Virus record (IMG/VR): IMGVR_UViG_3300035034_001897
Coordinates: 1 to 64,000 of that record
Source of the DNA: a virus
DNA: 64,000 nucleotides
Strand: one strand, 5' to 3'
Part shown: positions 1-64,000 of the stretch, piece after piece
Position numbering within the stretch: position 1 is the stretch's first letter
Layout of the letters: every line of letters starts with the position of its first letter
Notes under the pieces: generated by a model
The model's database searches: none
Seen by the model: only the letters and a program-made list of their open reading frames with translations
Told to the model about the DNA's origin: nothing
Program-made: the position numbers and the translations under genes

Positions 1-422
1 CAATAGGATTAGAGGCAGCATTGCACTTATATTATGGTGACGATGATAGAGTGGAACTCTACACTAGTCACGATGCAAGAGCGTACGTTCAATATCATAA
101 AGTATGCTTCATAACTACTCACGGTGATGAATTAAAATCTGTTGCAAATTTAGAATCTCAAATACACAAACTGATTATGGGAGAAGCTAAACAACACGGA
201 ATTGATGTAATGGAGGTTGAGCGATATATTCTATTGCACGGACACGAACACGTAGGATCGACAAGAGATCTTAATGGCAATGTGCAAAGAATAGGTTTAT
301 CATCAATGAGTGACATAGATGACTTCTGGCACAAATCTAGTGGATATGTAGGAAGACAACCTGAAAGTCAAGTAGTTATAGTAGATCCAAAGTCAGGACG
401 TAAAGCACTCTTATACGCATAG
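1..422 (+). CDS. Calcineurin-like metallophosphoesterase, C-terminal part (5' truncated by window edge)
   Basis: Frame is open back to the window start; THGD and HGHEH motifs typical of the C-terminal half of metallophosphoesterases. Confidence 0.6.
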   Translation, partial: IGLEAALHLYYGDDDRVELYTSHDARAYVQYHKVCFITTHGDELKSVANLESQIHKLIMGEAKQHGIDVMEVERYILLHGHEHVGSTRDLNGNVQRIGLSSMSDIDDFWHKSSGYVGRQPESQVVIVDPKSGRKALLYA

Positions 423-462
423 AATAAGTATCATTATTAATATGAAACATTTAAACTAAATT

Positions 463-828
463 ATGAATACAATTCTTTTATTAATATCATTAGCAGTAAT
501 ATCATTCATTCAAAATATGGCATTTACTTTCACTAGTAGAAGTCGGAATAGTGGAGATCCTGCGTATCATCGAAGAGCAGCTTGGGGAAGTAATGGGATT
601 TGGATGATCAATCAAATATTTCTAGTTAAAATTATATGGGAGCCAGTAATGAGTGGAGACTGGTTATATGTAGCAATTGCTGCATTAATTTATATTGTAT
701 TCACAACAGAAGGTAGTGTATATATGATGAGATTAATGTTAGGTCACACTAAAGATAATTGGATATCAAAACTATTTAGAGAAAAAGGAGACAGGCAAGT
801 AGGAGCTCAAAGTAAGCGAGAAAAATAA
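463..828 (+). CDS. Small membrane protein
   Basis: About three hydrophobic segments; AT-rich start context. Confidence 0.6.
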   Translation: MNTILLLISLAVISFIQNMAFTFTSRSRNSGDPAYHRRAAWGSNGIWMINQIFLVKIIWEPVMSGDWLYVAIAALIYIVFTTEGSVYMMRLMLGHTKDNWISKLFREKGDRQVGAQSKREK

Positions 829-860
829 TACGAAAATAAACCAAAAAAATCATACCTAAC

Positions 861-893
861 TGTTGTCAGAAAGATAATAGTTAGGTATCTTTA
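861..893 (+). promoter_or_regulatory. Conserved early promoter, copy 1
   Basis: TGTTG (861-865), 20 nt spacer containing AGAAAGATA, TATCTTTA (886-893); resembles Bacteroidota -33 TTTG / -7 TAnnTTTG. Confidence 0.75.
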
Positions 894-926
894 TATAAAA
901 GAAATAGTAATCGTAAAATCGGAAAT

Positions 927-1451
927 ATGAAAACACAAATTGCAATCGTAGGTCGTAAAAATGACTCACTTATCGAAGGAGTGGATCACTACGAACCGCT
1001 GACAGGAAATCAATTCTTAGATGCAGTAGCAATAGCATCTCAAAACACAAACAAAATTATAGTTAGCGTTGATGATGGAGTAAACTTATACAACGAAAAT
1101 AGATTACAGATGTATGATAAGACGAATCTCAGAGTAGATGCGTGCTTTATATCATTTGAAAACAACGATCTAACTACTACAATGAAGAACTTAATCTACC
1201 TTCAAGGCAAGATTATTCGTGAAGAAACTGACATAATTGTGTTGACGTATAAACACGACATACCATTCAAACAAGCAAAAGAAAGAGCTCTTGCGAATGC
1301 AGAATTAATCACATCGTGGAAGCAACAGACAGAGCAATTAATTAAACACGAATTTGGATGCATATTGCAGATTCAAAGAGATGTAGAGCAAACTTACTGT
1401 TCACTTCCAGAGCAATACAGATTTGATGAAACATTAATTCAAAATTTATAA
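927..1451 (+). CDS. Hypothetical early protein
   Basis: 174 aa ORF directly behind the conserved promoter and AATCGGAA motif. Confidence 0.7.
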   Translation: MKTQIAIVGRKNDSLIEGVDHYEPLTGNQFLDAVAIASQNTNKIIVSVDDGVNLYNENRLQMYDKTNLRVDACFISFENNDLTTTMKNLIYLQGKIIREETDIIVLTYKHDIPFKQAKERALANAELITSWKQQTEQLIKHEFGCILQIQRDVEQTYCSLPEQYRFDETLIQNL

Positions 1452-1453
1452 TT

Positions 1454-1600
1454 ATGGCACCACTAACACTAAAGAAAGTGCAGGCACAAAAGAAACGTAT
1501 TGAGAAAAATGTAAGTAAGTTAGGACCTAATAATGAGGTACTTAGGGCAATGAATGCACGATATAGAGAATTGCAACAATTAGAGATTCAATTAAGTTAG
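1454..1600 (+). CDS. Small basic protein (48 aa, MAPLTLKK...), not in ORF track
   Basis: ATG 1454 to TAG 1600 fills the gap between neighbours. Confidence 0.55.
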   Translation: MAPLTLKKVQAQKKRIEKNVSKLGPNNEVLRAMNARYRELQQLEIQLS

Positions 1601-1602
1601 CT

Positions 1603-1911
1603 ATGTGGACACATTTCTTAATAGAATTAATTGTAGAAGTGATAGCTGCTGCAATAATTGGATCATTCTTCTGGTATAATGGCAGAAGACAAATGAAGGC
1701 TTTAGAGAAGAGAAAAGCTCAAATCGTAACTAATCGTCTCAATGACGAAAGAATAGATGAAGTGTTCTTAATAGATTCACTTGATGATATGAGTGAACTT
1801 GATCAGATCAAATTTAACAGAGCGTCAATAGTATTGATGAAAAGTCCTCACGCCAATCTATATAATATTGTAATCAGAAATAGGTACGGATCAGAAGGAG
1901 AAATTAAATAA
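1603..1911 (+). CDS. Hypothetical protein with N-terminal TM helix
   Basis: ORF track; hydrophobic N-terminus. Confidence 0.6.
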   Translation: MWTHFLIELIVEVIAAAIIGSFFWYNGRRQMKALEKRKAQIVTNRLNDERIDEVFLIDSLDDMSELDQIKFNRASIVLMKSPHANLYNIVIRNRYGSEGEIK

Positions 1912-1918
1912 TCGTAAA

Positions 1919-2086
1919 ATGAGAAGAATCAATTCAAAAGCATTAAGTACTACAACTATTATTGCAGGAGTAGTGATGATAGTAGGAGCAGTTATCGATT
2001 TCAATAATTCAAACGCATTGAAATTAGCTGTAGGAGGAATAATGATGTTTATACTAGGATTACTGATCAAAACAGACAAAGTATGA
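1919..2086 (+). CDS. Small two-TM protein (55 aa, MRRINSKAL...), not in ORF track
   Basis: Preceded by AATCGTAAA motif; two hydrophobic stretches. Confidence 0.55.
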   Translation: MRRINSKALSTTTIIAGVVMIVGAVIDFNNSNALKLAVGGIMMFILGLLIKTDKV

Positions 2087-2177
2087 CCACCAACATCGTA
2101 AATCAGGCAGCAAAGCACTATGCAAATGAGCATTGTGGAGAAGACTTTCTAGGGTATAACAAATAAAAAAAACTATT

Positions 2178-2525
2178 ATGTTTAAAGGAACAAAAGGAGA
2201 ATGGAAAGTAGGAGAAATAGACAAGACAAAAGTATGGAGTGAAGAAAATGGTAAGAGAGGTGTTGTTAGTTGGGGAACTAATGAGGCTCATAATTCACAC
2301 TTCCATTTAGATAAAGACCATCAAACACATGTTTATAACGCTGAACTAATAGCAAATTCAGGGACAACTATTAATAAATGTGGATTTTTCCCTAGTGAGT
2401 TGTTAGAGCAAAGAGACGATTTACTAGAAGCCTTAATAAACTTAATAAATATAGACCCTTTGGATATTGAAGGGGTTTTTAAAGCAGAAAGTAAGGCACT
2501 AAAATTAATTAATAACCTTAAATAA
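2178..2525 (+). CDS. Hypothetical phage protein
   Basis: FKGTKGEW start and NAELIA...ELLE pattern common in small phage early proteins. Confidence 0.6.
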   Translation: MFKGTKGEWKVGEIDKTKVWSEENGKRGVVSWGTNEAHNSHFHLDKDHQTHVYNAELIANSGTTINKCGFFPSELLEQRDDLLEALINLINIDPLDIEGVFKAESKALKLINNLK

Positions 2526-2637
2526 ATAAAAAAATGGATATATTTAAAATAAAATTACCGACAGAAGAAGAAAACGAGAACTTCACAGAGATAGGTGACT
2601 GGTTCGACCATATTAATGAACAATTTAAAACAAATGA

Positions 2638-2943
2638 TTGAGTATCTTAAAATCAAACAAAGCAGCATTTAAAAGTGGAGTGAAGTGGATGATTGATCAA
2701 ATCAATCAAGAACATCCAGTAAATCCATTCATTAAAGTGCACTTGTCAGCACAAGTACTGTTGCAATCACTCGACGACATTGAAGATGAAAGTGGATTCA
2801 AACATAACCTCAAACGACACGGAAAAATTGTGATGAGTGAGATTGAGAAGTTTGATAGTACAGTATTCAATCTTGCAAATCCAGACGATAAGAATGCGAT
2901 GGTCGCATACTTAAACGATCAACTTAACAAATTACAATTATAA
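2638..2943 (+). CDS. Hypothetical protein
   Basis: ORF track; tightly packed operon. Confidence 0.55.
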   Translation: MSILKSNKAAFKSGVKWMIDQINQEHPVNPFIKVHLSAQVLLQSLDDIEDESGFKHNLKRHGKIVMSEIEKFDSTVFNLANPDDKNAMVAYLNDQLNKLQL

Positions 2944-3236
2944 TGGGAGCAGTAACAGCACAAAAAAGAGTGAGCGAAGTCAAAGCGTATCAAATCACTC
3001 AAGAGGATCTAAATAATCCATACAAAGTAGGAGTGTGGATGTGTATGGTAAGTGAAAATCATAAGAATGCAGATAACGTATTGTTCGTAGATGATGGTGA
3101 GTTGAGAGTAGGAGTAGAGTTATCTCCATTACCACATTTAATTGAGGAGAATGAATTATTAGTGTTAGAGCAAGATAGATTTGTACACTACACTAACAAA
3201 CAATTTGAAAACAGATATCAAATAAATCAATTCTAA
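2943..3236 (+). CDS. Hypothetical protein
   Basis: TAATG coupling to neighbours. Confidence 0.6.
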   Translation: MGAVTAQKRVSEVKAYQITQEDLNNPYKVGVWMCMVSENHKNADNVLFVDDGELRVGVELSPLPHLIEENELLVLEQDRFVHYTNKQFENRYQINQF

Positions 3237-3430
3237 TGGAGTATTCATTCAAGTTATTCAATAAACGAGACAAGCATATAGCGAACGAGTATCACGAGAA
3301 GGATAGTAAAGGCTTTATCGTCATTTATCACGAATCGCTAGTAAATCAAACAGGAAAAAGAAAAGTGACAGCTAGACATTACGTCAAACATACACGAAAG
3401 CAGTTGCAAACTCAACAAACAATAATATGA
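3236..3430 (+). CDS. Hypothetical protein
   Basis: TAATG coupling. Confidence 0.55.
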   Translation: MEYSFKLFNKRDKHIANEYHEKDSKGFIVIYHESLVNQTGKRKVTARHYVKHTRKQLQTQQTII

Positions 3431-3467
3431 CATCAATAGATGAATGATAATTTAAAAATCAATATCA

Positions 3468-3698
3468 ATGAAGACATTAAAGTACAGACTAGTTAAATAT
3501 AGTAATGGTAGATATACAATACAATACAAAAATTGGTTGTGGTGGACAGAATTTGATGAATATCTACAAACGTCATATGTAAAAGTTGCAGTCTCAAAAA
3601 GAAATCCAGTAAAGCTGGTAAGAAAATTACGTAAACAATTCGACTGTCGTAAATTGAAAATGATACAGTATCCAACACTAAAAATAACAATTCAATAA
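3468..3698 (+). CDS. Hypothetical basic protein
   Basis: ORF track. Confidence 0.55.
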   Translation: MKTLKYRLVKYSNGRYTIQYKNWLWWTEFDEYLQTSYVKVAVSKRNPVKLVRKLRKQFDCRKLKMIQYPTLKITIQ

Positions 3699-3979
3699 TG
3701 GCAAAAGAAAATCGTACTAGGCGCAACATAATAAAGATGAATATATATGAATTTAGTTACTCTGGAGGCGAAACTGATATGGTACCTAAAGTAGAGGACT
3801 GTAAATGTCCACAATGTGGAAAATCAAATCTTCATCAAGAGCACGATACGACATTAGTCACTGCAACAGAAACATTATTCACTGGAGATGAGCCATTCAA
3901 TGGTGAACCAGGAATTTGGTGGATAGAGGTGCATAAATGTGGATGTGGACAAATATATTGCTACGAGAATGGAGCGTAA
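3698..3979 (+). CDS. Zinc-ribbon protein
   Basis: CPQCG and CGCG cysteine pairs. Confidence 0.6.
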   Translation: MAKENRTRRNIIKMNIYEFSYSGGETDMVPKVEDCKCPQCGKSNLHQEHDTTLVTATETLFTGDEPFNGEPGIWWIEVHKCGCGQIYCYENGA

Positions 3980-3989
3980 ATAAATAGTT

Positions 3990-4313
3990 ATGAAATTCTA
4001 CAGATACTACTTACAGCAATACGCAGAGACGGAACATTCAATCTTCCCTCAAACAAAACTAATACTCGACGAGTTCAATCTAATGAAAGAAACTGCGAAA
4101 GGATATTGGATATGTCAAGGAGATCCTAACCGATTGCACGGCTTTAAGAAATGGGTGAGTAAAACTGCTAAGAAAAGATATGCATATCCATCTAAGAAGG
4201 ATGCTCTAGTTAATTATCAAAAGAGAACTGAGAGAAGAATCGCAATCTTAAAAGCTCAAATAGCTATCTGCGACAAAGGATTAAATTTAAGTAATCTAAT
4301 TCAACATATATGA
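3990..4313 (+). CDS. Hypothetical phage protein
   Basis: ORF track; KETAKGYWI segment. Confidence 0.6.
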   Translation: MKFYRYYLQQYAETEHSIFPQTKLILDEFNLMKETAKGYWICQGDPNRLHGFKKWVSKTAKKRYAYPSKKDALVNYQKRTERRIAILKAQIAICDKGLNLSNLIQHI

Positions 4314-4777
4314 CAAAGAACGATATAGTACAATCAATCAATAGATTGTGGACATTTGATAATGATCAACAACACACACACACATGGCACGATAAGCAGA
4401 AGCTGATTGAAGAAATAGATCAGATTGATGAGGGTGAGTTGTCAGACGAATACCATTCAATGAATGAGTTGTATGAGTTTAGAAAGATGTATAATGCTGC
4501 ACTATTCAATCAGTGGGCAAAGTCAACATACGAAATCAATCCAAACATTCCAGCTACATACGATGTACACAAATCATTAAAGCATCACGATGGAGAAGAC
4601 TGTTTTGGAGGAGGATGGTTTATTGTAGTGGCAATGTTAACTACAGGCCAGATAAGTAATCACTACAAACTGAAAGATTGGAACCTATTTAAGATTCCAG
4701 TGACATATAAAGCAAAGTATCAATTTGACAACCATACTCCACAAGATGTGTTAGATAGATTAAAGCAAATACTTTAG
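4310..4777 (+). CDS. Conserved phage protein (YH..NELY / HHDG / GQISNHY family)
   Basis: Motif series DEYHSMNELY...SLKHHDG...GGWFIV...GQISNHY recurrent in phage hypotheticals. Confidence 0.6.
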   Translation: MTKNDIVQSINRLWTFDNDQQHTHTWHDKQKLIEEIDQIDEGELSDEYHSMNELYEFRKMYNAALFNQWAKSTYEINPNIPATYDVHKSLKHHDGEDCFGGGWFIVVAMLTTGQISNHYKLKDWNLFKIPVTYKAKYQFDNHTPQDVLDRLKQIL

Positions 4778-4814
4778 TATCTTTGTGTAAGATAAATAAA
4801 CTGTACCCTATACA

Positions 4815-5975
4815 ATGAATAAGGAGTTTCATAACGATGTTAATAAGGAAGTTGAGCAAATAGCAAAGTCTGCTAACAACGCGAATATACACATACCAGA
4901 TACGGTTAGGGACATTGAATCGTACAAGAAATATATAGCATTGAAAGAGGCACCGGCCTTAAAACTGCCTAACCGACTCATCCAAACTAGTGATCTTAAC
5001 CTAGAAGTAGATCCAGTCGCACATAACGTGGCAATAGAGAAGAAGATAGTACATCTCCCTAGTGATGAGCAAGATGATATATTGAAGAGATGTAAAGCAA
5101 TTAAGGTGCTGCATTATCGTATAGGGTCATTAAAAGAAAAAGCATTTGGTATCAAGCGTAGAAAGCATCATCCTACACTTATCAGTGGGTTACTTGATGA
5201 ACGCAGAAGTGAACTGGTAGAGTACTTTGGTGCCTTATTGACAGAGAAAGAAGTACATAAGATCATTACAATGGAATGGGGCTATCAGATCACAATGAGG
5301 TCGGTTACTAATTTCAGACGTAAAAATCACGATGCAATAGAGGGAGCTAAGAAAGAATTCCTCAAAGATCATAGCAGTATCAGGCTATCACACAAGAAGG
5401 GTCGCTTACAAGAATTGCAGCAGATATTCATTTCACGTAAGATGAAGTGGGAAGAGAATCCTACTAGGGACAATGAGAAGATGTTGGTTACTGTTCTTAG
5501 GGAGATTCGTCAGGAAACGCAAGATAACACATTACGAATTGATGCAAACATAAATGCAAACATCAATGTGACCATCCAAACACACATAGAGCAAGAAATA
5601 ATGAAGAGCCTAACGCTCAATGATATCATTATTGCACGTGTGGCAAGTAGAATGAACATCAATCCTAGATTCCTTATAAGTAGATTGCATAATAGCTATT
5701 ATGCTAAACATAGCGGTTTTGTTAGACCAGATCAAGATTTGAGTGAGCAAGAGACGACTTACCCATCAGCGATGGTGTATAATTGGAAAGATATTAAGGC
5801 CCAACACGATAGAGAGGGAGATGCAAACGCATTAGATGCACAATGGGAAGAGGTACCTAATGATCAAGAGCAAGTTGCCCTATCTATGAAGGAATTACTT
5901 GCACAACAAATAAAAGCAAAGCAGGATCAAGTCAATATGTCCCAAGAACGAATAGATCGTAACACAGCAGAATAA
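4815..5975 (+). CDS. DUF2280-like protein, putative terminase small subunit
   Basis: TEKEVHKIITMEWGYQITMRSV HTH-like segment followed by IRLSHKKGRLQELQ, resembling DUF2280; upstream TATCTTTG -7 element. Confidence 0.45.
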   Translation: MNKEFHNDVNKEVEQIAKSANNANIHIPDTVRDIESYKKYIALKEAPALKLPNRLIQTSDLNLEVDPVAHNVAIEKKIVHLPSDEQDDILKRCKAIKVLHYRIGSLKEKAFGIKRRKHHPTLISGLLDERRSELVEYFGALLTEKEVHKIITMEWGYQITMRSVTNFRRKNHDAIEGAKKEFLKDHSSIRLSHKKGRLQELQQIFISRKMKWEENPTRDNEKMLVTVLREIRQETQDNTLRIDANINANINVTIQTHIEQEIMKSLTLNDIIIARVASRMNINPRFLISRLHNSYYAKHSGFVRPDQDLSEQETTYPSAMVYNWKDIKAQHDREGDANALDAQWEEVPNDQEQVALSMKELLAQQIKAKQDQVNMSQERIDRNTAE

Positions 5976-6054
5976 TACAATTAGGGTCATTCATTAGTAG
6001 ATGTTTTTTGTCAATTTCACTACTATCGTTTGGCCTTAATTTATATACCAACTT

Positions 6055-6255
6055 ATGATAAGTCAATATAAAAACGTATCAACACACACCTACGCAGATG
6101 TAAGTACAGTATATTGGCAGGCAAGAGTGACTAGAAAAGGCAAGATATTAATTAATAAAAACTACAGAGATGAGCGTGTAGCTGCACTTGCAGTAGATAA
6201 AGCACTAATCAGCGCTGGATATGATCCAGTAAATATTCTCAAAAAAGTTCCCTAA
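6055..6255 (+). CDS. Stand-alone AP2-like DNA-binding domain protein
   Basis: YKNVS...YWQARVTRKGK...ERVAALAVD matches the AP2 pattern. Confidence 0.6.
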   Translation: MISQYKNVSTHTYADVSTVYWQARVTRKGKILINKNYRDERVAALAVDKALISAGYDPVNILKKVP

Positions 6256-6369
6256 AGTGTTGTCAGAAAGATATTAAAGTAGAATCAACAACGAAATTGC
6301 TCAACGTGAGAGTTTCATAAAATTGATACATACTTTAAAACAATACATCTAAAATAAATATTAGGTAAC

Positions 6370-6402
6370 TGTTGTGAGAAAGATATAAAGGTAGTATCTT
6401 TA
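6370..6402 (+). promoter_or_regulatory. Conserved early promoter, copy 2
   Basis: TGTTG-TGAGAAAGATATAAAGGTAG-TATCTTTA. Confidence 0.75.
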
Positions 6403-6437
6403 TGTAAAGGAAACAATAACACATTAAAATCGGAAAT

Positions 6438-6773
6438 ATGAAAACTGTCGAACAATTAAATCAACTATTCAAAGGTAAATCAATCAACATTCATCTATAT
6501 GCAGAATTCTCAGACTGTCCAGATGAAGGGCAAGAGAAAACAGACTACATTCAATATTTAAAAGATGAGAATGATTGTCTTGAAGACTGGACAGATGAAG
6601 ATTTTGAAGGAATGCTTGAGATTAGTAAAAGACAACTATTATCGATGGATCCTACAACTGAAGAGTTAGTAGAGAAGAGAGCAGTGCAAGTACAATCTAT
6701 AAGTTGTGATGGAGATAGTTTCGCAATAGTATGGTTCGATGGATTAGATATAGATGTAACAACTTACTATTAA
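6438..6773 (+). CDS. Acidic hypothetical early protein
   Basis: First ORF after the promoter; AATCGGAAAT before ATG. Confidence 0.7.
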   Translation: MKTVEQLNQLFKGKSINIHLYAEFSDCPDEGQEKTDYIQYLKDENDCLEDWTDEDFEGMLEISKRQLLSMDPTTEELVEKRAVQVQSISCDGDSFAIVWFDGLDIDVTTYY

Positions 6774-6848
6774 TCACTAAATCAAAATTATTATGGCAGT
6801 ATCGAACAATTACACGATCTTCTCAGATATAATTAAAATCGTAAGACT

Positions 6849-7124
6849 ATGAAAACACAACAATTAACATCAGATCAATACGGATTGCAAGTAGCACAAA
6901 TCATTTATGATGCATTGCCTAACACCATCAAGATCTGCTCAGGACTAACAGTAGAAAGTGTACTAGAAGACATTCAAGGACAATTGAGTGCTGATATGGA
7001 AACTTTAGAGAAGAAATATCCTGAACTACCAACGACAGTAGATGATTGTTGGGAATCAGATATATCATACCAAGAGGCTGCTGCAATATTGACAGAGCCA
7101 TATATACAAATCGTAAGCAATTAA
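6849..7124 (+). CDS. Acidic hypothetical protein
   Basis: ORF track. Confidence 0.6.
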   Translation: MKTQQLTSDQYGLQVAQIIYDALPNTIKICSGLTVESVLEDIQGQLSADMETLEKKYPELPTTVDDCWESDISYQEAAAILTEPYIQIVSN

Positions 7125-7145
7125 TATTAACTAAAAATCGGAACA

Positions 7146-7721
7146 ATGAATAAGCCAGCAAGATATAGAGCGCCTAAATTAACAGCAGAAGAAAAAGAAG
7201 CTCGCAAATATGTAAACCAGCGTAGTAGAGAGTGTAAAGCTCATAACAAAGATGTGCGTGCAAACCTAAGAAGAGAGATTGCAGTATTGAATTTTATGAA
7301 AAAGAATGATGTACTTTATCATCATCACTCAAGTCAAGATAGTATGAAGTCAACTATTAGTGATAGCCTCGATCAATTAAGATCAGAAAAGAAGACTCAT
7401 ACTGAGGAACTCAGAGATACTGAATACGATCCTCATTTCAGATTGCTGCCAAGACACATAGAATATGATCCTTATGTATGGAATAGATTGGGTGAAGGCA
7501 ACAACCATCTACCAGTTTGTCAATTTGGTAACTTATGGAGTCACAATGAATTTGAAACAATTTATGATGTACCATTAGACGGAACGTATAGATTTCACAT
7601 CTACGATTCAGGTGAAAGAGGACTAGGTTCATTCAATAGAATCACAGCAACATTAATAGAACTAGAGGTAGTTGCTCCAACTGTAAATCCAGGAGCAATC
7701 ATTCCGATTACAGCAAATTAA
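7146..7721 (+). CDS. Hypothetical protein
   Basis: ORF track; AATCGGAA before ATG. Confidence 0.65.
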   Translation: MNKPARYRAPKLTAEEKEARKYVNQRSRECKAHNKDVRANLRREIAVLNFMKKNDVLYHHHSSQDSMKSTISDSLDQLRSEKKTHTEELRDTEYDPHFRLLPRHIEYDPYVWNRLGEGNNHLPVCQFGNLWSHNEFETIYDVPLDGTYRFHIYDSGERGLGSFNRITATLIELEVVAPTVNPGAIIPITAN

Positions 7722-7738
7722 TTACAACGAACAGTAGT

Positions 7739-8155
7739 ATGGCACGAGTAAATAAATACAATATTCACTGGCAGGTCGTTCGAGTAGCAGCTAAGAATGA
7801 AAAGGATATCGAGAAGAGAATTGATCAAGTGTTTGAATTCTTAATGGCCAACAAATCTAAGGAGAATTTTGAGAGAGTGAAGAAATGGTTAAGAATGTCA
7901 CCGCTTGGATTTAAAGATCAGCAAAAGAAGCAGTTATATGGTGAATCGCTCAGATACTTAACGTCAATTGAGAGTATGTTTACTCAAACAGATCGACAAT
8001 GTGATTTTACTCAGTACACCAAACAGCAGTTGCAAGCAGTATATAAAGATATTGCAAAACGCAAATATACATTTCAATCAAAAGGTGCACCTAAATCACA
8101 TAACGCATTTATCGATAAATTAACTCAATGCCTAGATAATTATGATACCAACTGA
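7739..8155 (+). CDS. Hypothetical protein
   Basis: ORF track. Confidence 0.6.
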   Translation: MARVNKYNIHWQVVRVAAKNEKDIEKRIDQVFEFLMANKSKENFERVKKWLRMSPLGFKDQQKKQLYGESLRYLTSIESMFTQTDRQCDFTQYTKQQLQAVYKDIAKRKYTFQSKGAPKSHNAFIDKLTQCLDNYDTN

Positions 8156-8309
8156 ACAACAAAGAGAAGATTTCAAGAAAGCAGCAGAGCCATTGATGAA
8201 ATATTTAGCTGAGAATCACCACCCACATATGGAGGCGATTGTTAGTGGTGGCAGAGCAGAACTGCTTGAAAGTAAGTGTGTTCACAATACAGACAAGTTT
8301 ATATTGTAG
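8142..8309 (+). CDS. Small phage protein (55 aa, ...AAEPLMKYLAENHHPH...), not in ORF track
   Basis: Translated by hand; PLMKYL..NHHPH pattern is familiar from small phage proteins. Confidence 0.55.
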   Translation: MIPTEQQREDFKKAAEPLMKYLAENHHPHMEAIVSGGRAELLESKCVHNTDKFIL

Positions 8310-8329
8310 ATTAACATAATCAAATCGTA

Positions 8330-8632
8330 ATGGCAAGTCAATTCACAGTACAAGCAAAAGTTACAATCGTTAATGAACTGCACCTAACTGGTGTAGGAAT
8401 TAATCGACTAATGTCAAACCCTACATATCAACCAGTTAAAGATGATATTATGGATCGCAACTTAGTTAAGAATTCTGACATATTGATTCTTAGAATGTCA
8501 ACACTATTCAAGAAGGCTTGGCCTTACAAGACATTTGTAACAACAGTTATGTCATTAAAAACAGATGGTAATGAAAAAGTGGATCGTAAAAACATTAAAG
8601 AGATGGTTAGGATTGACTGTAATGGATACTAA
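8330..8632 (+). CDS. Hypothetical protein
   Basis: ORF track; AATCGTA before ATG. Confidence 0.55.
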   Translation: MASQFTVQAKVTIVNELHLTGVGINRLMSNPTYQPVKDDIMDRNLVKNSDILILRMSTLFKKAWPYKTFVTTVMSLKTDGNEKVDRKNIKEMVRIDCNGY

Positions 8633-8909
8633 AATCGAGCGACAGGAAAGTAGAATACAAGACCTAGATAATCAAGTCAATTCACTAAATAGAATCAAAA
8701 GTCACATTGATGTAGGTGCTGATGTAGGATACAAAGGTAATGAGAGTTGGGCAGTGATTTGTATTAAAGGTAAACCTGAATCAGTTAGGTTCATTGATCT
8801 GAGAGGAGTTGATGAAAGGCAACTAGTGATGTTCTTGAGAGACTTCGAGAAAAGAAATATGACACTAGACCTACCACCAATGCTGACAAGCTTAAAACAC
8901 AGATTCTAA
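8565..8909 (+). CDS. Hypothetical coiled-coil protein
   Basis: ORF track. Confidence 0.55.
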   Translation: MVMKKWIVKTLKRWLGLTVMDTKIERQESRIQDLDNQVNSLNRIKSHIDVGADVGYKGNESWAVICIKGKPESVRFIDLRGVDERQLVMFLRDFEKRNMTLDLPPMLTSLKHRF

Positions 8910-9124
8910 TGGCAACGATAATTGAAAATTTAGATCAAGCAAGAGAGAATCGTACATCAGATCGTGTGTGTGGTGGATGTGGAGTTCAATTTCTATCAAA
9001 AGAGCAAATAGAAGGTGGTGGAGGTGTACATACAGCATATATAGACGATTGTGGCATATGTGGCAATAAAGGATTGACGTTGCCAATTCGTCACTATAAC
9101 AATTTATACAGACCAAATGAATAA
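8909..9124 (+). CDS. Small zinc-finger protein
   Basis: CGGC and CGIC pairs. Confidence 0.55.
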   Translation: MATIIENLDQARENRTSDRVCGGCGVQFLSKEQIEGGGGVHTAYIDDCGICGNKGLTLPIRHYNNLYRPNE

Positions 9125-9392
9125 GCGCAAAATTCTTGTAGTAGGTTGGATAGGACATATAGATGTTGGTAGAACAACGCTTGCTCATACAGTAGCAAAG
9201 CGAATTGCACAAGAACTTGATACTGCAGTAGTTACAGCACAACAAGTAAAGCACGAAGCAGAATCACATTCATTCCCTACATCTGAACTTTTAGTGATTA
9301 CACGCCTACCAGACTTTGAGGAACCAATTATGCATATAAATAGAGGAGTGATTCCACCTAATCATTATAAAAGCAAGAAATGGAAGAGGTAA
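9117..9392 (+). CDS. Small protein with a degenerate P-loop-like motif
   Basis: IGHIDVGRTTL resembles the translational GTPase G1 motif GHVDHGKTTL, but the rest of the domain is absent. Confidence 0.5.
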   Translation: MNKRKILVVGWIGHIDVGRTTLAHTVAKRIAQELDTAVVTAQQVKHEAESHSFPTSELLVITRLPDFEEPIMHINRGVIPPNHYKSKKWKR

Positions 9393-9688
9393 TTTACCAA
9401 TCAGCAATCGTATTTGTAACACAAATCATATTCTTGTGGGCACGAACATATAATGTAAGAGCAAATGCAATGTTACATATCAGAAACACACTCCTATCAG
9501 GAGCAATTATTCATATGGTTTGGTTGATATCAATTTCGATTGGTGCAAGTGGTGTGTACAAAGTGCTAGTTGATCACGATTGGAAGTTCGTTCCAGTTAT
9601 CATATTCTCATTAGGAGGGTCACTTATAGGTTGCTACATAGGACTTAGAAAAAGTATAAAAGCAAGGGATAACGAGTTGTATAAATAA
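9380..9688 (+). CDS. Small membrane protein
   Basis: Three hydrophobic segments. Confidence 0.6.
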   Translation: MEEVIYQSAIVFVTQIIFLWARTYNVRANAMLHIRNTLLSGAIIHMVWLISISIGASGVYKVLVDHDWKFVPVIIFSLGGSLIGCYIGLRKSIKARDNELYK

Positions 9689-9729
9689 ATAATTAATATA
9701 TATCTTTAACAAAAAACGTAAACAATATT

Positions 9730-10071
9730 ATGAACACACCAATATTAACAATGATCGACATACAGATCCAACTACTCATTCAATTAGGAATGCAAGCAAC
9801 AACAATCTTAGTAAGCCATTCTATAAAAGAATTATTTGAAGGTGAGATTCTTGCAACATTGAATGAGAACTCTCCGAAACACATCAATGTCGAGATGGAC
9901 ATTGAAGGATTAACTTATAGAGGATGTGAGGTTAACATTGAAGCAGTACCTGAACCGATTGTAGGAATGGAAAGAGCTATGATGGCAGCAACTTCATCAT
10001 ATGCAACATTATCTCCAATCACAGTGGTAGGATACTTACCAGAAACGCTGCAAGCTGAAGCTGAAGCGTAA
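9730..10071 (+). CDS. Hypothetical protein
   Basis: ORF track. Confidence 0.55.
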   Translation: MNTPILTMIDIQIQLLIQLGMQATTILVSHSIKELFEGEILATLNENSPKHINVEMDIEGLTYRGCEVNIEAVPEPIVGMERAMMAATSSYATLSPITVVGYLPETLQAEAEA

Positions 10072-10302
10072 ATGGCTATCAAAACCGTACAGATCCGAAG
10101 TTATGGTGACGAAGTTTATATCGTCACCAATGACGGGATCGTAAAAGGAACAGTTGGCAATCGCACAATAGACTCCGAAGATGAGGTGGTTTATTCAATC
10201 AAAATAGGTGGCAAGTATCACTACATTAAAAAGAAACATCAACACGTATTTGAAGATTCAAAGTCACTAATCAAATACTATGAAAGTAACATCAAAGAAT
10301 GA
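10072..10302 (+). CDS. Hypothetical protein
   Basis: ORF track. Confidence 0.55.
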   Translation: MAIKTVQIRSYGDEVYIVTNDGIVKGTVGNRTIDSEDEVVYSIKIGGKYHYIKKKHQHVFEDSKSLIKYYESNIKE

Positions 10303-10398
10303 AAGAGCAATTAAGTCAAGACGTCAAACCAGGTGAATTTGACGGAGATAGGTTAGAGCCAATACTTCAAGCGTTCTTTATAAAACAACATTAATCAT

Positions 10399-11379
10399 AT
10401 GAAAACATTAAATCAACACAATTACAACGGTATAGATGCAACTATCATAGCAGATAGTAAGAACGAAGTAGGTAATCGTATCACATCATTCATCATCACA
10501 TTACCTAGAATTGTACTTGCAGAACTCAACACGCACAGAGCATTAACTAGAAACAGTGCATCAAGTAGAGCAGTTCCTCACAAAGTGATGGTGCAGAAAT
10601 GTATTGACACACCATTCATTCCAATCAAATGGATGAAAGATCACTCAGGAATGCAAGGAAATGATTTCTTTGAAGAGCAGAAAGATATAGATTATTTAAC
10701 TAACGATTGGTTAGAGGCTAGAGATAGTGCGGTAACTCACGCTGAAAGAATGAGTAGTGGTGGACTAACAAAACAGATTGTTAACAGATTACTAGAACCC
10801 TTCATGTGGCACACGGTTATTTGTACGGCAACTGAGTGGGAAAACTTCTATGCATTACGAGCACACGATGCTGCAGAAATACACATAGCGAAGTTAGCAG
10901 ATATGATGCTAGAACAAGCAAACTTGAGCGAACCTAAGCTGTTACAAGCTGGTGAGTGGCACATTCCATTTGGAGACGAGATGGATTCTATGAGAATCAT
11001 AGATTGCATCAACGAATTACGTATCAATGGAACATTTGATAGTAATGGAGACCTTGAACAGCAAATCGCTAAAGTAAAAGTGATGATTGCTACTGCAAGA
11101 TGTGCAAGAGTGAGTTATCTTAACTTTGAAGGTAAAGACGACTACGATGCAGACATCAAATTACACAATAGACTGAGTGGTATGGCACACTGGTCACCAT
11201 TCGAGCATTGTGCACAAGCGATGTGTGAAAGAGACTTTGAGCCATTCGATCATATGGAAGGTGCAGTAGATTGGATTAACGATCTATTTGGATGGTCAGG
11301 TAACTTTAAAGGATTTGTTCAGTATCGTAAAACGTTTGCAGGAGAAAATAAATCAGATAATCGTTTAATAAAGAAATAA
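10399..11379 (+). CDS. thyX: Flavin-dependent thymidylate synthase (ThyX/Thy1)
   Basis: ELNTHR...RNSASSRA signature, R..EI segment, C-terminal HWSPFEH typical of phage Thy1. Confidence 0.9.
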   Translation: MKTLNQHNYNGIDATIIADSKNEVGNRITSFIITLPRIVLAELNTHRALTRNSASSRAVPHKVMVQKCIDTPFIPIKWMKDHSGMQGNDFFEEQKDIDYLTNDWLEARDSAVTHAERMSSGGLTKQIVNRLLEPFMWHTVICTATEWENFYALRAHDAAEIHIAKLADMMLEQANLSEPKLLQAGEWHIPFGDEMDSMRIIDCINELRINGTFDSNGDLEQQIAKVKVMIATARCARVSYLNFEGKDDYDADIKLHNRLSGMAHWSPFEHCAQAMCERDFEPFDHMEGAVDWINDLFGWSGNFKGFVQYRKTFAGENKSDNRLIKK

Positions 11380-11567
11380 TGAGAGATTTTATAAGTTTAA
11401 TGCTAGTATGCATATTAGGATTGTTAATAATAGCGATCTGGCTATTTCCATTAATATTGTGTGCAGTCACAGGAAACTGGTGGCTAATGTTTATATACTT
11501 TGCTTGGTGGATTCCAGCATCTATATTAACAAGACTATTGTCTGAATTTATGGAGTTAGTACAATGA
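11379..11567 (+). CDS. Small membrane protein
   Basis: Highly hydrophobic 62 aa. Confidence 0.55.
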   Translation: MRDFISLMLVCILGLLIIAIWLFPLILCAVTGNWWLMFIYFAWWIPASILTRLLSEFMELVQ

Positions 11568-11666
11568 AAATGGTAATAACTGCACTGGTGATCATTGTAG
11601 TATCAATATTTCTAGCAAATATTGATAACGATGATAGTGATCACTTAGCAATGTAAAACACGTATT

Positions 11667-12008
11667 ATGAAAAAGATTGAAATATTCGCATTAATTAATC
11701 TATTCGCAGATCATTGTAAGTATGGAGTTGATTTAGATAAACTACTCAAAGACATTCAGAAGCTTCAAGATAAGAAGTTGTCAGAAAAGGAAATGAATGT
11801 ATTGGCTAGCAAATTAAAACTTCATCCAATACTCAGTCAGCTTACTATTCATTTATCGTATGTAAGTGAAGAGAATAAGAAGGATCAGAAATCTCGTTAC
11901 GAAATCGTATTAGATGATGAAGGTCAAGGTGTAGTTGAGGACAATATGATTTGGGTGCATACTTTAGTGTACGACCTAATATCGCATTTAAAGTATGGTG
12001 TAAAATAA
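11667..12008 (+). CDS. Hypothetical protein
   Basis: ORF track. Confidence 0.6.
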   Translation: MKKIEIFALINLFADHCKYGVDLDKLLKDIQKLQDKKLSEKEMNVLASKLKLHPILSQLTIHLSYVSEENKKDQKSRYEIVLDDEGQGVVEDNMIWVHTLVYDLISHLKYGVK

Positions 12009-12029
12009 ATTAAATTATTTTCGATTAAA

Positions 12030-12062
12030 TGTTGTCAGAAAGATATAAAGGTACTACCTTTA
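12030..12062 (+). promoter_or_regulatory. Conserved early promoter, copy 3 (upstream of small ORF and RNA array)
   Basis: TGTTG-TCAGAAAGATATAAAGGTAC-TACCTTTA. Confidence 0.75.
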
Positions 12063-12108
12063 TATCATAAGGAAATAGTAATAGTACAACATTTAAAAAT
12101 CGGAAATT

Positions 12109-12225
12109 ATGACACCAACACAAGTAGAAATCGCAACAGCAGTAACGATAGCAGTAGTATTAATCGTAATTTTCATCAAGTTCGGAGGACTGAGCGGTGG
12201 AGCACGAAACGCAATATTCAGATAA
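12109..12225 (+). CDS. 38 aa single-TM peptide (MTPTQVEIATAVTIAVVLIVIFIKFGG...), not in ORF track
   Basis: Follows the promoter and AATCGGAAATT-ATG motif as in the other early units. Confidence 0.65.
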   Translation: MTPTQVEIATAVTIAVVLIVIFIKFGGLSGGARNAIFR

Positions 12226-12349
12226 CATTTAAGATAGGTTACCAATCATAGTGTAGAGTCTTCTCAACCTAAAAGCACGTCTGCAAATTAGCAGAAAGAG
12301 AATCGCTAGGAGTGATTCAGAGAGGTACAGCAAACAAAAGTTCATTGAC

Positions 12350-12507
12350 ATATTGAAGTGAGAGAATGATCAAATAGGCAGTAGTCAATCTCGTACTATC
12401 TTATAGTACCAGACATTATGACAGAGCCATCGAAAGAATAGATCACTCATCTTGCGACTGGGAACGATGCGCTCGCAAGGTGTACTCTGAATCTTTCACT
12501 TCAATAT
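12350..12507 (+). ncRNA. Structured RNA module of unknown family
   Basis: 16 bp closing stem 12350-12365/12492-12507 (one G-U); inner stems 12393-12409 and 12448-12457/12473-12482. Confidence 0.65.
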
Positions 12508-12518
12508 AACTTAAACTA

Positions 12519-12581
12519 CCCTACGTGTAAATGCAATAATCTCCTCTTGCCAGGATCAAAGATTTACAGTTCTTTAAGGGG
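12519..12581 (+). ncRNA. Structured RNA module
   Basis: CCCT/AGGG and TGTAAAT (12526-32)/ATTTACA (12562-68) nested stems. Confidence 0.4.
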
Positions 12582-12607
12582 CGTGCAGATAAATGTGAGT
12601 CTGTAAC

Positions 12608-12685
12608 AAACACACTAGTGAGAGCCTTCGAGCCAATTTTCATTGGGAAGCAGTATCTAGCGAACGTATAACGGCTAGTGTGTTT
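12608..12685 (+). ncRNA. Structured RNA module
   Basis: 12 bp closing stem AAACACACTAGT/GCTAGTGTGTTT with inner CTTC-CCAAT/ATTGG-GAAG hairpin. Confidence 0.55.
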
Positions 12686-12692
12686 TAAAATA

Positions 12693-12768
12693 CAAGGTTT
12701 AGATCGTGGACACCTAATCAGTAGAATCGTGGCGTAACCTGAGTGAAATTAGATCTTATTAAACTTTG
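12693..12768 (+). ncRNA. Structured RNA module
   Basis: CAAGGTTTA/TAAACTTTG plus GATC/GATC stacked stems. Confidence 0.45.
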
Positions 12769-12997
12769 GTGATTCTTAGTGGAAAAGTGAAAGTAGTAGC
12801 TGAAAACCTCCGTTTCGAAAAGACGCTTGTGAAAGAATGTCCTGCTTACAATAGATTGCTGTGTGAGAACTTCAATTGGATTGAGATAGAAACGAAAGTA
12901 TTGAAGAAGTCTGTCTATCATCACTGACAGAGGGGTATAGAGTTAGCGTACGACAATAACTCTATATGCGACCGAAAAATCGATGATGTGGAATAAT

Positions 12998-13068
12998 ATG
13001 TGTGTAGCTCAGTAGGTAGAGCGCTGGTTAATACTTAGCGTCAGTGGTTCGATCCCACTCCACATTCA
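12998..13068 (+). tRNA. Atypical tRNA or tRNA-like element (apparent anticodon AAT, Ile)
   Basis: TAGCTCAGTAGGTAGAGC D arm and AGTGG-TTCGATC-CCACT T arm are canonical; anticodon arm GCTGG-TTAATAC-TTAGC; bulged acceptor stem, short core, no encoded CCA. Confidence 0.6.
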
Positions 13069-13073
13069 AATGA

Positions 13074-13211
13074 GGCATCGTTATGCAAAACTATTGTGAA
13101 GTTCCGTGATAAGTATCTTGAGGGTTGAGTGCACATACCGATAATAGAGAAAGTGGAACAGAACTGTAAGAAAGGAACAGTCTTTCAGTTCGTTGAAAGT
13201 AGAACGATGCT
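13074..13211 (+). ncRNA. Structured RNA module
   Basis: 9 bp closing stem GGCATCGTT/AACGATGCT; inner GTTCC/GGAAC and GAACTG/CAGTTC stems. Confidence 0.55.
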
Positions 13212-13226
13212 AAAGAATTGCTTTAT

Positions 13227-13306
13227 AGAGTGGCGTAATCAACTCTTGCAGTGGTGTAGGTAGGGAAGGAGATGTTTCCTCAATTAAATTCCCTAACTTC
13301 ACGCCA
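13227..13306 (+). ncRNA. Structured RNA module or 5' leader
   Basis: TGGTGT/ACGCCA and TAGGGAA/TTCCCTA nested stems; AGAGT/ACTCT hairpin. Confidence 0.4.
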
Positions 13307-13318
13307 AACAATAATATT

Positions 13319-13567
13319 ATGAAAAAGTTAATTTTTATATTACTAACAATATGCTGCATAAGTGTGCAAGCTCAGAGTAAGAAGGTTGTGATGACTATGG
13401 AGATCACTATACAAAGTGATAATCAATGTAAGTTAGATACTACTAAAGTGATTAAGAACATAAAAAAGGATACTTTATCGAAAGTAGTATTGGTCAAGAT
13501 AAATGCATTAATAGCATCGAAATCTAATGACAGTATCATCAAAAGTAGTTATTACGATTTTAAATAG
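13319..13567 (+). CDS. Small exported protein
   Basis: MKKLIFILLTICCISVQA-Q Sec signal with Gln at +1, Bacteroidota style. Confidence 0.6.
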   Translation: MKKLIFILLTICCISVQAQSKKVVMTMEITIQSDNQCKLDTTKVIKNIKKDTLSKVVLVKINALIASKSNDSIIKSSYYDFK

Positions 13568-13584
13568 TATATTTATCGAATAGA

Positions 13585-13790
13585 GAACTGAAACCGACCA
13601 GCTCTTAAAATATTAGAAGATGTAGGCAACTACATCAAGTGTACCAGCTGTATAGTAATATGTTGGATATGGGTGAAAGTTGGAATAAGTTATTTAGAAT
13701 ATACCAGCAACTAGCCAAGCACTTAGGAGTTTACAGCAAGAACTTAAATCGTTCCCGATAATCGATTTTATTTCGCGACCTCATTGAGGT
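13585..13790 (+). ncRNA. Structured RNA or 5' leader
   Basis: GATGTAG-GCAA-CTACATC GNRA hairpin (13619-36), AAGTGT/GCACTT and GCTCTTA/TAGGAGT long-range stems, three ACCAGC copies. Confidence 0.5.
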
Positions 13791-13821
13791 GCTAATTTTT
13801 AACTTAATACCCTTTTCAATA

Positions 13822-14187
13822 ATGAAAAAGTTTATTTTTACAGTGTTAGTGATGATTGCCTTCGTAGGAACATCATTCGCAACAACAGCCACAATCCAGT
13901 CAACCATTCAAGATGACCATCCAATCTTTGTATTAGATTACGATGTGAATATTACAGCTGGAGATTTCAATTTTGATGCAAACCTGGAAACATATACTGT
14001 CAAAGCAGTCACCGACGAGGTCGGATATGAACCCACATCACTTATTAAAAATACGAAAGCGTTAGCAGTACAGCCGATCACTTTATTTGAGAGGGCAATT
14101 TATCGATATGATAATCGAATGCCAATCAATAAATACATACAAGTAAAAAGTTATAAGCAGTTTGCCTCATACGACTTAATGATGTAG
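13822..14187 (+). CDS. Exported protein with signal peptide
   Basis: Likely start ATG 13822 (MKKFIFTVLVMIAFVGTSFA) rather than GTG 13789. Confidence 0.65.
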   Translation: MKKFIFTVLVMIAFVGTSFATTATIQSTIQDDHPIFVLDYDVNITAGDFNFDANLETYTVKAVTDEVGYEPTSLIKNTKALAVQPITLFERAIYRYDNRMPINKYIQVKSYKQFASYDLMM

Positions 14188-14210
14188 TAACAATGCTAAC
14201 AAATATATTG

Positions 14211-14242
14211 AAAGTCCTTAGCAAAAGTTAAGGACTTTTTTT
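14211..14242 (+). terminator. Rho-independent terminator
   Basis: AAAGTCCTTAGC-AAAA-GTTAAGGACTTT followed by T run. Confidence 0.85.
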
Positions 14243-14271
14243 GTTATATTTATCACCCAATTATCGATTGA

Positions 14272-15459
14272 ATGAACTTAGACGATCAAATTAGAAATAG
14301 CATTACACAAAGACGTGATGTCATTGCAGGTAACATAGTTAAAGGTAAACCATCTATGCCAATTGGAACCATTTCAAATGGTCGTAAAAAGATAGCAGAA
14401 GGTCAGTGGAGAGATGTTGTTGATGGAAACAAAAAGCCTAAACAAAACAAAGAGAAGATTAAACTCAGTGCAAAAGTGCTTGCATTAAATGAGAAACATC
14501 AACTCAGTCGATTGCCAATAGATATGCCTCATAATGAAGTGATCATCAATAAAGGTGAAGCGAAAAGTAATTGGATTCTCAAATGGATTGATCCTAAAAC
14601 ACAGAAGGCAGTTACAGCATATAGTAAAGCATTTCTCAAGAAGAATGCACAAGACAAATGGAAGCGTATAGAAAACGTATCTAAGAAAGATATCAGTGCA
14701 ATCAAGATTGGTGCAGACAAATTGATAGTAGGTAGTAATGCTGCTGAACAACAAAGTGGTGCCATAGTAAGCATCATCAGTCAAACTGGGTTGAGACCTG
14801 GAAGTAGAAGTGGTTTCAACAGCACACAAAACAGAGGAGTAAGTACACTCGCTAAAAAGAATATCAAGATTGAGGGAAGTAAAATCACTTTTGAATTCAA
14901 AGGTAAATCGTACAAGAACAACACTGCTGAGATAAATGATAGTGTATTAGCTAACTATCTCAGTGAAAGAATGAGTAAGGTTAAAGGAGAAGACTCCTTC
15001 ATATTCAATACTACAATTAACAAGGTAAGAGATGACTTTAAAGATAGTATCACACCAAATGATTCTATCAAACTCAAAGATATGCGAACATACATAGCAA
15101 CTGACATTGCGAGAGATATGTTAATGCACAATAAATTTGAAGTGCCTCAAAAAGGTGCAAAGAAAGCAATACAAGGTAAGTTGATGGAAGTATTTAAAGC
15201 TGTAAGTAATCAGCTGAACAATAGTCCTACAATGGCTAAAACAAGCTATATTCATCCTAACGTAATCAATGAATGGCTAGAAGGTTTAGGTGTGAAAGAA
15301 GCAGATATGTTTATGATGAAAGCTGTCAATTACACTGAGGCATTAAAAGCAATGAAACTTAGAAGAGACCCTGACAATATTGAGGGGGACGATAACGAAG
15401 ATTTTGACGATATTGATGAATATAATCTACCAGATTGGTGGGACCCAACATTACAATAA
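14272..15459 (+). CDS. DNA topoisomerase IB (bacterial/poxvirus type) with shared N-terminal leader
   Basis: Catalytic residues in GLRPG, FKGK, KDMRT and SYIHP. Confidence 0.88.
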   Translation: MNLDDQIRNSITQRRDVIAGNIVKGKPSMPIGTISNGRKKIAEGQWRDVVDGNKKPKQNKEKIKLSAKVLALNEKHQLSRLPIDMPHNEVIINKGEAKSNWILKWIDPKTQKAVTAYSKAFLKKNAQDKWKRIENVSKKDISAIKIGADKLIVGSNAAEQQSGAIVSIISQTGLRPGSRSGFNSTQNRGVSTLAKKNIKIEGSKITFEFKGKSYKNNTAEINDSVLANYLSERMSKVKGEDSFIFNTTINKVRDDFKDSITPNDSIKLKDMRTYIATDIARDMLMHNKFEVPQKGAKKAIQGKLMEVFKAVSNQLNNSPTMAKTSYIHPNVINEWLEGLGVKEADMFMMKAVNYTEALKAMKLRRDPDNIEGDDNEDFDDIDEYNLPDWWDPTLQ

Positions 15460-15461
15460 CT

Positions 15462-15917
15462 ATGGATTTAGAAGAGCAAATTAGATCAAGAAGACGTGAA
15501 CAAGCTGCACAAATTGCACAATCATTAGGTGTAGATTTGATTAAAGGTAAGGCTGCTGATGAAGGTGAAGAAAGAGAGTGGGGTGGTAAGAAATATAAGA
15601 AAACTAGTGGTAAATGGATACCAGTTACTGATGGAAAAGATAAAAAGAAGGATGATGACCCGAAGAATTCATCTAAAAAGTCAGAGGATCCTAAATCAGA
15701 TGGTAAAGCAAAACCTAGTGCAGGTGAAGGTGTTGATAAGCACGAAATAGCACAACTTACTGCATTGAAAGCTACAATGGAATCTAATCCAGAAAAAGCA
15801 TATGAAATCTTCCAATCACTCAGTCCAGAAGCGCAACAAGCTGTTCCTCAAGATGTGGTTAACAAATTGGTTGAAGGTAGTCATAGTGAAGGTGAAGATG
15901 AGGCTGAAGGTGTTTGA
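15462..15917 (+). CDS. Leader-bearing charged protein (putative internal head protein), possibly N-terminal part of a split gene
   Basis: Start ATG 15462 (MDLEEQIRSRR...DLIKGK) matches the leader of the neighbouring genes. Confidence 0.7.
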   Translation: MDLEEQIRSRRREQAAQIAQSLGVDLIKGKAADEGEEREWGGKKYKKTSGKWIPVTDGKDKKKDDDPKNSSKKSEDPKSDGKAKPSAGEGVDKHEIAQLTALKATMESNPEKAYEIFQSLSPEAQQAVPQDVVNKLVEGSHSEGEDEAEGV

Positions 15918-16947
15918 GGATGACGATCAAGAGTCTTTTGATCAAGCAGCTTATGATAAGGCTATTGAATCTAAAGATACTAATGCAGTTATTGAGCAAG
16001 CAGTTAAGTTGAAGGATGAAGAATTGCAAGAGAAAATTGACATACATTATCAAATGGCCAGTGCAGGAGCAACTGGTGGTCACACAAAGTTAGTTAATAT
16101 CTTAGGTAAAATAAAAGAAGCGAGATTAGAAGGTTTAAATAATGTAAACGATTCTTACTCAAAAGAGCAGATTCACAGTGAAATCGATAGTCAGTTAGAA
16201 AACTTCTTTGAAGACACTTCAAATATAGATGTTGAAGGATTAAAAGAAGAGGTTGAAAAAAGATTTCAAGAAGAAGATAAAAAAGAAAAGGCAACTAGTG
16301 ACAGAGATATGCAAGACGTAGTGTCAGCAATCTTAACAGATATGGTTGATGAGCAGAGTGAAGATGTAAAGAAAAAACAAGAAAATTCTCTAAGTCAGTG
16401 GAATGATGAATTAGATCCTGATGACGCTTTTTTTGATATCAAAAATCAAGTGAGAGAAGATTATGGAATAGACGAGCTTGATGAGGAAGGTGAGGAAGAA
16501 AATGAAGACGATATAATGAGAGAAGCTAATGATATATTTAGAGTCCGATTCGGATTTGATAATTATCAAGACGCTATATCTGCGATGGAAAGTAAGATGG
16601 AAAGTAAGAGTGAAAGTTCAAATAAAACTTATGATGGCATTAGAGAATGGGTAGGAGACTATAACGACGCTCAAGTAGAAAATGTAATCGAAGGCTTTAA
16701 TGAATCAGGATTTACTCAAAAGAATCTTGAGATAGCTCAAGGAAGGTCGTCAGAAGAACATATGAATAGAGTAGGAGAGCGAGCAGAATCTCTTGCAAAA
16801 AAAATCGTAGCAAACCAAAAAAATCCAATGGATCAAGATGAGGTAGCTGAAATTGTAGAAGGTATGATTGAATCAAAGTTCAAGATTACAGATTGGGATA
16901 ATCAAAAAAACATTAAAAAATCATTAGACATCTTATTACAATCATAA
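15910..16947 (+). CDS. Very acidic protein; +1 frame continuation of the previous ORF or separate GTG-start gene
   Basis: Protein-like D/E-rich sequence begins only at about 15910; ends IKKSLDILLQS. Confidence 0.65.
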   Translation: MFEDDDQESFDQAAYDKAIESKDTNAVIEQAVKLKDEELQEKIDIHYQMASAGATGGHTKLVNILGKIKEARLEGLNNVNDSYSKEQIHSEIDSQLENFFEDTSNIDVEGLKEEVEKRFQEEDKKEKATSDRDMQDVVSAILTDMVDEQSEDVKKKQENSLSQWNDELDPDDAFFDIKNQVREDYGIDELDEEGEEENEDDIMREANDIFRVRFGFDNYQDAISAMESKMESKSESSNKTYDGIREWVGDYNDAQVENVIEGFNESGFTQKNLEIAQGRSSEEHMNRVGERAESLAKKIVANQKNPMDQDEVAEIVEGMIESKFKITDWDNQKNIKKSLDILLQS

Positions 16948-16949
16948 TT

Positions 16950-18323
16950 ATGGAATTAGAAAATCAAATTGCACAGAAGAGAGAATTGCAAAAATCCAAC
17001 ATTAATCAAATGATGGGTATTCAACATTCACAACCTCAACCTATAGTTGAAGTTGATATGGATGATGTGCGAAAAGCCATAACTCAAATCCAATTAGGTA
17101 GAGAGGAAAATCTTGACATCATCAAAGGGAAAGTTCTTCCAGTTGGAACCATTCGTAAGAGAGGTGATCAAAACTGGATTAAGATTTCAGAAACTGGACC
17201 TAGTGCAAAGCAATGGAAATATCACTCTAAAGCAGGTAGTGAGAAAGGTCAGACAGCTAAGATTGAAGCAATGAGTGAGCCTGAAAAGATGGAGTCAAGA
17301 GCACTTGCAAGTAAACTATTCACACTTGTCAATAAGGTAGGTGGAGCAAAGACGTTTGGAGAGCAAATGAAACTTATTGAAGACGCTGGTATTACAGATC
17401 CTGAAAAAGTGGTGGAGCTTACTAACCAAAACTTATCTGACGTATTGAAATATATGGATGGCAAAGGAATGGAAAAGAAGCGTCAAGACTTCAACATCAA
17501 AGACGAATTAGCGAAGTTAGAGATGATGGATGCTATTAAGACTGGTTTTGATAAAATCGATGTAAAAGATCGTTGGGAATCATATAGAGTATTTCTTGAT
17601 CTAGTTGCAAATGGTACTGCAAAGAGTATGATCGCTTATGGTACGGGAGGTATAGGTAAAACGTACAATGCAACAAAAATATTCGCAAAAAACAACTTAG
17701 CTGAATATGATGGAGATGTTCACGAAGCTGGTGATAGTAATTATGATTACGTTAAAATCACTGGTAAAACATCACCAACTGCATTATATGCAGCATTATA
17801 CGAACATAATGGTAAGTGTTTGATGTTCGATGACTGTGATAGTGTGTTAGAGCACGATGATTCAATCAACATTCTCAAAGGAGCGTTAGATAGTGGTGGA
17901 GATAATTCAATCGCTTATGCATCAGGTAAGAAGCTTAAAACAGAAAAAGGTGAGACAGTTCCTCAACGATTTAAGTTTACTGGTAGGGTAGCATTCATTA
18001 CCAATCTTACAGCTGAAAAAATGCCTCAACCTCTTCGTAGTAGAGCATTTACAGCAGATTTAACAATGACGCCAGATGAGACGGTAACGATGATGGAGGA
18101 AATTATCCACAAAATAGAATTTCAAAATGCTCAAGGTGCAGCGATACACGTATCAACTGAAGATAGACAGTCAGCAATCGACTTTATTTCAGATAATGTG
18201 AACAATATCAATGTTCGAGATCTCAATTCAAGAACGCTTGGGCAAATAGCAATAATCAAAAAGAAATTGAGCAGCCATCCAACATTAGATTGGAAAACTG
18301 CTGCGATTGCAATGTTAACATAA
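16950..18323 (+). CDS. AAA+-like P-loop ATPase with shared N-terminal leader
   Basis: Walker A GTGGIGKT, Walker B LMFDDCD, FITN sensor, LRSR arginine-finger-like motif. Confidence 0.8.
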   Translation: MELENQIAQKRELQKSNINQMMGIQHSQPQPIVEVDMDDVRKAITQIQLGREENLDIIKGKVLPVGTIRKRGDQNWIKISETGPSAKQWKYHSKAGSEKGQTAKIEAMSEPEKMESRALASKLFTLVNKVGGAKTFGEQMKLIEDAGITDPEKVVELTNQNLSDVLKYMDGKGMEKKRQDFNIKDELAKLEMMDAIKTGFDKIDVKDRWESYRVFLDLVANGTAKSMIAYGTGGIGKTYNATKIFAKNNLAEYDGDVHEAGDSNYDYVKITGKTSPTALYAALYEHNGKCLMFDDCDSVLEHDDSINILKGALDSGGDNSIAYASGKKLKTEKGETVPQRFKFTGRVAFITNLTAEKMPQPLRSRAFTADLTMTPDETVTMMEEIIHKIEFQNAQGAAIHVSTEDRQSAIDFISDNVNNINVRDLNSRTLGQIAIIKKKLSSHPTLDWKTAAIAMLT

Positions 18324-18335
18324 AACACAAATATT

Positions 18336-18461
18336 ATGGCAAATGATTTAACACAAGTACCGTTAGATAAATTAGATTTGATTTATAAAACGCAGGAGTC
18401 AGGTCCTTTAAAGGATACGATTGCAAAGGAGATTCAGCATAGAGTAAATGCTGAAAAATAA
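18336..18461 (+). CDS. 41 aa protein (MANDLTQVP...), not in ORF track
   Basis: ATG in AT-rich context; fills the gap before the promoter. Confidence 0.45.
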   Translation: MANDLTQVPLDKLDLIYKTQESGPLKDTIAKEIQHRVNAEK

Positions 18462-18471
18462 CTACACTAAC

Positions 18472-18504
18472 TGTTGGTAGAAAGATATTAAAGTAGTATC
18501 TTTA
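18472..18504 (+). promoter_or_regulatory. Conserved early promoter, copy 4
   Basis: TGTTG-GTAGAAAGATATTAAAGTAG-TATCTTTA. Confidence 0.7.
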
Positions 18505-18524
18505 TGTAAAGAAGTAATAACACT

Positions 18525-18956
18525 ATGAGCTTAGAGCAACAAATACGTAACAGAAGAATCGCACAAGCAAATCAAATCACAGATATGTGTGGTGGAGATA
18601 ATCTCGTCAAAGGTAAAGAAATGCCAGTAGGTACTGTTAGTAATGGCAGAAAGAAAATGCCAAATGGAAGTTGGGTGCCAGTTAGTGAAGAAAAAAGCTC
18701 CTCTAAGACACCTCATCCTAAACTAAAAGATTCTCATAGATGGCAAGTAGAATCTCATATGAAGCAAGCAATTAAAGGAGATAAAAACATAACAATCTCT
18801 ATGATGGGAGGAGATGTGACTACTCATAAGAAAGGCGAAGAGTTTATGTATAGAGCAACAGTTCAGTCAAAAACTAGAGATAAGATGAGAGAATCTTTAG
18901 ATAGTGCAGGAGTAGACATCTTGAGTGCAAAGAAGTTCGGAGAATTATTTAATTAA
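18525..18956 (+). CDS. Leader-bearing basic protein (putative internal head protein)
   Basis: MSLEQQIRNRR...LVKGKEMPVGTVSNGRKK closely matches the topoisomerase N-terminus. Confidence 0.75.
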   Translation: MSLEQQIRNRRIAQANQITDMCGGDNLVKGKEMPVGTVSNGRKKMPNGSWVPVSEEKSSSKTPHPKLKDSHRWQVESHMKQAIKGDKNITISMMGGDVTTHKKGEEFMYRATVQSKTRDKMRESLDSAGVDILSAKKFGELFN

Positions 18957-18965
18957 CGAGTCGCA

Positions 18966-19496
18966 ATGGATCAAATCAAAAAATCAATCGAATCTATCTC
19001 AAGAGAAGATAACGCAGACATCCTAATTAAAGGAAAAGCCTTACCAATTGGAACGATTAAAAAGCGTCCTAACGGCAATTTCATTAAAACTGCAAGTGGA
19101 TGGAAATATCACTCGAAGCACGACAAGAATCAGAAAGCACAAGCTAGTGAGAAGAAAAGTGAAAGACCTCAAAGACACCAATTCAATTCTCAACAAGAAT
19201 ATGAAAAGAAGTTGTTATCTCACACTGGACCTGGAGGAGGAAATCAAGATAAAGGTAAATCTCCAGATGGAATTTCCGAGAGTATGCTTAAAAAAGTAAA
19301 TCTAGCGGATAACCATTTAGAAGGTAAAGTTTTTAATATAGGTAAAGGAGCTCGACTCAGAGTCGATAGTGTAAAAGGAGACATTGCTAAAATAACTAAA
19401 ATAGATAAGTTTAACAATACCTCAACACACGAGGTGTCTGTAAAAGACAATAGTGGAGAAGGAGGTTTATTTTCATATAAAGAAATTAAAAAATAA
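18966..19496 (+). CDS. Leader-bearing basic protein (putative internal head protein)
   Basis: IKKSIESISREDNADILIKGKALPIGTIKKR...WKYHSK parallels the ATPase N-terminus. Confidence 0.75.
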   Translation: MDQIKKSIESISREDNADILIKGKALPIGTIKKRPNGNFIKTASGWKYHSKHDKNQKAQASEKKSERPQRHQFNSQQEYEKKLLSHTGPGGGNQDKGKSPDGISESMLKKVNLADNHLEGKVFNIGKGARLRVDSVKGDIAKITKIDKFNNTSTHEVSVKDNSGEGGLFSYKEIKK

Positions 19497-19634
19497 TGCA
19501 TAATATTCAAATCGTAAATTCAGATCAATTACACATCGTAGAGCAAGCCTCTCTAAAACAAATAATTCTAATGCCTAATTTTGGAGTAAAGTTGGATATT
19601 AGGTTGGTGTAGAGATATTAGGTACCTTTATGAA

Positions 19635-20093
19635 ATGAAAAAGGTTACCACAAAAGATCTTGAGATTGCAGTATTGCAATACGATAAGCAAGCAGAGCTG
19701 AGAAGTCTGCGAACATCTCTTCCTTGGGAATGTGATGTGCTTAGTGTAACTAAAAGTGGTTATGCAACTGAATATGAGTTGAAGATTAGCAAGAGTGATT
19801 TCAAAGCTGATTTTAAAAAGCGTAAGCATAAAATGTTCAGTAAAGGTGAGGGAGGAATGGTGAGTAGGTTTTGGTTTGTAGTACCAAAAGATATGGTTGA
19901 CAAAAAAGACATTCCTCAATATGCAGGATTAATGTATTACGACCATAAAAGGAGAACAGTGCATCCAGTTAAATATCCGCAAAGATTAAAAGCTGGTAAA
20001 TTAGATAGCAAAACAATTCGTAGATTATATCGCTCAATGATGTATCGATTTCTACAACTTAATTTCAAAGGGTACAGAAAAGTAACCTTCTAA
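19635..20093 (+). CDS. PD-(D/E)XK nuclease, MmcB-like
   Basis: ECDVL...EYELKISKSDFKAD...FWFVVP. Confidence 0.7.
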   Translation: MKKVTTKDLEIAVLQYDKQAELRSLRTSLPWECDVLSVTKSGYATEYELKISKSDFKADFKKRKHKMFSKGEGGMVSRFWFVVPKDMVDKKDIPQYAGLMYYDHKRRTVHPVKYPQRLKAGKLDSKTIRRLYRSMMYRFLQLNFKGYRKVTF

Positions 20094-20104
20094 AAATCGT
20101 AAAA

Positions 20105-20584
20105 ATGAAAACAATAAAAGGAGATTTAATTCAGCTAGCATTACAAGGAGAATTTGATGCAATTGCACACGGATGTAATTGTCACAATATGATGGGTGCT
20201 GGAATAGCATTACAAATTAGAAAAGCATTTCCTGGTACATATCAAATAGATACGCAATACAGTCAGGTACAAGATGACTACAATAAGTTAGGTACTATTT
20301 CAGTATGTGACGTTGAGCAATATAACGACAAACAAGATCTCACTAAACAGACAGGATCGTTTACAGTTATAAACGCATACACTCAATTTGATGGAGGAAG
20401 GAATTTAGACTACGATGCATTGAAAATGTGTTTGAAGAAGATTAATCACTACTTTAAAGGAAAGAAAATTGGATTACCTCAAATAGGTTGCGGAATTGCA
20501 GGAGGTAATTGGAATATAGCAAAAAGATACATTGAGCAGTATTTAAGTGATTGTGATGTAACAATCGTTGAATATTCTCGTTAA
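20105..20584 (+). CDS. Macrodomain protein (ADP-ribose binding/hydrolase)
   Basis: IKGDL, HGCNC..MGAGIA, NAYTQ, LPQIGCGIAGG.W. Confidence 0.9.
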   Translation: MKTIKGDLIQLALQGEFDAIAHGCNCHNMMGAGIALQIRKAFPGTYQIDTQYSQVQDDYNKLGTISVCDVEQYNDKQDLTKQTGSFTVINAYTQFDGGRNLDYDALKMCLKKINHYFKGKKIGLPQIGCGIAGGNWNIAKRYIEQYLSDCDVTIVEYSR

Positions 20585-20595
20585 GATTCACTTAG

Positions 20596-20718
20596 GGAGT
20601 AGGTTTTTTAGAGCTTGGCCAAATTCACATCAAGCCCGAAGTTTAGTGTGCTACGACTGTCGCTCTCCCGTGTGTAATTCGGAGTGACGGTCAACAGTAG
20701 TTAAGGTGATCCTACTTT
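20596..20718 (+). ncRNA. Structured RNA of unknown family
   Basis: Closing stem GGAGTAGG/CCTACTTT, hairpin 20613-35, 12 bp G-U-rich stem 20655-66/20681-92. Confidence 0.55.
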
Positions 20719-20755
20719 AAATTCATTCTCGCCAAACATTAATCAAGTGAACACT

Positions 20756-20780
20756 AACACCTCTTCGGAGGTGTTTTTTA
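20756..20780 (+). terminator. Rho-independent terminator
   Basis: AACACCTC-TTCG-GAGGTGTT followed by T run. Confidence 0.9.
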
Positions 20781-20833
20781 TTTGGGTTGGTAATATTATT
20801 TTACTTATATTTAACAACTCAATTACACACATT

Positions 20834-21208
20834 ATGAAAACACAAGTTAGAAATTCAGGAAATATTAGTACTGGAGAAGTTAGATCATTTGAACACACAT
20901 TAAGTGCAGACAGTAAAATGGATAGCACTTTAACCATTCCAATGATCGGCTTTACTAAAGCCGCTGTAAGCATTCAAACGATCGGAGCAGTAGGAACGAG
21001 TGGCAATGTGTTAATTAAACAAAGCGTTCGTGAAGGAGGTCCTTATGCAGAGTTCACTGCACCAATCTCAAAAGCAATTGCAGCGAGTGGAACTGTAGAA
21101 GAATATGATATTGATGTGAGTGGTGGATATTTAATAGTAGATTTATCACAAGTTACTCAAGGAGATGAGGGAAGATTTGACATAGTAGTAATAATCAAAA
21201 GACAATAA
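20834..21208 (+). CDS. Small beta-rich protein, possibly virion-associated
   Basis: Start more likely ATG 20834 (MKTQVRN), after the terminator and TATATTTA element. Confidence 0.6.
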   Translation: MKTQVRNSGNISTGEVRSFEHTLSADSKMDSTLTIPMIGFTKAAVSIQTIGAVGTSGNVLIKQSVREGGPYAEFTAPISKAIAASGTVEEYDIDVSGGYLIVDLSQVTQGDEGRFDIVVIIKRQ

Positions 21209-21209
21209 T

Positions 21210-21431
21210 ATGGATATCAAACAATCTTACATTAGAAACTTTTTAAGAGTAATTGCTGGTTTAGTGTTATTAATTTATCTTTATGATATTGCTGTAAATA
21301 AAATCAAAAAAGGTCAGATATATCTTGATGCAAATGATGGATATGTAATTTTTGGTTGTATCGCAATTCTAATAGCAATTGAAGCAGTAAGAGCATATGT
21401 GCTTCGTAAAATGGTAAAAGATAATGAGTAA
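21210..21431 (+). CDS. Two-TM protein, holin candidate
   Basis: 73 aa, two hydrophobic helices, charged C-terminus. Confidence 0.4.
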   Translation: MDIKQSYIRNFLRVIAGLVLLIYLYDIAVNKIKKGQIYLDANDGYVIFGCIAILIAIEAVRAYVLRKMVKDNE

Positions 21432-22005
21432 ACATGTCAAGTTAGCAGTGACAATCAATCAAAAATGGTATGTCACTTTAGTTATAGCCATCTTACTAAA
21501 TATTGGATGGAACTTCATTAATTCAAAAACAGCAATTAGTCAAGGAGAAAGAATCACTCAATTAGAGAAGGAGAATCTTCAATTGAAACAGACTAACGTA
21601 GAATTGTTATCGAAAAACTTTCTAGATCAACATAACCTTGACAGACTACCTTTTGCATTATGGAGAAAAATGAAGGTAGGAGATTCTTTTGTAATGAAAT
21701 TTATTAATGAGACAGGGAGAGATCAATTTTTAAAAACTAAAGGTATAAATAAATATTTTTATCACAACAAAACTGATTTTGCAATTTTTGAATATGAAGA
21801 TGCTTATAGATTTTATAGAGAAGATAGTTTAGTTGCTTACGCTAAAACTGACACAGTAGCGCACTTTAACACTAACTTCTATGATGCTAAAGGCAAGATA
21901 CTATACAAAGACGGATATACAAGGTGGAAAGAAGTTGTTGATGGTGACACTTTGATATGGGGCAAGATGGATAAATTTTATGTAAAACCAAAAAGAGCAA
22001 AATAA
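21424..22005 (+). CDS. Membrane-anchored protein with coiled coil and PAS-like domain
   Basis: TM, coiled coil, then LPFALWRK...FINE...KTDFAIF...A.RF..ED pattern resembling PAS folds. Confidence 0.45.
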   Translation: MSKHVKLAVTINQKWYVTLVIAILLNIGWNFINSKTAISQGERITQLEKENLQLKQTNVELLSKNFLDQHNLDRLPFALWRKMKVGDSFVMKFINETGRDQFLKTKGINKYFYHNKTDFAIFEYEDAYRFYREDSLVAYAKTDTVAHFNTNFYDAKGKILYKDGYTRWKEVVDGDTLIWGKMDKFYVKPKRAK

Positions 22006-22070
22006 TGAGTTAATTATAGCAGAGTATTTCAGTTATATAATTACAGAAAAATAACTCAATTAGATTAATT

Positions 22071-24413
22071 ATGAAAAAAATATTTAGTATTGCATTAATT
22101 GCATTAACAGCAACAACTCTTTTTGGTCAAGACAAAGAGTTTGCGGGAACTGTTACAATTAAAAACACACCAACCGCAATAAGCACGGATTCAATAAGCG
22201 TTATTAAACCCGATGGAACAGTAGGTAAATCTAATGTACAAGTAGGTAATGTTGTGAAGTTAACTGGAGAAACTAGTCAAACTGTTGAAGGACAAATTGA
22301 AATACAAGACAGATTAACTGTAAAAGGACTAGCAAATACTGAATCTGCAACAAGAACTAGTGTTGACATAACAGGGAAAACAGGAGCAGGTAACGGATGG
22401 GCAGGAGTTGATTTGTTAAGTGGATATACTCATACACCTGGAGTTACTGACCCTTTGGTTACTGATGTAGTTGCCGTTGGAAACGTTGCTTATGCTATAA
22501 CAGTAACAGTAAGTAATTTAACTGCTGGAAGATATGAATACTTCATTTTTGGAGGTACTAGGGTGAATATGTATGTGGGGAATGGTCAAAGAGTTTTCGT
22601 TTTCAAGACTGTAGATACATCACCTTTACAAATTTTTATAACAAACACGGCAACTGATGGAGATATAAAAATTGACTCTGTAGAGAGAGTAAATTCAGAT
22701 AAAGAAAGTGTTTTTGATATTAAAAATTCATCTAATGCTATTGTATCGGAAACTAGATATGGAAATGGTTCTGTTTATTTCGGGAGTAAAAGCGGAGTAT
22801 CTAGTTCGAGTGCTAGTTCACTAAATACTGCTTTTGGTCATAATGCAATAGAAAAAGCTGTATCCAGCAGATACCTTACAGCTGTAGGTACTCATGCTCT
22901 TAGACAAGTAATAGGAGGAAGTTATATGACAGCTATTGGTGCTAATGTATTTTCTAGAGGTTTCTCCCATACAGGCAGTAATTACTATAATGTAGGCATA
23001 GGAGGAAATGTAGGGAATGCTCCTGACGCTAATTTTTCGAATTCTATTTTTATGGGGTTTTCAGTAGCTGAAAAACTTGAAGCAGGACATAGTAATATAG
23101 GTATTGGTTGTTTGGCTTTAGGAGAGGCAGTATCTAGCTCAAGAAATGTAGCTATTGGAAATAATAGCTTAAGAAATTTACTAACAGGATCTTCTAATAC
23201 AGCTTTAGGGATTGATACTTTAGTAAGACTTATAGAAGGAACTGATAATGTGGCTATAGGGTTTGCAGCAGGAAATTTTTCATCTTCGGGAAACAATGAA
23301 ACTTCTTTTAGGTCAATCTTTATAGGTAAAAATACTAAGTCTCTTGCAGATGATCAATTCAATCAAATTGTAATAGGTAACGACGCCATTGGGAACGGTT
23401 CAAATACAGCTACCATAGGGGACGATTCGATTACAGATACTTATTTGAAAGGTGTTGTTCACGCAGATTCTTTTGATGGGGTTTTAAAGAACATTAAAGA
23501 TTCAAACGGTGTTCAATTAGGTACTGTAGATCAAGATTTATTATTAGGAGAAGAATTAACTTTTAATAACACTACTAAGAAAATAGATGTAGCTAATGTA
23601 GTTAAAAAAACTGGAGAAACTAACCAATCTATTGCAGGAAATATTACTGTGAGTAATAAAATTACTTCCACAGAATTAGATGTATTTGCTGATGACTTAC
23701 CTACTAGAATTGGTCGACACTCAGTTCAACATCTAAAAATATATGGGAATTCTACTGGTAATTATTTACTAGGTGTAGGATCTAAAAACGCTATTTTTGG
23801 TAAAGAAGATAAAGGTGTTTTGCTATTTAGAGCAGACGGTATCCAAATATCGACTCTAGCAATTCCTAATAGGTACGATTTATTTATTAAAAATGATACT
23901 GGAGATGTTGGCGTAAATAATAAATTCCCAACAGAAAAACTACACGTAAATGGAAACGTAAAAGCAACAAACTTTATTGGTAATTTAAGTGGTAATGCAA
24001 CTACTGCTAGTAATGCAAATTTATTAGGAGGTGAATTGCCTGCTTTTTATGCAACTCAAGAAGATGTTGAGTACAAAACAAATGGAATTGTAATACCAAG
24101 AACTAAATTACCTTTAACACAATTTCAAGTAGGTACAGACCAATTGTATTATACTGTAGTTGGTAATAGATTGATATTGACAGGCAATTATAAAGTGACT
24201 ACAGGTAACCCTTCTACACTAGCTGTGGGAACTTTACCTATAGAAGCAAGGTCAGAAATAACAAGGACTATACCTATATTAATAAACTCTAGCGCTGCTT
24301 CAATAACTATTAATACAGATGGAGATATTACTTTAGACTTGTCGGGTTTTTCGACAACTTCTACAAATAAGACAATAAAAATAGATACAGAGGTAACATT
24401 ATTAAAACTATAA
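22071..24413 (+). CDS. Fibre/adhesin-like protein with N-terminal signal peptide
   Basis: MKKIFSIALIALTATTLFG-Q; N(T/V)AIG beta-roll repeats; PTEKLHVNG motif; fibre-tip-like C-terminus. Confidence 0.65.
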   Translation: MKKIFSIALIALTATTLFGQDKEFAGTVTIKNTPTAISTDSISVIKPDGTVGKSNVQVGNVVKLTGETSQTVEGQIEIQDRLTVKGLANTESATRTSVDITGKTGAGNGWAGVDLLSGYTHTPGVTDPLVTDVVAVGNVAYAITVTVSNLTAGRYEYFIFGGTRVNMYVGNGQRVFVFKTVDTSPLQIFITNTATDGDIKIDSVERVNSDKESVFDIKNSSNAIVSETRYGNGSVYFGSKSGVSSSSASSLNTAFGHNAIEKAVSSRYLTAVGTHALRQVIGGSYMTAIGANVFSRGFSHTGSNYYNVGIGGNVGNAPDANFSNSIFMGFSVAEKLEAGHSNIGIGCLALGEAVSSSRNVAIGNNSLRNLLTGSSNTALGIDTLVRLIEGTDNVAIGFAAGNFSSSGNNETSFRSIFIGKNTKSLADDQFNQIVIGNDAIGNGSNTATIGDDSITDTYLKGVVHADSFDGVLKNIKDSNGVQLGTVDQDLLLGEELTFNNTTKKIDVANVVKKTGETNQSIAGNITVSNKITSTELDVFADDLPTRIGRHSVQHLKIYGNSTGNYLLGVGSKNAIFGKEDKGVLLFRADGIQISTLAIPNRYDLFIKNDTGDVGVNNKFPTEKLHVNGNVKATNFIGNLSGNATTASNANLLGGELPAFYATQEDVEYKTNGIVIPRTKLPLTQFQVGTDQLYYTVVGNRLILTGNYKVTTGNPSTLAVGTLPIEARSEITRTIPILINSSAASITINTDGDITLDLSGFSTTSTNKTIKIDTEVTLLKL

Positions 24414-24416
24414 AAC

Positions 24417-24887
24417 ATGATACAATTTAAAATTAGAAGTACAGAGAAACTAGCAAGTTCAAATACTCACGGAAAGTGTGATGTAATGAGAGTAATGCTA
24501 GAATCAAAGATTAAAAGAACTAATGAAGGTATTAAACGAGAGATCGGTGCTATTATTAAAAGTAGACATTTTTTAGAACAAGATTTAGAAGTTGAAACTA
24601 CTGATGTTGATGGAGTAACAACTACGGAGACTATCACAGAAAGAATGTATGTTAAAGGAAATGACCACGAAGCATACTGGGGTTTTTCAGTAGAAAAAGA
24701 GGCTTTTTATAGAGAGCAGTTAGCTTCTATAATGGACGGTAAAACAGAAGAAGAAAAGCAATTTATAATGTTTGTAGCTCAAACTCAAACGGCTGGTTTT
24801 GACGGTGGGGGTTGGCAAGGGATGCTTAATTGGATTCCTGACACGGAAGAGCATACGGTAGTAGAACAGTTTACAGTAGTTGAATAA
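24417..24887 (+). CDS. Hypothetical protein
   Basis: ORF track. Confidence 0.6.
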   Translation: MIQFKIRSTEKLASSNTHGKCDVMRVMLESKIKRTNEGIKREIGAIIKSRHFLEQDLEVETTDVDGVTTTETITERMYVKGNDHEAYWGFSVEKEAFYREQLASIMDGKTEEEKQFIMFVAQTQTAGFDGGGWQGMLNWIPDTEEHTVVEQFTVVE

Positions 24888-25354
24888 TGGGATGGAGCAC
24901 TAATACATATTTTTATAATTCAAAAAACGTCTTAGCGCAAGGGGTTGAAGATGCAAAGGTATATCTATGGCTCAAAGGTTTTTATATTGAGCAAATCTAT
25001 ATATTTTTAGAAGCCTATAACTACTTTATAAAGTACCCTAACCACTATGACGGTGCTACATTTTCACAAGATTTGTATGATATTAACGGTTTAGAATTAG
25101 CTAGTATGTTGCACGACTATTTATACAAAATAGGTGGGTATGCATCGAAAGAAACACTCCGTCAAGCAGATGCGATACTTATAAGAGTAATGCGACAATG
25201 TAATAAAAGCGGTGCAGAAATTAAATACAGACAGGTACGTTTATTTATTTTAAGAGAGATCCTAAACTACGCCTGGATTAACAGGACTTTCAGAGGTAAA
25301 ACTTTGACAGTTCAAAACAGGAGATTAATTGATAATATTTACTACGCATTATGA
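24887..25354 (+). CDS. DUF1353-like protein
   Basis: YDGAT...ASMLHDYLY...ADAIL motif series. Confidence 0.55.
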   Translation: MGWSTNTYFYNSKNVLAQGVEDAKVYLWLKGFYIEQIYIFLEAYNYFIKYPNHYDGATFSQDLYDINGLELASMLHDYLYKIGGYASKETLRQADAILIRVMRQCNKSGAEIKYRQVRLFILREILNYAWINRTFRGKTLTVQNRRLIDNIYYAL

Positions 25355-25517
25355 GTTTATTATCAGACAATATAGGTGTTATATTAACAGCAGTAACATT
25401 AGGTGAGTGCATATGTATATTGTAACAGCGAAGAGAAGTTGGATTAAGTTGTAGGTGAACACTACTAGATGTTTTTAATTATAGCGTATATTTAAAACTT
25501 AATTTTAAAACATATAA

Positions 25518-25865
25518 ATGGACAAGCAAATCGAACAAAGCAATCTTAAATCAAATGAGCATTTAAAAATTACAATTACTCAATCATCAGCTGGAGAGAT
25601 TTCCGTTACAGCTGATGGAGTTAATCAAACCGACTTCTTTCAAGTATTAGGTATGATAGAGGTAGCTAAAAACAATCTAATGCAATCGATTCAGAATCAA
25701 GAGGTAGTTGAAGTGGAATTGGATGAATTAGACATTAAACTCAATCCAGAAGCGGATGTAAAAGTTGGACAGAAGATTCCGATGCCTAAAGCAGCTTTTG
25801 ATATGAGAGAAAAGCAAAGAGCTTTAGCTATGGAATCTAAAGCAGATATGAAAATTGAGAAATAA
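25518..25865 (+). CDS. Hypothetical protein
   Basis: Own TATATTTA element upstream and terminator downstream. Confidence 0.65.
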   Translation: MDKQIEQSNLKSNEHLKITITQSSAGEISVTADGVNQTDFFQVLGMIEVAKNNLMQSIQNQEVVEVELDELDIKLNPEADVKVGQKIPMPKAAFDMREKQRALAMESKADMKIEK

Positions 25866-25888
25866 TAATCAATAAATCATTAAAGAAC

Positions 25889-25917
25889 AAACACCTCCTA
25901 AAATGGAGGTGTTGTTG
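25889..25917 (+). terminator. Probable terminator hairpin
   Basis: AACACCTCC/GGAGGTGTT inverted repeat with imperfect T tail. Confidence 0.6.
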
Positions 25918-25961
25918 TATATAAGATATAGAATAGATATCTTGAACTAAAATTGTAAATA

Positions 25962-26273
25962 ATGAAGGAAATTGAGCAAATTGATAAAGATCGAATAGAA
26001 ATTGTAGGACAGAAAGAGCAACCTAAAGAGACTAAGATTGTAGGCAGAATGAAGAAGATTAAAGGTCTAACTTTATATCAACTCGATACAAAGAGTGGTG
26101 TAATATCTAAAGCAAAAGTCGTCTCAGACACAGCAGACTTTAAAAATCCTAATAGAAAAATTGGAAAAGCAAAGTTTGAAGAAAACTGTCTCTACTTACA
26201 AGCATTAAATATTAAAAATGCTAAACGTAAGTTTGAAAAATTAGTTGATAAAATAATCGCATCGTCTAAATGA
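25962..26273 (+). CDS. Hypothetical basic protein
   Basis: ORF track. Confidence 0.6.
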   Translation: MKEIEQIDKDRIEIVGQKEQPKETKIVGRMKKIKGLTLYQLDTKSGVISKAKVVSDTADFKNPNRKIGKAKFEENCLYLQALNIKNAKRKFEKLVDKIIASSK

Positions 26274-26662
26274 AAAATCTATTCGCAGTACCATTTGATT
26301 CTTACCAAAGCACGAAAACAGATCAAGGTATTATTTACAATGTTATCGATAAAGAAGGAAGTGTCTATATTCAATGTTGGGTAGCACACAGACCTTATGC
26401 AGATCACGATTTAACGATACAAGCTATCTCAGGAGCACCTAGTAGTGTACGTGATAAGTTTACTGAATTAATGAATGAAGTGTTTGGAGTAGGGCAATGG
26501 ATCGTTCAGAGCAGATTTAGTGTAGAGAGTGTAAGAAAATCAGGTGCATTACAAACACAAAAATTCATAGACGATTGTCAAAGCATTTCTTACAGCGATA
26601 GAAGTAAAAAAGCAAATGTGCAACCAGCTCAAATTCAAGTGATTGGAGGACTAACTTATTAA
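26270..26662 (+). CDS. Hypothetical protein
   Basis: ORF track. Confidence 0.55.
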   Translation: MKNLFAVPFDSYQSTKTDQGIIYNVIDKEGSVYIQCWVAHRPYADHDLTIQAISGAPSSVRDKFTELMNEVFGVGQWIVQSRFSVESVRKSGALQTQKFIDDCQSISYSDRSKKANVQPAQIQVIGGLTY

Positions 26663-26933
26663 AACCGTCATTGTTAGATATCGACTAGAGTTAGAGATCT
26701 TTTATCAAGAGATCCGACTAAACATAGACGTTGATAAACACAATACAGATGAATTAATTAGAAAGTACTGTCAAAGATATTTCGACTTAAATTTTAGAAA
26801 AAAACCAGTTGTAGCCTTTTATGTTAGTAAAATCTTACGTACCTAAAGAAAGGCTTGGTAGTTTAACTCAAAATGGTGAGATTTATCCATTAAGTTTACT
26901 CAACAATAGTAAAAGATGTAACAAAACTCTTCA

Positions 26934-28649
26934 ATGTCATACTTAGATTATACCATTCCTACATCACAAGCATCATCATCACTCGACAGTGAACTACAGA
27001 GAATTCAAGTCGAGAAGGGTCAGATTGCTCAACGAGAATATAGAGCACTATCTCAAGCATTGTCATCAGACAATCCTAATGACATCATTAAAGCCAATAC
27101 TTATTGGGAAGATGTTCAAAACAGACAAGATAGTGGAGTCAAAACTAGACTAGTTGATCCTAATGAATGGACTCAAGGTGCTGGCTATAAACATAAAAGA
27201 TTTCAACTAGATTATAGTACATTGAGAAGGATGGTGTCAACTACTCCTATCATTAAAGCTATTGTAGGAACTAGACAGGCTCAAGTGAGTGCGTTTTCAA
27301 CTCCACAGAAGAGTAAGTATGAAACTGGATTCGTTATTCGTAAGAAAAGGGAGTTTTATACAGACGAAGAGCCTATTGTAACTCGAGAAGATAAGCAGAC
27401 TATTAATGAATTAACGAAATTCATTCTTAATGGTGGTGATGACGAAAATGCGTGGAATGGAGACACTTTTGATACGTTTCTTAAAAAACTAGCAAACGAC
27501 TCACTAACGTTAGATCAAGCGTGTTTTGAAATAGTTAGAAGTAATAAAGGTGAGCCAGTTGAATATCTAGCAGTAGATGGAGCGACAATAGTATTAGCAG
27601 ACACACATAACGATGAGCAAGAGGTTGTTGATAGAGAATATGATCACGCAGGAAATAAACGTAAAAGAGTAAGAGGCTATTTACCATCATACGTTCAAGT
27701 AATTGATTCAGTAATTCACAATGAATACTATCCTTGGGAAATGTGTATGGGAATTAGAAATTCTACTACAGATATCAGATCGAATGGGTATGGTAAAAGT
27801 GAAGTAGAGGAATTAGTTAGTATTATTACTTGGATGTTATATGGAGACACATATAACGGAAAATTTTTTAGTCAAGGTAGCAATCCAAAAGGAATGCTTA
27901 AAGTAGGTTCAGGAGTTAATAGAAACCGACTCGCAGAGTTTAGACAGCAATGGTTATCAATGGTAGCTGGAGTTCAGAATGCTTGGAAGGTTCCAATGGT
28001 TGAGGGAGATGTTGAATGGATTGATATGCAGAAAGGCAATCGAGATATGGAGTTCTCGGCGTGGCAAGAATACTTGATAAAGGTTGCGTGTGCAGTATTT
28101 AAGATCGCACCAGAAGAGGTTGGATTTAATATCGATAAGAGTGGAGGTCTTGGTGGAGAAAATGATAGCGATGTCAAAATTAGATATTCGAGAGATAAAG
28201 GATTGAAGCCAATGCTGAAATCATTTGAGTTCTGGATTAATAAGTGGTTAGTTGCTCCTAAAAATGCAGACTTTGAGTTTAAGTTTGTAGGATTAGATAC
28301 AGATAGTGAAGAGAAAGAGGTTGAACTACTCAATAAAAAAGTTGAGCATGGAATGGGTCTTAAAGAATATCGTCGTGCAATTGGATTGCCAGAAGATTTA
28401 GAAGAAGGAGACTTCCCACTTAACAATATATATGTTCAAATGCAAGGACAATTAGCAATGCAAGAGCAGAGTGAAGAAAATGGAGAATTCGTTGATCAAG
28501 ATCAGGCAAGTGAAGAAGATGATTTCTGGAACAGTATTGATATGGAAAAAGGTGTGCTTGATCAAATGAATCAATTGAAAGTGTATAAAGGCAACCCTAT
28601 GATGAAGGATGCATTAAATATGTTAATTGGAGATGGAGCAGCAAAATAA
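26934..28649 (+). CDS. Portal protein
   Basis: GYGKSEVE, FFSQGSNPKG, RDMEF, PEEVGF and DKGLKP motifs of SPO1/Twort-like portals; first gene of the head module. Confidence 0.9.
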   Translation: MSYLDYTIPTSQASSSLDSELQRIQVEKGQIAQREYRALSQALSSDNPNDIIKANTYWEDVQNRQDSGVKTRLVDPNEWTQGAGYKHKRFQLDYSTLRRMVSTTPIIKAIVGTRQAQVSAFSTPQKSKYETGFVIRKKREFYTDEEPIVTREDKQTINELTKFILNGGDDENAWNGDTFDTFLKKLANDSLTLDQACFEIVRSNKGEPVEYLAVDGATIVLADTHNDEQEVVDREYDHAGNKRKRVRGYLPSYVQVIDSVIHNEYYPWEMCMGIRNSTTDIRSNGYGKSEVEELVSIITWMLYGDTYNGKFFSQGSNPKGMLKVGSGVNRNRLAEFRQQWLSMVAGVQNAWKVPMVEGDVEWIDMQKGNRDMEFSAWQEYLIKVACAVFKIAPEEVGFNIDKSGGLGGENDSDVKIRYSRDKGLKPMLKSFEFWINKWLVAPKNADFEFKFVGLDTDSEEKEVELLNKKVEHGMGLKEYRRAIGLPEDLEEGDFPLNNIYVQMQGQLAMQEQSEENGEFVDQDQASEEDDFWNSIDMEKGVLDQMNQLKVYKGNPMMKDALNMLIGDGAAK

Positions 28650-29001
28650 CAAAACTAATTTCCAACTAATCTTAGTGATAGTGGTAGCAGTACTTCTATT
28701 TATAGGAGGAATGTGGTTGGGCAGTAGAAATTCGTCAAAAAATCATTTCGATACTGAACGTGAACTAATTAAAGAAGAGAGAGATTCTCTTAATACACTC
28801 ATCAAAGTAAATAAAGAAATTGATAAAGTGATTGTTAGTAGATTTGATAGCTTAGTTCAAGTGAGAGATGTCAACTTTGAAAAAGCATTGAAGCAGATTG
28901 AAACAAATATTCGTAATTTAAGAATTAAAAGAGATGAAGAACTTCGTGGTATTAATAGTAATGACTCTTTGTACTTGCGCATTCTCGCAAGAAAGCAATA
29001 A
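28633..29001 (+). CDS. TM plus coiled-coil protein, i-spanin-like
   Basis: N-terminal TM then helical domain; overlaps the next ORF. Confidence 0.45.
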   Translation: MEQQNNKTNFQLILVIVVAVLLFIGGMWLGSRNSSKNHFDTERELIKEERDSLNTLIKVNKEIDKVIVSRFDSLVQVRDVNFEKALKQIETNIRNLRIKRDEELRGINSNDSLYLRILARKQ

Positions 29002-29392
29002 ATCACTGTCACTAACTGACTTTTTAAAATCCATTACAGATGTAATGGAAATGGTCATCTCTCCAGACACAGTGGTAGTAATGAAAAAGCCTCACGCGAA
29101 ATATATTGCTGGCATAAGAGTGAAGTACAATTATCAACTTAAATATTCAGTAGAGCAAGATTCAACTATAACTGCATTACAACAAAAAGTTGGAGAGTAT
29201 ATTAAAGGAGAATCTCTACTATTTCGACGCATAACTACAAAAGATACTGTCATTATTGCTCTACAAACAGTTAATAAAGGATTAGAAAGAGAGAGAGATG
29301 GTTTTGAGTCTTTATGGAAGGATCAGAAGAAAACTACTTGGTTAGTTGGAATAATAGCGGTATTAACTACAATATTAGGTTTTACGTTATAA
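28934..29392 (+). CDS. Signal peptide, coiled coil and C-terminal TM protein, spanin-like
   Basis: MKNFVVLIVMTLCTCAFSQ start; WLVGIIAVLTTILGFTL end. Confidence 0.45.
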   Translation: MKNFVVLIVMTLCTCAFSQESNKSLSLTDFLKSITDVMEMVISPDTVVVMKKPHAKYIAGIRVKYNYQLKYSVEQDSTITALQQKVGEYIKGESLLFRRITTKDTVIIALQTVNKGLERERDGFESLWKDQKKTTWLVGIIAVLTTILGFTL

Positions 29393-29526
29393 TGACACAA
29401 AAAAAGAAAAAATACTTAGATCGACCGAGATTTCCAGTGATAAATGATTATGAGAATGATTTCAGAAAATCTTGGAAATTGTCAATGAAGATAGCTTTGA
29501 AAGAAATTGAAAATAAAATCAAATGA
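29392..29526 (+). CDS. 44 aa basic protein
   Basis: Likely start ATG 29392 (MTQKKKK), coupled to neighbours. Confidence 0.45.
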   Translation: MTQKKKKYLDRPRFPVINDYENDFRKSWKLSMKIALKEIENKIK

Positions 29527-30016
29527 TAGAAATTACAACATCAATTCACAAACGTCAGCAACAAATTCGTGCCAATATAGTGAAAGGATTAAAGACTCCT
29601 ACATTTAGTGGATTTAAGTTAGAGAACAAATACAACTATAAGGTTTACAGATTTCAATAGAGAATAAGCAAGGATCTACACGTAAATGGAAAGATGGAGA
29701 TAAAGAAGGTTCTACGTTAATGCACTATGATTATGGATATATTAGAAATACTGTAGGAAACGATAACGATCACGTTGACTGCTACATTAATTCAAAAAAT
29801 ATAGTTGATCAAGTCTTTGTTATTCATCAAAATAGACCTAAAACTGGTCAATTCGATGAAGATAAGGTAATGTTAGGTTTTGATAGTGCAGACGAAGCTA
29901 AGAGAGCTTATTTAACTCATTACGATAGCGAAAAATTCTTTGGATCGATGACTGAAATGACCCTCGATCAATTCAAAAGCAAAGCGTTAGGTAAAAAAAA
30001 TCGTAAAATTCAATAA
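29523..30016 (+). pseudogene. Inorganic-pyrophosphatase-like (InPase) domain protein with shared leader, interrupted by a frameshift at about 29640
   Basis: Frame 1: MIEITTSIHKRQQQIRANIVKG...YNY; -1 frame from 29642: GLQISIENKQGSTR...YDYGYI...DNDHVDCY...FDEDKVMLGF. Confidence 0.7.
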
Positions 30017-30981
30017 TGATACTTAGTCCAAATCAAATTACAGATTTACTGTCGATTATAGACAAATACACTTTGACGTTTGCAGCACACCATATAGGAG
30101 TGCAAGGAATGAATCAAGCTCAACTAAATTTACTGCAGCAATCAGGAGTGAATATATCTAAGATAGCAATTCAAACATCAAATATTAATCAAGCATTTAG
30201 GTTTGGAATTCTTAGCAGTGCGTTAGGAGATGCAAATGCTAAGAATATGAGTTACAGTCAACTCAAAGGATTTATTAGTAGTGGAAAGATGTTTAAGTTG
30301 TCAGCTATTGAAAGTGCAGCTCTACAAAATCTACAATATCAAACAGTAACGCAAGTAGTCAAATTTGGAGATAAGATTAAAAACGATATCATTGACAAGT
30401 TGGTGTACGCTGACAAGAAAAATAATGCAGTTAAGCACAGTAAGGTTGTTACAGATGCAGTCAACAACGCAATACAAGAAAGAAAAGGAGTGCAATCAGT
30501 AATTTCAGATATTGGTCACGAATTAGATAATTGGGATAGAGATTTTGGTAGAATAGCAGATTTTGTAATGCATACAGCATTTGAGGAAGGTAGAGCATTG
30601 AAAATTATGCAGACACAAGGAAATCAATCTTTAGTATATAAAGATGTGTACTTAGGAGCTTGTCCTCATTGCATAAAAAACTATCTTACTGGAGGAATTG
30701 GAAGTGCGCCTAAAATATTCACTATTCAACAAATAACAGCGAACGGGACTAATGTAGGGAAGAAAGTGAAAGATTGGTTGCCAGTATTAGGACCTCTTCA
30801 TCCTTGGTGTAGATGTACATTAATGCAAGTACCTAACCAATTCAATTTAATAGACTATAACAACGGCTTATGGTTATGGGACGGAAGACAGTTTATAAGA
30901 AATGCTGATAAATATCAGCGCAAAGTAAGGCGAAATAGTAAAGTAAAAGTAACTGTTAACGGAAAAACAACGGAAGTATGA
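30016..30981 (+). CDS. MuF/SPP1 gp7-like minor head protein
   Basis: ACPHC and PLHPWCRC motifs; located between portal and protease. Confidence 0.75.
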   Translation: MILSPNQITDLLSIIDKYTLTFAAHHIGVQGMNQAQLNLLQQSGVNISKIAIQTSNINQAFRFGILSSALGDANAKNMSYSQLKGFISSGKMFKLSAIESAALQNLQYQTVTQVVKFGDKIKNDIIDKLVYADKKNNAVKHSKVVTDAVNNAIQERKGVQSVISDIGHELDNWDRDFGRIADFVMHTAFEEGRALKIMQTQGNQSLVYKDVYLGACPHCIKNYLTGGIGSAPKIFTIQQITANGTNVGKKVKDWLPVLGPLHPWCRCTLMQVPNQFNLIDYNNGLWLWDGRQFIRNADKYQRKVRRNSKVKVTVNGKTTEV

Positions 30982-31172
30982 TACAAAGATTTTTATATTG
31001 GTGCAATGAAAGAGCTTATTTGAGAAATGAGACTGTATTGCTAAGAAAGATAATTAATAGAAAAAATGCAGATATAGTTGCAGCAGCGAATCTTATTCAA
31101 AATGAAAGGATGAAGCACGAAGCTGAACTAATGGCAATTGAATTAAAAAATAATTTACATAGCTCTGACTAA
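30978..31172 (+). CDS. Hypothetical protein
   Basis: ORF track. Confidence 0.5.
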   Translation: MIQRFLYWCNERAYLRNETVLLRKIINRKNADIVAAANLIQNERMKHEAELMAIELKNNLHSSD

Positions 31173-31227
31173 AGGTTGGTCTGTATATTATATTTACAGT
31201 ATATTTACAACTTAAACTACAATTATT

Positions 31228-31512
31228 ATGAAAACATTTATTTTCGAAAACGCTGGAAAAACTTTAAAAGTAGCAATTAAATGCGATGTTTTCGCAACTA
31301 ATGCGCAACTACAAGAGCCAGGATTTGATACTCGATTTACAGCAATGACAGTAGAAGATAGCGATGAAGCAATTCAAGCTGGACTGAACATTAATGAGAT
31401 GGAGCAAAATCTTCAAGGATTGAAAGCAAAAGCTACAGAATTAGGATGGTCTCTTTCAGTAGCTGACATCAATGAAGAAGGTGGAACAATTGAATTAGTT
31501 GCAGCAGTATAA
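31228..31512 (+). CDS. Hypothetical head-module protein
   Basis: Own GTTG..TATATTTA promoter-like element; coupled to the protease. Confidence 0.6.
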   Translation: MKTFIFENAGKTLKVAIKCDVFATNAQLQEPGFDTRFTAMTVEDSDEAIQAGLNINEMEQNLQGLKAKATELGWSLSVADINEEGGTIELVAAV

Positions 31513-33092
31513 TGAAACAGCAATTCCAAACACATATACCTCTTGAGTTAATCAAAGGAAAGGATCAAGAAGGCAACCCTATTATGAAAATGAGAGGTGT
31601 TGCTTCTACTCCATCCGAAGATGCAGATAAGGAATTTTTAGAGCCTAAAGGATTTGACTCTGAATATTTCCTCAAGCACGGATTTATGAATTGGAATCAT
31701 CAAGCAAACAACGATCCGTCAGCAATTGTTGGCAAGCCTACTGGAGCAAGTGTTGATGGAGAAGATTACGTAATAGACTTCAATCTATTTCCAGATAGCA
31801 AAAAAGCTCAACAAATCTATGAATTGCAAAAAGTTCTCGAATCTCAAGGACTTGCGTTAGGTTTATCTATCGAGGGTAAAGTCCTTGAGAGAGATCCTTT
31901 AAATAATAGTAGAGTAACTAAAGCTAAAATAACTGGATGTGCTATCACGCCTAATCCAAAGAATCAAGATACAGTAACTCAAATAATTAAGGGTCACGAT
32001 TATGATGCATTAATTAGCGATTCTGACGAAGAGGACGAAGAGGATGAAGATGGTGATAAGAAAGAGAAGGCTTTATCTGCAGCATCAGCTAGTGGACAAG
32101 CAATAACAAAAGAGTCTCTTGATGGAGATTTAAAAGACATTACACAAAGTAAAAAATTAACCAAAGGTGAGGTTATTGAGAAAATTTCACTAGATTTACC
32201 ATCCCTAAACGAGGATCAAGTTAAATCTATTTATAATTTAACACATAAAATTCAAAAAGCAATCGATATGGATACTGCAACAAAACAAAAAGAAACTCCA
32301 ACAATTACTCCAGAAACGTTAAAGAAAGCGTACGATATACTAAATTTAGTATCTCCAGAAAAAGCGTTAGAAAAGAGTGAAGCTGGCAATAATGATTTGT
32401 CAGGTAATGACGGACTATCTCTTGAGGAAATCACAGCAAAGAAGAATGAACTGGAAAAATCTCTTGCAGCAGTTACTGAGCTTGAGAAAGCGTGTAAGAC
32501 TGAAAAAATGAATGACGACGACGATATGAAGAAGTCGGAAGATGATGATAAGAAAGATGATGATGATAAGAAAGATGATGATGCAGACGACGACAAAAAA
32601 GACGACAAAAAAGACGACAAAATGGAAAAAGGTCTTGGTGATACTGTAATAGGGCAGAACAATGACGAATTAATCAAGTCACTTACTGCAGTATTTAAAG
32701 GAGAGCTTGGTCAAATAGAAGCTGGATCGAATGAAAAATTCAAAGCTGTTGGTCAATTAATGAAGTCTTTCACTGGAACAGTAGAAGCTATTGACGAGCG
32801 ATTATCTGCTTTTGAAAATCAGACGAAAGGACGTAAGTCTGTTACAACTCAAAAGCAACACGTAATTGAAAAGTCGTTTGCAAGCGATCAACAAGACGTT
32901 CAAGGTGACCAAAAACAATATTTGAATTTGACAGCACACAAAACACAGATTTCAAAAGCTCTTACAGACAGTTTTCTAGCAAGCGAGAATAAAGATGAGA
33001 CTTTAAGAAAAGGAATACTATTATATGATCAATCTGGACAAGCAAATCCAACAATTCAAGCGAAAGCGAGAGAATTAGGATTGATCAAGTAA
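31512..33092 (+). CDS. Prohead protease fused to scaffold
   Basis: GVAST..D...E, NWNH, GLSIEG, AIT.NP.N protease motifs, then an acidic low-complexity helical region. Confidence 0.88.
   Translation: MKQQFQTHIPLELIKGKDQEGNPIMKMRGVASTPSEDADKEFLEPKGFDSEYFLKHGFMNWNHQANNDPSAIVGKPTGASVDGEDYVIDFNLFPDSKKAQQIYELQKVLESQGLALGLSIEGKVLERDPLNNSRVTKAKITGCAITPNPKNQDTVTQIIKGHDYDALISDSDEEDEEDEDGDKKEKALSAASASGQAITKESLDGDLKDITQSKKLTKGEVIEKISLDLPSLNEDQVKSIYNLTHKIQKAIDMDTATKQKETPTITPETLKKAYDILNLVSPEKALEKSEAGNNDLSGNDGLSLEEITAKKNELEKSLAAVTELEKACKTEKMNDDDDMKKSEDDDKKDDDDKKDDDADDDKKDDKKDDKMEKGLGDTVIGQNNDELIKSLTAVFKGELGQIEAGSNEKFKAVGQLMKSFTGTVEAIDERLSAFENQTKGRKSVTTQKQHVIEKSFASDQQDVQGDQKQYLNLTAHKTQISKALTDSFLASENKDETLRKGILLYDQSGQANPTIQAKARELGLIK
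32511..32625 (+). repeat. Low-complexity DDDKK coding repeat in scaffold region
   Basis: GATGATGATAAGAAA and GACGACAAAAAA tandem units. Confidence 0.7.
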
Positions 33093-33152
33093 AAATACAA
33101 CATCGTACATAACATCGGAGAAAAACAAATTAATTTTAAAAAATTTTCTCAT

Positions 33153-34682
33153 ATGGAAAACTTAACAGTACCCTTAGCGTCATATTCGCACGGAAGTGGT
33201 TTCGGAGCAGATGCAAGTCAGCAAGCAAATTTGAGCGCGTCTCAACTAGCTGAATTGTCAAAAGCCCTTGAAGCTGGTCAGTTGCAAGGTGGAGCAATGG
33301 GTAACCCTGCGCAATCAAACGGTGGTGCACTAAAGACAGAGTCTTTAGAAAGCTCACTTAAACTAATTACTTTCCGTGAAGCGGATATTCGTTTTTGGAA
33401 GAGATTCCCAAAAACAGCTGCTTATAATACGGTAGAAGAGTACAACCAACACACGAGCTATGGTACTGATCGTGGAGGATTCAATAACGAAGGTGAATTG
33501 CCGGAAGAAGAAGACTCTAGCTATGTACGTAAGGCAGAACACGTGAAGTATTTAGGTGTAACTAAATCAGTTACCCACCCAATGCAATTGGTGAATACTA
33601 ACGTTGGAGATATCATTCAGAAGGAAACTACTAATGGTATTATGTGGATCTTACGTAAAGCTGATAGAGCTTTATTTTATGGAGATGAGAAAGTTGTTTC
33701 TCAAGAATGGAATGGTTTATATGCTCAGCATTTAAACAATGATCAGTTTGCTAACTTAGAAGAGTATTACAGCTCTCCATTAGTAATTGACCTTAGAGGT
33801 TCTGCTCTTACAGAAGCTAACATTGAGAGTGGAGCTCAAGTACTTTTAACGAAGTTTGCTCAACCTAACTTAATGGTTGCACCTCCAGTAGTATTTAGTG
33901 AATTTGCTAAAGGATTCTACGCACGTCAACGTATTGCAACGGGAGGAAGTGTAAATGGTAATGTTACTGGCGCTACAATGGGTCAACACATTAGTAACTT
34001 CCAATCTATGTACGGATTGATTGACTTTGAGTATGACATCTTTGCTGCGAAAAACCCAGGGAAACTTTCTACAGTAGGAGGTACATCACCAAAAGCACCT
34101 ACAGCACCTACAGTTGGAGCAACTCCAATAGCAGTTGTAAATGCAGACGGACAGTCTCGTTTCAATGACGGAACTGGTGATTATTACTACGCAGTTACTG
34201 CTATAAACCGATATGGTGAATCAGCAATGACTCAGTTAGGAGGATCTGTTACTGTTGCAAACGCAGATGATAGTGTAGATTTACAGTTTACTGCGACACC
34301 AGGACCTTACACTCCAAATGCTTATGTAGTTTATCGATCTAAAAAGAATCCTTCTGGATCTTTTGCAATGACAACGATGTATCCTATCGCTACAGTACCA
34401 GTTGCTGGAACAGATGCTAAGAGAGGTTCTCTTGCAAATGGAGTTGATGGTGGTGCAGCAGGAATTGTTAGAGATAGAAATAGAATTCTACCTGATACTC
34501 AAGAGGCTCTTCTTTTACAAGGAGATACAGATGTGATCGAGTTCAAGCAACTTGCACCTCTTATGAAAATGCCACTTGCGAAGTTGAGTCCAGCTGACCG
34601 ATTTATGGTCTTGCTTTATGGTACTCCAATTGTGTACGCACCATCTAAGATGATACGTTACATCAATATTGGTAAAGCGTAA
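33153..34682 (+). CDS. Major capsid protein
   Basis: GGALKTESLE and EGELPEEEDS motifs of SPO1/Twort-like capsids; follows protease-scaffold; strong terminator after. Confidence 0.9.
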   Translation: MENLTVPLASYSHGSGFGADASQQANLSASQLAELSKALEAGQLQGGAMGNPAQSNGGALKTESLESSLKLITFREADIRFWKRFPKTAAYNTVEEYNQHTSYGTDRGGFNNEGELPEEEDSSYVRKAEHVKYLGVTKSVTHPMQLVNTNVGDIIQKETTNGIMWILRKADRALFYGDEKVVSQEWNGLYAQHLNNDQFANLEEYYSSPLVIDLRGSALTEANIESGAQVLLTKFAQPNLMVAPPVVFSEFAKGFYARQRIATGGSVNGNVTGATMGQHISNFQSMYGLIDFEYDIFAAKNPGKLSTVGGTSPKAPTAPTVGATPIAVVNADGQSRFNDGTGDYYYAVTAINRYGESAMTQLGGSVTVANADDSVDLQFTATPGPYTPNAYVVYRSKKNPSGSFAMTTMYPIATVPVAGTDAKRGSLANGVDGGAAGIVRDRNRILPDTQEALLLQGDTDVIEFKQLAPLMKMPLAKLSPADRFMVLLYGTPIVYAPSKMIRYINIGKA

Positions 34683-34706
34683 GCTCAACTTGATATATAT
34701 AAAACG

Positions 34707-34737
34707 AAAGCCTCCTTTATTTAAGGAGGCTTTTTTA
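34707..34737. terminator. Bidirectional terminator between capsid gene and inverted gene
   Basis: AAAGCCTCCTT/AAGGAGGCTTTTTT. Confidence 0.85.
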
Positions 34738-34751
34738 TGCAATACATTTGA

Positions 34752-35315
34752 CTACTTAGTTCTTTTAGTTATAATAAATCTCCAATGAGAAACCTTCTCA
34801 AAGCAAGACACCCAAACTAACCTAGCGTGAGCAGTTCCTATTAACGTTTTGATAGTACAACCATTTTTTTTATCCCAACTTGATTTGTAAGACTCAATCA
34901 AGAAACTAAATTCTCTACGATCTTCAATCCACGTTCGCTGTACTTTAAGAACACCATCCATCATTCCAAAGCCAACTAATCGTTCAGAGATGTTAGATAA
35001 TTTACTGTTGAAAGTTTCTTCTGCTTGCTTTAACCACAACAACGAGTTAATGTTTACTCTTGAAGCAGATTCTCGCTGTAAAGTGAGTGTGCGATTTAGA
35101 TTGATGTAAGTTGAGTCGTGGTCAGAATAATCTTTCATTTTCTCAACAGTAAACTTGATATCTCGCTCAATCTGTTTTTGGTTGTAAGAAACTGCTGAGT
35201 CGTAATATCTCTCTCTCATTGGACGAGTTTCTCTATTCATAATAGCATAAGCTCTCTCTAAATCTTGCTTAGCTCTCTTTTGACTTGCTGTTAATTTTAC
35301 TGCTTGACTTTTCAC
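34752..35315 (-). CDS. Hypothetical early protein, inverted within the structural module
   Basis: Only credible minus-strand gene; likely start GTG 35315 after AAAATCGGAAATT (track start 35339). Confidence 0.75.
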   Translation of the reverse strand: MKSQAVKLTASQKRAKQDLERAYAIMNRETRPMRERYYDSAVSYNQKQIERDIKFTVEKMKDYSDHDSTYINLNRTLTLQRESASRVNINSLLWLKQAEETFNSKLSNISERLVGFGMMDGVLKVQRTWIEDRREFSFLIESYKSSWDKKNGCTIKTLIGTAHARLVWVSCFEKVSHWRFIITKRTK

Positions 35316-35351
35316 AATTTCCGATTTTAGTGTTAGCATTTCTTTCTGATA

Positions 35352-35384
35352 TAAAGATACTACCTTTATATCTTTCTCACAACA
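35352..35384 (-). promoter_or_regulatory. Conserved early promoter, copy 5
   Basis: Reverse complement reads TGTTG-TGAGAAAGATATAAAGGTAG-TATCTTTA, identical to copy 2. Confidence 0.8.
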
Positions 35385-35473
35385 GTTCCTTAATTTATTT
35401 TAAAATAAATAATCTCCGAACATTTTTATGTATATTTAAACTCTATAATTAATCAAAACAAAAAAACATTGTT

Positions 35474-36034
35474 ATGGCAAAAGTAAAAACAAACAAATCG
35501 TTCGAGTTCGGAAAGACAAGAGTGACTTCAGTAGAGACTTTAGAGTTTGATGATCAAGGAATCTCACAAGAGATTTCAAATGAAGATGCAGCATTGCTTG
35601 TGAAAGCATCACCTTCACTAACATTAGTGCAAGAGCAAGATCAACTACCAGACCCATCATTAAACGAAGAGGGTGATGTAGGCAATAAAAAACTTGATGA
35701 AACTCCTCTAATCAAAGAAGTAAAGCAAGAAGCTATCAAACCAAAAGCAGAGGTAACTGACGCTATCGTAACAGATGCAGCAGATGTTATTGAAGTGAAA
35801 GGAGAAGTTGAAATTATCGAAGATGTAGTTGAGGGAGATAAGGTTGAAGTTGTTGAAACAGCACTTGACGATGCAATTACGCCAACATTCACTAAAGAGC
35901 AATTAGGTGAAATGGGAATGGGTGATTTGAGAGATGCTTTAATTAAAGCTGGAGTAGCTGAAATTGAAGTCGAGAAGTATAAAGGAAGAGAGATGAAAGA
36001 TGAATTAGTTGACTTCGCTTTTAGCAAACTATAA
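35474..36034 (+). CDS. Acidic hypothetical protein of the head/neck region
   Basis: ORF track; position. Confidence 0.6.
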   Translation: MAKVKTNKSFEFGKTRVTSVETLEFDDQGISQEISNEDAALLVKASPSLTLVQEQDQLPDPSLNEEGDVGNKKLDETPLIKEVKQEAIKPKAEVTDAIVTDAADVIEVKGEVEIIEDVVEGDKVEVVETALDDAITPTFTKEQLGEMGMGDLRDALIKAGVAEIEVEKYKGREMKDELVDFAFSKL

Positions 36035-36816
36035 TGGCTACACTATCATATTCATTAAAATCAAGTAAGAACGATTTGCCAATTTCTCCTGAGGAGTTGG
36101 CAAATCGTTACTTCTTTGGGATACCTATAAAAGATCCTAACGGAACCGTAATGAATAATGCTAACATTGGATTTTATATCAATGCAGCAGTGCAATCTAT
36201 TGAAGGACTGTTAAACATAAAACTAACCAAACAAGTTATTGAAGAATCTTTATCATATCATTTGAATGATTATGCATCTTGGGGATATATTCCTACAAGT
36301 TTTCCAGTACTTAAAGCTGGAGGATTAGCAGGGTTTTTAGGAAAAGTTCAGCAAGTAAAATTTCCTGCACAATGGTTAAGTGTTAAAAGAACAAACGATC
36401 CGACTGGAGCTCATAGAAAAATACAGATAGTACCTACATCAGGAAATGTTGAACACGGAAGTGTTGAGTATAGTGGAATAAGTCAATATATGGGATGGTT
36501 CGGTCAGCAAACAATTCCAGACTATTGGACAGTAAAGTATTGCACATCGTTTGATATAATTCCAGCAGACATTGCAGATGCAGTAGGAAAACTAGCTGCA
36601 ATTAACATATTCCATCAATTAGGAGACATTATTTTAGGTGCTGGTATAGCCTCTCAAAGTATAGGTATAGATGGACTATCTCAAAGTATATCGACAACTT
36701 CATCAGCAACCAACGCTGGATATGGAGCAAGAGTTACTGGATATCTTGCAGATTTAAAGCAAGCGAGAACAGATTTAAAAAATAAATACGACGGAATAGC
36801 GTTAAGCATAATGTAA
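36034..36816 (+). CDS. Head-tail adaptor/neck protein
   Basis: GDIILGAGIASQSIGIDGLSQS motif of SPO1/Twort-like neck proteins. Confidence 0.7.
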   Translation: MATLSYSLKSSKNDLPISPEELANRYFFGIPIKDPNGTVMNNANIGFYINAAVQSIEGLLNIKLTKQVIEESLSYHLNDYASWGYIPTSFPVLKAGGLAGFLGKVQQVKFPAQWLSVKRTNDPTGAHRKIQIVPTSGNVEHGSVEYSGISQYMGWFGQQTIPDYWTVKYCTSFDIIPADIADAVGKLAAINIFHQLGDIILGAGIASQSIGIDGLSQSISTTSSATNAGYGARVTGYLADLKQARTDLKNKYDGIALSIM

Positions 36817-37616
36817 TGGGAGGTAAATCAAATAACTCATCAATAATACTAACTCAATCAGCTCCTGATACGAAAGGAACTGCGAGAGTGGATTTGCGCA
36901 AAAGAGACTTTGATGCACTAATTTGGGGAAAATCTTATGAAGTATATATAGATAAAGCTATCAAATGTCCGTGTCGCAATGTAAAGGACGGACAAGCTCT
37001 TTCTGCTTGTAAGAACTGTGGAGGTAGTGGATGGCTTTATATTAATAGAAGAGAAAGCAGATCAACTCTCCAATCAATGAACGTTGACACTAAATTTAAG
37101 GAGTGGAGTCAAGAGATGGTTGGGACAGCTAAAATGAGTTTCCTAAACAAAGAATCGCTGCAATATATGGATAGAGTCACTATTCGCAACGCAGTGATAG
37201 GTACACAACAAAACGTAATTTGTACTCAAATTGAGCAGTCGTTGAGAGCGAGAACTATATATCCTATTAAAGAAGTAGAGGAAATTTTTCTATTTGAATC
37301 GACAGACAAGCCTCTAATCAAACTTGAAGTTGATGTAGATTACACAATTGAGAACAATAATTGGATCAAATTAGATGATAAATATGTTAACACTGAACAT
37401 CCAACAATCTCTATACGATACAATCATAACCCTCAATATCATATATTAGAGCTTACACGAGCTACAATGACTTCAATAGAGAAAAGAGACGGAGTAGACG
37501 TTGATAGCGCAATGCCTTTATCAGCTATGGTAAGGTTATGTCACTATGTGATAGATGAGCAAAACTTTACAAACAACTTTCTATTAGACAATTCATATCA
37601 AAACGACTGTGAGTGA
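36816..37616 (+). CDS. Neck/head closure protein
   Basis: CPC...CKNCGGSGW; synteny. Confidence 0.6.
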   Translation: MGGKSNNSSIILTQSAPDTKGTARVDLRKRDFDALIWGKSYEVYIDKAIKCPCRNVKDGQALSACKNCGGSGWLYINRRESRSTLQSMNVDTKFKEWSQEMVGTAKMSFLNKESLQYMDRVTIRNAVIGTQQNVICTQIEQSLRARTIYPIKEVEEIFLFESTDKPLIKLEVDVDYTIENNNWIKLDDKYVNTEHPTISIRYNHNPQYHILELTRATMTSIEKRDGVDVDSAMPLSAMVRLCHYVIDEQNFTNNFLLDNSYQNDCE

Positions 37617-38374
37617 TAGATTTAAACATAGATACTAGTGAACTATCAGCAGAATTCAATCTAACAAAGCAAGAAGTTGACGGACTACTTACTTATAGTG
37701 TAGATGAAGTCTCAGCTCAGTTCGCTCAACAATGGGCAACAGAAGTTAAGTCAAGTTTAGCTAGCACTAGAAGTCAATATATTAACGCAATAATAATATC
37801 TAAAAGAGATCAATTTACAAATGTAGTGTATCTCAATCCAGCTAGTTGGTTAGCAAATGCAATAGAAATGGGAGCTAGTGCATTTGATATGAAGAAAGGA
37901 CTTCTTGCATCTAAAAAAGTAAAATACACTAAAAAGGGGAAGCCTTACATTACAGTACCTTTTAGATTTGCAACTCCTGATGCGATAGGAGAAAATGGAG
38001 CTTTTTCAGGAGTAATGCCTCAAGCAGTATATAAATCTGTTAAAAATCAAGCACCTAAACAATCTTTATCGTTGAACAGTATACCTTCTCAATATCAAAT
38101 TCCTAAGAATATTGGAATACGAAAACAAGTCAAGAGTGGTAACTTTAAAAACTTAACTGCAAAAACTAAGATGACTTCAATTTATGAAGGAATGCAAAAA
38201 AGTAAAGGAGGGTATGTTACTTTTAGAAGAGTTAGTTTGAGTAGTGATGCACAAAGTTGGAATCATCCAGGTTTTGAAGCAAGAGATTTTGCTGGAACAG
38301 CGCTTAACAATCTCAACATTCCTCAAATAGTAGACGTATCAATCGATAGTTATTTATCGCAATTAGGATTTTAA
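37613..38374 (+). CDS. Neck/tail completion protein
   Basis: FDMK, ITVPFR, YVTFRRVS and WNHPG motifs; synteny. Confidence 0.55.
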   Translation: MIDLNIDTSELSAEFNLTKQEVDGLLTYSVDEVSAQFAQQWATEVKSSLASTRSQYINAIIISKRDQFTNVVYLNPASWLANAIEMGASAFDMKKGLLASKKVKYTKKGKPYITVPFRFATPDAIGENGAFSGVMPQAVYKSVKNQAPKQSLSLNSIPSQYQIPKNIGIRKQVKSGNFKNLTAKTKMTSIYEGMQKSKGGYVTFRRVSLSSDAQSWNHPGFEARDFAGTALNNLNIPQIVDVSIDSYLSQLGF

Positions 38375-38375
38375 T

Positions 38376-39050
38376 ATGGCACTAATTATTCCAGAAGTTC
38401 AGTTATGCACAATCATAGATGCATTATTGAAACACATTAAGTTAGATTTTGAAGCAAAGGTAGTTACGCCTGAGAAGTCTTTACTATATAATTATTTCAA
38501 TGGAATTGTTGACCATAAAAAAGATTACTATAAAGAGGCTGTAGATTTATTTACTAGAGAAGCAGATCATCCTAGACTAATAGAAACGAGATTAGCATTC
38601 GATGCAGAGCGAGCTAAAATTCCTACAATACATATTACTATGCCTAGCGATCAAACTGGTCAAAATAGCTTAGGAATAGGAGAGTCGGGAATGGCAGATT
38701 ATGTTAATTATATTGATGGTGAGGTTAGTGTTGAATATGAAAGAAGATTTGATACTCAATATCAAATTGTATGCACATCTGATCAACATTCAGAAGTGAT
38801 GTTGATGTATCATTTGGTTAGAGCTGGATTAATTAGTATATTAGACACTTTCTCATTAACTGGATTAGAAGATCCAAAATTGTCGGGTCAAGAATTAAAA
38901 ATAAATCCTGATTTAATGCCATCTCATATATTTATGAGAGCGATTGGAGTAAGTTTTTCTTACGAAATTAAAGTATCTAGGTGGTGGAATGAGGATATAA
39001 TAAACGATCTTTGTTTAGATCAAAATCAAATATACGATAATGAGCAATAA
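38376..39050 (+). CDS. Tail terminator/completion protein
   Basis: Position just before the sheath. Confidence 0.5.
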   Translation: MALIIPEVQLCTIIDALLKHIKLDFEAKVVTPEKSLLYNYFNGIVDHKKDYYKEAVDLFTREADHPRLIETRLAFDAERAKIPTIHITMPSDQTGQNSLGIGESGMADYVNYIDGEVSVEYERRFDTQYQIVCTSDQHSEVMLMYHLVRAGLISILDTFSLTGLEDPKLSGQELKINPDLMPSHIFMRAIGVSFSYEIKVSRWWNEDIINDLCLDQNQIYDNEQ

Positions 39051-39279
39051 TAAAATCACAGTAAAGGAGTATGTGAGAGTAAATGGATACTCAGATGCAT
39101 CGACTCTATATGTAATTGGGAAAAAGTACAGTAAAGATACAGTCAAAACATCTAAACAATGGGAGAGTCAATTGCTGAAAGATAAGGTCATAGATAAGAC
39201 TTCATCTGTAGTTGAAGAAGAGATTGTAGATGTAGTTGAAGAAAAAACTCCCTTAAAGCAAAGCGAATCTGCAAAATAA
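39040..39279 (+). CDS. Small hypothetical protein
   Basis: ORF track. Confidence 0.55.
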   Translation: MSNNKITVKEYVRVNGYSDASTLYVIGKKYSKDTVKTSKQWESQLLKDKVIDKTSSVVEEEIVDVVEEKTPLKQSESAK

Positions 39280-39308
39280 TTTTTATTTTTAGCAAAAATT
39301 AAACCTCT

Positions 39309-40940
39309 ATGGCAACTCAACATAATTTTAATGGTAGAATCATTAAACTACCTGGATCTTATTCAGAAACTAAATCTGGGATAAATAATCCACCAGTACA
39401 GACTACTTACGGAAATGTAATCATCATTGACGATAATGCAACCAATCCTTATGGAGGTGGTGCTGGAATTGATGGTCAAGGAGAAAATGGCGAAGGTTCT
39501 GTATATGGCTTCGATAACATTAGAGATCTACGTGAATTTGTCGGAGGAGGAGTGTTGTGGGATTTAGCGGCACCACTATTCAAGCCATTTGGATCTGGAT
39601 CTAATGGAGCTAGTAAAGTGTATGTAGTTAGAGCACTAACTACAACACAAGCGTCTTATGATCTAGCTCTTACCGGAGGAACGATTACATTAAAAGTAAA
39701 GCACGAAGGTTTGGTAGGTAATGGAGTTGAAGGAGTAACTGATCAACTAACACAAGGATTCGCAATTACAATGGAAGCTGGAGTAGTTGACTCGACTAAA
39801 TTTAGATTTAAGTTCTGGAGAGGAACTTATAAAGGACTAGATTCAGAAGGGAATATTTTAGATAATCTTTCACAACAAGATTCTGCACCAAAATTAATCA
39901 CGACTTCAAGAGAAGTATCAACTTTAACTGAACTTAAAGAGTGGGCAGCGATAGATTTCGATTTCGGAAACAATTTCGATATATCTGCTGATGCAATTAC
40001 GTCAGACACCATAATCGCAGCAGACTTAACAACAACAAGCGGTAATCAATTGTTTGCTGGAGCTACTCAGACTGCTAGTGTAGCAGCAATGCAAAGTACA
40101 CTTGACAGTATTAAAAAAACAGACTATACATTTACATTATCACTTGACAGTGAGGCAAATATTGCAAGTGCAAATAACTTAAAACAGGTATTTCATCTAC
40201 AAAATGAAGCTAGGTATCAAAAATACTTAATTGTTGGTGGAGGAAATGATAAAAACACTTTTGCTACTCAATCAATTGCGTCAGCAAAAGTGTTTAATAC
40301 TACTAGAGTGATTGTTGTTCACGGAGGATGTCTTGTTGAAGATGGATTGAGATTGAGAAAAAAGAATTCTTTATATAAAGCAGCGCTTGTCTTAGGTAGA
40401 ACTTGCGGATTAGAGCCACAAATACCAATTACATTTAAAGGACTTGCAATTGCTGGAGAAATTCACAAAATGACAGATAAGGAGCGTACAGTTGCACTAG
40501 ATGCAGGTGTATTAACAACTTATTTTGACAGTGAGTTGAATGATGGAGGATTGTTTGCAATTACGCAAGGAATCAATACACTGCAAAATAACAGCAATGT
40601 CGTTAATAGCGATGGAACCTCACACTTAGTGTCTGTAGAAAGAATTGCTGCTTCATTAAATAAATCGATTGAAGTCAATTCAAAAAAGAAGCTATTAGGA
40701 AATCAAAGTGAAGGACCTAACAGATCTACGTTAAGCACTGAAATTGTTAAAGAGTGGGTTGAAAATCACCTGAGAACAAAAGAAGCTACTCCTACAGTAG
40801 ATAATTTAATTATCAGTTGGAAAGATGTTACAGTAACAGTAGAACAAGACGCTTATAAGATTAGATACGCATTTGAACCAAACTTTGAAGTAAACAAACT
40901 ATTTTTCACTGGATTGATTATCGATCCAAACATATCATAA
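39309..40940 (+). CDS. Contractile tail sheath protein
   Basis: LPGSYS N-terminus, ITFK, QGINT, 543 aa, precedes tube. Confidence 0.85.
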   Translation: MATQHNFNGRIIKLPGSYSETKSGINNPPVQTTYGNVIIIDDNATNPYGGGAGIDGQGENGEGSVYGFDNIRDLREFVGGGVLWDLAAPLFKPFGSGSNGASKVYVVRALTTTQASYDLALTGGTITLKVKHEGLVGNGVEGVTDQLTQGFAITMEAGVVDSTKFRFKFWRGTYKGLDSEGNILDNLSQQDSAPKLITTSREVSTLTELKEWAAIDFDFGNNFDISADAITSDTIIAADLTTTSGNQLFAGATQTASVAAMQSTLDSIKKTDYTFTLSLDSEANIASANNLKQVFHLQNEARYQKYLIVGGGNDKNTFATQSIASAKVFNTTRVIVVHGGCLVEDGLRLRKKNSLYKAALVLGRTCGLEPQIPITFKGLAIAGEIHKMTDKERTVALDAGVLTTYFDSELNDGGLFAITQGINTLQNNSNVVNSDGTSHLVSVERIAASLNKSIEVNSKKKLLGNQSEGPNRSTLSTEIVKEWVENHLRTKEATPTVDNLIISWKDVTVTVEQDAYKIRYAFEPNFEVNKLFFTGLIIDPNIS

Positions 40941-40944
40941 TATT

Positions 40945-41424
40945 ATGGCAGAGAAAGTATTAACAGCACCACTAGCAATAGTAAAAGTTGACGGGATTAC
41001 AGTAGGTAAAATGCGTAATATCACATGTACAGAGACCTACCGTAGAGGTCGTGTTAGTGGATTAGGAGAGTTAACTCCCCAAGAATTGCCAGCAACAGAA
41101 TGGAATGGCACGATGACTTGTGAATTTTATGAAGTAGATTTCAGTAAAACTGGAATCCCAGAAGGAATTAAGCGTAGAGCTGGTTCACTGCAAGACTTTG
41201 TTGACAACATCTTACTTCAAGAAGAAGGTGTAGACGTTACTATCTATAAAAAAGTTAACGCAGGAACTGACCCTCAAACTGGACTAATTCAAGGAACTTT
41301 AAGAAAGCATGCAACAATTAAAGGATGCTTTATTGATAGAGAAGGATTGAATATAGCAGAAGGTCAGATATCTTCACACAATCAAGACTTTACATACGTA
41401 AACCCTATACTGTTTTCAGTATAA
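40945..41424 (+). CDS. Tail tube protein
   Basis: VSGLGELTPQE motif; 159 aa directly after the sheath. Confidence 0.8.
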   Translation: MAEKVLTAPLAIVKVDGITVGKMRNITCTETYRRGRVSGLGELTPQELPATEWNGTMTCEFYEVDFSKTGIPEGIKRRAGSLQDFVDNILLQEEGVDVTIYKKVNAGTDPQTGLIQGTLRKHATIKGCFIDREGLNIAEGQISSHNQDFTYVNPILFSV

Positions 41425-41442
41425 TAAAAATAGAATCGTAAT

Positions 41443-41835
41443 ATGACAACCCCTAGCACAACGCCTTTAACTATAAACGTTAAAGGCAACAACTACACTG
41501 TAGAGAGAATTACTGTTGGTAATTTGATGGATATTGAAATCATCAAAGCTCAGCTATGTAAAGGTCAATACGGAAGCATCTTATCTAACAGAACTCAATG
41601 GTCAGAATACACGTTAGACAACGTAGATATGTTCGCACATCTAATGTCATTCTTTCCAACACTAATTACAGCTCTAAAAGTTGAAAGTTGGGAGCAGTTA
41701 GATCCATTTGACGTTGAAGAGTTAAAGAAAATATATCAAGAAGAATTTGTTGTTTGGTTCAAGAATTTCTCTCAAGTGTTGAAAAACCCAAAAGGAGAAG
41801 ACAAAGCTGAACAAAATGAATCTACTGCAAAGTAA
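41443..41835 (+). CDS. Tail assembly chaperone
   Basis: Position between tube and tape measure. Confidence 0.55.
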   Translation: MTTPSTTPLTINVKGNNYTVERITVGNLMDIEIIKAQLCKGQYGSILSNRTQWSEYTLDNVDMFAHLMSFFPTLITALKVESWEQLDPFDVEELKKIYQEEFVVWFKNFSQVLKNPKGEDKAEQNESTAK

Positions 41836-42187
41836 CCCCTCATCTCAAGTAATATCAGATATCCGTCGCTCAATTAAGCGATGGAATGTTCTGTATCCAT
41901 TAGATAAATGGTATAGAGATAAATACAATATTCAATACAATTCAATACAACATCGACAACTAGACGTTATTAACATAAGAGTTGAGTTTGAAGAACACGT
42001 GTTATATGTTGAGTCTATGAGAGAGTTGTCTAGAGAGTCTAATAAAGCTAAGTATAAACCAGGATATGGTGATTGGCTAGTTAAACAAACAATGCAAGAA
42101 GACCTCTCCCAAGAAGAAGTTGAGTATATTTACGATAAAATCGATATCAGTAAACTCGAAGGAGATCCTGACGAAATCAAAATTTAA
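41816..42187 (+). CDS. Second tail assembly chaperone-like protein
   Basis: Position; overlaps the previous ORF. Confidence 0.5.
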   Translation: MNLLQSNPSSQVISDIRRSIKRWNVLYPLDKWYRDKYNIQYNSIQHRQLDVINIRVEFEEHVLYVESMRELSRESNKAKYKPGYGDWLVKQTMQEDLSQEEVEYIYDKIDISKLEGDPDEIKI

Positions 42188-43914
42188 TGAAAAGAGAGAT
42201 AGTTTTTTCAGCTCGTGACAATGGCGTTACGAGTTTTATGGATAAAATGAAGCGATCAGCAGTAGATGTTGGACGTGGAATCTTGCAAGACTCTGTTGAC
42301 CAATCTAGTAGCGCTAAAGAAGCTATCAAAAACTACGAAGCTCAAATTTCATTAATTGAGAAGAAAAATAGACTTCAAAGAGATGCTTCAAGAATTGCTG
42401 CTGAACAAAGTCGAGATCGTAAGATGTCTGGAGCAGACAGTGAACTTGATAGAAAGAAAGCTACAAGTGATTTTAGGTCAGAAGTAAAGGATATAAATTC
42501 AAGTGCAAAAGAGGATCAGTTACAAGTCGAACTTTTAAGAGAGTTAATTAGGACTGTAAAAAACACAGCCAATCAAGAATTACGCTCAGATAGTGTCAAT
42601 TCACAACGAGAATCTGACGATCTAGAAAGATATTTAGGTGATGAAGATTCGTCAGAATTCAGGAATGTAGCGAATAGACTAAGAGATGAGTCTACACCAA
42701 CACAAGATAGTGATAGTAAAGTAAGTTCTAGCAACAATTTAGTTGCTGGTGCTAGTAGTATTGCAAATCAACAAGAAGGTACTGGAGCAATTCAACGTAC
42801 GTTAGATGCAGTAGGAAAAGGTCCTATATTAGGAACAATTGCAGGAATTGTAGCGATTGCAGTAGCTGGATTAAACATAAGAGCACAACGAGAGAAGTCA
42901 GCAGAAAAACTTGCTGGAATGACTGGAATTGATAACAGATCAATTCTCAATTCTCAATTAGGGAGTACAGACTTCTTTAACGGTTACGGTCCAAATACTC
43001 TAGGTGTATCACGAGAAGAATTTTTAGGTCAGTATGTGCCTGGAACTATGCAGGCTAGTGGAACTATGAAGAGTGGTGGGTATAGAGCTATGCGAAATCT
43101 TGAGCTAGAAAAAGCTCTTGGATTAGATGGTGGAACTGCCGACTCAATGACTAGATTAGGTAGGGCAGCTGGAGATCTAGATTCTCATAAAATGGCAAAT
43201 GCTGTATATAGCTCTATGTATGGCACTGGCGCTTTTGGTTCTGATAATAATGATATGACGCGAATGCAAGATTTGCTGTCAGGTCTTACTGGATTTGGAG
43301 AAGGAGAGCTTGCAAGAGCAGGTGTAGTTACTGGAGGAGGAACTTTACAGTTACGTAGAGGGTTAGAGCAATTAGGTGGCAGATTTACTAGAGACGACTA
43401 CTCTCTTCAAACAATGCAAGGGTTGAATGCTGGATTAACTAGTGAGGGATCTCCAGAAGCTCGTGCAATTAAATTTGATGTTCTTAGAAGACAGAATCCT
43501 AATATGAGTATGTTTGAATTGCAAAATCAAATGGATCAAGGGATCAACTCTAAAGGATATTTGCAAGGAATGCTTGACTTTGTTAAAGGCACAGGAGGAG
43601 ATCTAAACTCTCAATCTTTTCTACTTGACGGATTGACTGGAGGTCAGATGAGAGGGAAAGATATTACAAGTATCTTAAAGGGAGATCTATCGTTAGAAGA
43701 GTATGATAAGAAAGATTTAGGAATTAAAGATAGAGCCTACAATTGTACTTCACGAGCGAACGAACAGCTACTAAACTTTACAGAACAGTTCAAAGACTTA
43801 ATGAGTGGCATAGGAGGAGGAGTAGAATCTGCACTAGAAACTTTAAAAGGAATTGACACCACAATGAAAAGTATGGAAAAAGGGATAAATAAATTAGTAG
43901 AAGCAATAAACTAA
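42187..43914 (+). CDS. Tape measure protein
   Basis: FSARDN N-terminus, helical G/A-rich sequence, position. Confidence 0.65.
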   Translation: MKREIVFSARDNGVTSFMDKMKRSAVDVGRGILQDSVDQSSSAKEAIKNYEAQISLIEKKNRLQRDASRIAAEQSRDRKMSGADSELDRKKATSDFRSEVKDINSSAKEDQLQVELLRELIRTVKNTANQELRSDSVNSQRESDDLERYLGDEDSSEFRNVANRLRDESTPTQDSDSKVSSSNNLVAGASSIANQQEGTGAIQRTLDAVGKGPILGTIAGIVAIAVAGLNIRAQREKSAEKLAGMTGIDNRSILNSQLGSTDFFNGYGPNTLGVSREEFLGQYVPGTMQASGTMKSGGYRAMRNLELEKALGLDGGTADSMTRLGRAAGDLDSHKMANAVYSSMYGTGAFGSDNNDMTRMQDLLSGLTGFGEGELARAGVVTGGGTLQLRRGLEQLGGRFTRDDYSLQTMQGLNAGLTSEGSPEARAIKFDVLRRQNPNMSMFELQNQMDQGINSKGYLQGMLDFVKGTGGDLNSQSFLLDGLTGGQMRGKDITSILKGDLSLEEYDKKDLGIKDRAYNCTSRANEQLLNFTEQFKDLMSGIGGGVESALETLKGIDTTMKSMEKGINKLVEAIN

Positions 43915-46715
43915 TGGCATTAGGAATTGATGGTCAAAGATTGATTAAGGGATATGATCGTATCCCTAGTAGCCCTTTTTCTAATCCTAAACCACACTTA
44001 ACGGCATATCAAGATAGTGGAGGAGTGTGGACTATTGGATGGGGACATACTGGAAGTGATGTGTATGAAGGACAGACAATATCTCAACAGCAAGCAGATC
44101 TTCTTTTTACACAAGACGTTAAGCAAAAGGCTGAACGCTTTGTAGATAGGTTCATTACTATAAGATTAAGTCAGAAGCAAAGAGATGCACTAATTAGCTT
44201 CACATATAATGCAGGATCAGGATCTTTACAAAAAAGTGTTATCCGTCAACTAATTAATAAAAATAATCACACTGCAGCAGCAAACGAGTGGTTAACTCAA
44301 AACATTGAGAATAGATTAGGTCAAGAGCAGTCTGGATTGAGATTGAGAAGACAGCAAGAAGCAGCTTTGTATTTAGAAGGAACTTCTGAGGATCAAATGT
44401 CGCAAAGACAAGCTGACAATCTACAAGAACCTATTGAAGAGAAAAATCTAGAGAGTCAAGCTCATATAGTGCCCTACACACATTCACGGGGAAGTGAGCA
44501 AATGACAGTAGATGAGCTACTAAATTCTAAAAAGTTCATAACTTCTGAATTGACAAAAAAAGAAGTTATTGAATTGACTTTTAAAGGGAAAACTAATCAC
44601 AAGAGATTGTTTGAAGCCTTATCTAAACAGGAAAAAAGATCGTTGAATAACGGAAGTGATCAATACAACGATAAGATTGACTATCCAATTATCAGTGGAG
44701 CGACAATTTATTTAAGCTCTGAAAAAATTCAAATAGAGATTACTTATCAGAGTAACATCACTACTCAAAACGTAAACTATAACGAATATTGGCCTAACAT
44801 AATTAAGTCGATTACAAACGATCCAGGATATGTGCCAGCATACGAAAAAAGTAGCAATGCTAGTAGAAGCATTCATCCTCAACTAAGTGTTGTTGTGTGG
44901 TCGAGGGTAAAATATATTGAAAATGGATTTACTGGAGGGTTTATAGATATCACAAAACACGTAAGTAGTGTTAATACAGAATCTTCTGTACAAGTGGGAG
45001 GAAACTTCACAATGCAGATGGGGAATGTAGTTGGAGAGATGAATGAAGATCTTAAATGGGAATCTGTTGGTGATTTAGGAGCAGCAGTAATAGGAAATAT
45101 TAACAAGTCGGTAACGATCGACTCTCAATTCAATGAACATCAAAGAAATCATTCTATATATGAAAAACTAATTCAGCAGAACGATTTAGTATTCATTAGC
45201 TATGAAAAGTTAAAAGTTGAAGATGACACGTCAGTAGCTAAATTATTAGGAGAAAGAAAAAATGGTTGGTTTGATATGATTGGATTAGTCGACTCAGTTG
45301 ATGTAATTACAGACAGTGTTCGCAATGACGTCGATGTAAATATTCGTGGTAGAGATTTAGTAAAAGCGTTAATGGACGATAATAGCTATTTCAATCCATA
45401 TAGTATTGGTCATATAGACAGTTTATATGGAGGAAATATTGGAGATAGATATTTTAATGGAGAATTTAAAAATTTAGCAGCGTTTCTTGCAACCTCTATC
45501 AGGCAAAAAGTTGAATACATAATTCATAGAATAGCGTCAATAGGGTATGTGCCTGACAATGTGTTTGATGAATTTATATCTAAAACTGAAATTACAGAAA
45601 TTACCACAGGAGTTCAGAGTGAAAAAAGTGTTAAAGAAACAAAACCTGCAAAAGGAATTTGGCAGATATGTAAAGTATTTATAGATCAAAGTATATCAGA
45701 TATGAGATTGGCAGACGATAGCATATCAAATCCAGACGGAAGTATAATAGATACATTCAATAAAGTAGCTCAGTATCCCTTCGTTGAATTTATGAGTGAT
45801 ACATATAAGGATAAATTTTATTTAATATTTAGACGCCCACCATTTACTCAACAAGCCTTAGATGAAGTAATTTTAGGATATAATCAACAGCAAGCGTCAC
45901 AGCAAGAAGAAGTTAAATCATCTCCTGAAAGCGATAGAGTTCAAGATGATGAGAGCGATAATGCAAAAGAACCGCTACTAATGCTTCCTCAGATCGAGTT
46001 ATCTGACAACAACTTTCCGATTGCAGTAAACATCTCAGAAGTGGATGTATTGAGTGACAACCTACATACATCAAATGAAGCGTACGCTTGGTACCAAATT
46101 GAGAATAGAGGCAACTTTAGTGGTAATACAGTCACTCTAGGACATATGCCCTCTATATATTTTGATGAATATGCTCAAGTTTTTGGTAATAGAAGAATGA
46201 GTATTGTCTCTAATTATAGTGATTATAAATTTTTTGAACATAAAGATGGGCAGAAAGATCAAGATTTATATGCCGAACAAGGATCTCAACAATTAGCTTA
46301 TCTAGTCGAAATATCAATGTACTTGCCGTTCACAAGACAAGGAACGATCACTATGAACGGAGATCGTAGGATTAAAAAAGGTAATTGGATATTTTATAGA
46401 CCTACTCAAGAATTCTTTTATGTAACGCAAGTTACCAACAACATCTCTATTTCAACTGAAACAATAGATAGAACAACAACAATTCAAGTTGAGAGAGGAA
46501 TGTTGCAGAAATACTTATTAGGTTCAACTGAAACGATAGACGGAGAAGAAGTTGATATTAGCTATTTCAACATTGTAGATATCCCTAAATTCAAGCAAGG
46601 AGTGTATGATACTGTAACGAAAGGAGTTGCAGAAGACAAGTTTGATTACAAAGCTGATATTGCGATAAATAAAAAAGTATTTAATTTCTTTTTACAAAGA
46701 AGACATTTTAAATAA
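43914..46715 (+). CDS. Baseplate hub protein with N-terminal GH24 lysozyme domain
   Basis: AYQDSGGVWTIGWGHT...DALISFTYNAG...GLRLRRQQE; hub-like C-terminal region. Confidence 0.8.
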   Translation: MALGIDGQRLIKGYDRIPSSPFSNPKPHLTAYQDSGGVWTIGWGHTGSDVYEGQTISQQQADLLFTQDVKQKAERFVDRFITIRLSQKQRDALISFTYNAGSGSLQKSVIRQLINKNNHTAAANEWLTQNIENRLGQEQSGLRLRRQQEAALYLEGTSEDQMSQRQADNLQEPIEEKNLESQAHIVPYTHSRGSEQMTVDELLNSKKFITSELTKKEVIELTFKGKTNHKRLFEALSKQEKRSLNNGSDQYNDKIDYPIISGATIYLSSEKIQIEITYQSNITTQNVNYNEYWPNIIKSITNDPGYVPAYEKSSNASRSIHPQLSVVVWSRVKYIENGFTGGFIDITKHVSSVNTESSVQVGGNFTMQMGNVVGEMNEDLKWESVGDLGAAVIGNINKSVTIDSQFNEHQRNHSIYEKLIQQNDLVFISYEKLKVEDDTSVAKLLGERKNGWFDMIGLVDSVDVITDSVRNDVDVNIRGRDLVKALMDDNSYFNPYSIGHIDSLYGGNIGDRYFNGEFKNLAAFLATSIRQKVEYIIHRIASIGYVPDNVFDEFISKTEITEITTGVQSEKSVKETKPAKGIWQICKVFIDQSISDMRLADDSISNPDGSIIDTFNKVAQYPFVEFMSDTYKDKFYLIFRRPPFTQQALDEVILGYNQQQASQQEEVKSSPESDRVQDDESDNAKEPLLMLPQIELSDNNFPIAVNISEVDVLSDNLHTSNEAYAWYQIENRGNFSGNTVTLGHMPSIYFDEYAQVFGNRRMSIVSNYSDYKFFEHKDGQKDQDLYAEQGSQQLAYLVEISMYLPFTRQGTITMNGDRRIKKGNWIFYRPTQEFFYVTQVTNNISISTETIDRTTTIQVERGMLQKYLLGSTETIDGEEVDISYFNIVDIPKFKQGVYDTVTKGVAEDKFDYKADIAINKKVFNFFLQRRHFK

Positions 46716-47635
46716 TGAAGTCAAAAATATTTACTAAAAAGGTTTACAGGCACATCAGTCAAAGTGCAAACATAAAGCCAGATCAAGATAGATCTGAAAG
46801 TGGCTTTGCATATACCATAATTCCGGTAGATATTGATAGAGACGATTACTTAAAATCTGTATATCAGACAGGATATGCAATGGTGATTACTAGAGACAAT
46901 GAAGTGTATAGAGATGTATTAATTCCTAGACATTTAATAGATGTAATTTCTTTTCCACAAAATCCTGGTGAATATGGAGATTTAATTAGTTGGATCAACT
47001 CAAAAACGCATAATCAGCTTAGTATGGTTGGTATTTTTAATAAGCCAGGACAGTATCATCCTTACCTAGAGAACATCTTTACTGAAAGATTTAAGTCTGA
47101 CAGCTTTGAAATCATTAGATCAATCGACGGAGACGTTCCTTTATATTTAATATCTGTTGATGGCGAAGATGAAGAGAGTGGTGGAATAGAGCTAAAGGCT
47201 AAAAACAAAGACACTACCTCAAGAGTGAGAATAAATGTTGATGGAACAATTAATGTAGTAGCTGACAACACTATTGATTTTACAATTGAGAATAAATTGC
47301 AAATTCAATTAGGAACAGAAGAAGGAAAGGTATCGACGTTATCGATTGCAGTGGATGGAGGATTAGAGTATAAAGATCAGTTTGGCAACGTCTTACAAAT
47401 TATTGATGGAGAGAGTAATCTCAAAACACCTAAAGTTAATTTAGGTAAAGCTAATCAAAGTATGATGTTAGGTGATACTTGGAAAAATCTTGAATCAGCA
47501 ATAATTGATGCGATAGGAAAGATTACAGTCCCAACAGCATTAGGTCCATCTGGAGTTCCTATAAATACACCAGAATTTATAGCAATCAAACAACAATTAA
47601 AAACAGCACTATCTAAAGCGCAAAAAGTAGAATAG
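46715..47635 (+). CDS. Baseplate spike (gpV/gp5-like)
   Basis: Beta-repeat C-terminus, GPSGVPIN, position. Confidence 0.55.
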   Translation: MKSKIFTKKVYRHISQSANIKPDQDRSESGFAYTIIPVDIDRDDYLKSVYQTGYAMVITRDNEVYRDVLIPRHLIDVISFPQNPGEYGDLISWINSKTHNQLSMVGIFNKPGQYHPYLENIFTERFKSDSFEIIRSIDGDVPLYLISVDGEDEESGGIELKAKNKDTTSRVRINVDGTINVVADNTIDFTIENKLQIQLGTEEGKVSTLSIAVDGGLEYKDQFGNVLQIIDGESNLKTPKVNLGKANQSMMLGDTWKNLESAIIDAIGKITVPTALGPSGVPINTPEFIAIKQQLKTALSKAQKVE

Positions 47636-47636
47636 A

Positions 47637-48098
47637 ATGCCATTAAGTACTGAAATATTAACGAGAGAGATTAGAAAAGTTAGTGACGAATCTTATATAC
47701 TGTTTGAAGGGTTTCCTAAATCAACGTCTGAGACAGCTAATAGATGGGCAAACATCGTTGACATCTACACTATTGATATGATTCCTACATCAACAAGTAG
47801 AGATCAGGCAAAATTTCTTTTCAGTCGATCAATGGAGCAAGTTGACATAGGAACCGGATTTGTTGTGCTTAAATTAGCGTTTGCAACATACGCAAACACT
47901 CTATCGTTAGGAATGAATCCTACTTTTACTGGAATCGCACCGGTAACCCCTATATTACTAGAGACAGTAGCTCCAATTGGATTGGGAGGAGGATCTGCTA
48001 AAGAGGTTGCAATTGCAATGGCAAATATAATACAGCAATGGTTTAAGACAGGTGTTGCAATAAATACATCATCTGGAGCATCCATAAATTGGAATTAA
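47637..48098 (+). CDS. Baseplate-associated protein
   Basis: Position. Confidence 0.5.
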   Translation: MPLSTEILTREIRKVSDESYILFEGFPKSTSETANRWANIVDIYTIDMIPTSTSRDQAKFLFSRSMEQVDIGTGFVVLKLAFATYANTLSLGMNPTFTGIAPVTPILLETVAPIGLGGGSAKEVAIAMANIIQQWFKTGVAINTSSGASINWN

Positions 48099-48116
48099 TT
48101 ACCTAATTTTACAGTT

Positions 48117-48551
48117 ATGAAACAGCATATTTTAGAAGTAGCATTAGATGAATTTGGAGTTCGTGAGATATCTGGTAAGAAAGATAATCCTAGAGTGATT
48201 CAATATTTTGACGATATAGGTTTTGATGGAAAAGCTTTGAAGGACGAAACAGCTTGGTGCTCTGCGTTTGCTAATTGGGTTGCACTACAAACTGGAGCTT
48301 GTATGAGTAATAAGTTAACTGCAAGAAGTTGGCTTAAAGTTGGAGTGAAAACAGACAATCCTCAACTAGGAGATGTTGTAGTTTTATGGAGAAAAAGTCG
48401 CAGTGATTGGAGAGGTCACGTAGGATTTTTTATAAGAGAAACAGAAGGATTTGTATACATTCTTGGAGGAAATCAAGGGAATAGAGTGTCCATTCAAGCA
48501 TATCACAAAAACAGACTATTAGAATATAGAGACATTACTCGCAAAGAATAA
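48117..48551 (+). CDS. TIGR02594-family peptidoglycan peptidase (CHAP/NlpC-like), endolysin candidate
   Basis: DETAWCSAF, ARSW, GHVGF, LGGNQ. Confidence 0.85.
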   Translation: MKQHILEVALDEFGVREISGKKDNPRVIQYFDDIGFDGKALKDETAWCSAFANWVALQTGACMSNKLTARSWLKVGVKTDNPQLGDVVVLWRKSRSDWRGHVGFFIRETEGFVYILGGNQGNRVSIQAYHKNRLLEYRDITRKE

Positions 48552-49291
48552 TGAGTGGAATTCTCGACATATTGCGTCCTCAATTAAATCAAATTGGTAA
48601 GGCTGGTGTAAATGCACTATTCCCTAACGATTTTGAATACTATGCGATCACATTAGAGTTAACAGATTCTAAAGGGAAAACTGTTGACTATTTAACGTTT
48701 CCAGTCACTCCTTCGATGATAGGGTTTGATGACAAGAAAGTTGTTAACATCAAGAAGACTATGGGAGGAGTTACTTCACTAGATACAGATACAGAAATTC
48801 CTAAATTTATAACGATGTCAGGAATGTTTGGTCGTAAACTGCGATTACTAATAAGCCCACCAATTGAAAATAGTCAATCAACAGCAAATGGAATATTTTC
48901 AAGTGTATCTGGCAATGGACTGCAAATCAACTCTCCAGTTCTCAACGCTAAACTTAAAACTGGATATGGCGCAACTAAAGTGTTAGAAGCAATAATAAAA
49001 AAATCATCTTCATTAGATCAATATAACAGACCTAACAGACTGTATCTATATATACCACCATTAGGACATAATTTTTTAGTCAAAGCAACCCAATTTAGAT
49101 TAGATCAAGACTATCAATCATCAAATATGTTATGGAAATACACTTTAGCTTTCACAACGTTGGCTAGAATTGAAGATTTAAAGATAGAAAATGATAATCA
49201 AGATAACTCTCTAATTAAATCGACATCAATCGACATATTGCAGCGAACAGCTAATAGTGTAGTTCGAGACTTAAAGCAAAGCGTATTTTAA
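48551..49291 (+). CDS. Baseplate/tube initiator-like protein
   Basis: FPVTP, KTMGG, ITMSG pattern; position. Confidence 0.5.
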   Translation: MSGILDILRPQLNQIGKAGVNALFPNDFEYYAITLELTDSKGKTVDYLTFPVTPSMIGFDDKKVVNIKKTMGGVTSLDTDTEIPKFITMSGMFGRKLRLLISPPIENSQSTANGIFSSVSGNGLQINSPVLNAKLKTGYGATKVLEAIIKKSSSLDQYNRPNRLYLYIPPLGHNFLVKATQFRLDQDYQSSNMLWKYTLAFTTLARIEDLKIENDNQDNSLIKSTSIDILQRTANSVVRDLKQSVF

Positions 49292-50217
49292 TGAGATTAG
49301 CAACAAACATAATTACTCAAATTAGTAGCATATTGAGATATGACGTATCTCAATACCTAAATAGGTATGTTGATTTCATTGAGAATGATAGACAAAGAAT
49401 TTTTGACTACTACAAAGGGTCACTCAATAGACTAAACATAGACAGTTTCAATAGATTAGAGCAATTATTAGTTGACACCAACAAAGTTAATAGTTTAGTT
49501 GAAATTCACAAAACGAGATTGTCAAATAGTGAATTTTGGCAATTCATAGAGACGTTTACAGAAATAGAAGAGTCTTTATTGACAGTAGATAATAGCTCTA
49601 AATGGTTGCGAAGTGTAATTACAAAAAACAACTTCTCACCTCAAGTAGAGGTGAGCTTTATACTTAAACAATTTCAAACAATTGAGCAGTTGACTAGATC
49701 TTTAGGATCTAACGATGCCGATAATGATTGGATTAAATTAGCTCTAAGAAACGATTTATTTGAAAGTGATTATACTGTCGAAGGAGGTGTAGAAATTTCA
49801 ACAAGCTACTTCAACAAACTATCCTTTTCAATTAATTCAGTAGTCGATAACATCGACCACGAAAAAATTTATGGATTAGATTTAGATAGAACTATTACGT
49901 TTGAAGATGATGATTTAAGAGTACTTTCATACAAAGAAACAATCAAGCAGACTGTAAATATTTTAGCAAGTCTCAAGTATGGACAAACGCCAGAATTTCC
50001 TTTAGACGGAATACAGATGAATCTGGTTAGTGGAAGCAATAAAGCTTCAATACCATACCCAGTATTGTTTAGACAATTTTATACAACTTTTCAAAAAGAC
50101 GACACTCTAAAGTCGCTATCAGTTAAAACGATACAGAATATTGACGATAGGTTAGAGATTAATTTTGAAGTTGAAACTAGATTAGGAGAAATAGTTCCTA
50201 CACAAACAATTTTTTAA
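49291..50217 (+). CDS. Baseplate wedge protein with gp25-like C-terminus
   Basis: GQTPEFPLDG...QKDD; precedes baseplate J. Confidence 0.5.
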   Translation: MRLATNIITQISSILRYDVSQYLNRYVDFIENDRQRIFDYYKGSLNRLNIDSFNRLEQLLVDTNKVNSLVEIHKTRLSNSEFWQFIETFTEIEESLLTVDNSSKWLRSVITKNNFSPQVEVSFILKQFQTIEQLTRSLGSNDADNDWIKLALRNDLFESDYTVEGGVEISTSYFNKLSFSINSVVDNIDHEKIYGLDLDRTITFEDDDLRVLSYKETIKQTVNILASLKYGQTPEFPLDGIQMNLVSGSNKASIPYPVLFRQFYTTFQKDDTLKSLSVKTIQNIDDRLEINFEVETRLGEIVPTQTIF

Positions 50218-50218
50218 T

Positions 50219-51388
50219 ATGTTAATTACTAGAATAATATCCATACGAGAACTTAAAAAACTGTTCATAGAAACCTTCTTGAATAGAACGGATAAGGTAA
50301 CTAAAGTTTCTGATCAAAGTGTGATGAATGGAGTTGCTTATGGAGTAGCGAAGATTGGTCAAAAAACAATGAAAGAGATTTCTTTAATTGAAAGTCACCT
50401 ATTTCCAGACAACGCATTTAACCAACATCTAGATTTAGTTGCTCAAAGATTAGGTATAAGTCCTCGATTTGCAGCATCTAGCTCTTGTGGATATGTAAGA
50501 ATAGTAGCAGATCCTGGTACAACATATGAAGAAGGAACAAATATACTGTTTGGACAAGGCCTTAATTTTGAGTTGACGCAAGATATAATTGTTGGATCTA
50601 TAGGATATGCATACATCAAAGTGCGAAGTGAAAGTACTGGTAGTAAAACGAATGTGCCTGCACTAACTATCACGTCAGTAAATCCTGCTCCTAGTGGACA
50701 TATAGCAGTGTTGAATGAATACGAATTTACTGGAGGAAGATCGATTGAAAGCGATCAGTCCTTTAGAATTAGAATAAAAAATGGAGCAAATGTTGCATCA
50801 AAAGGCACTTTAGAGTACCTAACTCAAATAATGTTAAAGTTCAATTCAGACATTTTAAGAGTATATTCTTTAGGAACCAACAGTCAAAATCAACACGTAA
50901 TTGCGGTATCTACGCAAAATGGAATATCGTTTACGCAAGATGAGCTTGATCAATTGTTAGAAAACATAACTCCATATCTAAGTATAGGGCTATATAATGC
51001 AGTTTCAACTGCTAGCGTAAATGTAGAACTCGTTAATGTAGAGTACTCGTTTTTTGACATTGATTTTAGAGTAGAGTTGATTCAAAATGCAAATATAGAC
51101 GAAGCGAGAAGAAATGTACAAATAGCACTAACAAAGTATCTTGATCATAGATTCTGGAAGTCAGGTCAACGAGTAGAGTGGGACGATATGTTGCAGATAG
51201 TAAAAGACGACTTGCAAATAAAGTATGTTGCAGACTCATTCTTCTTTCCACGAATCGACTTAATTGTAGATCCAGGCAAGTTGCCTAAAGTTAGAGGCTT
51301 TATTATGAGAGATTTGAGTGGTCAAATTATACAAGATACTGGAGGAGTGATTAGTCCTATATACTATCCAACAGAGAGTGATGAATAA
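50219..51388 (+). CDS. Baseplate J-like protein
   Basis: LD..A...GI.R, GSKTNV, GGRSIESDQSFRIR. Confidence 0.85.
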   Translation: MLITRIISIRELKKLFIETFLNRTDKVTKVSDQSVMNGVAYGVAKIGQKTMKEISLIESHLFPDNAFNQHLDLVAQRLGISPRFAASSSCGYVRIVADPGTTYEEGTNILFGQGLNFELTQDIIVGSIGYAYIKVRSESTGSKTNVPALTITSVNPAPSGHIAVLNEYEFTGGRSIESDQSFRIRIKNGANVASKGTLEYLTQIMLKFNSDILRVYSLGTNSQNQHVIAVSTQNGISFTQDELDQLLENITPYLSIGLYNAVSTASVNVELVNVEYSFFDIDFRVELIQNANIDEARRNVQIALTKYLDHRFWKSGQRVEWDDMLQIVKDDLQIKYVADSFFFPRIDLIVDPGKLPKVRGFIMRDLSGQIIQDTGGVISPIYYPTESDE

Positions 51389-51411
51389 TTTCAGACAACA
51401 GTAATTAAGTA

Positions 51412-52152
51412 ATGAGCGTAATCCAAACATCAACAGATATAACTGACGGCTTAGTGCAAGGGCAAAAAAACATTGTGTCTTATTACGGTGAGTCACCGAA
51501 TACAAGACCTTCAGTAACGCCTATCGAGATTTCGTTCGATTGGAATACGGTGTATCAGTTTACTCAAAACACTATACTTAACAATTATAGTGACGTTGAG
51601 AGTGATGGAGCACATACAATCTTAATCAAATCTCTACCAATTAGAGGGAAGTTAACGTTTAATGGATCGTTGACTAGAGAAGGTCAAATAATAAGTGTTA
51701 CGAATCTAAGTGGACTGAGTTTCATTCCACAAGCAAATCAATATGGCAAAAAGTACGATACTTTCGAGATATTAATTAGAGATGTAGGGATAGCTCCTAA
51801 CAATTGGAGTGATGCTATTCAAGTAACTTTCACAATAGATAGAACGATACAGCTTCCGACAGCTAGCAATAAAACTGTAACAATTGCCAATTCAGGAGCT
51901 TATCGATTTAGAGTTAATGATTTAATTGCTGGATATCAAGGAGGACTAATTCTATACTTTCAATTCACTTCAATACCTCCTCAAGAGGTAGGATTACTCC
52001 AATTAGATCAAATTATACTAACCGAAAGCGATCTACCACTAACTCTTACCCCAAAACAGCTTGGGGATAAAGAGCTAATTTTTACAGATAACGGGAAAGT
52101 TTTACAGCAAAAAGACGTGCTATTTGACTACACTATACACGACAAGATATAA
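51412..52152 (+). CDS. Virion protein with tandem cadherin/Ig-like domains
   Basis: YSDVESD...IKSLP.RGKL...LSFIP pattern, repeated. Confidence 0.55.
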   Translation: MSVIQTSTDITDGLVQGQKNIVSYYGESPNTRPSVTPIEISFDWNTVYQFTQNTILNNYSDVESDGAHTILIKSLPIRGKLTFNGSLTREGQIISVTNLSGLSFIPQANQYGKKYDTFEILIRDVGIAPNNWSDAIQVTFTIDRTIQLPTASNKTVTIANSGAYRFRVNDLIAGYQGGLILYFQFTSIPPQEVGLLQLDQIILTESDLPLTLTPKQLGDKELIFTDNGKVLQQKDVLFDYTIHDKI

Positions 52153-52155
52153 AAT

Positions 52156-53535
52156 ATGAATACATTAACTATAAAAGTTTTAGCAAAGCAACTTAATGCA
52201 CCTATTGTGAGTGCAGGCAAAGATATTATTCAACAATTACCTGAAAATTCAGTAATTATACAAGGGTCTGCAAACGATCCGGATGGAACAATTCAAAGCA
52301 CTCAATGGACTCAAATTGCAGGACCTTTAGTGACATTACAAACTCCAAATTCATTAGCATTACAAATACAGAGTTTGCAGGATGGACAATATGAGTTTCA
52401 ATTATCGGTAACAGATAATGATGGACAGATGTCTAGTGACTCGATGAAATTATCTGTGTTACAAGCAAACAACATTCCTATTGCAGATGCTGGAGTAGAT
52501 GGCTCTATTGAAGTGAGTCCGGTTGGAGTGAGTAATACAACTACAAGTCAATTGCCTCTAAATGCGTATCAACTGATTGGAAATGGAAGCGATACAGACG
52601 GAACAATTGAAGGGTTTGAGTGGGCAATTATAAATCAACCTAATGGAGCTAGTGCATTTTTTCAAAATGACAATAACGCTATTGCAAATCCAGTAGTTGA
52701 AGGACTGTCTATTGTAGGAGATTATACTTTACAATTAACTGTTATCGATGACGATGGAGCTTTTGGAATGGATACGATGATGATTACAGTAAACCCACAA
52801 GCCAATCAAGCACCAAAGATCAATTCTATAGGACCAATGATAGATGACTCTAACAAGTTTATGGGCAATATGCCTGGTGCAATAAATACGTTTGGTCATT
52901 CAGAATTCTGGAAGTTTGACGTATCAGCTACAGATCTTGAAGGAAATGATATTAATGTAGCAGTAACATTGATGGACAGTAATCAGAATCCAGTATTTAC
53001 AGACAATACTAAGATAATTGTAGGAGGAAATGGAATAGCGACATATACATTACCAACACTCAATGTAGGTAATCAATTAAGTCCACAATCTTATGAGCTG
53101 CAAATAATTGTGGACGATGGAAGTGGAAACTCAACAGATCAAACTTTCAAAATTGACCTTTTCAATTCATCCAACAATAACATTGCAAATGGAGGATTAT
53201 TGCTACAAAAAGGAGTTAGCCCAAAAACTAAAAACGGATGCTTCACAAATTATCAATCAACATTCACAGTACCAAAAGGTCAGACTGGATCGTTAGTTAT
53301 AAATGAAATTGACGGAACAATCTCCTCTCAGAGTGGAACTCCTTTAAATAACATTGGACCAGGAGTATATACTTGGAGTGTAAGTTTAAATAATAGTGCA
53401 CAAGTAGGAGTGGAAACTACAGTCGAAGTCGTTTCAAGTTTGAGTGGAGGAGAAAATGGAATTTTAACGCTAAAAAGACAAGCGTCAGATAACGCTAACT
53501 ACGACGGATCAATCTGTCAACTATCACAAAGCTAA
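52156..53535 (+). CDS. PKD/Ig-like repeat virion protein
   Basis: P.ADAG.D...GS.DPDGTI...WTQI.G...G.Y.FQL.VTD.DG repeats. Confidence 0.75.
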   Translation: MNTLTIKVLAKQLNAPIVSAGKDIIQQLPENSVIIQGSANDPDGTIQSTQWTQIAGPLVTLQTPNSLALQIQSLQDGQYEFQLSVTDNDGQMSSDSMKLSVLQANNIPIADAGVDGSIEVSPVGVSNTTTSQLPLNAYQLIGNGSDTDGTIEGFEWAIINQPNGASAFFQNDNNAIANPVVEGLSIVGDYTLQLTVIDDDGAFGMDTMMITVNPQANQAPKINSIGPMIDDSNKFMGNMPGAINTFGHSEFWKFDVSATDLEGNDINVAVTLMDSNQNPVFTDNTKIIVGGNGIATYTLPTLNVGNQLSPQSYELQIIVDDGSGNSTDQTFKIDLFNSSNNNIANGGLLLQKGVSPKTKNGCFTNYQSTFTVPKGQTGSLVINEIDGTISSQSGTPLNNIGPGVYTWSVSLNNSAQVGVETTVEVVSSLSGGENGILTLKRQASDNANYDGSICQLSQS

Positions 53536-55484
53536 TGGAGAATATTGCAACTGGTATAGGACAGAGAATTGTCGTGAGAACATCTATTGCGTCAAGAGTT
53601 AATCAAATCAACTCTTTCACTAATGGAATTGTTGGAGAGACAGCTGTGAGATTCTTTGACAAAACTTTTAGATACACACTAGACACCATCAATTGGTATG
53701 ACGAACAGCCTCTAACAAACACCAATCTTCAATCAATTGATATCAATCAAACTCAAGAGTTTGAAGTTGAGTATATTTTTACTAGACAAGGAACTGATGA
53801 TACTGGAGACTTGCAACTTGACTGGATCAACCTAAACGTAGATGCTGTAGATATAGATAGTGGAGAGACTTTTCACAATAGCGTGTTTAGCTATTTTTTT
53901 GACGAAATAAATACTCAACCTTCAATAGTAAATTGGTGCAGTAACGTTCTGAATAAGCTATATCAGCCAGGAATTGTTTCTAAAACACTCACAAGAGGAG
54001 CGAATCAAAATCTATTAGAGGAGGATAGAGATTACATTGATTTATGGAGAACAGTTTCGTGTTTTTTCTCAGTACAAGTGCAATACGCTAAACAATTTGA
54101 ACTGTTTGATAGTGATAGAAGATTACTTGCTAGATACCTAACAACCAAAAGTCTCTTTATTCAAAAAGATCAGTCAATTGATAGTATGATTGTATTGATG
54201 CATAACTTTTACAATCAGATGGCTAAAAGAGGTACTATGGAGATAGTTGATGTAAAAAATACTCCAAATAGTGAACTGTTGAGAATCATTAATTATAATG
54301 GGAAGTGCGAAGAGATGCTATTTGCTCCAAACAATCCTAGAACAGTAGGGTGGGTAGTTAATACCAACTCTCCATTAAACAAATATATTCACGATAATCC
54401 TTTTTTAATTAAGTTGTATACTGAAGAGCAATATGTGAATTTACCTTTAATAGGTCAACAATATGTTGGAATTGAAGGAACTCAATTAAAGATTTTTGAC
54501 GTTCCTAACGATGAAGTTGCAGGAATAACGTTAGAGCAATTTAATGATCAATTCACCACTGTAATAGATCCAACTATAACGTATGAAATGAATTTTTGGG
54601 TTAAAGGAGATGGAAATTTAACAGCAACAGTGTTAGGTTTTGACGATGAAAATCAACCTTTAAATCCCATAACGCTAGGATCTGTATCAACTCAAAGCAA
54701 CACAGCAATTGTTAGAAAGAAAATGATAAATAATCAAAATTGGTTTTTTGTCAGAATTATAGTATTTCCACATACATATTCTGCAGTTGTCGGATCTGTA
54801 GTAGAAAAAACTAATATAGGTGTTGGATTTAATATGAAGTGGAAAAAAGATACATGTAGAGCTGGTGTGCAAATACTACTAGACAATTCTCAAAATGAAA
54901 ACGAAAACCCTACAGCAACAAACACATTTACTACCATTAATCACGACGCAGTATTAACAATATCTCTACAGCATTTAATTAACAATTATAGTGACATTGA
55001 AGGAGACACTTTCTCATCAATCACAGTAACTGGATTAGTTGGAGGAGGAACTTTAATATTAGACGGTAACATACCAAACTTACCGTTCAATGTAACTAGA
55101 CAGCAGATTGATGATGGATTGTTGCAATACGACGATGACGAAAGTGTTGTTGAAGGCAAGCAGGTTAAGATACAATATGACATCAATGATGAAAGTATGA
55201 CAGGAGATGTTGGAGATATTTTGTATATTCGCGATATAAAATTTAAACCACTTAAAACTACTTATGGAAAGGGTATAGTAGGCTCTCCATTATTAGTAGA
55301 AAGTTGGTTAAATAACAAAGGAGAAAGGTCGAATTCACAAGTTGACGAGATTGTTAGAAGATATCTCATTCCACACAACGTTGCATTTATCAACAATTTT
55401 ATTAAGCAACCAAACAGTGCAATAGAGCCAATCGCCGTCAACAAAGGATTGTATGAAGATAAATATGAAACTAGATATCAATAA
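53535..55484 (+). CDS. Baseplate structural protein with inserted cadherin-like domain
   Basis: Position; INNYSDIEGD segment similar to the 51412 protein. Confidence 0.55.
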   Translation: MENIATGIGQRIVVRTSIASRVNQINSFTNGIVGETAVRFFDKTFRYTLDTINWYDEQPLTNTNLQSIDINQTQEFEVEYIFTRQGTDDTGDLQLDWINLNVDAVDIDSGETFHNSVFSYFFDEINTQPSIVNWCSNVLNKLYQPGIVSKTLTRGANQNLLEEDRDYIDLWRTVSCFFSVQVQYAKQFELFDSDRRLLARYLTTKSLFIQKDQSIDSMIVLMHNFYNQMAKRGTMEIVDVKNTPNSELLRIINYNGKCEEMLFAPNNPRTVGWVVNTNSPLNKYIHDNPFLIKLYTEEQYVNLPLIGQQYVGIEGTQLKIFDVPNDEVAGITLEQFNDQFTTVIDPTITYEMNFWVKGDGNLTATVLGFDDENQPLNPITLGSVSTQSNTAIVRKKMINNQNWFFVRIIVFPHTYSAVVGSVVEKTNIGVGFNMKWKKDTCRAGVQILLDNSQNENENPTATNTFTTINHDAVLTISLQHLINNYSDIEGDTFSSITVTGLVGGGTLILDGNIPNLPFNVTRQQIDDGLLQYDDDESVVEGKQVKIQYDINDESMTGDVGDILYIRDIKFKPLKTTYGKGIVGSPLLVESWLNNKGERSNSQVDEIVRRYLIPHNVAFINNFIKQPNSAIEPIAVNKGLYEDKYETRYQ

Positions 55485-56161
55485 TGGATAATTTAACCGA
55501 ACTATCAGTAAACATTGACCAAGCAGTAGATCCAAACGCACTTCCAGGAGGAATATTGGCAGTTGAGCATAACGCTGTTATGAAAGCCATAGTCAATTCT
55601 TTAGGGAAGTATGTAGGATTTCCTTTCTTAGCAAAGAGAGAAGGTCAAGTCCTTGAAGGGTGTCTAATTTGGAACGGAAATAACTTCAACACTCAAACGA
55701 TATTCTTGTTGACAGTAAATCGACTCACTCAAGACGGGAATGATTTTGGCAAAATACTACAGTCAATGTCTAACGGCGATTTATTTCACATAAAAGATTT
55801 CCAAGGGAGAAGTTCTCTACTTCAATTCATTGAATTTCAACCATCAGTAGATGCATTTAGTAACGAAGTTTATAACATAAACGTTCAAGGATTTGCAGAC
55901 AATCCAGACTATATTTATACTGAAGTAGAAGAGAGTCAATGTTTAATTGAGATAATTAAGCAACCAAGTTTGTTAACGATTTTTACTATAAACAAGCCTC
56001 TAGTAATTAAAAGTCCATTAAATAATAACGCTGACGTCATAGAGATTGGAGATATTGTTCAAACATATATAGGTGATAAGCTGATCAAAGGAGTGTATAA
56101 TGGAGGTTCTTTAGGAGATATTAATAATTACAGGATTTTAGATACAACAACAATAAATTAA
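55484..56161 (+). CDS. Tail/baseplate protein
   Basis: Position. Confidence 0.5.
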   Translation: MDNLTELSVNIDQAVDPNALPGGILAVEHNAVMKAIVNSLGKYVGFPFLAKREGQVLEGCLIWNGNNFNTQTIFLLTVNRLTQDGNDFGKILQSMSNGDLFHIKDFQGRSSLLQFIEFQPSVDAFSNEVYNINVQGFADNPDYIYTEVEESQCLIEIIKQPSLLTIFTINKPLVIKSPLNNNADVIEIGDIVQTYIGDKLIKGVYNGGSLGDINNYRILDTTTIN

Positions 56162-58176
56162 TGGACTTAAAACTAAGCAACGATCTATTTTTAGGATTAG
56201 CTGAATTGAAACATCTTAAACTTTCTCTAAAAGAAGAGGGGTACGAGAAAATCATTCAACAAATGGTAACTTCATATGGTGTAGTTCGATCATCGTCAAT
56301 CACCAATATAGTTACTGTACAATTGCAGACAAGCAATCGATTCACAGCATTACAGCCAGTCGCTTCTGGATTAGGAAAGATCACAGTCAAAGCAGGTAAA
56401 GCTGTCGATAAAAATCTAGACGTTATTGACGTTAAAGAGGATCAAGATCAAATTTTAAACATTGCAGCAGATGGAGTGAAGAGATATGTGACAGTTGCTT
56501 ACAGAAAGACGGTAAATGAGCAAGGAACAATCGACGTTCAAGCAGACGGAACGATTGTAGGGACTGGAACAAACTTCACAGAAAGATTGAGAGGACAATC
56601 AAACTTCCCTAGTAAAATTAGAATAATACAGCCAACATTTGCTGAAAGTATCAATACAGCATTGGAAGTGATAGAGTATGAAATTCAATCAGTGCAAAGT
56701 GATACATTAGCAACATTAAATGTTGCTCAAGGAACTATTGCACCATCAACAGATAAAAAGTTTCAAATAGTAGGAAGTTTTACTCCAGCAACGATAGTGC
56801 CATCTCAAAATAAGTATCCGCTAGAATCTGATGGATATATTATTCGTTTAAGGTTAAGTGATGACGTTGAAGAAGGAATTGAATTTGTGTTAGGAGAGGT
56901 TGTGTATGATGGGATAGCAATGACTATCACTGATCGTAGATTAGATAACCTATTTAGTGTATGGGATCCTAAATTATTAGAGATAACAGATTTCAATCCA
57001 GTCATAGGAGTTGAGAATATCAAATATGACAATCTAAATAGTGACGGATCGAAAAATTTAGTTCGATTAGGTTGGGGAATAAAAAGTATTAACGGAAACT
57101 GGTCAATTAATCCTTCACAGCAAAACGTGGTAATTCAGCAAGGCTCAGGAGGAGCTTGGGACTCAATCAATCCTTCAATTACTGGATTTGCAGCAGTTGA
57201 TACATCCCCAAATATAGATAGATTTAAAGGATGGAGACTGCTGTTTGAGCAAACAGGACAGATAGTAGAAATTCAATCATCAAACAATACGTCAGCTGGA
57301 TTAGTGTTAGGTATTGATTTTGAACCAACATATCCTACACAAGGTAGCGTATATATCATTCCAGATTGTGATATGGTTGAGTTGAGAATAACTAACATCA
57401 CTAATCCTACTGCAGATAGAGAGATCAGTTTTTCAACAAAGCAAGCATTTGCTATTGTGCCAGTAGAAGCTGGGAGTGAAAGTAACATTCAATACAGACA
57501 TATCAAAGGAGATTTAATTACTCCATTTCGCAATATAAATAATGGAGATTATATTAATGAAGAAGCGCAACTTTCTAGTGCTGGAATCTCGATTACAGCA
57601 TCACTGACAACTTCATACACTCAAGGAAACGTAACACCTACAGTTAATGCAAACCAAAACACAGCACTACTTGATAGGATAATTAATCCAGGATTTATTA
57701 TAGATTTCTTTGGAAGTGAAGAGCAAGCAGAACAGCAAGAAGGTTTTGTGATATGTGATGGAAGAACAATTACTAAACCAGGATCACCTTTCGATGGTCA
57801 ATTAGCTCCAGATTTAAGTGGTAGAGTTACACTAATGTTTGATGATGGTGAGACAGATTACGAGCAAGTAGGAAATATAGGAGGTTCTGCCAGTATTAAC
57901 TTAACTGTAGGGCAGTTACCTACTCACTCACATAGTGGATCGACAGCAGGGAGTGATGGAGCACACACACACACACTCGCTCAACAAGTTGTTGTTGAAG
58001 GAGCTGGAGACAATGCTCTCACAAACTTAGATAACATTCCAGGTGGTGGAGCAAACGTTTCTACAAACAATGATGGAGCACACACACACAACTTCACTAC
58101 ACAAGAAGTAGGCGACAATCAAGATATTGATGTAAGACAGCCATTCTTTGTATTGTTTAAATTAATGAAAATTTAA
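56161..58176 (+). CDS. Tail fibre/baseplate protein with collar domain
   Basis: GFVICDG...PDLSGR collar; LPTHSH, two DGAHTH copies, QPFFVL. Confidence 0.75.
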   Translation: MDLKLSNDLFLGLAELKHLKLSLKEEGYEKIIQQMVTSYGVVRSSSITNIVTVQLQTSNRFTALQPVASGLGKITVKAGKAVDKNLDVIDVKEDQDQILNIAADGVKRYVTVAYRKTVNEQGTIDVQADGTIVGTGTNFTERLRGQSNFPSKIRIIQPTFAESINTALEVIEYEIQSVQSDTLATLNVAQGTIAPSTDKKFQIVGSFTPATIVPSQNKYPLESDGYIIRLRLSDDVEEGIEFVLGEVVYDGIAMTITDRRLDNLFSVWDPKLLEITDFNPVIGVENIKYDNLNSDGSKNLVRLGWGIKSINGNWSINPSQQNVVIQQGSGGAWDSINPSITGFAAVDTSPNIDRFKGWRLLFEQTGQIVEIQSSNNTSAGLVLGIDFEPTYPTQGSVYIIPDCDMVELRITNITNPTADREISFSTKQAFAIVPVEAGSESNIQYRHIKGDLITPFRNINNGDYINEEAQLSSAGISITASLTTSYTQGNVTPTVNANQNTALLDRIINPGFIIDFFGSEEQAEQQEGFVICDGRTITKPGSPFDGQLAPDLSGRVTLMFDDGETDYEQVGNIGGSASINLTVGQLPTHSHSGSTAGSDGAHTHTLAQQVVVEGAGDNALTNLDNIPGGGANVSTNNDGAHTHNFTTQEVGDNQDIDVRQPFFVLFKLMKI

Positions 58177-58181
58177 CTAAA

Positions 58182-59090
58182 ATGAAATTGTACTATACAG
58201 GAGCAGTGACGTACGAAGGGTCTCAATTAAATCCCAACAAATCGTTGGGAGGATATCCTTCATCCTCACAAGTACCTTTAGAGGGGCTTGATCAGCTATT
58301 TGGAGCAATATCTCAACAAGACATGCGAGATGGCAATAGCCTTACCAAAGCAGTTGTGTTAAAAAATGAAACAAGTGAAGTTGTTGAAGGAGCTTCTATA
58401 TACTATAAAAACAACTCTCAGTATCCAATATCGAATTATAGAGTAGCACTTTCAGTGTTGAGTGTAGATGATTGCGATAAGCTGTCGATGAGTTCGATAA
58501 ATACTCCATATGATAAACCACTTAACGCAATATTCATCGATTGCAGAAATGAGGATGGATCTTTAACATTTCCGACCATTCAGTTGAATCAGTATATTGG
58601 TATATGGATTGAAAGAAACGTTAACATTGCTAAAGGAAATGAGCAATTATCGTGCGATTTCCTATTAGAGGCACACGACGGAGAGAAGATTAGTCAAGTT
58701 AGTCAATATACATTCAACGATACAGCGGTTGTAGGAAAACACTTTACGTTAGACACCATCACAAATAAATATGTAATATGGTTTGATGACGGTACTGGAC
58801 AAATACCGCAAATTGCTGGATCTTATGAATTATTAATAATAAGACTCGATCAAGAAACTACACAAAGTATAGCTGAAAAGGTTAGTAGCAAGATTAATAA
58901 CATCGTCGGTGAAAAAGGAGAAGTTTCTGTTACTAGTCAACAGAATAAAGTAATTGTAACAAATCAACAACAAGGGCAATCGAGTGATGTAATCACAGAT
59001 TCGTTAACAATTGATTATCAGATCATTACGCAAGGACAAGATTCAACAGTTGAAAAAATAGAGAGCGTTGAGCTAGTTATTGAGTATTAA
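58182..59090 (+). CDS. Virion structural protein
   Basis: SLGG..SS...LF..IS pattern; end of the tail module. Confidence 0.5.
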   Translation: MKLYYTGAVTYEGSQLNPNKSLGGYPSSSQVPLEGLDQLFGAISQQDMRDGNSLTKAVVLKNETSEVVEGASIYYKNNSQYPISNYRVALSVLSVDDCDKLSMSSINTPYDKPLNAIFIDCRNEDGSLTFPTIQLNQYIGIWIERNVNIAKGNEQLSCDFLLEAHDGEKISQVSQYTFNDTAVVGKHFTLDTITNKYVIWFDDGTGQIPQIAGSYELLIIRLDQETTQSIAEKVSSKINNIVGEKGEVSVTSQQNKVIVTNQQQGQSSDVITDSLTIDYQIITQGQDSTVEKIESVELVIEY

Positions 59091-59127
59091 AATTTGCAAT
59101 TAAAGATATTGATTGTATATTTACTGA

Positions 59128-59724
59128 ATGAAGTTGAGATTTATCGTGCACGAACTATATTGTCATTTCGACAGTAAATTTCACAACACAGATCCTAGAT
59201 TAAGTAAGCCTATCGATAATCAATCGATCACTAACTTTTTAATTGAAGTTCATAAAGATTATAATTTGAATTCAATTAACAATGATTTTCTATTCAAATA
59301 TTTCATATATCAATACGATTATTGGAAGAGTAAAGAGATTAGAGCATTTGGAAATCATACAAGATTGATCAATATTATAGGACCGAAAGCGTATAGTAGG
59401 TTCAAACAAATTCAAACAAATTCAACCTATAATTGGTACAATGCTGAAAAATCATTAGTTGAATATGGTATAGACAGATCTATTCTTTCAAGATATAATC
59501 ACAACAAATCGTCAGATCCATCGAAACTTCATATAGACGAGGAAAAAGAAAAGATCGTTTTCAAAAGCAATCATCATTTGCAGTTAGCGCACTGCATAGA
59601 TAACACAACACTATACAATCATAACAGCAATCACTGTCAAGTTTGTACGATGCAAAATGTATGTAAGAGAATGTTGAAAGATAATTTACCACAATTATAT
59701 GTAAATAGAGGTTATGAATTATAA
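59128..59724 (+). CDS. Hypothetical protein with C-terminal Cys cluster
   Basis: C...CQVC....C. Confidence 0.55.
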   Translation: MKLRFIVHELYCHFDSKFHNTDPRLSKPIDNQSITNFLIEVHKDYNLNSINNDFLFKYFIYQYDYWKSKEIRAFGNHTRLINIIGPKAYSRFKQIQTNSTYNWYNAEKSLVEYGIDRSILSRYNHNKSSDPSKLHIDEEKEKIVFKSNHHLQLAHCIDNTTLYNHNSNHCQVCTMQNVCKRMLKDNLPQLYVNRGYEL

Positions 59725-60196
59725 GTATGGAAAATGTGACGATTGCGATTGTGGGCAGGAGCAGTTGATTGTCAACAAGACACACAATTTGTGTAATGAG
59801 AAGAATCAGCAAAGATTAAGCAAGCAGAGAGGTGGTGTAAAGAAGAAGTCTGTATCTCGCATAAAAGGAGTGTCTCAAAAGAAAAGAAGTGAAGGTCAGC
59901 TGTATAAGCAAGCGTGTGAAGAAATTAAGCAAGAGAGAGAGTTACTTTGTCAAGGTTGTGGTACAAGTGAGCGATTAAGTTTTAGTCATTTAGAGCCTCG
60001 ATCTTATAGTAAGAGAAACGTTGCTAACAAGCAAATGATACAAATCCACTGTATGACGTTTGGAGAGGTTGAGGGTTGTCACAATAAATATGAAGATCAT
60101 AACCTTAGCGAACTCAATGATAAAGATCAGATTATAGAGAAGTTGAAGAAATTTGCGCCAGACTATTTTAACTTAATTGAAGACAAAATTAAATGA
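59714..60196 (+). CDS. HNH-like nuclease
   Basis: CQGCG...SH...N...C...CH pattern. Confidence 0.55.
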   Translation: MNYKYGKCDDCDCGQEQLIVNKTHNLCNEKNQQRLSKQRGGVKKKSVSRIKGVSQKKRSEGQLYKQACEEIKQERELLCQGCGTSERLSFSHLEPRSYSKRNVANKQMIQIHCMTFGEVEGCHNKYEDHNLSELNDKDQIIEKLKKFAPDYFNLIEDKIK

Positions 60197-60705
60197 AAAG
60201 ACATTTACAGTACACATCAGAAGATTATATTCAAGAAGCAGATGGAAGAGGTGTGCGTCCTATTAGCAATATTGACTGTCAAATAATAACGAAGATTATA
60301 CAAGTCGTTAAGCAGCACGATTCTCAATTTGCAGATGTTTTAGATCAATGGAAACATAGACCAGATGAGGATGTTTTAGAGCTGATTGATAGTGTGATTG
60401 CTGGAAACTTAGATCCTGAGCAAGTACAGGGAGAGGATCAAGATTTTGACGAATGGATCTCAAACATCTTTATCAAAATTAAAAATCACACATTCAAGTT
60501 GATGCATATATACAGCATATCAACTCAAGACACTTATGCTGATGGACGTCCTTTATATAATTTAATCATAAATAAAGGACCTTTGCCAGCCAAAAACGCT
60601 TGGTATGAGAATACAGTAGTTAAGTGCTATACAAAAGAGGATAGAGATAAAACTATAAAAGAGTTAGAAGACAAATTAAAAAACTACAATTGTAAATTTA
60701 TATAA
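60193..60705 (+). CDS. Hypothetical protein
   Basis: ORF track. Confidence 0.6.
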   Translation: MKRHLQYTSEDYIQEADGRGVRPISNIDCQIITKIIQVVKQHDSQFADVLDQWKHRPDEDVLELIDSVIAGNLDPEQVQGEDQDFDEWISNIFIKIKNHTFKLMHIYSISTQDTYADGRPLYNLIINKGPLPAKNAWYENTVVKCYTKEDRDKTIKELEDKLKNYNCKFI

Positions 60706-60706
60706 T

Positions 60707-60970
60707 ATGGAAGAGAGCAAAAAAGAAGAGTGTTCGTCACTAAAACTGTATGAAGGGAAAGACTTCACTACATCAAAATTGGTAGATTATCTTAACGATA
60801 AATTTGGATCAAAAAAAACAGGAAAGGCCTTTAAAATAGGAGATATTCAACAGTATCTTCGACGAGGATTCTTACCAAAGTCTTATGGACATCACCCTAT
60901 CTGTTTGATAGAGAGTGAAGAAATAGGAGTGAAAGTAGTTCGTGTAGATTTCACAAAAACCGTAAAATAA
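60707..60970 (+). CDS. Small putative DNA-binding protein
   Basis: LVDYLN...KKTGKAF...IQQYLRRG winged-helix-like pattern. Confidence 0.45.
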   Translation: MEESKKEECSSLKLYEGKDFTTSKLVDYLNDKFGSKKTGKAFKIGDIQQYLRRGFLPKSYGHHPICLIESEEIGVKVVRVDFTKTVK

Positions 60971-60971
60971 T

Positions 60972-61622
60972 ATGAAAGTAGCAGATATAGTAATATGGGA
61001 TATTGAAACTGGAGGTTTCAAAAAAGAAGATAATGGATTAGCAGAGATTGCGATGATAGTAATTGATAGTGAAACCTTATTAGAAAAAGATCGTTATGAA
61101 TGTGTTATAGCACCATACGAGCAACCTTCTGGAGAAATGAGTACATATAATCCAAAAGCGCTTGAAGTGAATGGATTGACGATGAAACAGATAAATAACG
61201 GAATCCCTGCAAAACAAGCAGTAAAAGAAATTAAAGAATTCTGCGCTAAGTATAAGAAAACTATGAAAGGTGGACAAGGGAAACTTATTCCAGCTGGTCA
61301 TAACTTAGTTGGATTTGACATACCTTACTTAACCTTCTTCTTAGAAATATTCAAAGTAAAATACTCAGACCTATTTCATCCGTTAGCAATTGACACAATG
61401 TTGTGGACTAGACTAAAATGGACTAGAGATGGATCAATAGCTAATCATAAGTTAGGAACAGCTTGCGATATGGCTGGTGTGGCGTTAGTTGACGCTCACC
61501 GTGCAATGAATGATGTTGAAGGAAACGCTGAACTAGTGAGACACTTCATTAGAAGTATGAGACAGCAAGGTCAAGTAACACAAGCAAAAAAGAAAAGGTT
61601 CAGAGAGAAATTCAGATTCTAA
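60972..61622 (+). CDS. DEDDh 3'-5' exonuclease (DnaQ-like)
   Basis: DIETGG, GHN..FD, AHRAMND. Confidence 0.9.
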   Translation: MKVADIVIWDIETGGFKKEDNGLAEIAMIVIDSETLLEKDRYECVIAPYEQPSGEMSTYNPKALEVNGLTMKQINNGIPAKQAVKEIKEFCAKYKKTMKGGQGKLIPAGHNLVGFDIPYLTFFLEIFKVKYSDLFHPLAIDTMLWTRLKWTRDGSIANHKLGTACDMAGVALVDAHRAMNDVEGNAELVRHFIRSMRQQGQVTQAKKKRFREKFRF

Positions 61623-63335
61623 ATGCCAAATCAGAACAAAACTCATTTTCCAGTAAGTCCGTTAAGTAATAGTCAAAGCAATCTTTCAATTCAACAATTG
61701 AGAGACACTTATGATATTGTAAACGACATTGTTGACAATCTTGATCCTCAAGCGATATTAGAATTATCGTCTGGAAATCAAAGAGACGTTGATCATATCT
61801 TAGATGTATTAGTCGACGAGACAGCAGCAGTCATTTCGTCAAGCAATAGATCAATAGATACAGCAAAGTTTGGGTATTTAGATAAATTTACAAATTCAGT
61901 AGAAGAGACTCTCAGATGTAAGAGTCTCAATTATTTTATACTGACGTGCTTACCAAACTTCATTTTGGGGTGGCACAATATTGAATGGGGAAATCTCATT
62001 CAAATGTATAGATTGTTAGGAGTACTTGCAGCTCGTGATCACGGGAAAAGTTATCAGTTTAGTTTTGCATATCCTTTATGGCAAATGTATCGATATAGAG
62101 CAAAAGGAACAATTCTTAACCCAGTCGCAAAAGAACTTCAAATGGCTCGTGAAGGATTGTTGGTTACCAACGAATTTGGATTAGCTCGTCACCTATTAAA
62201 TATCCTTAAAGAAGAGGTTCAGAATAACGATATCTTAGGAGAACGTTTGATGCCTGACAATAAGAGAGATGGTTGGGGTAATGAAAAAATTATAGCAAAG
62301 AATGGTTCGTCGTTAGCAGTGAAATCTGCAATGTCTAAAATTCGTGGATATCACCCTACATATATGATTTTAGATGATTTCTTAAATGAATCATCTTTAT
62401 ATAGTCAAGATCAGCGTGACAAATATCTTAACGTATTCTTAGCAGTTATTATGCCTGCACTTTCACCAGGAGGACAGTTAGCTATTGTAGGAACGCCATT
62501 CTTCGAGAAGGATCTATATGCATATTTAAAAACAACTGGCATATTCAAAATTTTCGAATACCCTGCAATATTCCCAGACGGAAGGTTATTATTTCCACAA
62601 CGACACACTTTTGATTCATTAATGGAAAAAAAGAAGTTGTTAGGTTCATTAGTATTCTCACGAGAAATATTAGTTAAACCAATTTCAGATGCAGCAGCAA
62701 TCTTTCCATACGAAACTTTAAGGAACTCAATTAAAGGACAAGATGAAGTTGATTTGACGATGAATATCGATAGCAGTCCTCGTAAATATGTCAAAATTGT
62801 TGTTGGATGTGATTTTGCAGTATCATCAAGTGTAGGTGCCGATTACAGTGTATTTACAATTATAGGTGTAGATGAATTAGGAATATTTCACGTATTGAAT
62901 TGCTGGAGAAAATCAGGAGCAAATTACGCTCAACAGATAGGAGTGTTGAAGAAAATCAACAAAGACTTTAGACCTGACGTGATGTATGCAGAGGATAATG
63001 GAATGCAACAAATTTTCATTCAAATGATGGAAGATGCAAACCTTCCAGTAATAGGAAAGACAACTAATGCAGTAAATAAGAAATCTTTATACGAGGGAGT
63101 CCCATCGTTAGCAGTATTATTTGAAACCCGAAGAATTAAATTTCCGTACGGAACTCAAAGAGCTAAAGATATGACAGATTTGTATTTTACAGAACTAAAT
63201 AGTATCACATATATTCAAGATACTGGTAAACTAGAGTCAGTTAGTCAACACGACGATACATCAATGTCTCTGTGGTGTGGTATTAGAGGAGCGAAAAATA
63301 ATATTGAGGATTTTGATTTCTCATTTGTAGGATAA
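61623..63335 (+). CDS. Terminase large subunit
   Basis: Walker A AARDHGKS, IRG, Walker B MILDD, VGTP, nuclease GCDFA and HDD. Confidence 0.9.
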   Translation: MPNQNKTHFPVSPLSNSQSNLSIQQLRDTYDIVNDIVDNLDPQAILELSSGNQRDVDHILDVLVDETAAVISSSNRSIDTAKFGYLDKFTNSVEETLRCKSLNYFILTCLPNFILGWHNIEWGNLIQMYRLLGVLAARDHGKSYQFSFAYPLWQMYRYRAKGTILNPVAKELQMAREGLLVTNEFGLARHLLNILKEEVQNNDILGERLMPDNKRDGWGNEKIIAKNGSSLAVKSAMSKIRGYHPTYMILDDFLNESSLYSQDQRDKYLNVFLAVIMPALSPGGQLAIVGTPFFEKDLYAYLKTTGIFKIFEYPAIFPDGRLLFPQRHTFDSLMEKKKLLGSLVFSREILVKPISDAAAIFPYETLRNSIKGQDEVDLTMNIDSSPRKYVKIVVGCDFAVSSSVGADYSVFTIIGVDELGIFHVLNCWRKSGANYAQQIGVLKKINKDFRPDVMYAEDNGMQQIFIQMMEDANLPVIGKTTNAVNKKSLYEGVPSLAVLFETRRIKFPYGTQRAKDMTDLYFTELNSITYIQDTGKLESVSQHDDTSMSLWCGIRGAKNNIEDFDFSFVG

Positions 63336-63338
63336 AAT

Positions 63339-64000
63339 ATGGCAAAAACATTAACTGGAAATTTTCTTAATGAATTATATAAGTGTTGCACACGAAAAAC
63401 TGATGTGTTATCTCTTGCAAAAATTCATCTAAAGTATAATTTTCTACCATCGGAAGAGTATAAAGAGATCTGGCAGTCAATGTGTGAACATTATGATTTG
63501 ACTGGTAGATTATTGACAATTGGTATGATGACAGAAGAGTTTGTGTCGAATCGCAAAATCTTAAAAGTAATCTCATCAATCAAGTCAGCAGATGAAATTG
63601 GAGATCAAGATGCAATTAATCAACTTGAAACATTTATTAAGAACAAAATGTTCATAGAAGTCTATGATAAACTAGGCGATCTATTTAACAAAGGTGATAA
63701 GCAAGCAACGTTTGAGTTGATAAATGAAGCTGGTGTAATGCTCTCATCTTTTACATTGAAGAAAGACGAATACTTCACAAAAATATATGCAGACTTCTTA
63801 CAAAGACACGATGAAAGGATAAAGGAGCAGCAGCGAATAGAATTAGAAGGACGCAGTAGTAATATAGTTCCGACAGGGATTAAACCTTTAGATCAAGCTC
63901 TTCAAGGAGGGGTTGCTAGAGGAAATACTTTACTATTAATGGCTCAGTCTGGTGTAGGAAAGAGTAAAATGGCTAAATGGTGCGGATTGAGTGCATCAAG
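63339..64000 (+). CDS. DnaB-like replicative helicase (3' truncated), not in ORF track
   Basis: ATG 63339 MAKTLTGNF...; ends PTGIKPLDQALQGG...MAQSGVGKS (Walker A). Confidence 0.85.
   Translation, partial: MAKTLTGNFLNELYKCCTRKTDVLSLAKIHLKYNFLPSEEYKEIWQSMCEHYDLTGRLLTIGMMTEEFVSNRKILKVISSIKSADEIGDQDAINQLETFIKNKMFIEVYDKLGDLFNKGDKQATFELINEAGVMLSSFTLKKDEYFTKIYADFLQRHDERIKEQQRIELEGRSSNIVPTGIKPLDQALQGGVARGNTLLLMAQSGVGKSKMAKWCGLSAS

What the first reader, a model, noticed from the sequence alone, without database searches (positions are those of the whole stretch)
12230..13310. About 1.1 kb array of stem-closed structured RNA modules behind an early promoter
Seen: in an otherwise gene-dense genome this tract has no credible ORF and is visibly more GC-rich. 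It divides into consecutive units, each closed by its own terminal helix and separated by short A-rich linkers: 12235-12271, 12350-12507, 12519-12581, 12608-12685, 12693-12768, about 12805-12936, 12936-12966, the tRNA-like element 12998-13068, 13074-13211 and 13227-13306. The stems contain G-U pairs consistent with + strand RNA, and the units do not repeat each other. I do not recognise tmRNA, RNase P, SRP, hammerhead or CRISPR signatures. Inference: a polycistronic small-RNA operon processed like a tRNA cluster (decoys, antitoxin mimics or ribozymes), or one large multidomain RNA of the GOLLD/ROOL kind, which also lie near phage tRNAs.
Basis: partly seen in the sequence, partly recalled or inferred. 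Interest (0 to 1): 0.82.

Follow-up and report, generated by a model that had tools for sequence, protein, structure and literature searches.

The report
Orphan noncoding RNA island in a phage
A 1.1 kb gene-free, GC-enriched stretch behind a phage promoter holds a malformed tRNA-like element and one strongly stem-closed 158-nt domain, so it is probably a noncoding RNA locus, but it has no relatives anywhere and most of the proposed RNA modules fold no better than shuffled sequence.

Summary
The tract (12226-13318) is real non-coding DNA in a gene-dense lake phage, probably of Bacteroidota. Stops are random-like in all six frames under any code, and codon scores are negative throughout. GC is 0.394, against 0.32 in the flanks and 0.27-0.34 in other intergenic gaps. 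It lies behind one copy of a seven-copy phage promoter motif.

The "array of structured modules" is only partly supported:
- The 158-nt unit 12350-12507 stands out. Its 16-bp closing helix is the longest long-range helix in the 79-kb genome.
- The hairpin 12935-12967 and the aberrant tRNA-like element (31.7 bits) also hold up.
- Five of the eleven units fold like shuffles.
- The whole tract gives z = -1.1, and locally stable folds are only slightly denser than in coding DNA.

No Rfam family matches: GOLLD, ROOL, tmRNA and ribozymes are all negative. The only other copy found is 100% identical, so covariation cannot be tested. No RNA data exist.

Best reading (about 0.4): a transcribed RNA island processed into stable small RNAs, like phage K lnc001/lnc002 or T4 RNAC/RNAD. 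Two relatives carry islands with tmRNA and tRNAs, one of them the same size and GC. Decay of such an island is the main rival.

The parts
12026..12070 (+). Promoter-type element: one copy of a phage motif TGTTGnnAGAAAGATATAAAGGTAnTAnCTTTAT that contains a 12+12 palindrome
   Evidence: Copies lie at 863, 6382, 12042, 18484, 66710 and 77050 (+) and 35372 (-), each upstream of a gene on its own strand. It resembles the Bacteroidota -33 TTTG / -7 TAnnTTTG consensus (own knowledge). Promoter activity and timing are inferred.
12109..12225 (+). 38-aa hydrophobic small ORF between the promoter and the tract
   Evidence: No family match. Whether it is translated is not shown.
12226..13318 (+). The non-coding, GC-enriched tract as a whole
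   Evidence: No Rfam family at gathering score.
12230..12259 (+). 5' arm of a predicted interrupted 23-bp long-range helix that closes the tract
   Evidence: Present in the MFE and the centroid. Duplex energy is -19.9 kcal/mol, reached by 0.85% of genome windows. A 120x120 closure test is reached by 3.3% of windows. Suggestive only.
13220..13248 (+). 3' arm of the same predicted long-range helix
12280..12318 (+). Two small hairpins (12280-12295 and 12300-12318)
   Evidence: Kept in the centroid. RNALfold 12258-12329 gives z = -3.9.
12350..12507 (+). 158-nt stem-closed domain: a 16-bp closing helix (one G-U) around a three-way interior
   Evidence: z = -4.5. MFE equals centroid for the interior. 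It is the longest helix of span >100 nt in the 79-kb genome. No structural homologue in 944 kb of related phage DNA.
12608..12685 (+). 78-nt unit closed by a 12-bp helix
   Evidence: (z = -1.8). A 12-bp helix is roughly expected once by chance in this tract (my estimate from the pairing probability).
12693..12768 (+). 76-nt unit with a 10-bp closing helix and an unstable interior
   Evidence: z = +0.17.
12935..12967 (+). 11-bp hairpin
   Evidence: z = -3.7.
12998..13068 (+). Aberrant tRNA-like element. D and T arms are canonical and the anticodon is AAU. Nucleotide 26 is missing, the variable loop has 3 nt, the acceptor stem is mismatched or bulged, and no CCA is encoded
   Evidence: RF00005 31.7 bits against a gathering score of 29. 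ARAGORN cloverleaf. Alignment with tRNAs of relatives shows a 3-nt deficit.
13074..13211 (+). 138-nt unit closed by a 9-bp helix
   Evidence: z = -1.9. Kept in the centroid.
13251..13306 (+). Long imperfect hairpin at the 3' end of the tract
   Evidence: RNALfold z = -3.8.
13319..14187 (+). Two small downstream genes (82 aa with a signal peptide; 132 aa, weak DUF6520 match), probably on the same transcript
   Evidence: Codon scores are positive.
14210..14239 (+). First strong intrinsic terminator downstream (13-bp stem plus T run)

Best explanation
The tract is a transcribed noncoding RNA island of the phage. Transcription starts at the promoter-type element at 12026-12070, passes a 38-aa ORF, and runs through the 1.1 kb tract and two small genes to the terminator at 14210-14239.

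Within the tract, a tRNA-derived element (12998-13068) and a few long helices act as folding and processing units. These are above all the 16-bp stem closing 12350-12507, and possibly the end-to-end helix 12230-12259/13220-13248. RNase P/Z would cut at the tRNA-like element. RNase III or E would cut at the long stems and the A-rich linkers. The result would be several stable small RNAs of still unknown target, as in the T4 tRNA region (RNAC, RNAD) and next to the tRNAs of phage K (lnc001, lnc002).

Shown: the tract is non-coding, GC-enriched and behind the promoter motif; the tRNA-like fold and the helices are there. Inferred: transcription, processing and any function.
For: - Non-coding under every code, and no coding signal in any frame.
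- GC is 0.394, the top 1.7% of windows, while ordinary intergenic gaps of this genome are 0.27-0.34. In AT-rich genomes this pattern marks structured RNA genes rather than decaying DNA (own knowledge of GC/length screens of intergenic regions).
- Same orientation as all genes, and directly behind one of seven copies of a conserved promoter-type motif. No strong terminator until 14210.
- A tRNA fold above the Rfam threshold.
- The longest long-range helix of the genome closes a 158-nt domain with z = -4.5.
- Stems of 9 bp or more are twice the shuffle expectation on + and not on -.
- Relative G002 has a 1153-nt island at GC 0.39 holding tRNA-Ile, a tmRNA and tRNA-Met. G003 has a tmRNA with tRNA-Gln.
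- Precedents: phage K lncRNAs of 635 and 1154 nt beside tRNAs, one from an early promoter (PMC9241854); T4 RNAC and RNAD (PMC3014915).
Against: - No homologue except a 100% identical copy, so there is no covariation test and no sign of purifying selection.
- The whole tract folds no better than shuffles, z = -1.1.
- Locally stable folds are only slightly denser than in coding DNA.
- Five of the eleven units have z near 0.
- The tRNA-like element is malformed and could be a pseudogene.
- No RNA-processing or RNA-binding gene was recognised nearby.
Confidence: 0.4

Rival explanations
1. Decaying remnant. The lineage carries tRNA/tmRNA islands. In this phage the island has lost its working genes, leaving a tRNA pseudogene and sequence that still has RNA-gene composition but no function.
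For: - Relatives G002 and G003 have bona fide tmRNAs (80 and 71 bits) and tRNAs of 52-72 bits in islands; G002's has the same size and GC.
- The element here scores only 31.7 bits, lacks 3 nt between the D and T arms, and has a mismatched acceptor stem.
- Its D arm is 88% identical to that of G002 tRNA-Ile(GAU).
- There is no overall folding signal.
Against: - No trace of tmRNA or further tRNAs even at E <= 10, or with ARAGORN thresholds lowered to 80%.
- The relatives' islands are syntenic with another gap of this genome (20585-20746), not with this tract.
- Decaying DNA in a 35% GC phage should drift towards the 0.27-0.34 of other gaps, and dense phage genomes usually delete it (inference).
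- The 16-bp helix is intact with one G-U.
Confidence: 0.25
2. One large multidomain RNA of about 1 kb. It would be closed by the 12230-12259/13220-13248 helix, with a tRNA-like domain inside, and would be functionally akin to GOLLD/ROOL-type phage RNAs.
For: - The MFE and centroid keep a 23-bp end-to-end helix and a second closure at 12322-12346/12786-12810. Each is reached by fewer than 1% of genome windows paired with the same 5' arm.
- GOLLD and ROOL lie near phage tRNA islands, and tRNAs sometimes sit in the GOLLD linker (PMC12286853).
- The size matches phage K lnc002.
Against: - The Rfam GOLLD (RF02032) and ROOL (RF03087) models give no match at E <= 10 in the whole genome.
- Only about 250 nt lie 3' of the tRNA-like element, against a conserved GOLLD 3' domain of about 416 positions.
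- The closure helices were picked from the MFE, so the tests are not independent. The unbiased closure test is reached by 3.3% of windows.
- Whole-tract z = -1.1.
Confidence: 0.15
3. A DNA-level or passive element. For example, a MITE-like insertion bounded by the 16-bp inverted repeats, an attP-type tRNA fragment, a replication or regulatory region, or simply a long untranslated spacer of the mRNA.
For: - The strongest statistical signal is a 16-bp inverted repeat around 126 bp, which is equally a DNA feature.
- z is similar on both strands for that unit, -4.5 and -4.2.
- The - strand of the whole tract scores slightly better than the + strand.
Against: - No second copy of the 158-bp element in this genome, in relatives, or in 185,579 species genomes with these termini.
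- I saw no target-site duplication in the flanking bases.
- No tyrosine integrase in the record.
- No iterons or direct repeats.
- Elevated GC is atypical of origins (inference).
Confidence: 0.1

Closest known systems
Staphylococcus phage K lnc001 and lnc002 (Kayvirus, Herelleviridae)
   Same: Long ORF-free transcripts (635 and 1154 nt) directly beside phage tRNA genes. One is driven by its own early promoter and is highly abundant. Function is unknown and there is no Rfam family. The phage has a capsid of the same broad lineage.
   Different: No sequence similarity. The phage K RNAs are AT-rich (GC 0.29-0.35) and adjoin normal tRNAs. Here GC is enriched, and the only tRNA is aberrant and embedded in the tract.
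T4 tRNA-region small stable RNAs RNAC and RNAD
   Same: Non-tRNA stable RNAs co-transcribed with tRNAs and released by tRNA-type processing. Role unknown (PMC3014915).
   Different: T4 has eight working tRNAs and two small RNAs. Here there is one malformed tRNA-like element and about 1 kb of other sequence. Processing is not shown.
GOLLD (RF02032) and ROOL (RF03087) large phage RNAs
   Same: Large noncoding RNAs of phages, often near tRNA islands. GOLLD was first seen in lake metagenomes and sometimes has a tRNA in its linker.
   Different: No match to either covariance model. The domain sizes do not fit. No evidence of an ornate conserved fold.
tmRNA/tRNA islands of related phages (G002 71787-72939; G003 26105-26879)
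   Same: Intergenic RNA-gene islands of about 1 kb at GC 0.39 in related phages; G002's also includes a tRNA-Ile.
   Different: No tmRNA here. No sequence similarity beyond the tRNA D arm. A different genomic position.

Membership tests
tRNA (RF00005) | Cloverleaf with D, anticodon and T arms, scoring above the family threshold | tested here: met
   31.7 bits against a gathering score of 29, E = 0.0003 in the 1.7-kb search. It was missed by the whole-window gathering run. ARAGORN draws a cloverleaf.
tRNA (RF00005) | Canonical dimensions: 7-bp acceptor stem, nucleotide 26, a 4-5 nt variable loop, and an anticodon usual for bacteria | tested here: not met
   5-6 acceptor pairs with a mismatch or bulge. 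20 nt between the D and T stems against 23. A34 in an Ile anticodon. So it is tRNA-derived or tRNA-like, and not shown to be a working tRNA.
GOLLD (RF02032) | Match to the conserved 3' domain model | tested here: not met
   No match at E <= 10 in the 79-kb genome, with 11 candidates scored. None in cmscan.
ROOL (RF03087) | Match to the covariance model | tested here: inconclusive
   No match. The control genomes also gave nothing, so that one run was not validated on a known carrier.
tmRNA (RF00023 and permuted forms) | tRNA-like domain plus a tag reading frame recognised by ARAGORN or Infernal | tested here: not met
   No hit at E <= 10, and none with ARAGORN -m at a lowered threshold. The same tools find tmRNAs in G002 and G003.
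Self-cleaving ribozymes (hammerhead, twister, HDV-like including tRNA-associated theta ribozymes) | Match to the family model, or to a descriptor placed at the tRNA 3' end | tested here: inconclusive
   No Rfam ribozyme model matches at E <= 10. The RNArobo theta descriptor (PMC10879173) was not available to run.
MITE-type mobile element (for 12350-12507) | Multiple copies with conserved terminal inverted repeats, and a target-site duplication | tested here: not met
   A single copy in this genome and in relatives. No hit for the two termini at this spacing in 185,579 species genomes. I saw no direct duplication in the flanking bases.
Structured RNA in general | Compensatory base changes among homologues | not testable with these tools
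   The only other copy (L084) and four metagenome runs are identical.

The most novel reading that the evidence does not exclude
The tract encodes a previously undescribed large phage RNA of about 1 kb, or a set of co-processed RNAs built around an embedded non-decoding tRNA-like domain. It would be a new class alongside GOLLD, ROOL and the phage K lncRNAs, perhaps serving as a scaffold or decoy for host tRNA-handling enzymes.
Probability: 0.15. Interest if true: 0.7.

Novelty: new variant of a known kind. Interest (0 to 1): 0.4.

Why it matters
Phage noncoding RNAs next to tRNA genes are abundant during infection, yet none has a known function. This applies to GOLLD, ROOL, phage K lnc001/002 and T4 RNAC/RNAD. 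Another, sequence-unrelated example would widen the set in which the shared logic can be sought, namely tRNA-linked processing and possible decoy or scaffold roles. This one comes from a phage that is probably of Bacteroidota, and its tRNA-like element cannot be an ordinary tRNA.

At present it is a single-genome candidate without expression or conservation data. Its value is as a lead, not a result.

Tried and rejected
HOMOLOGUE HUNTS, ALL EMPTY
- INPHARED blastn.
- 49 IMG/VR loci sharing ThyX.
- Five capsid relatives, searched over their whole records.
- 19 metagenome loci sharing TopoIB. Only L084 matches, and it is 100% identical.
- IMG/VR with the 132-aa and TopoIB proteins.
- Two 22-23-nt word scans of IMG/VR.
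- A single-sequence covariance model of 12350-12507 over 944 kb.
- A capsid scan of species genomes.

TOOLS AND DATA NOT AVAILABLE
The contigs of the TopoIB relatives P0002-P0004 could not be fetched that way.
- Sequencing runs: four lake-water DNA runs hold the tract, with no variant. No RNA holder is listed.

IDEAS REJECTED
- Alternative genetic code or pseudogene.
- Further tRNA-like units. None at E <= 10, nor with ARAGORN at 80% thresholds. The hits at 70% with introns allowed are implausible.
- Homology to phage K lnc001/lnc002.
- attP idea: no tyrosine integrase.

ERRORS OF MINE
- An apparent 1.3-kb gap in relative G001 was an artefact of my ORF finder. It is an open-ended 565-aa ORF.
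- I first queried a wrong Rfam accession for GOLLD. RF01998 is a group II intron fragment.
- One whole-tract shuffle run timed out and was repeated with a span limit.

Full report
CONTEXT

The window is the first 64 kb of a 78.9-kb IMG/VR virus record, estimated 76% complete. Nearly all genes are on the + strand and GC is 0.346. The capsid is distantly related to those of Bacteroides and Chryseobacterium phages and of SPO1-type myoviruses, at 43% or less. Small secreted proteins have Bacteroidota-style signal peptides. The DNA is found in lake-water metagenomes.

Gene order around the tract is as follows:
- ThyX, 10399-11379
- three small ORFs
- a promoter-type element
- a 38-aa ORF, 12109-12225
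- the tract, 12226-13318
- two small genes, 13319-13567 and 13789-14187
- a strong terminator, 14210-14239
- a type IB topoisomerase, 14272-15459

IS THE TRACT NON-CODING?

Yes.
- Each + frame has 24-30 stops in 364 codons, about the random expectation. No reassignment of one or two stop codons opens a + strand frame.
- A codon-usage log-likelihood trained on 62 long genes is negative in all six frames from 12230 to 13250. The neighbouring small genes score +0.1 to +0.3. This argues against a recent pseudogene as well.
- Apart from a 462-nt gap at 5976-6437, it is the only ORF-free gap above 350 nt in the genome.

COMPOSITION

- GC is 0.394, the top 1.7% of 1093-nt windows. Only the capsid gene and one tail gene equal it. 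The flanks are 0.32.
- Ordinary intergenic gaps of this genome are 0.27-0.34. The two outliers are this tract and a 158-nt gap at 20585-20742, at 0.43.

PROMOTER

The sequence TGTTGTCAGAAAGATATAAAGGTACTACCTTTAT at 12029-12062 belongs to a motif found at 863, 6382, 12042, 18484, 66710 and 77050 on + and at 35372 on -. Every copy lies upstream of a gene on its own strand.

It contains TTG, then about 20 nt, then TAnnTTTA. That resembles the Bacteroidota -33/-7 consensus (my knowledge, not tested). No further copy and no strong terminator lies between it and 14210. The tract is therefore most likely transcribed on the + strand together with the small genes. Nothing shows that the promoter is 'early'.

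STRUCTURE STATISTICS

- 12350-12507: z = -4.5
- 12936-12966: z = -3.7
- 12272-12349, 12608-12685, 13074-13211 and 13227-13306: z = -1.8 to -2.0
- 12235-12271, 12519-12581, 12693-12768, 12805-12936 and the tRNA-like element: z = -0.6 to +0.2

The unit boundaries were chosen to end in helices, so I also ran boundary-free tests:
- The whole tract with pair span up to 180 gives z = -1.1 on + and -2.0 on -.
- Fixed 150-nt windows average +0.12, against -0.32 for the first 32 kb.
- RNALfold with SVM z-scores finds 3 non-overlapping hits at z <= -3.5 in 1.3 kb, against 1.41 per kb genome-wide. It finds 1 at z <= -4, against 0.63 per kb.
- Uninterrupted stems of 9 bp or more (at most 2 G-U, span up to 175) number 12 on +. 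Shuffles give 5.6 +/- 2.3, and 1 of 200 reach 12. The - strand has 6. Other windows of the genome give 7.0 +/- 3.2.

Overall there is a modest, + strand-biased excess of long stems, but no general excess of folding energy.

One feature is clearly unusual. The 16-bp helix 12350-12365/12492-12507, with one G-U, is the longest helix of span over 100 nt in the whole genome. The only helices of 16 bp or more with as few G-U pairs are short hairpins at 852 and 36070. The interior of that unit folds into a well-defined three-way shape in which MFE equals centroid, but with z of only -1.5 on either strand.

The full-length MFE and centroid also keep two long-range closures: an interrupted 23-bp helix 12230-12259/13220-13248, and a second at 12322-12346/12786-12810. 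Each arm pairs better with its partner than with more than 99% of genome windows. These helices were selected by the fold itself, however. An unbiased closure test is reached by 3.3% of 1093-nt windows.

THE tRNA-LIKE ELEMENT

Infernal gives 31.7 bits against a threshold of 29, and only when the search space is small. ARAGORN calls Ile with anticodon AAU.
- The D and T arms are canonical.
- The acceptor stem has 5-6 pairs with a mismatch or bulge.
- Nucleotide 26 is absent and the variable loop has 3 nt, so 20 nt separate the D and T stems where 23 are expected.
- The anticodon stem ends in two G-U pairs, and no CCA is encoded.
- tRNAs of related phages score 52-72 bits.
- Its D arm is 88% identical to that of tRNA-Ile(GAU) in relative G002.

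It is tRNA-derived. Whether it decodes is open. AUU is the phage's commonest Ile codon, at 38 per 1000, which is compatible with decoding but proves nothing. No other tRNA-like unit appears at E <= 10 or with ARAGORN thresholds lowered to 80%.

KNOWN FAMILIES

Nothing in Rfam 15 reaches gathering score in the window. In the 1.7-kb search at E <= 10, only the tRNA model and a chance sRNA hit outside the tract appear. GOLLD (RF02032) and ROOL (RF03087) give nothing in the whole genome. tmRNA is absent.

RELATIVES

- The closest phages by capsid (81%, 79% and 74% identity: G001, G002, G003) share most structural and replication genes but not this locus.
- The only other copy of the tract is a 5.8-kb metagenome contig that is 100% identical over 4.4 kb.
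- Four lake metagenome runs carry it without a single variant.
- Phages with a TopoIB at 40-56% identity carry it as the C-terminal part of a protein of 875-1241 aa, with no non-coding tract upstream.

Covariation therefore cannot be assessed.

What the relatives do show is that the lineage keeps RNA islands. G002 has a 1153-nt gap at GC 0.39 with tRNA-Ile(GAU), a tmRNA (80 bits) and tRNA-Met. G003 has a tmRNA (71 bits) and tRNA-Gln. Those islands sit just upstream of the homologue of window gene 20747-21208. They are therefore syntenic with the other GC-rich gap (20585-20746), not with this tract.

INTERPRETATION

- Most likely reading (0.4): a functional, transcribed RNA island processed into small stable RNAs. 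Composition, length, orientation, promoter context, the tRNA-derived element, the exceptional 16-bp stem and the lineage's habit of carrying RNA islands all point this way.
- Single large RNA (0.15): a less likely variant.
- Decaying remnant (0.25): the malformed tRNA, the absence of any folding-energy excess and the orphan status keep this reading alive.
- DNA-level or passive reading (0.1): not excluded, because the strongest signal is an inverted repeat that scores alike on both strands.

The closest precedents are architectural, not homologous:
- phage K lnc001 and lnc002, 635 and 1154 nt, beside tRNAs (PMC9241854);
- T4 RNAC and RNAD (PMC3014915);
- GOLLD and ROOL near phage tRNA islands, with tRNAs sometimes inside the GOLLD linker (PMC12286853).

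VERDICT

This is a real and unusual non-coding tract and a reasonable ncRNA candidate. The picture of ten discrete structured modules is over-read. No known family fits, and the decisive evidence (expression, ends, covariation) is not obtainable here. Interest is moderate.

Noticed in passing
window 863, 6382, 12042, 18484 (+), 35372 (-); genome 66710, 77050 (+): A seven-copy promoter-type motif, TGTTGnnAGAAAGATATAAAGGTAGTATCTTTAT, with an internal 12+12 palindrome. Each copy lies upstream of a gene on its own strand. My strict pattern did not find it in relatives G001-G003. It could be a promoter with an operator for a dimeric regulator.
   Followed up: partly
window 20585-20746: A 160-nt GC-rich (0.43) intergenic element. 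It sits exactly where relatives G002 and G003 carry a tmRNA plus tRNAs, upstream of the homologue of gene 20747-21208. It is not a tmRNA by Rfam. One hairpin (about 20613-20635, loop CAAATTCACAT) is conserved in G001, with two compensatory pair changes.
   Followed up: partly
L077 11983-12275 (-) and L080 6105-6457 (+): The related phages G002 and G003 encode bona fide tmRNAs (80 and 71 bits) next to tRNAs. Phage-borne tmRNAs are uncommon.
   Followed up: no
G003 90676-90751 (L083): ARAGORN calls a tRNA with anticodon UUA, an ochre-suppressor type, in relative G003. TAA is by far the commonest stop in the window's genome, 60 of 72 long genes.
   Followed up: no
window 14272-15459; L086, L089-L091, L093-L096: The 395-aa type IB topoisomerase stands alone here. 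In more distant phages the homologous domain is the C-terminal part of proteins of 875-1241 aa.
   Followed up: no
window 36063-36117: The strongest local fold in the window (18-bp hairpin, z = -7.5), just inside the start of gene 36034-36816.
   Followed up: no
L104 833-969 (-), Staphylococcus phage K: The 3' part of the phage K lnc001 region matches the DUF3800-I RNA model at 43.4 bits, just under its gathering score of 44.2.
   Followed up: no

Follow-up and report, generated by a model that had tools for sequence, protein, structure and literature searches.

A shared basic module on unrelated enzymes of an uncultured lake-water phage is a candidate tag for capsid cargo

The record IMGVR_UViG_3300035034_001897 represents an uncultured phage from lake water with a whole genome of 78.9 kb, of which a stretch of 64,000 nt (the window) was analyzed. 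A sequence-only reading had quoted the N-termini of five clustered genes, and all five open reading frames were found where it had placed them (Table 1). The module that they were said to share is present. In leave-one-out searches against the six-frame translation of the whole 78.9-kb genome, each of the five was picked up by the profile of the remaining four (E = 9.9e-10 for the topoisomerase, 8.7e-6 for the gene at 15462, 7.2e-10 for the ATPase, 4.5e-14 for the gene at 18525, and 3.2e-6 for the gene at 18966), with the top unrelated frame at E > 0.2. The K-G-K, G, and K columns are invariant in the alignment of the five leaders. The C-terminal parts are indeed unrelated: the topoisomerase body is PF01028, the ATPase body is phrog_1250, and the others have no family match. 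While the count of five is correct for the cluster, the full set consists of seven tagged genes, with two more at 29523-30016 and 66755-67197, the latter outside the window (profile E = 3e-8). The main cluster is located 7.5 kb upstream of the portal gene and not inside the head operon; within the window, only the InPase gene adjoins the portal/MuF genes. The region had no megablast match among deposited phages.

Table 1. Tagged genes, head protein genes, and a promoter-like motif in the window. Arrows denote predicted cleavage sites.
Feature	Coordinates	Strand	Details
Type IB topoisomerase, N-terminal tag	14272..15459	+	PF01028 E 5.8e-16, aa 123-334; helix aa 1-20, predicted site NIVK24↓G25, basic hairpin aa 25-47
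Acidic 495-aa tagged protein	15462..16947	+	DLIK28↓G29; P0002 is the intact form
P-loop ATPase (phrog_1250), long double leader	16950..18323	+	phrog_1250 E 2e-37; part-1 helix, second helix, DIIK59↓G60, WKYHSK hairpin variant
Promoter-like motif AA(A/G)GTAGTATCTTTATGTAAAG	18490..18511	+	also upstream of 6438 (6388-6409) and of tagged gene 66755
Tagged 143-aa protein	18525..18956	+	NLVK29↓G30; promoter-like motif in front (18490-18511)
Tagged 176-aa protein	18966..19496	+	ILIK22↓G23, WKYHSK hairpin variant
Leader and InPase domain, without hairpin	29523..30016	+	PF18823 E 1.3e-38 on 29642-30016
Portal protein	26934..28649	+	PF04860 E 2e-25; phrog_12 E 1e-40
MuF-like minor head protein	30016..30981	+	divergent C..C/H.C.C motif; downstream of tagged genes in six relatives' loci (L001, L009, L024, L028, L029, L034)
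Prohead protease fused to very acidic scaffold	31512..33092	+	phrog_1028 E 1e-32, aa 4-157
Herelleviridae-like major capsid protein	33153..34682	+	phrog_752 E 3e-83; predicted maturation site ELSK37↓A38

The catalytic core of the topoisomerase scores 59 bits against a gathering cutoff of 23.7 (PF01028). Its active-site residues were assigned by eye as R (GLRPGSR), K (FKGKS), R (DMRTY), and Y (AKTSYIHP), with Asn at the position of the poxvirus His. Homologues of the ATPase body (only aa about 172-457) occur in the Bacteroides phage DAC series, in Chryseobacterium phage MA9V-3, and in T4-like phages, and we know of no report of the T4-like homologues as virion proteins. With the whole ATPase as query, no related locus was found in IMG/VR. 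The protein encoded at 18966 lacks the part-1 helix, as had been stated, but it carries a second helix type (KKSIESI...DILIKGK), which is also found in the ATPase leader. The InPase gene has the leader MIEITTSIHKRQQQIRANIVK21↓G22 (part-1 profile E = 2e-3 genome-wide) and adjoins the MuF-like gene.

Two of these genes are disrupted in the window copy. The region 15462-15917 had been taken for a 151-aa gene of its own, which is not the case. A 2-nt deletion after 15905 splits one gene into the open reading frames 15462-15917 and 15802-16947; independent lake-metagenome contigs (runs X1 and X2) have an extra GC at this point, and the two frames are thus joined into one acidic protein of 495 aa. 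The InPase gene has a 1-nt deletion after 29639 and is intact with a C there, as seen in run X1 and in an X3 loose end. Programmed frameshifting at three ...AAGG sites was considered and rejected, as the shift directions differ, a slippery heptamer is lacking, and independent contigs have in-frame alleles. A systematic assembly loss of C before AAGG was likewise rejected (CAAGG observed 76 times, 90 expected).

Two exact 19-mers represent the promoter-like motif in the window (0.09 expected). One of the motif copies precedes 6438-6773, which has LFKGK at aa 10-14; this frame was recovered by neither profile, and the same applies to 43914-46715, which has LIKG in its N-terminus. Both are regarded as look-alikes.

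The tag has the consensus D-[LI]-x-K-[G/A/S]-[K/R]-x-x-P-[IV]-G-T-x-S-x-G-x-K-K-x-A-E-G-K-W-x-x-V, in which three elements can be distinguished: (a) an amphipathic helix, which is optional; (b) a linear hydrophobic-x-K followed by G/A/S, which resembles the maturation site of the capsid protein itself; and (c) a basic beta-hairpin of roughly 25 residues (P-[IV]-G-T...G-x-K-K...G-K-W-x-x-V). The leader had been described as bipartite. The module is real, but its constant unit is part 2 together with the K-[GAS] site; part 1 is often cut down in relatives to 5-10 residues before the Lys, which is too short for a targeting helix. Over 205 tag copies, the Lys is 98% conserved and is followed by G (72%), A (18%), or S (8%), a spread that would fit a protease preference for small P1' residues better than a structural glycine. 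In the AF2 model of the protein encoded at 18525, helix 3-21 (pLDDT 95) and hairpin 37-52 (pLDDT 92-96) are predicted with confidence, and K-G-K is modeled as coil between them. Structure searches gave no match at Z of at least 2 for the module alone, and for the whole model the best Z was 4.2, all on the C-terminal helices. Ten leaders had no relevant match in Pfam at E ≤ 10, no PHROG match covered the leader, and a string search did not find the tag motif in the literature searched. Judged from its sequence conservation, the tag is a genuine module of common descent, which no Pfam model matched.

The same type of motif had been noted in the protease-scaffold, the capsid protein, and the portal protein. 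It is present in all three (LSK37↓A38 in the capsid protein, VYKG 550-553 in the portal protein), but the closest relative (L024) does not preserve the sequence of the portal site. Most related portal proteins nevertheless have K-[S/G/A] at a distance of about 15-30 residues from their C-terminal end, a motif that carries little information. Throughout the proteome, [ILVMF][ILVMFY]KG occurs about 17 times against about 11 expected, h-x-K-[GAS] being a short motif. The capsid protein matches SPO1 gp6.1 (9vel) with E = 1.5e-76, and L-x-K-A-L at its site is invariant in the window and nine relatives. That A511-type capsid proteins are processed at Lys-Ser, as had been stated, is borne out by the annotated mature peptide of A511 (ALK23↓S24) and by phage 812 (VVK24↓S25; the solved mature chain has 439 of 463 aa). 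The tag motif h-x-K-[G/A/S] matches the site at which the capsid protein is matured in this head lineage. The protease-scaffold carries LIKG at 13-16 (candidate self-processing site LELIK15↓G), IIKG at 158-161 (QIIK160↓G), and VFKG at 394-397. At the equivalent places, L024 has LVK↓A and IIK↓S, and A511 gp84 has SLEK↓S and TFMK↓S. In all three proteins, the protease domain lies between similar candidate sites. Apart from phrog_1028, the protease had no match in Pfam or among PDB sequences. The window copy of the MuF-like protein has no Pfam or PHROG match; its position after the portal gene fits, and two of seven homologues match PF04233 at E = 6e-4, below gathering confidence.

The tag profile matched 206 representative proteins among 1.84 billion, and the tag recurs in hundreds of uncultured phages, adjoining the portal gene. 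Portal homologues were detected (phmmer) in 19 of 35 IMG/VR loci. Where the flanks reach head genes, most of these loci place the tagged genes, in runs of 1-7, downstream of the portal gene and upstream of the genes for MuF-like, protease, and capsid proteins. A PHROG census of 126 neighboring proteins gave 13 portal and nine capsid (phrog_752) matches. The tagged topoisomerase IB occurs in four loci, in three of them (L013, L019, L022) directly after the portal gene, and in L024 a tagged ATPase gene lies between the portal and MuF genes. The tag had been proposed to mark virion proteins, and the profile search, which would have spoken against this had it hit mainly cellular or non-virion proteins, did not refute it. 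The carriers are viral; among 185,579 prokaryote genomes, only two loci with the module were found, one of which (L040) has a portal gene, and both have InPase and topoisomerase IB homologues beside it. By tblastn with a window leader and the two-module protein P0010, the module was not found in 50,697 deposited phage genomes; deposited phages have variant forms only (Chryseobacterium phage MA9V-3 and the Bacteroides phage DAC series).

The tag is N-terminal, as had been described, in about half of its copies. The others are internal, between Pfam domains and never within one, and repeat between InPase, NUDIX, SAM-lyase, ART, ParB, Zeta-toxin, and topoisomerase IB domains; the tag is thus more than a leader at the N-terminus. 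Rather, it resembles a joint for processing, one that would leave the hairpin on every released piece. The partners in 79 long module-bearing proteins are InPase, NUDIX, SAM lyase, ART-PolyVal, ParB, Zeta toxin, LPD1, and topoisomerase IB, and HNH also occurs. Several effector domains are combined in one polypeptide in the relatives P0006, P0021, and P0036. This set of partner domains was predicted to be packaged into virions (Iyer et al., 2017, PMC5512222).

Given the placement on the portal side and the match of h-x-K and a small residue to the capsid site, the best reading is a cargo tag processed by the head protease. We consider it fairly probable that the shared N-terminus is a portable tag of this kind, belonging to a head-assembly lineage that would be characterized by a capsid of the Herelleviridae-like type, a portal of the HK97 type, and a prohead protease that is predicted to be Lys-specific and is fused to an acidic scaffold. 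Because the tag recurs beside the portal gene, it probably marks capsid-loaded proteins. The original proposal of a cargo-addressing leader is retained with respect to the portable module on unrelated enzymes, the capsid-site match, the viral carriers, and the portal/MuF synteny, but is revised with respect to its N-terminal form. From sequence comparisons, we infer both packaging and cleavage of the tagged proteins. They would be co-assembled into the procapsid, where the prohead protease would cut after the tag Lys and remove the helix or, in multi-domain relatives, part the domains. The released enzyme would retain the basic hairpin as its new N-terminus. The hairpin may hold the cargo first on the poly-acidic scaffold and later on the packaged DNA, and cargo held in this way would remain in the head and exit with the genome. 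Predicted cargo in this phage comprises the type IB topoisomerase, the P-loop ATPase, InPase, the acidic 495-aa protein, and three small proteins.

A more far-reaching version, which we put forward only tentatively, is that of a joint with two functions: the prohead protease would split polyvalent proteins in the capsid, and the hairpin would carry each piece from scaffold to DNA. If so, a changeable set of enzymes, here including a type IB topoisomerase and an ATPase, would be loaded and injected at a cost of about 35 added residues each, and a large group of uncultured aquatic and Bacteroidota phages would have a general, engineerable cargo-loading code.

The strongest competitor, although in our view unlikely, is a docking domain that is never cleaved: helix, K-G-K, and hairpin would together bind the portal, the MuF-like protein, the scaffold, or the capsid interior, and the cargo would be packaged unprocessed. 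K-G-K could then be the first strand or a turn of this domain, and it is indeed conserved with the hairpin as a single block. The portal/MuF synteny suits docking as well as cleavage, and N4 vRNAP and SPP1 gp7 are precedents for internal proteins without processing (PMC5512222). However, docking leaves unexplained both the G/A/S spread after an invariant Lys and the resemblance to the capsid site. Also, in P0004, [LI]-[LI]-K-G-K precedes three different downstream motifs within one protein, which suggests an independent element, and the placement of K-G-K in coil by the AF2 model points in the same direction.

It is less probable still that the module serves intracellular, non-virion proteins as a small domain for binding DNA or the nucleoid, shared because the enzymes act on DNA. 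The strongly basic hairpin, partners such as topoisomerase IB, ParB, HNH, and the ATPase, and the position of the cluster outside the head operon in this genome would be in line with this, but NUDIX, SAM lyase, ART, InPase, and Zeta toxin need no DNA binding, placement between portal and MuF/protease/capsid genes recurs in most loci, and the InPase gene next to the MuF-like gene has the leader without the hairpin. A duplicated cassette of promoter and 5' coding sequence, functionless at the protein level, would account for the near-identical promoter-like motifs and very similar leaders of 18525 and 66755, but it is disfavored and hardly credible, as the promoter is common to only two of the seven tagged genes, the modules of distant phages are conserved as protein (25-50% identity, G and W invariant), and the module also occurs internally, far from promoters.

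To our knowledge, the choice of proteins that enter the capsid is largely unexplained for tailed phages outside the T4 and phiKZ group. So far, packaging of polyvalent proteins has mainly been predicted where they are fused or linked to MuF and portal genes. A tag that is short and recognisable and reflects the specificity of the head protease would provide a sequence rule for predicting which anti-defence and takeover proteins metagenomic phages inject, would explain how large polyvalent proteins could be released as separate enzymes, and would allow foreign proteins to be brought into capsids by means of a small handle. A further prediction is that the virions of some phages contain a type IB topoisomerase, like those of poxviruses. 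As in poxviruses, a small type IB topoisomerase would be in the particle, which for our phage is suggested only by tag and synteny, but the carrier is a tailed phage.

The capsid protein is homologous (phrog_752) to that of Herelleviridae (A511 Cps, phage K/812 MCP) and shares the site type h-h-K↓small, but tblastn with the two queries named above found the tag module in none of the 50,697 deposited phage genomes, which have variant forms only. With the polyvalent proteins, the tagged proteins share the repertoire (InPase, ART-PolyVal, NUDIX, ParB, Zeta toxin, LPD1), the portal/MuF gene context, and the prediction of packaging and injection (PMC5512222). The word "linker" does not occur in that paper, and the passages compared on cleavage, proteolysis, and the prohead (12 of 14) describe no such module; autoproteolysis by an MPTase is proposed instead. 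Unlike polyvalent proteins, which have at least two effector domains, the tagged proteins of the window have at most one recognisable domain each and are mostly "solo" forms, each with its tag.

In phiKZ-like phages and SPN3US, many head-internal proteins are processed by the prohead protease at one motif (S/A/G-x-E↓), and their propeptides are thought to help incorporation (PMC5694885, PMC10052503). Their capsid and protease lineages differ from those of our phage, and no shared hairpin module has been described for them. In T4, IPI-III and Alt carry a capsid targeting sequence that is cleaved by the prohead protease gp21, and the cargo is basic or enzymatic and injected with the DNA (PMC9958956, PMC9026906). 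A short N-terminal peptide shared by unrelated cargo is likewise found on the seven genes described here, and in both systems it ends in a head-protease consensus site also used by the capsid protein, in our case as a sequence match only. There is no sequence homology between the T4 targeting sequence or gp21 and the tag or protease of our phage: the T4 site is L/I-x-E↓ compared to a predicted h-x-K↓G/A/S, and the T4 protease belongs to another PHROG family, whereas the protease described here is fused to its scaffold. Moreover, unlike the T4 sequence, the tag would leave a conserved basic hairpin on the cargo, and its unit also occurs internally and repeatedly. The tag is thus best read as a putative variant of T4/phiKZ-type cargo loading.

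The sequence-only reading had described five clustered genes whose products share an N-terminal module ahead of unrelated C-terminal bodies, and this description holds. All five ORFs are present at 14272-19496 with the N-termini reported there, and their alignment confirms a common module in which K-G-K is invariant and G, K and W positions are conserved. When profiles built from four members were run against a six-frame translation of the genome, each retrieved the fifth (E 3e-6 to 4.5e-14), and no unrelated frame scored better than E 0.2. The bodies are indeed unrelated: Topoisom_I (PF01028, E 5.8e-16), a phrog_1250 ATPase, and three proteins without a family. One gene model had to be revised, as 15462-15917, previously taken as a separate gene, forms a single gene with 15802-16947; an intact 495-aa version exists in the metagenomic relative P0002. 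A sixth tagged gene was found at 66755, outside the window (full profile, E 3e-8). A seventh, at 29523, is the top sub-threshold match of the full profile and is supported at E 2e-3 by a helix-only profile composed mostly of foreign relatives; this InPase gene has the helix and the site and lacks the hairpin. A region devoid of ORFs (12230-13310) is located just upstream of the cluster. The cluster is directly followed, at 19635-20584, by a phrog_2776/5429 protein and a macro-domain protein (PF01661; phrog_335, E 1e-55), neither of which carries the tag.

The leader profile, run against 1.84 billion representative proteins, matched 206 of them at E<=1e-3, including 21 at E<=1e-10. Re-scanning the best 150 of the 206 proteins yielded 205 module copies, with two or three copies each in 47 of these 150; 110 copies begin within the first 70 residues and the other 95 are internal. 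From column statistics, the consensus is D-[LI]-x-K(98%)-[G 72/A 18/S 8]-[K 78/R 15]-x-x-P-[IV]-G(100%)-T-[VI]-S-N-G-x-K-K-V-A-E-G-K-W-V-[PK]-V. It is often preceded by an amphipathic helix, which reads M-D-L-E-x-x-I-R-x-R-R..Q...I..SF at N-termini and K-A-x-D-x-L ahead of internal copies. Many relatives do without the helix, some having just 5-10 residues ahead of the Lys. After [LI]-x-K-G-K, the hairpin may take the form G-E-x-R-x-W-x-G-K-K-Y-K-K..G-K-W or ...F-I-K-T..G-W-K-Y-H-S-K. A third variant, G-x-Y-x-D...N-R-K-x-G-x-V-G-x-x-Y, occurs in the metagenomic protein P0004 and in Bacteroides phage DAC16, where three proteins share the N-terminal ...K-G-x-Y-x-D-x-x-x-N-R-K-L-G-R-V-G-x-x-Y. 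The Bacteroides phage DAC series as a whole has this variant tag. In P0004 the motif comes after LIKGK, and it probably represents a sister version of the hairpin. Pfam gave no relevant match for ten leaders even at E<=10, and a full-text literature search for the motif strings returned no paper. AlphaFold2, applied to the 18525 protein and to the isolated module, predicts a helix at residues 3-21 (pLDDT 95), K-G-K in coil, and a three-element hairpin (pLDDT 90-96) with a net charge of about +6. Structure searches with these models gave no match to the module, which its small size would lead one to expect.

The window covers the first 64 kb of one contig of 78,946 bp and has a G+C content of about 35%, with almost every gene on the + strand. 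The phage is uncultured; its DNA is present in lake-water metagenome runs, and its proteins were seen only in JGI/ENA metagenome contigs. The capsid protein matches phrog_752 (E 3e-83) and PDB 9vel (SPO1 gp6.1; E 1.5e-76). Among cultured phages, it is closest to those of the Bacteroides phage DAC series and to Chryseobacterium phage MA9V-3, which points to a Bacteroidota host.

Head-module genes of the window, variant-tagged genes of phage DAC16, and putative processing sites of the head proteases (slash, cut site)
Feature	Position	Strand	Annotation
Portal, window	26934-28649	+	PF04860, phrog_12
MuF-like gene, window	30016-30981	+	
Prohead protease fused to very acidic scaffold, window	31512-33092	+	phrog_1028
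Major capsid protein, window	33153-34682	+	SPO1/A511/phage K type
Three variant-tagged proteins including the ATPase homologue, DAC16 (L002)	6061-6906; 7734-8798; 11872-12816		
Protease sites, window	before catalytic domain; after		LELIK/GKDQ; QIIK/GHDYD
Protease sites, closest relative locus (L024)	before catalytic domain; after		LVK/AGEG; IIK/SHNF
Protease sites, A511 gp84	before catalytic domain; after		SLEK/SHKG; TFMK/SWTTGHG

When IMG/VR was scanned with the module alignment, 35 loci were identified. Module genes cluster in them: L010 has a run of seven, L033 a run of five, and L024 and L007 have runs of four each. Among 126 neighbour proteins, the commonest PHROGs are portal (13 members), of the same families as the portal of the window, and the phrog_752 capsid (9). 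Mapping with the head proteins of the window revealed a recurring order of portal, tagged genes, MuF-like gene, protease and capsid. In the closest relative, L024, the portal is followed by a 1079-aa two-module protein, a tagged 157-aa protein, a tagged ATPase homologue, a tagged 172-aa protein, and then the MuF-like, protease and capsid genes. A tagged type IB topoisomerase directly follows the portal in L013, L019 and L022, and a fourth is encoded in L032; in MA9V-3 (PV245944), which has two further tagged genes, a variant-tagged ATPase homologue sits between portal and MuF. The concern that the profile might retrieve mainly cellular or non-virion proteins is not borne out, as the module was found at just two loci among 185,579 prokaryote species (one genome per species). 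One of these (L040) has a portal homologue (E 1.7e-47) and both have InPase and topo IB homologues, so both probably represent viral contigs that were binned into MAGs.

The head proteins themselves carry similar sites. According to its GenBank annotation, the mature A511 capsid protein begins at Ser24, after EDALK. In the solved structure from phage 812 (9row), the mature chain of 439 aa is missing residues 1-24 of the 463-aa precursor, a stretch that ends in EDVVK/S. The corresponding N-terminal capsid region contains an invariant L-x-K-A-L in the window and nine IMG/VR relatives (predicted site in the window, ELSK37/A38), the SPO1 counterpart being ALNK/ALEAG. In the proteases of the window, L024 and A511, similar sites flank the catalytic domain on either side. 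Given these Lys-small sites of capsid and protease, the invariant Lys of the tag with its G/A/S has, at the level of sequence, the form of the maturation site of this lineage. Most related portals carry K-[S/G/A] at a distance of 15-30 residues from their C-terminus, a motif too short for statistics. In A511 gp84 (L038 2046-2840), the sequence after the second site, TFMK/SWTTGHGTTPDTQVNAGALRRE, nearly copies the mature capsid N-terminus, ALK/SFTTGYGITPDTQTDAGALRRE, and the protease tail thus appears to mimic the capsid N-arm. A 933-aa protein of the tail region (43914-46715) begins MALGIDGQRLIKGYD and has a phage-lysozyme domain at its N-terminus (PF00959, E 1e-30). This could be a further virion protein that undergoes processing, or the motif at its start could be there by chance.

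Three frame-breaking deletions (GC at 15905, C at 29639, probably C at genome position 66880) all fall in tag-bearing genes, each immediately 5' of (G)AAGG; the genome shows no depletion of CAAGG. Independently assembled contigs from two runs have an additional GC after 15905. The 29523 frame continues into the InPase domain (29642-30016; PF18823, E 1.3e-38) if a C follows 29639, as it does in sequencing run X1 and in a loose end of run X3. The gene at 66755 needs one extra base at GCT/AAGG and then reads ...IA?GKWVPV. In run X2, position 29639 shows the shifted allele and position 15905 both alleles, so the indels look like real population polymorphisms rather than errors of this one assembly. 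A near-identical 22-nt promoter-like motif, AA(A/G)GTAGTATCTTTATGTAAAG, which includes a Bacteroidota-like TAnnTTT(A/G) element, occurs at 6388-6409, 18490-18511 and genome positions 66716-66737, upstream of 6438-6773, 18525 and the tagged gene at 66755; weaker copies are at 72361 and 77056. The ORF at 6438-6773 codes for an acidic 111-aa protein beginning MKTVEQLNQLFKGKS, in which h-h-K-G-K at aa 10-14 resembles the site of the tag; neither leader profile retrieved it.

Comparing sites and gene order, we lean towards a reading in which tagged proteins would be incorporated during procapsid assembly, the head protease would cleave after the Lys of the tag, and the cargo would keep the basic hairpin. 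A Pfam census of the 79 profile matches of at least 330 aa found InPase (5), NUDIX, SAM lyase and DUF3293 (4 each), DUF5661 (3), ART-PolyVal, Topoisom_I and LPD1 (2 each), Zeta toxin, ParB_N and others. The same set of domains makes up the repertoire of "polyvalent proteins", which are predicted to be packaged in the head and injected (Iyer et al., 2017). In ten multi-module proteins, modules lie between Pfam domains and never within them (e.g., NUDIX 19-125, module 447, SAM lyase 570-669, module 697). Because each domain is preceded by its own joint, cleavage of such relatives would free every domain with its own hairpin, which suggests a role for the hairpin once cleavage has taken place. 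In the protease fusion, the scaffold has extreme poly-Asp/Glu tracts (SDSDEEDEEDEDGD; DDDDMKKSEDDDKKDDDDKKDDDADDDKKDDKKDD), and together with the charge of the hairpin this makes a hand-over of cargo from acidic scaffold to packaged DNA an attractive hypothesis. That the tag is a docking domain which stays uncleaved is the best of the alternatives, and we consider it unlikely. Still less probable is a DNA-binding domain of non-virion proteins, against which the synteny and the non-DNA enzymes among the partners argue. A functionless duplicated 5' cassette is hardly credible.

The tag is of real interest to researchers on phage assembly and anti-defence, on a basis that is wholly comparative inference. 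Its carriers overlap with the polyvalent-protein concept, for which autoproteolysis by an MPTase has been invoked (Iyer et al., 2017; PMC5512222). In the accessible text of that paper, the term "linker" does not occur and the passages on cleavage mention no such module; the tag is a candidate for a processing and loading element beyond those described there. In its proposed function, the tag resembles the capsid-targeting sequence of T4, which is cleaved by gp21, and the propeptides found in phiKZ-like phages. What sets it apart from both is the lack of a sequence relation to them, a Lys-type site, a protease from a different family, internal repeats, and a hairpin that is proposed to be retained.
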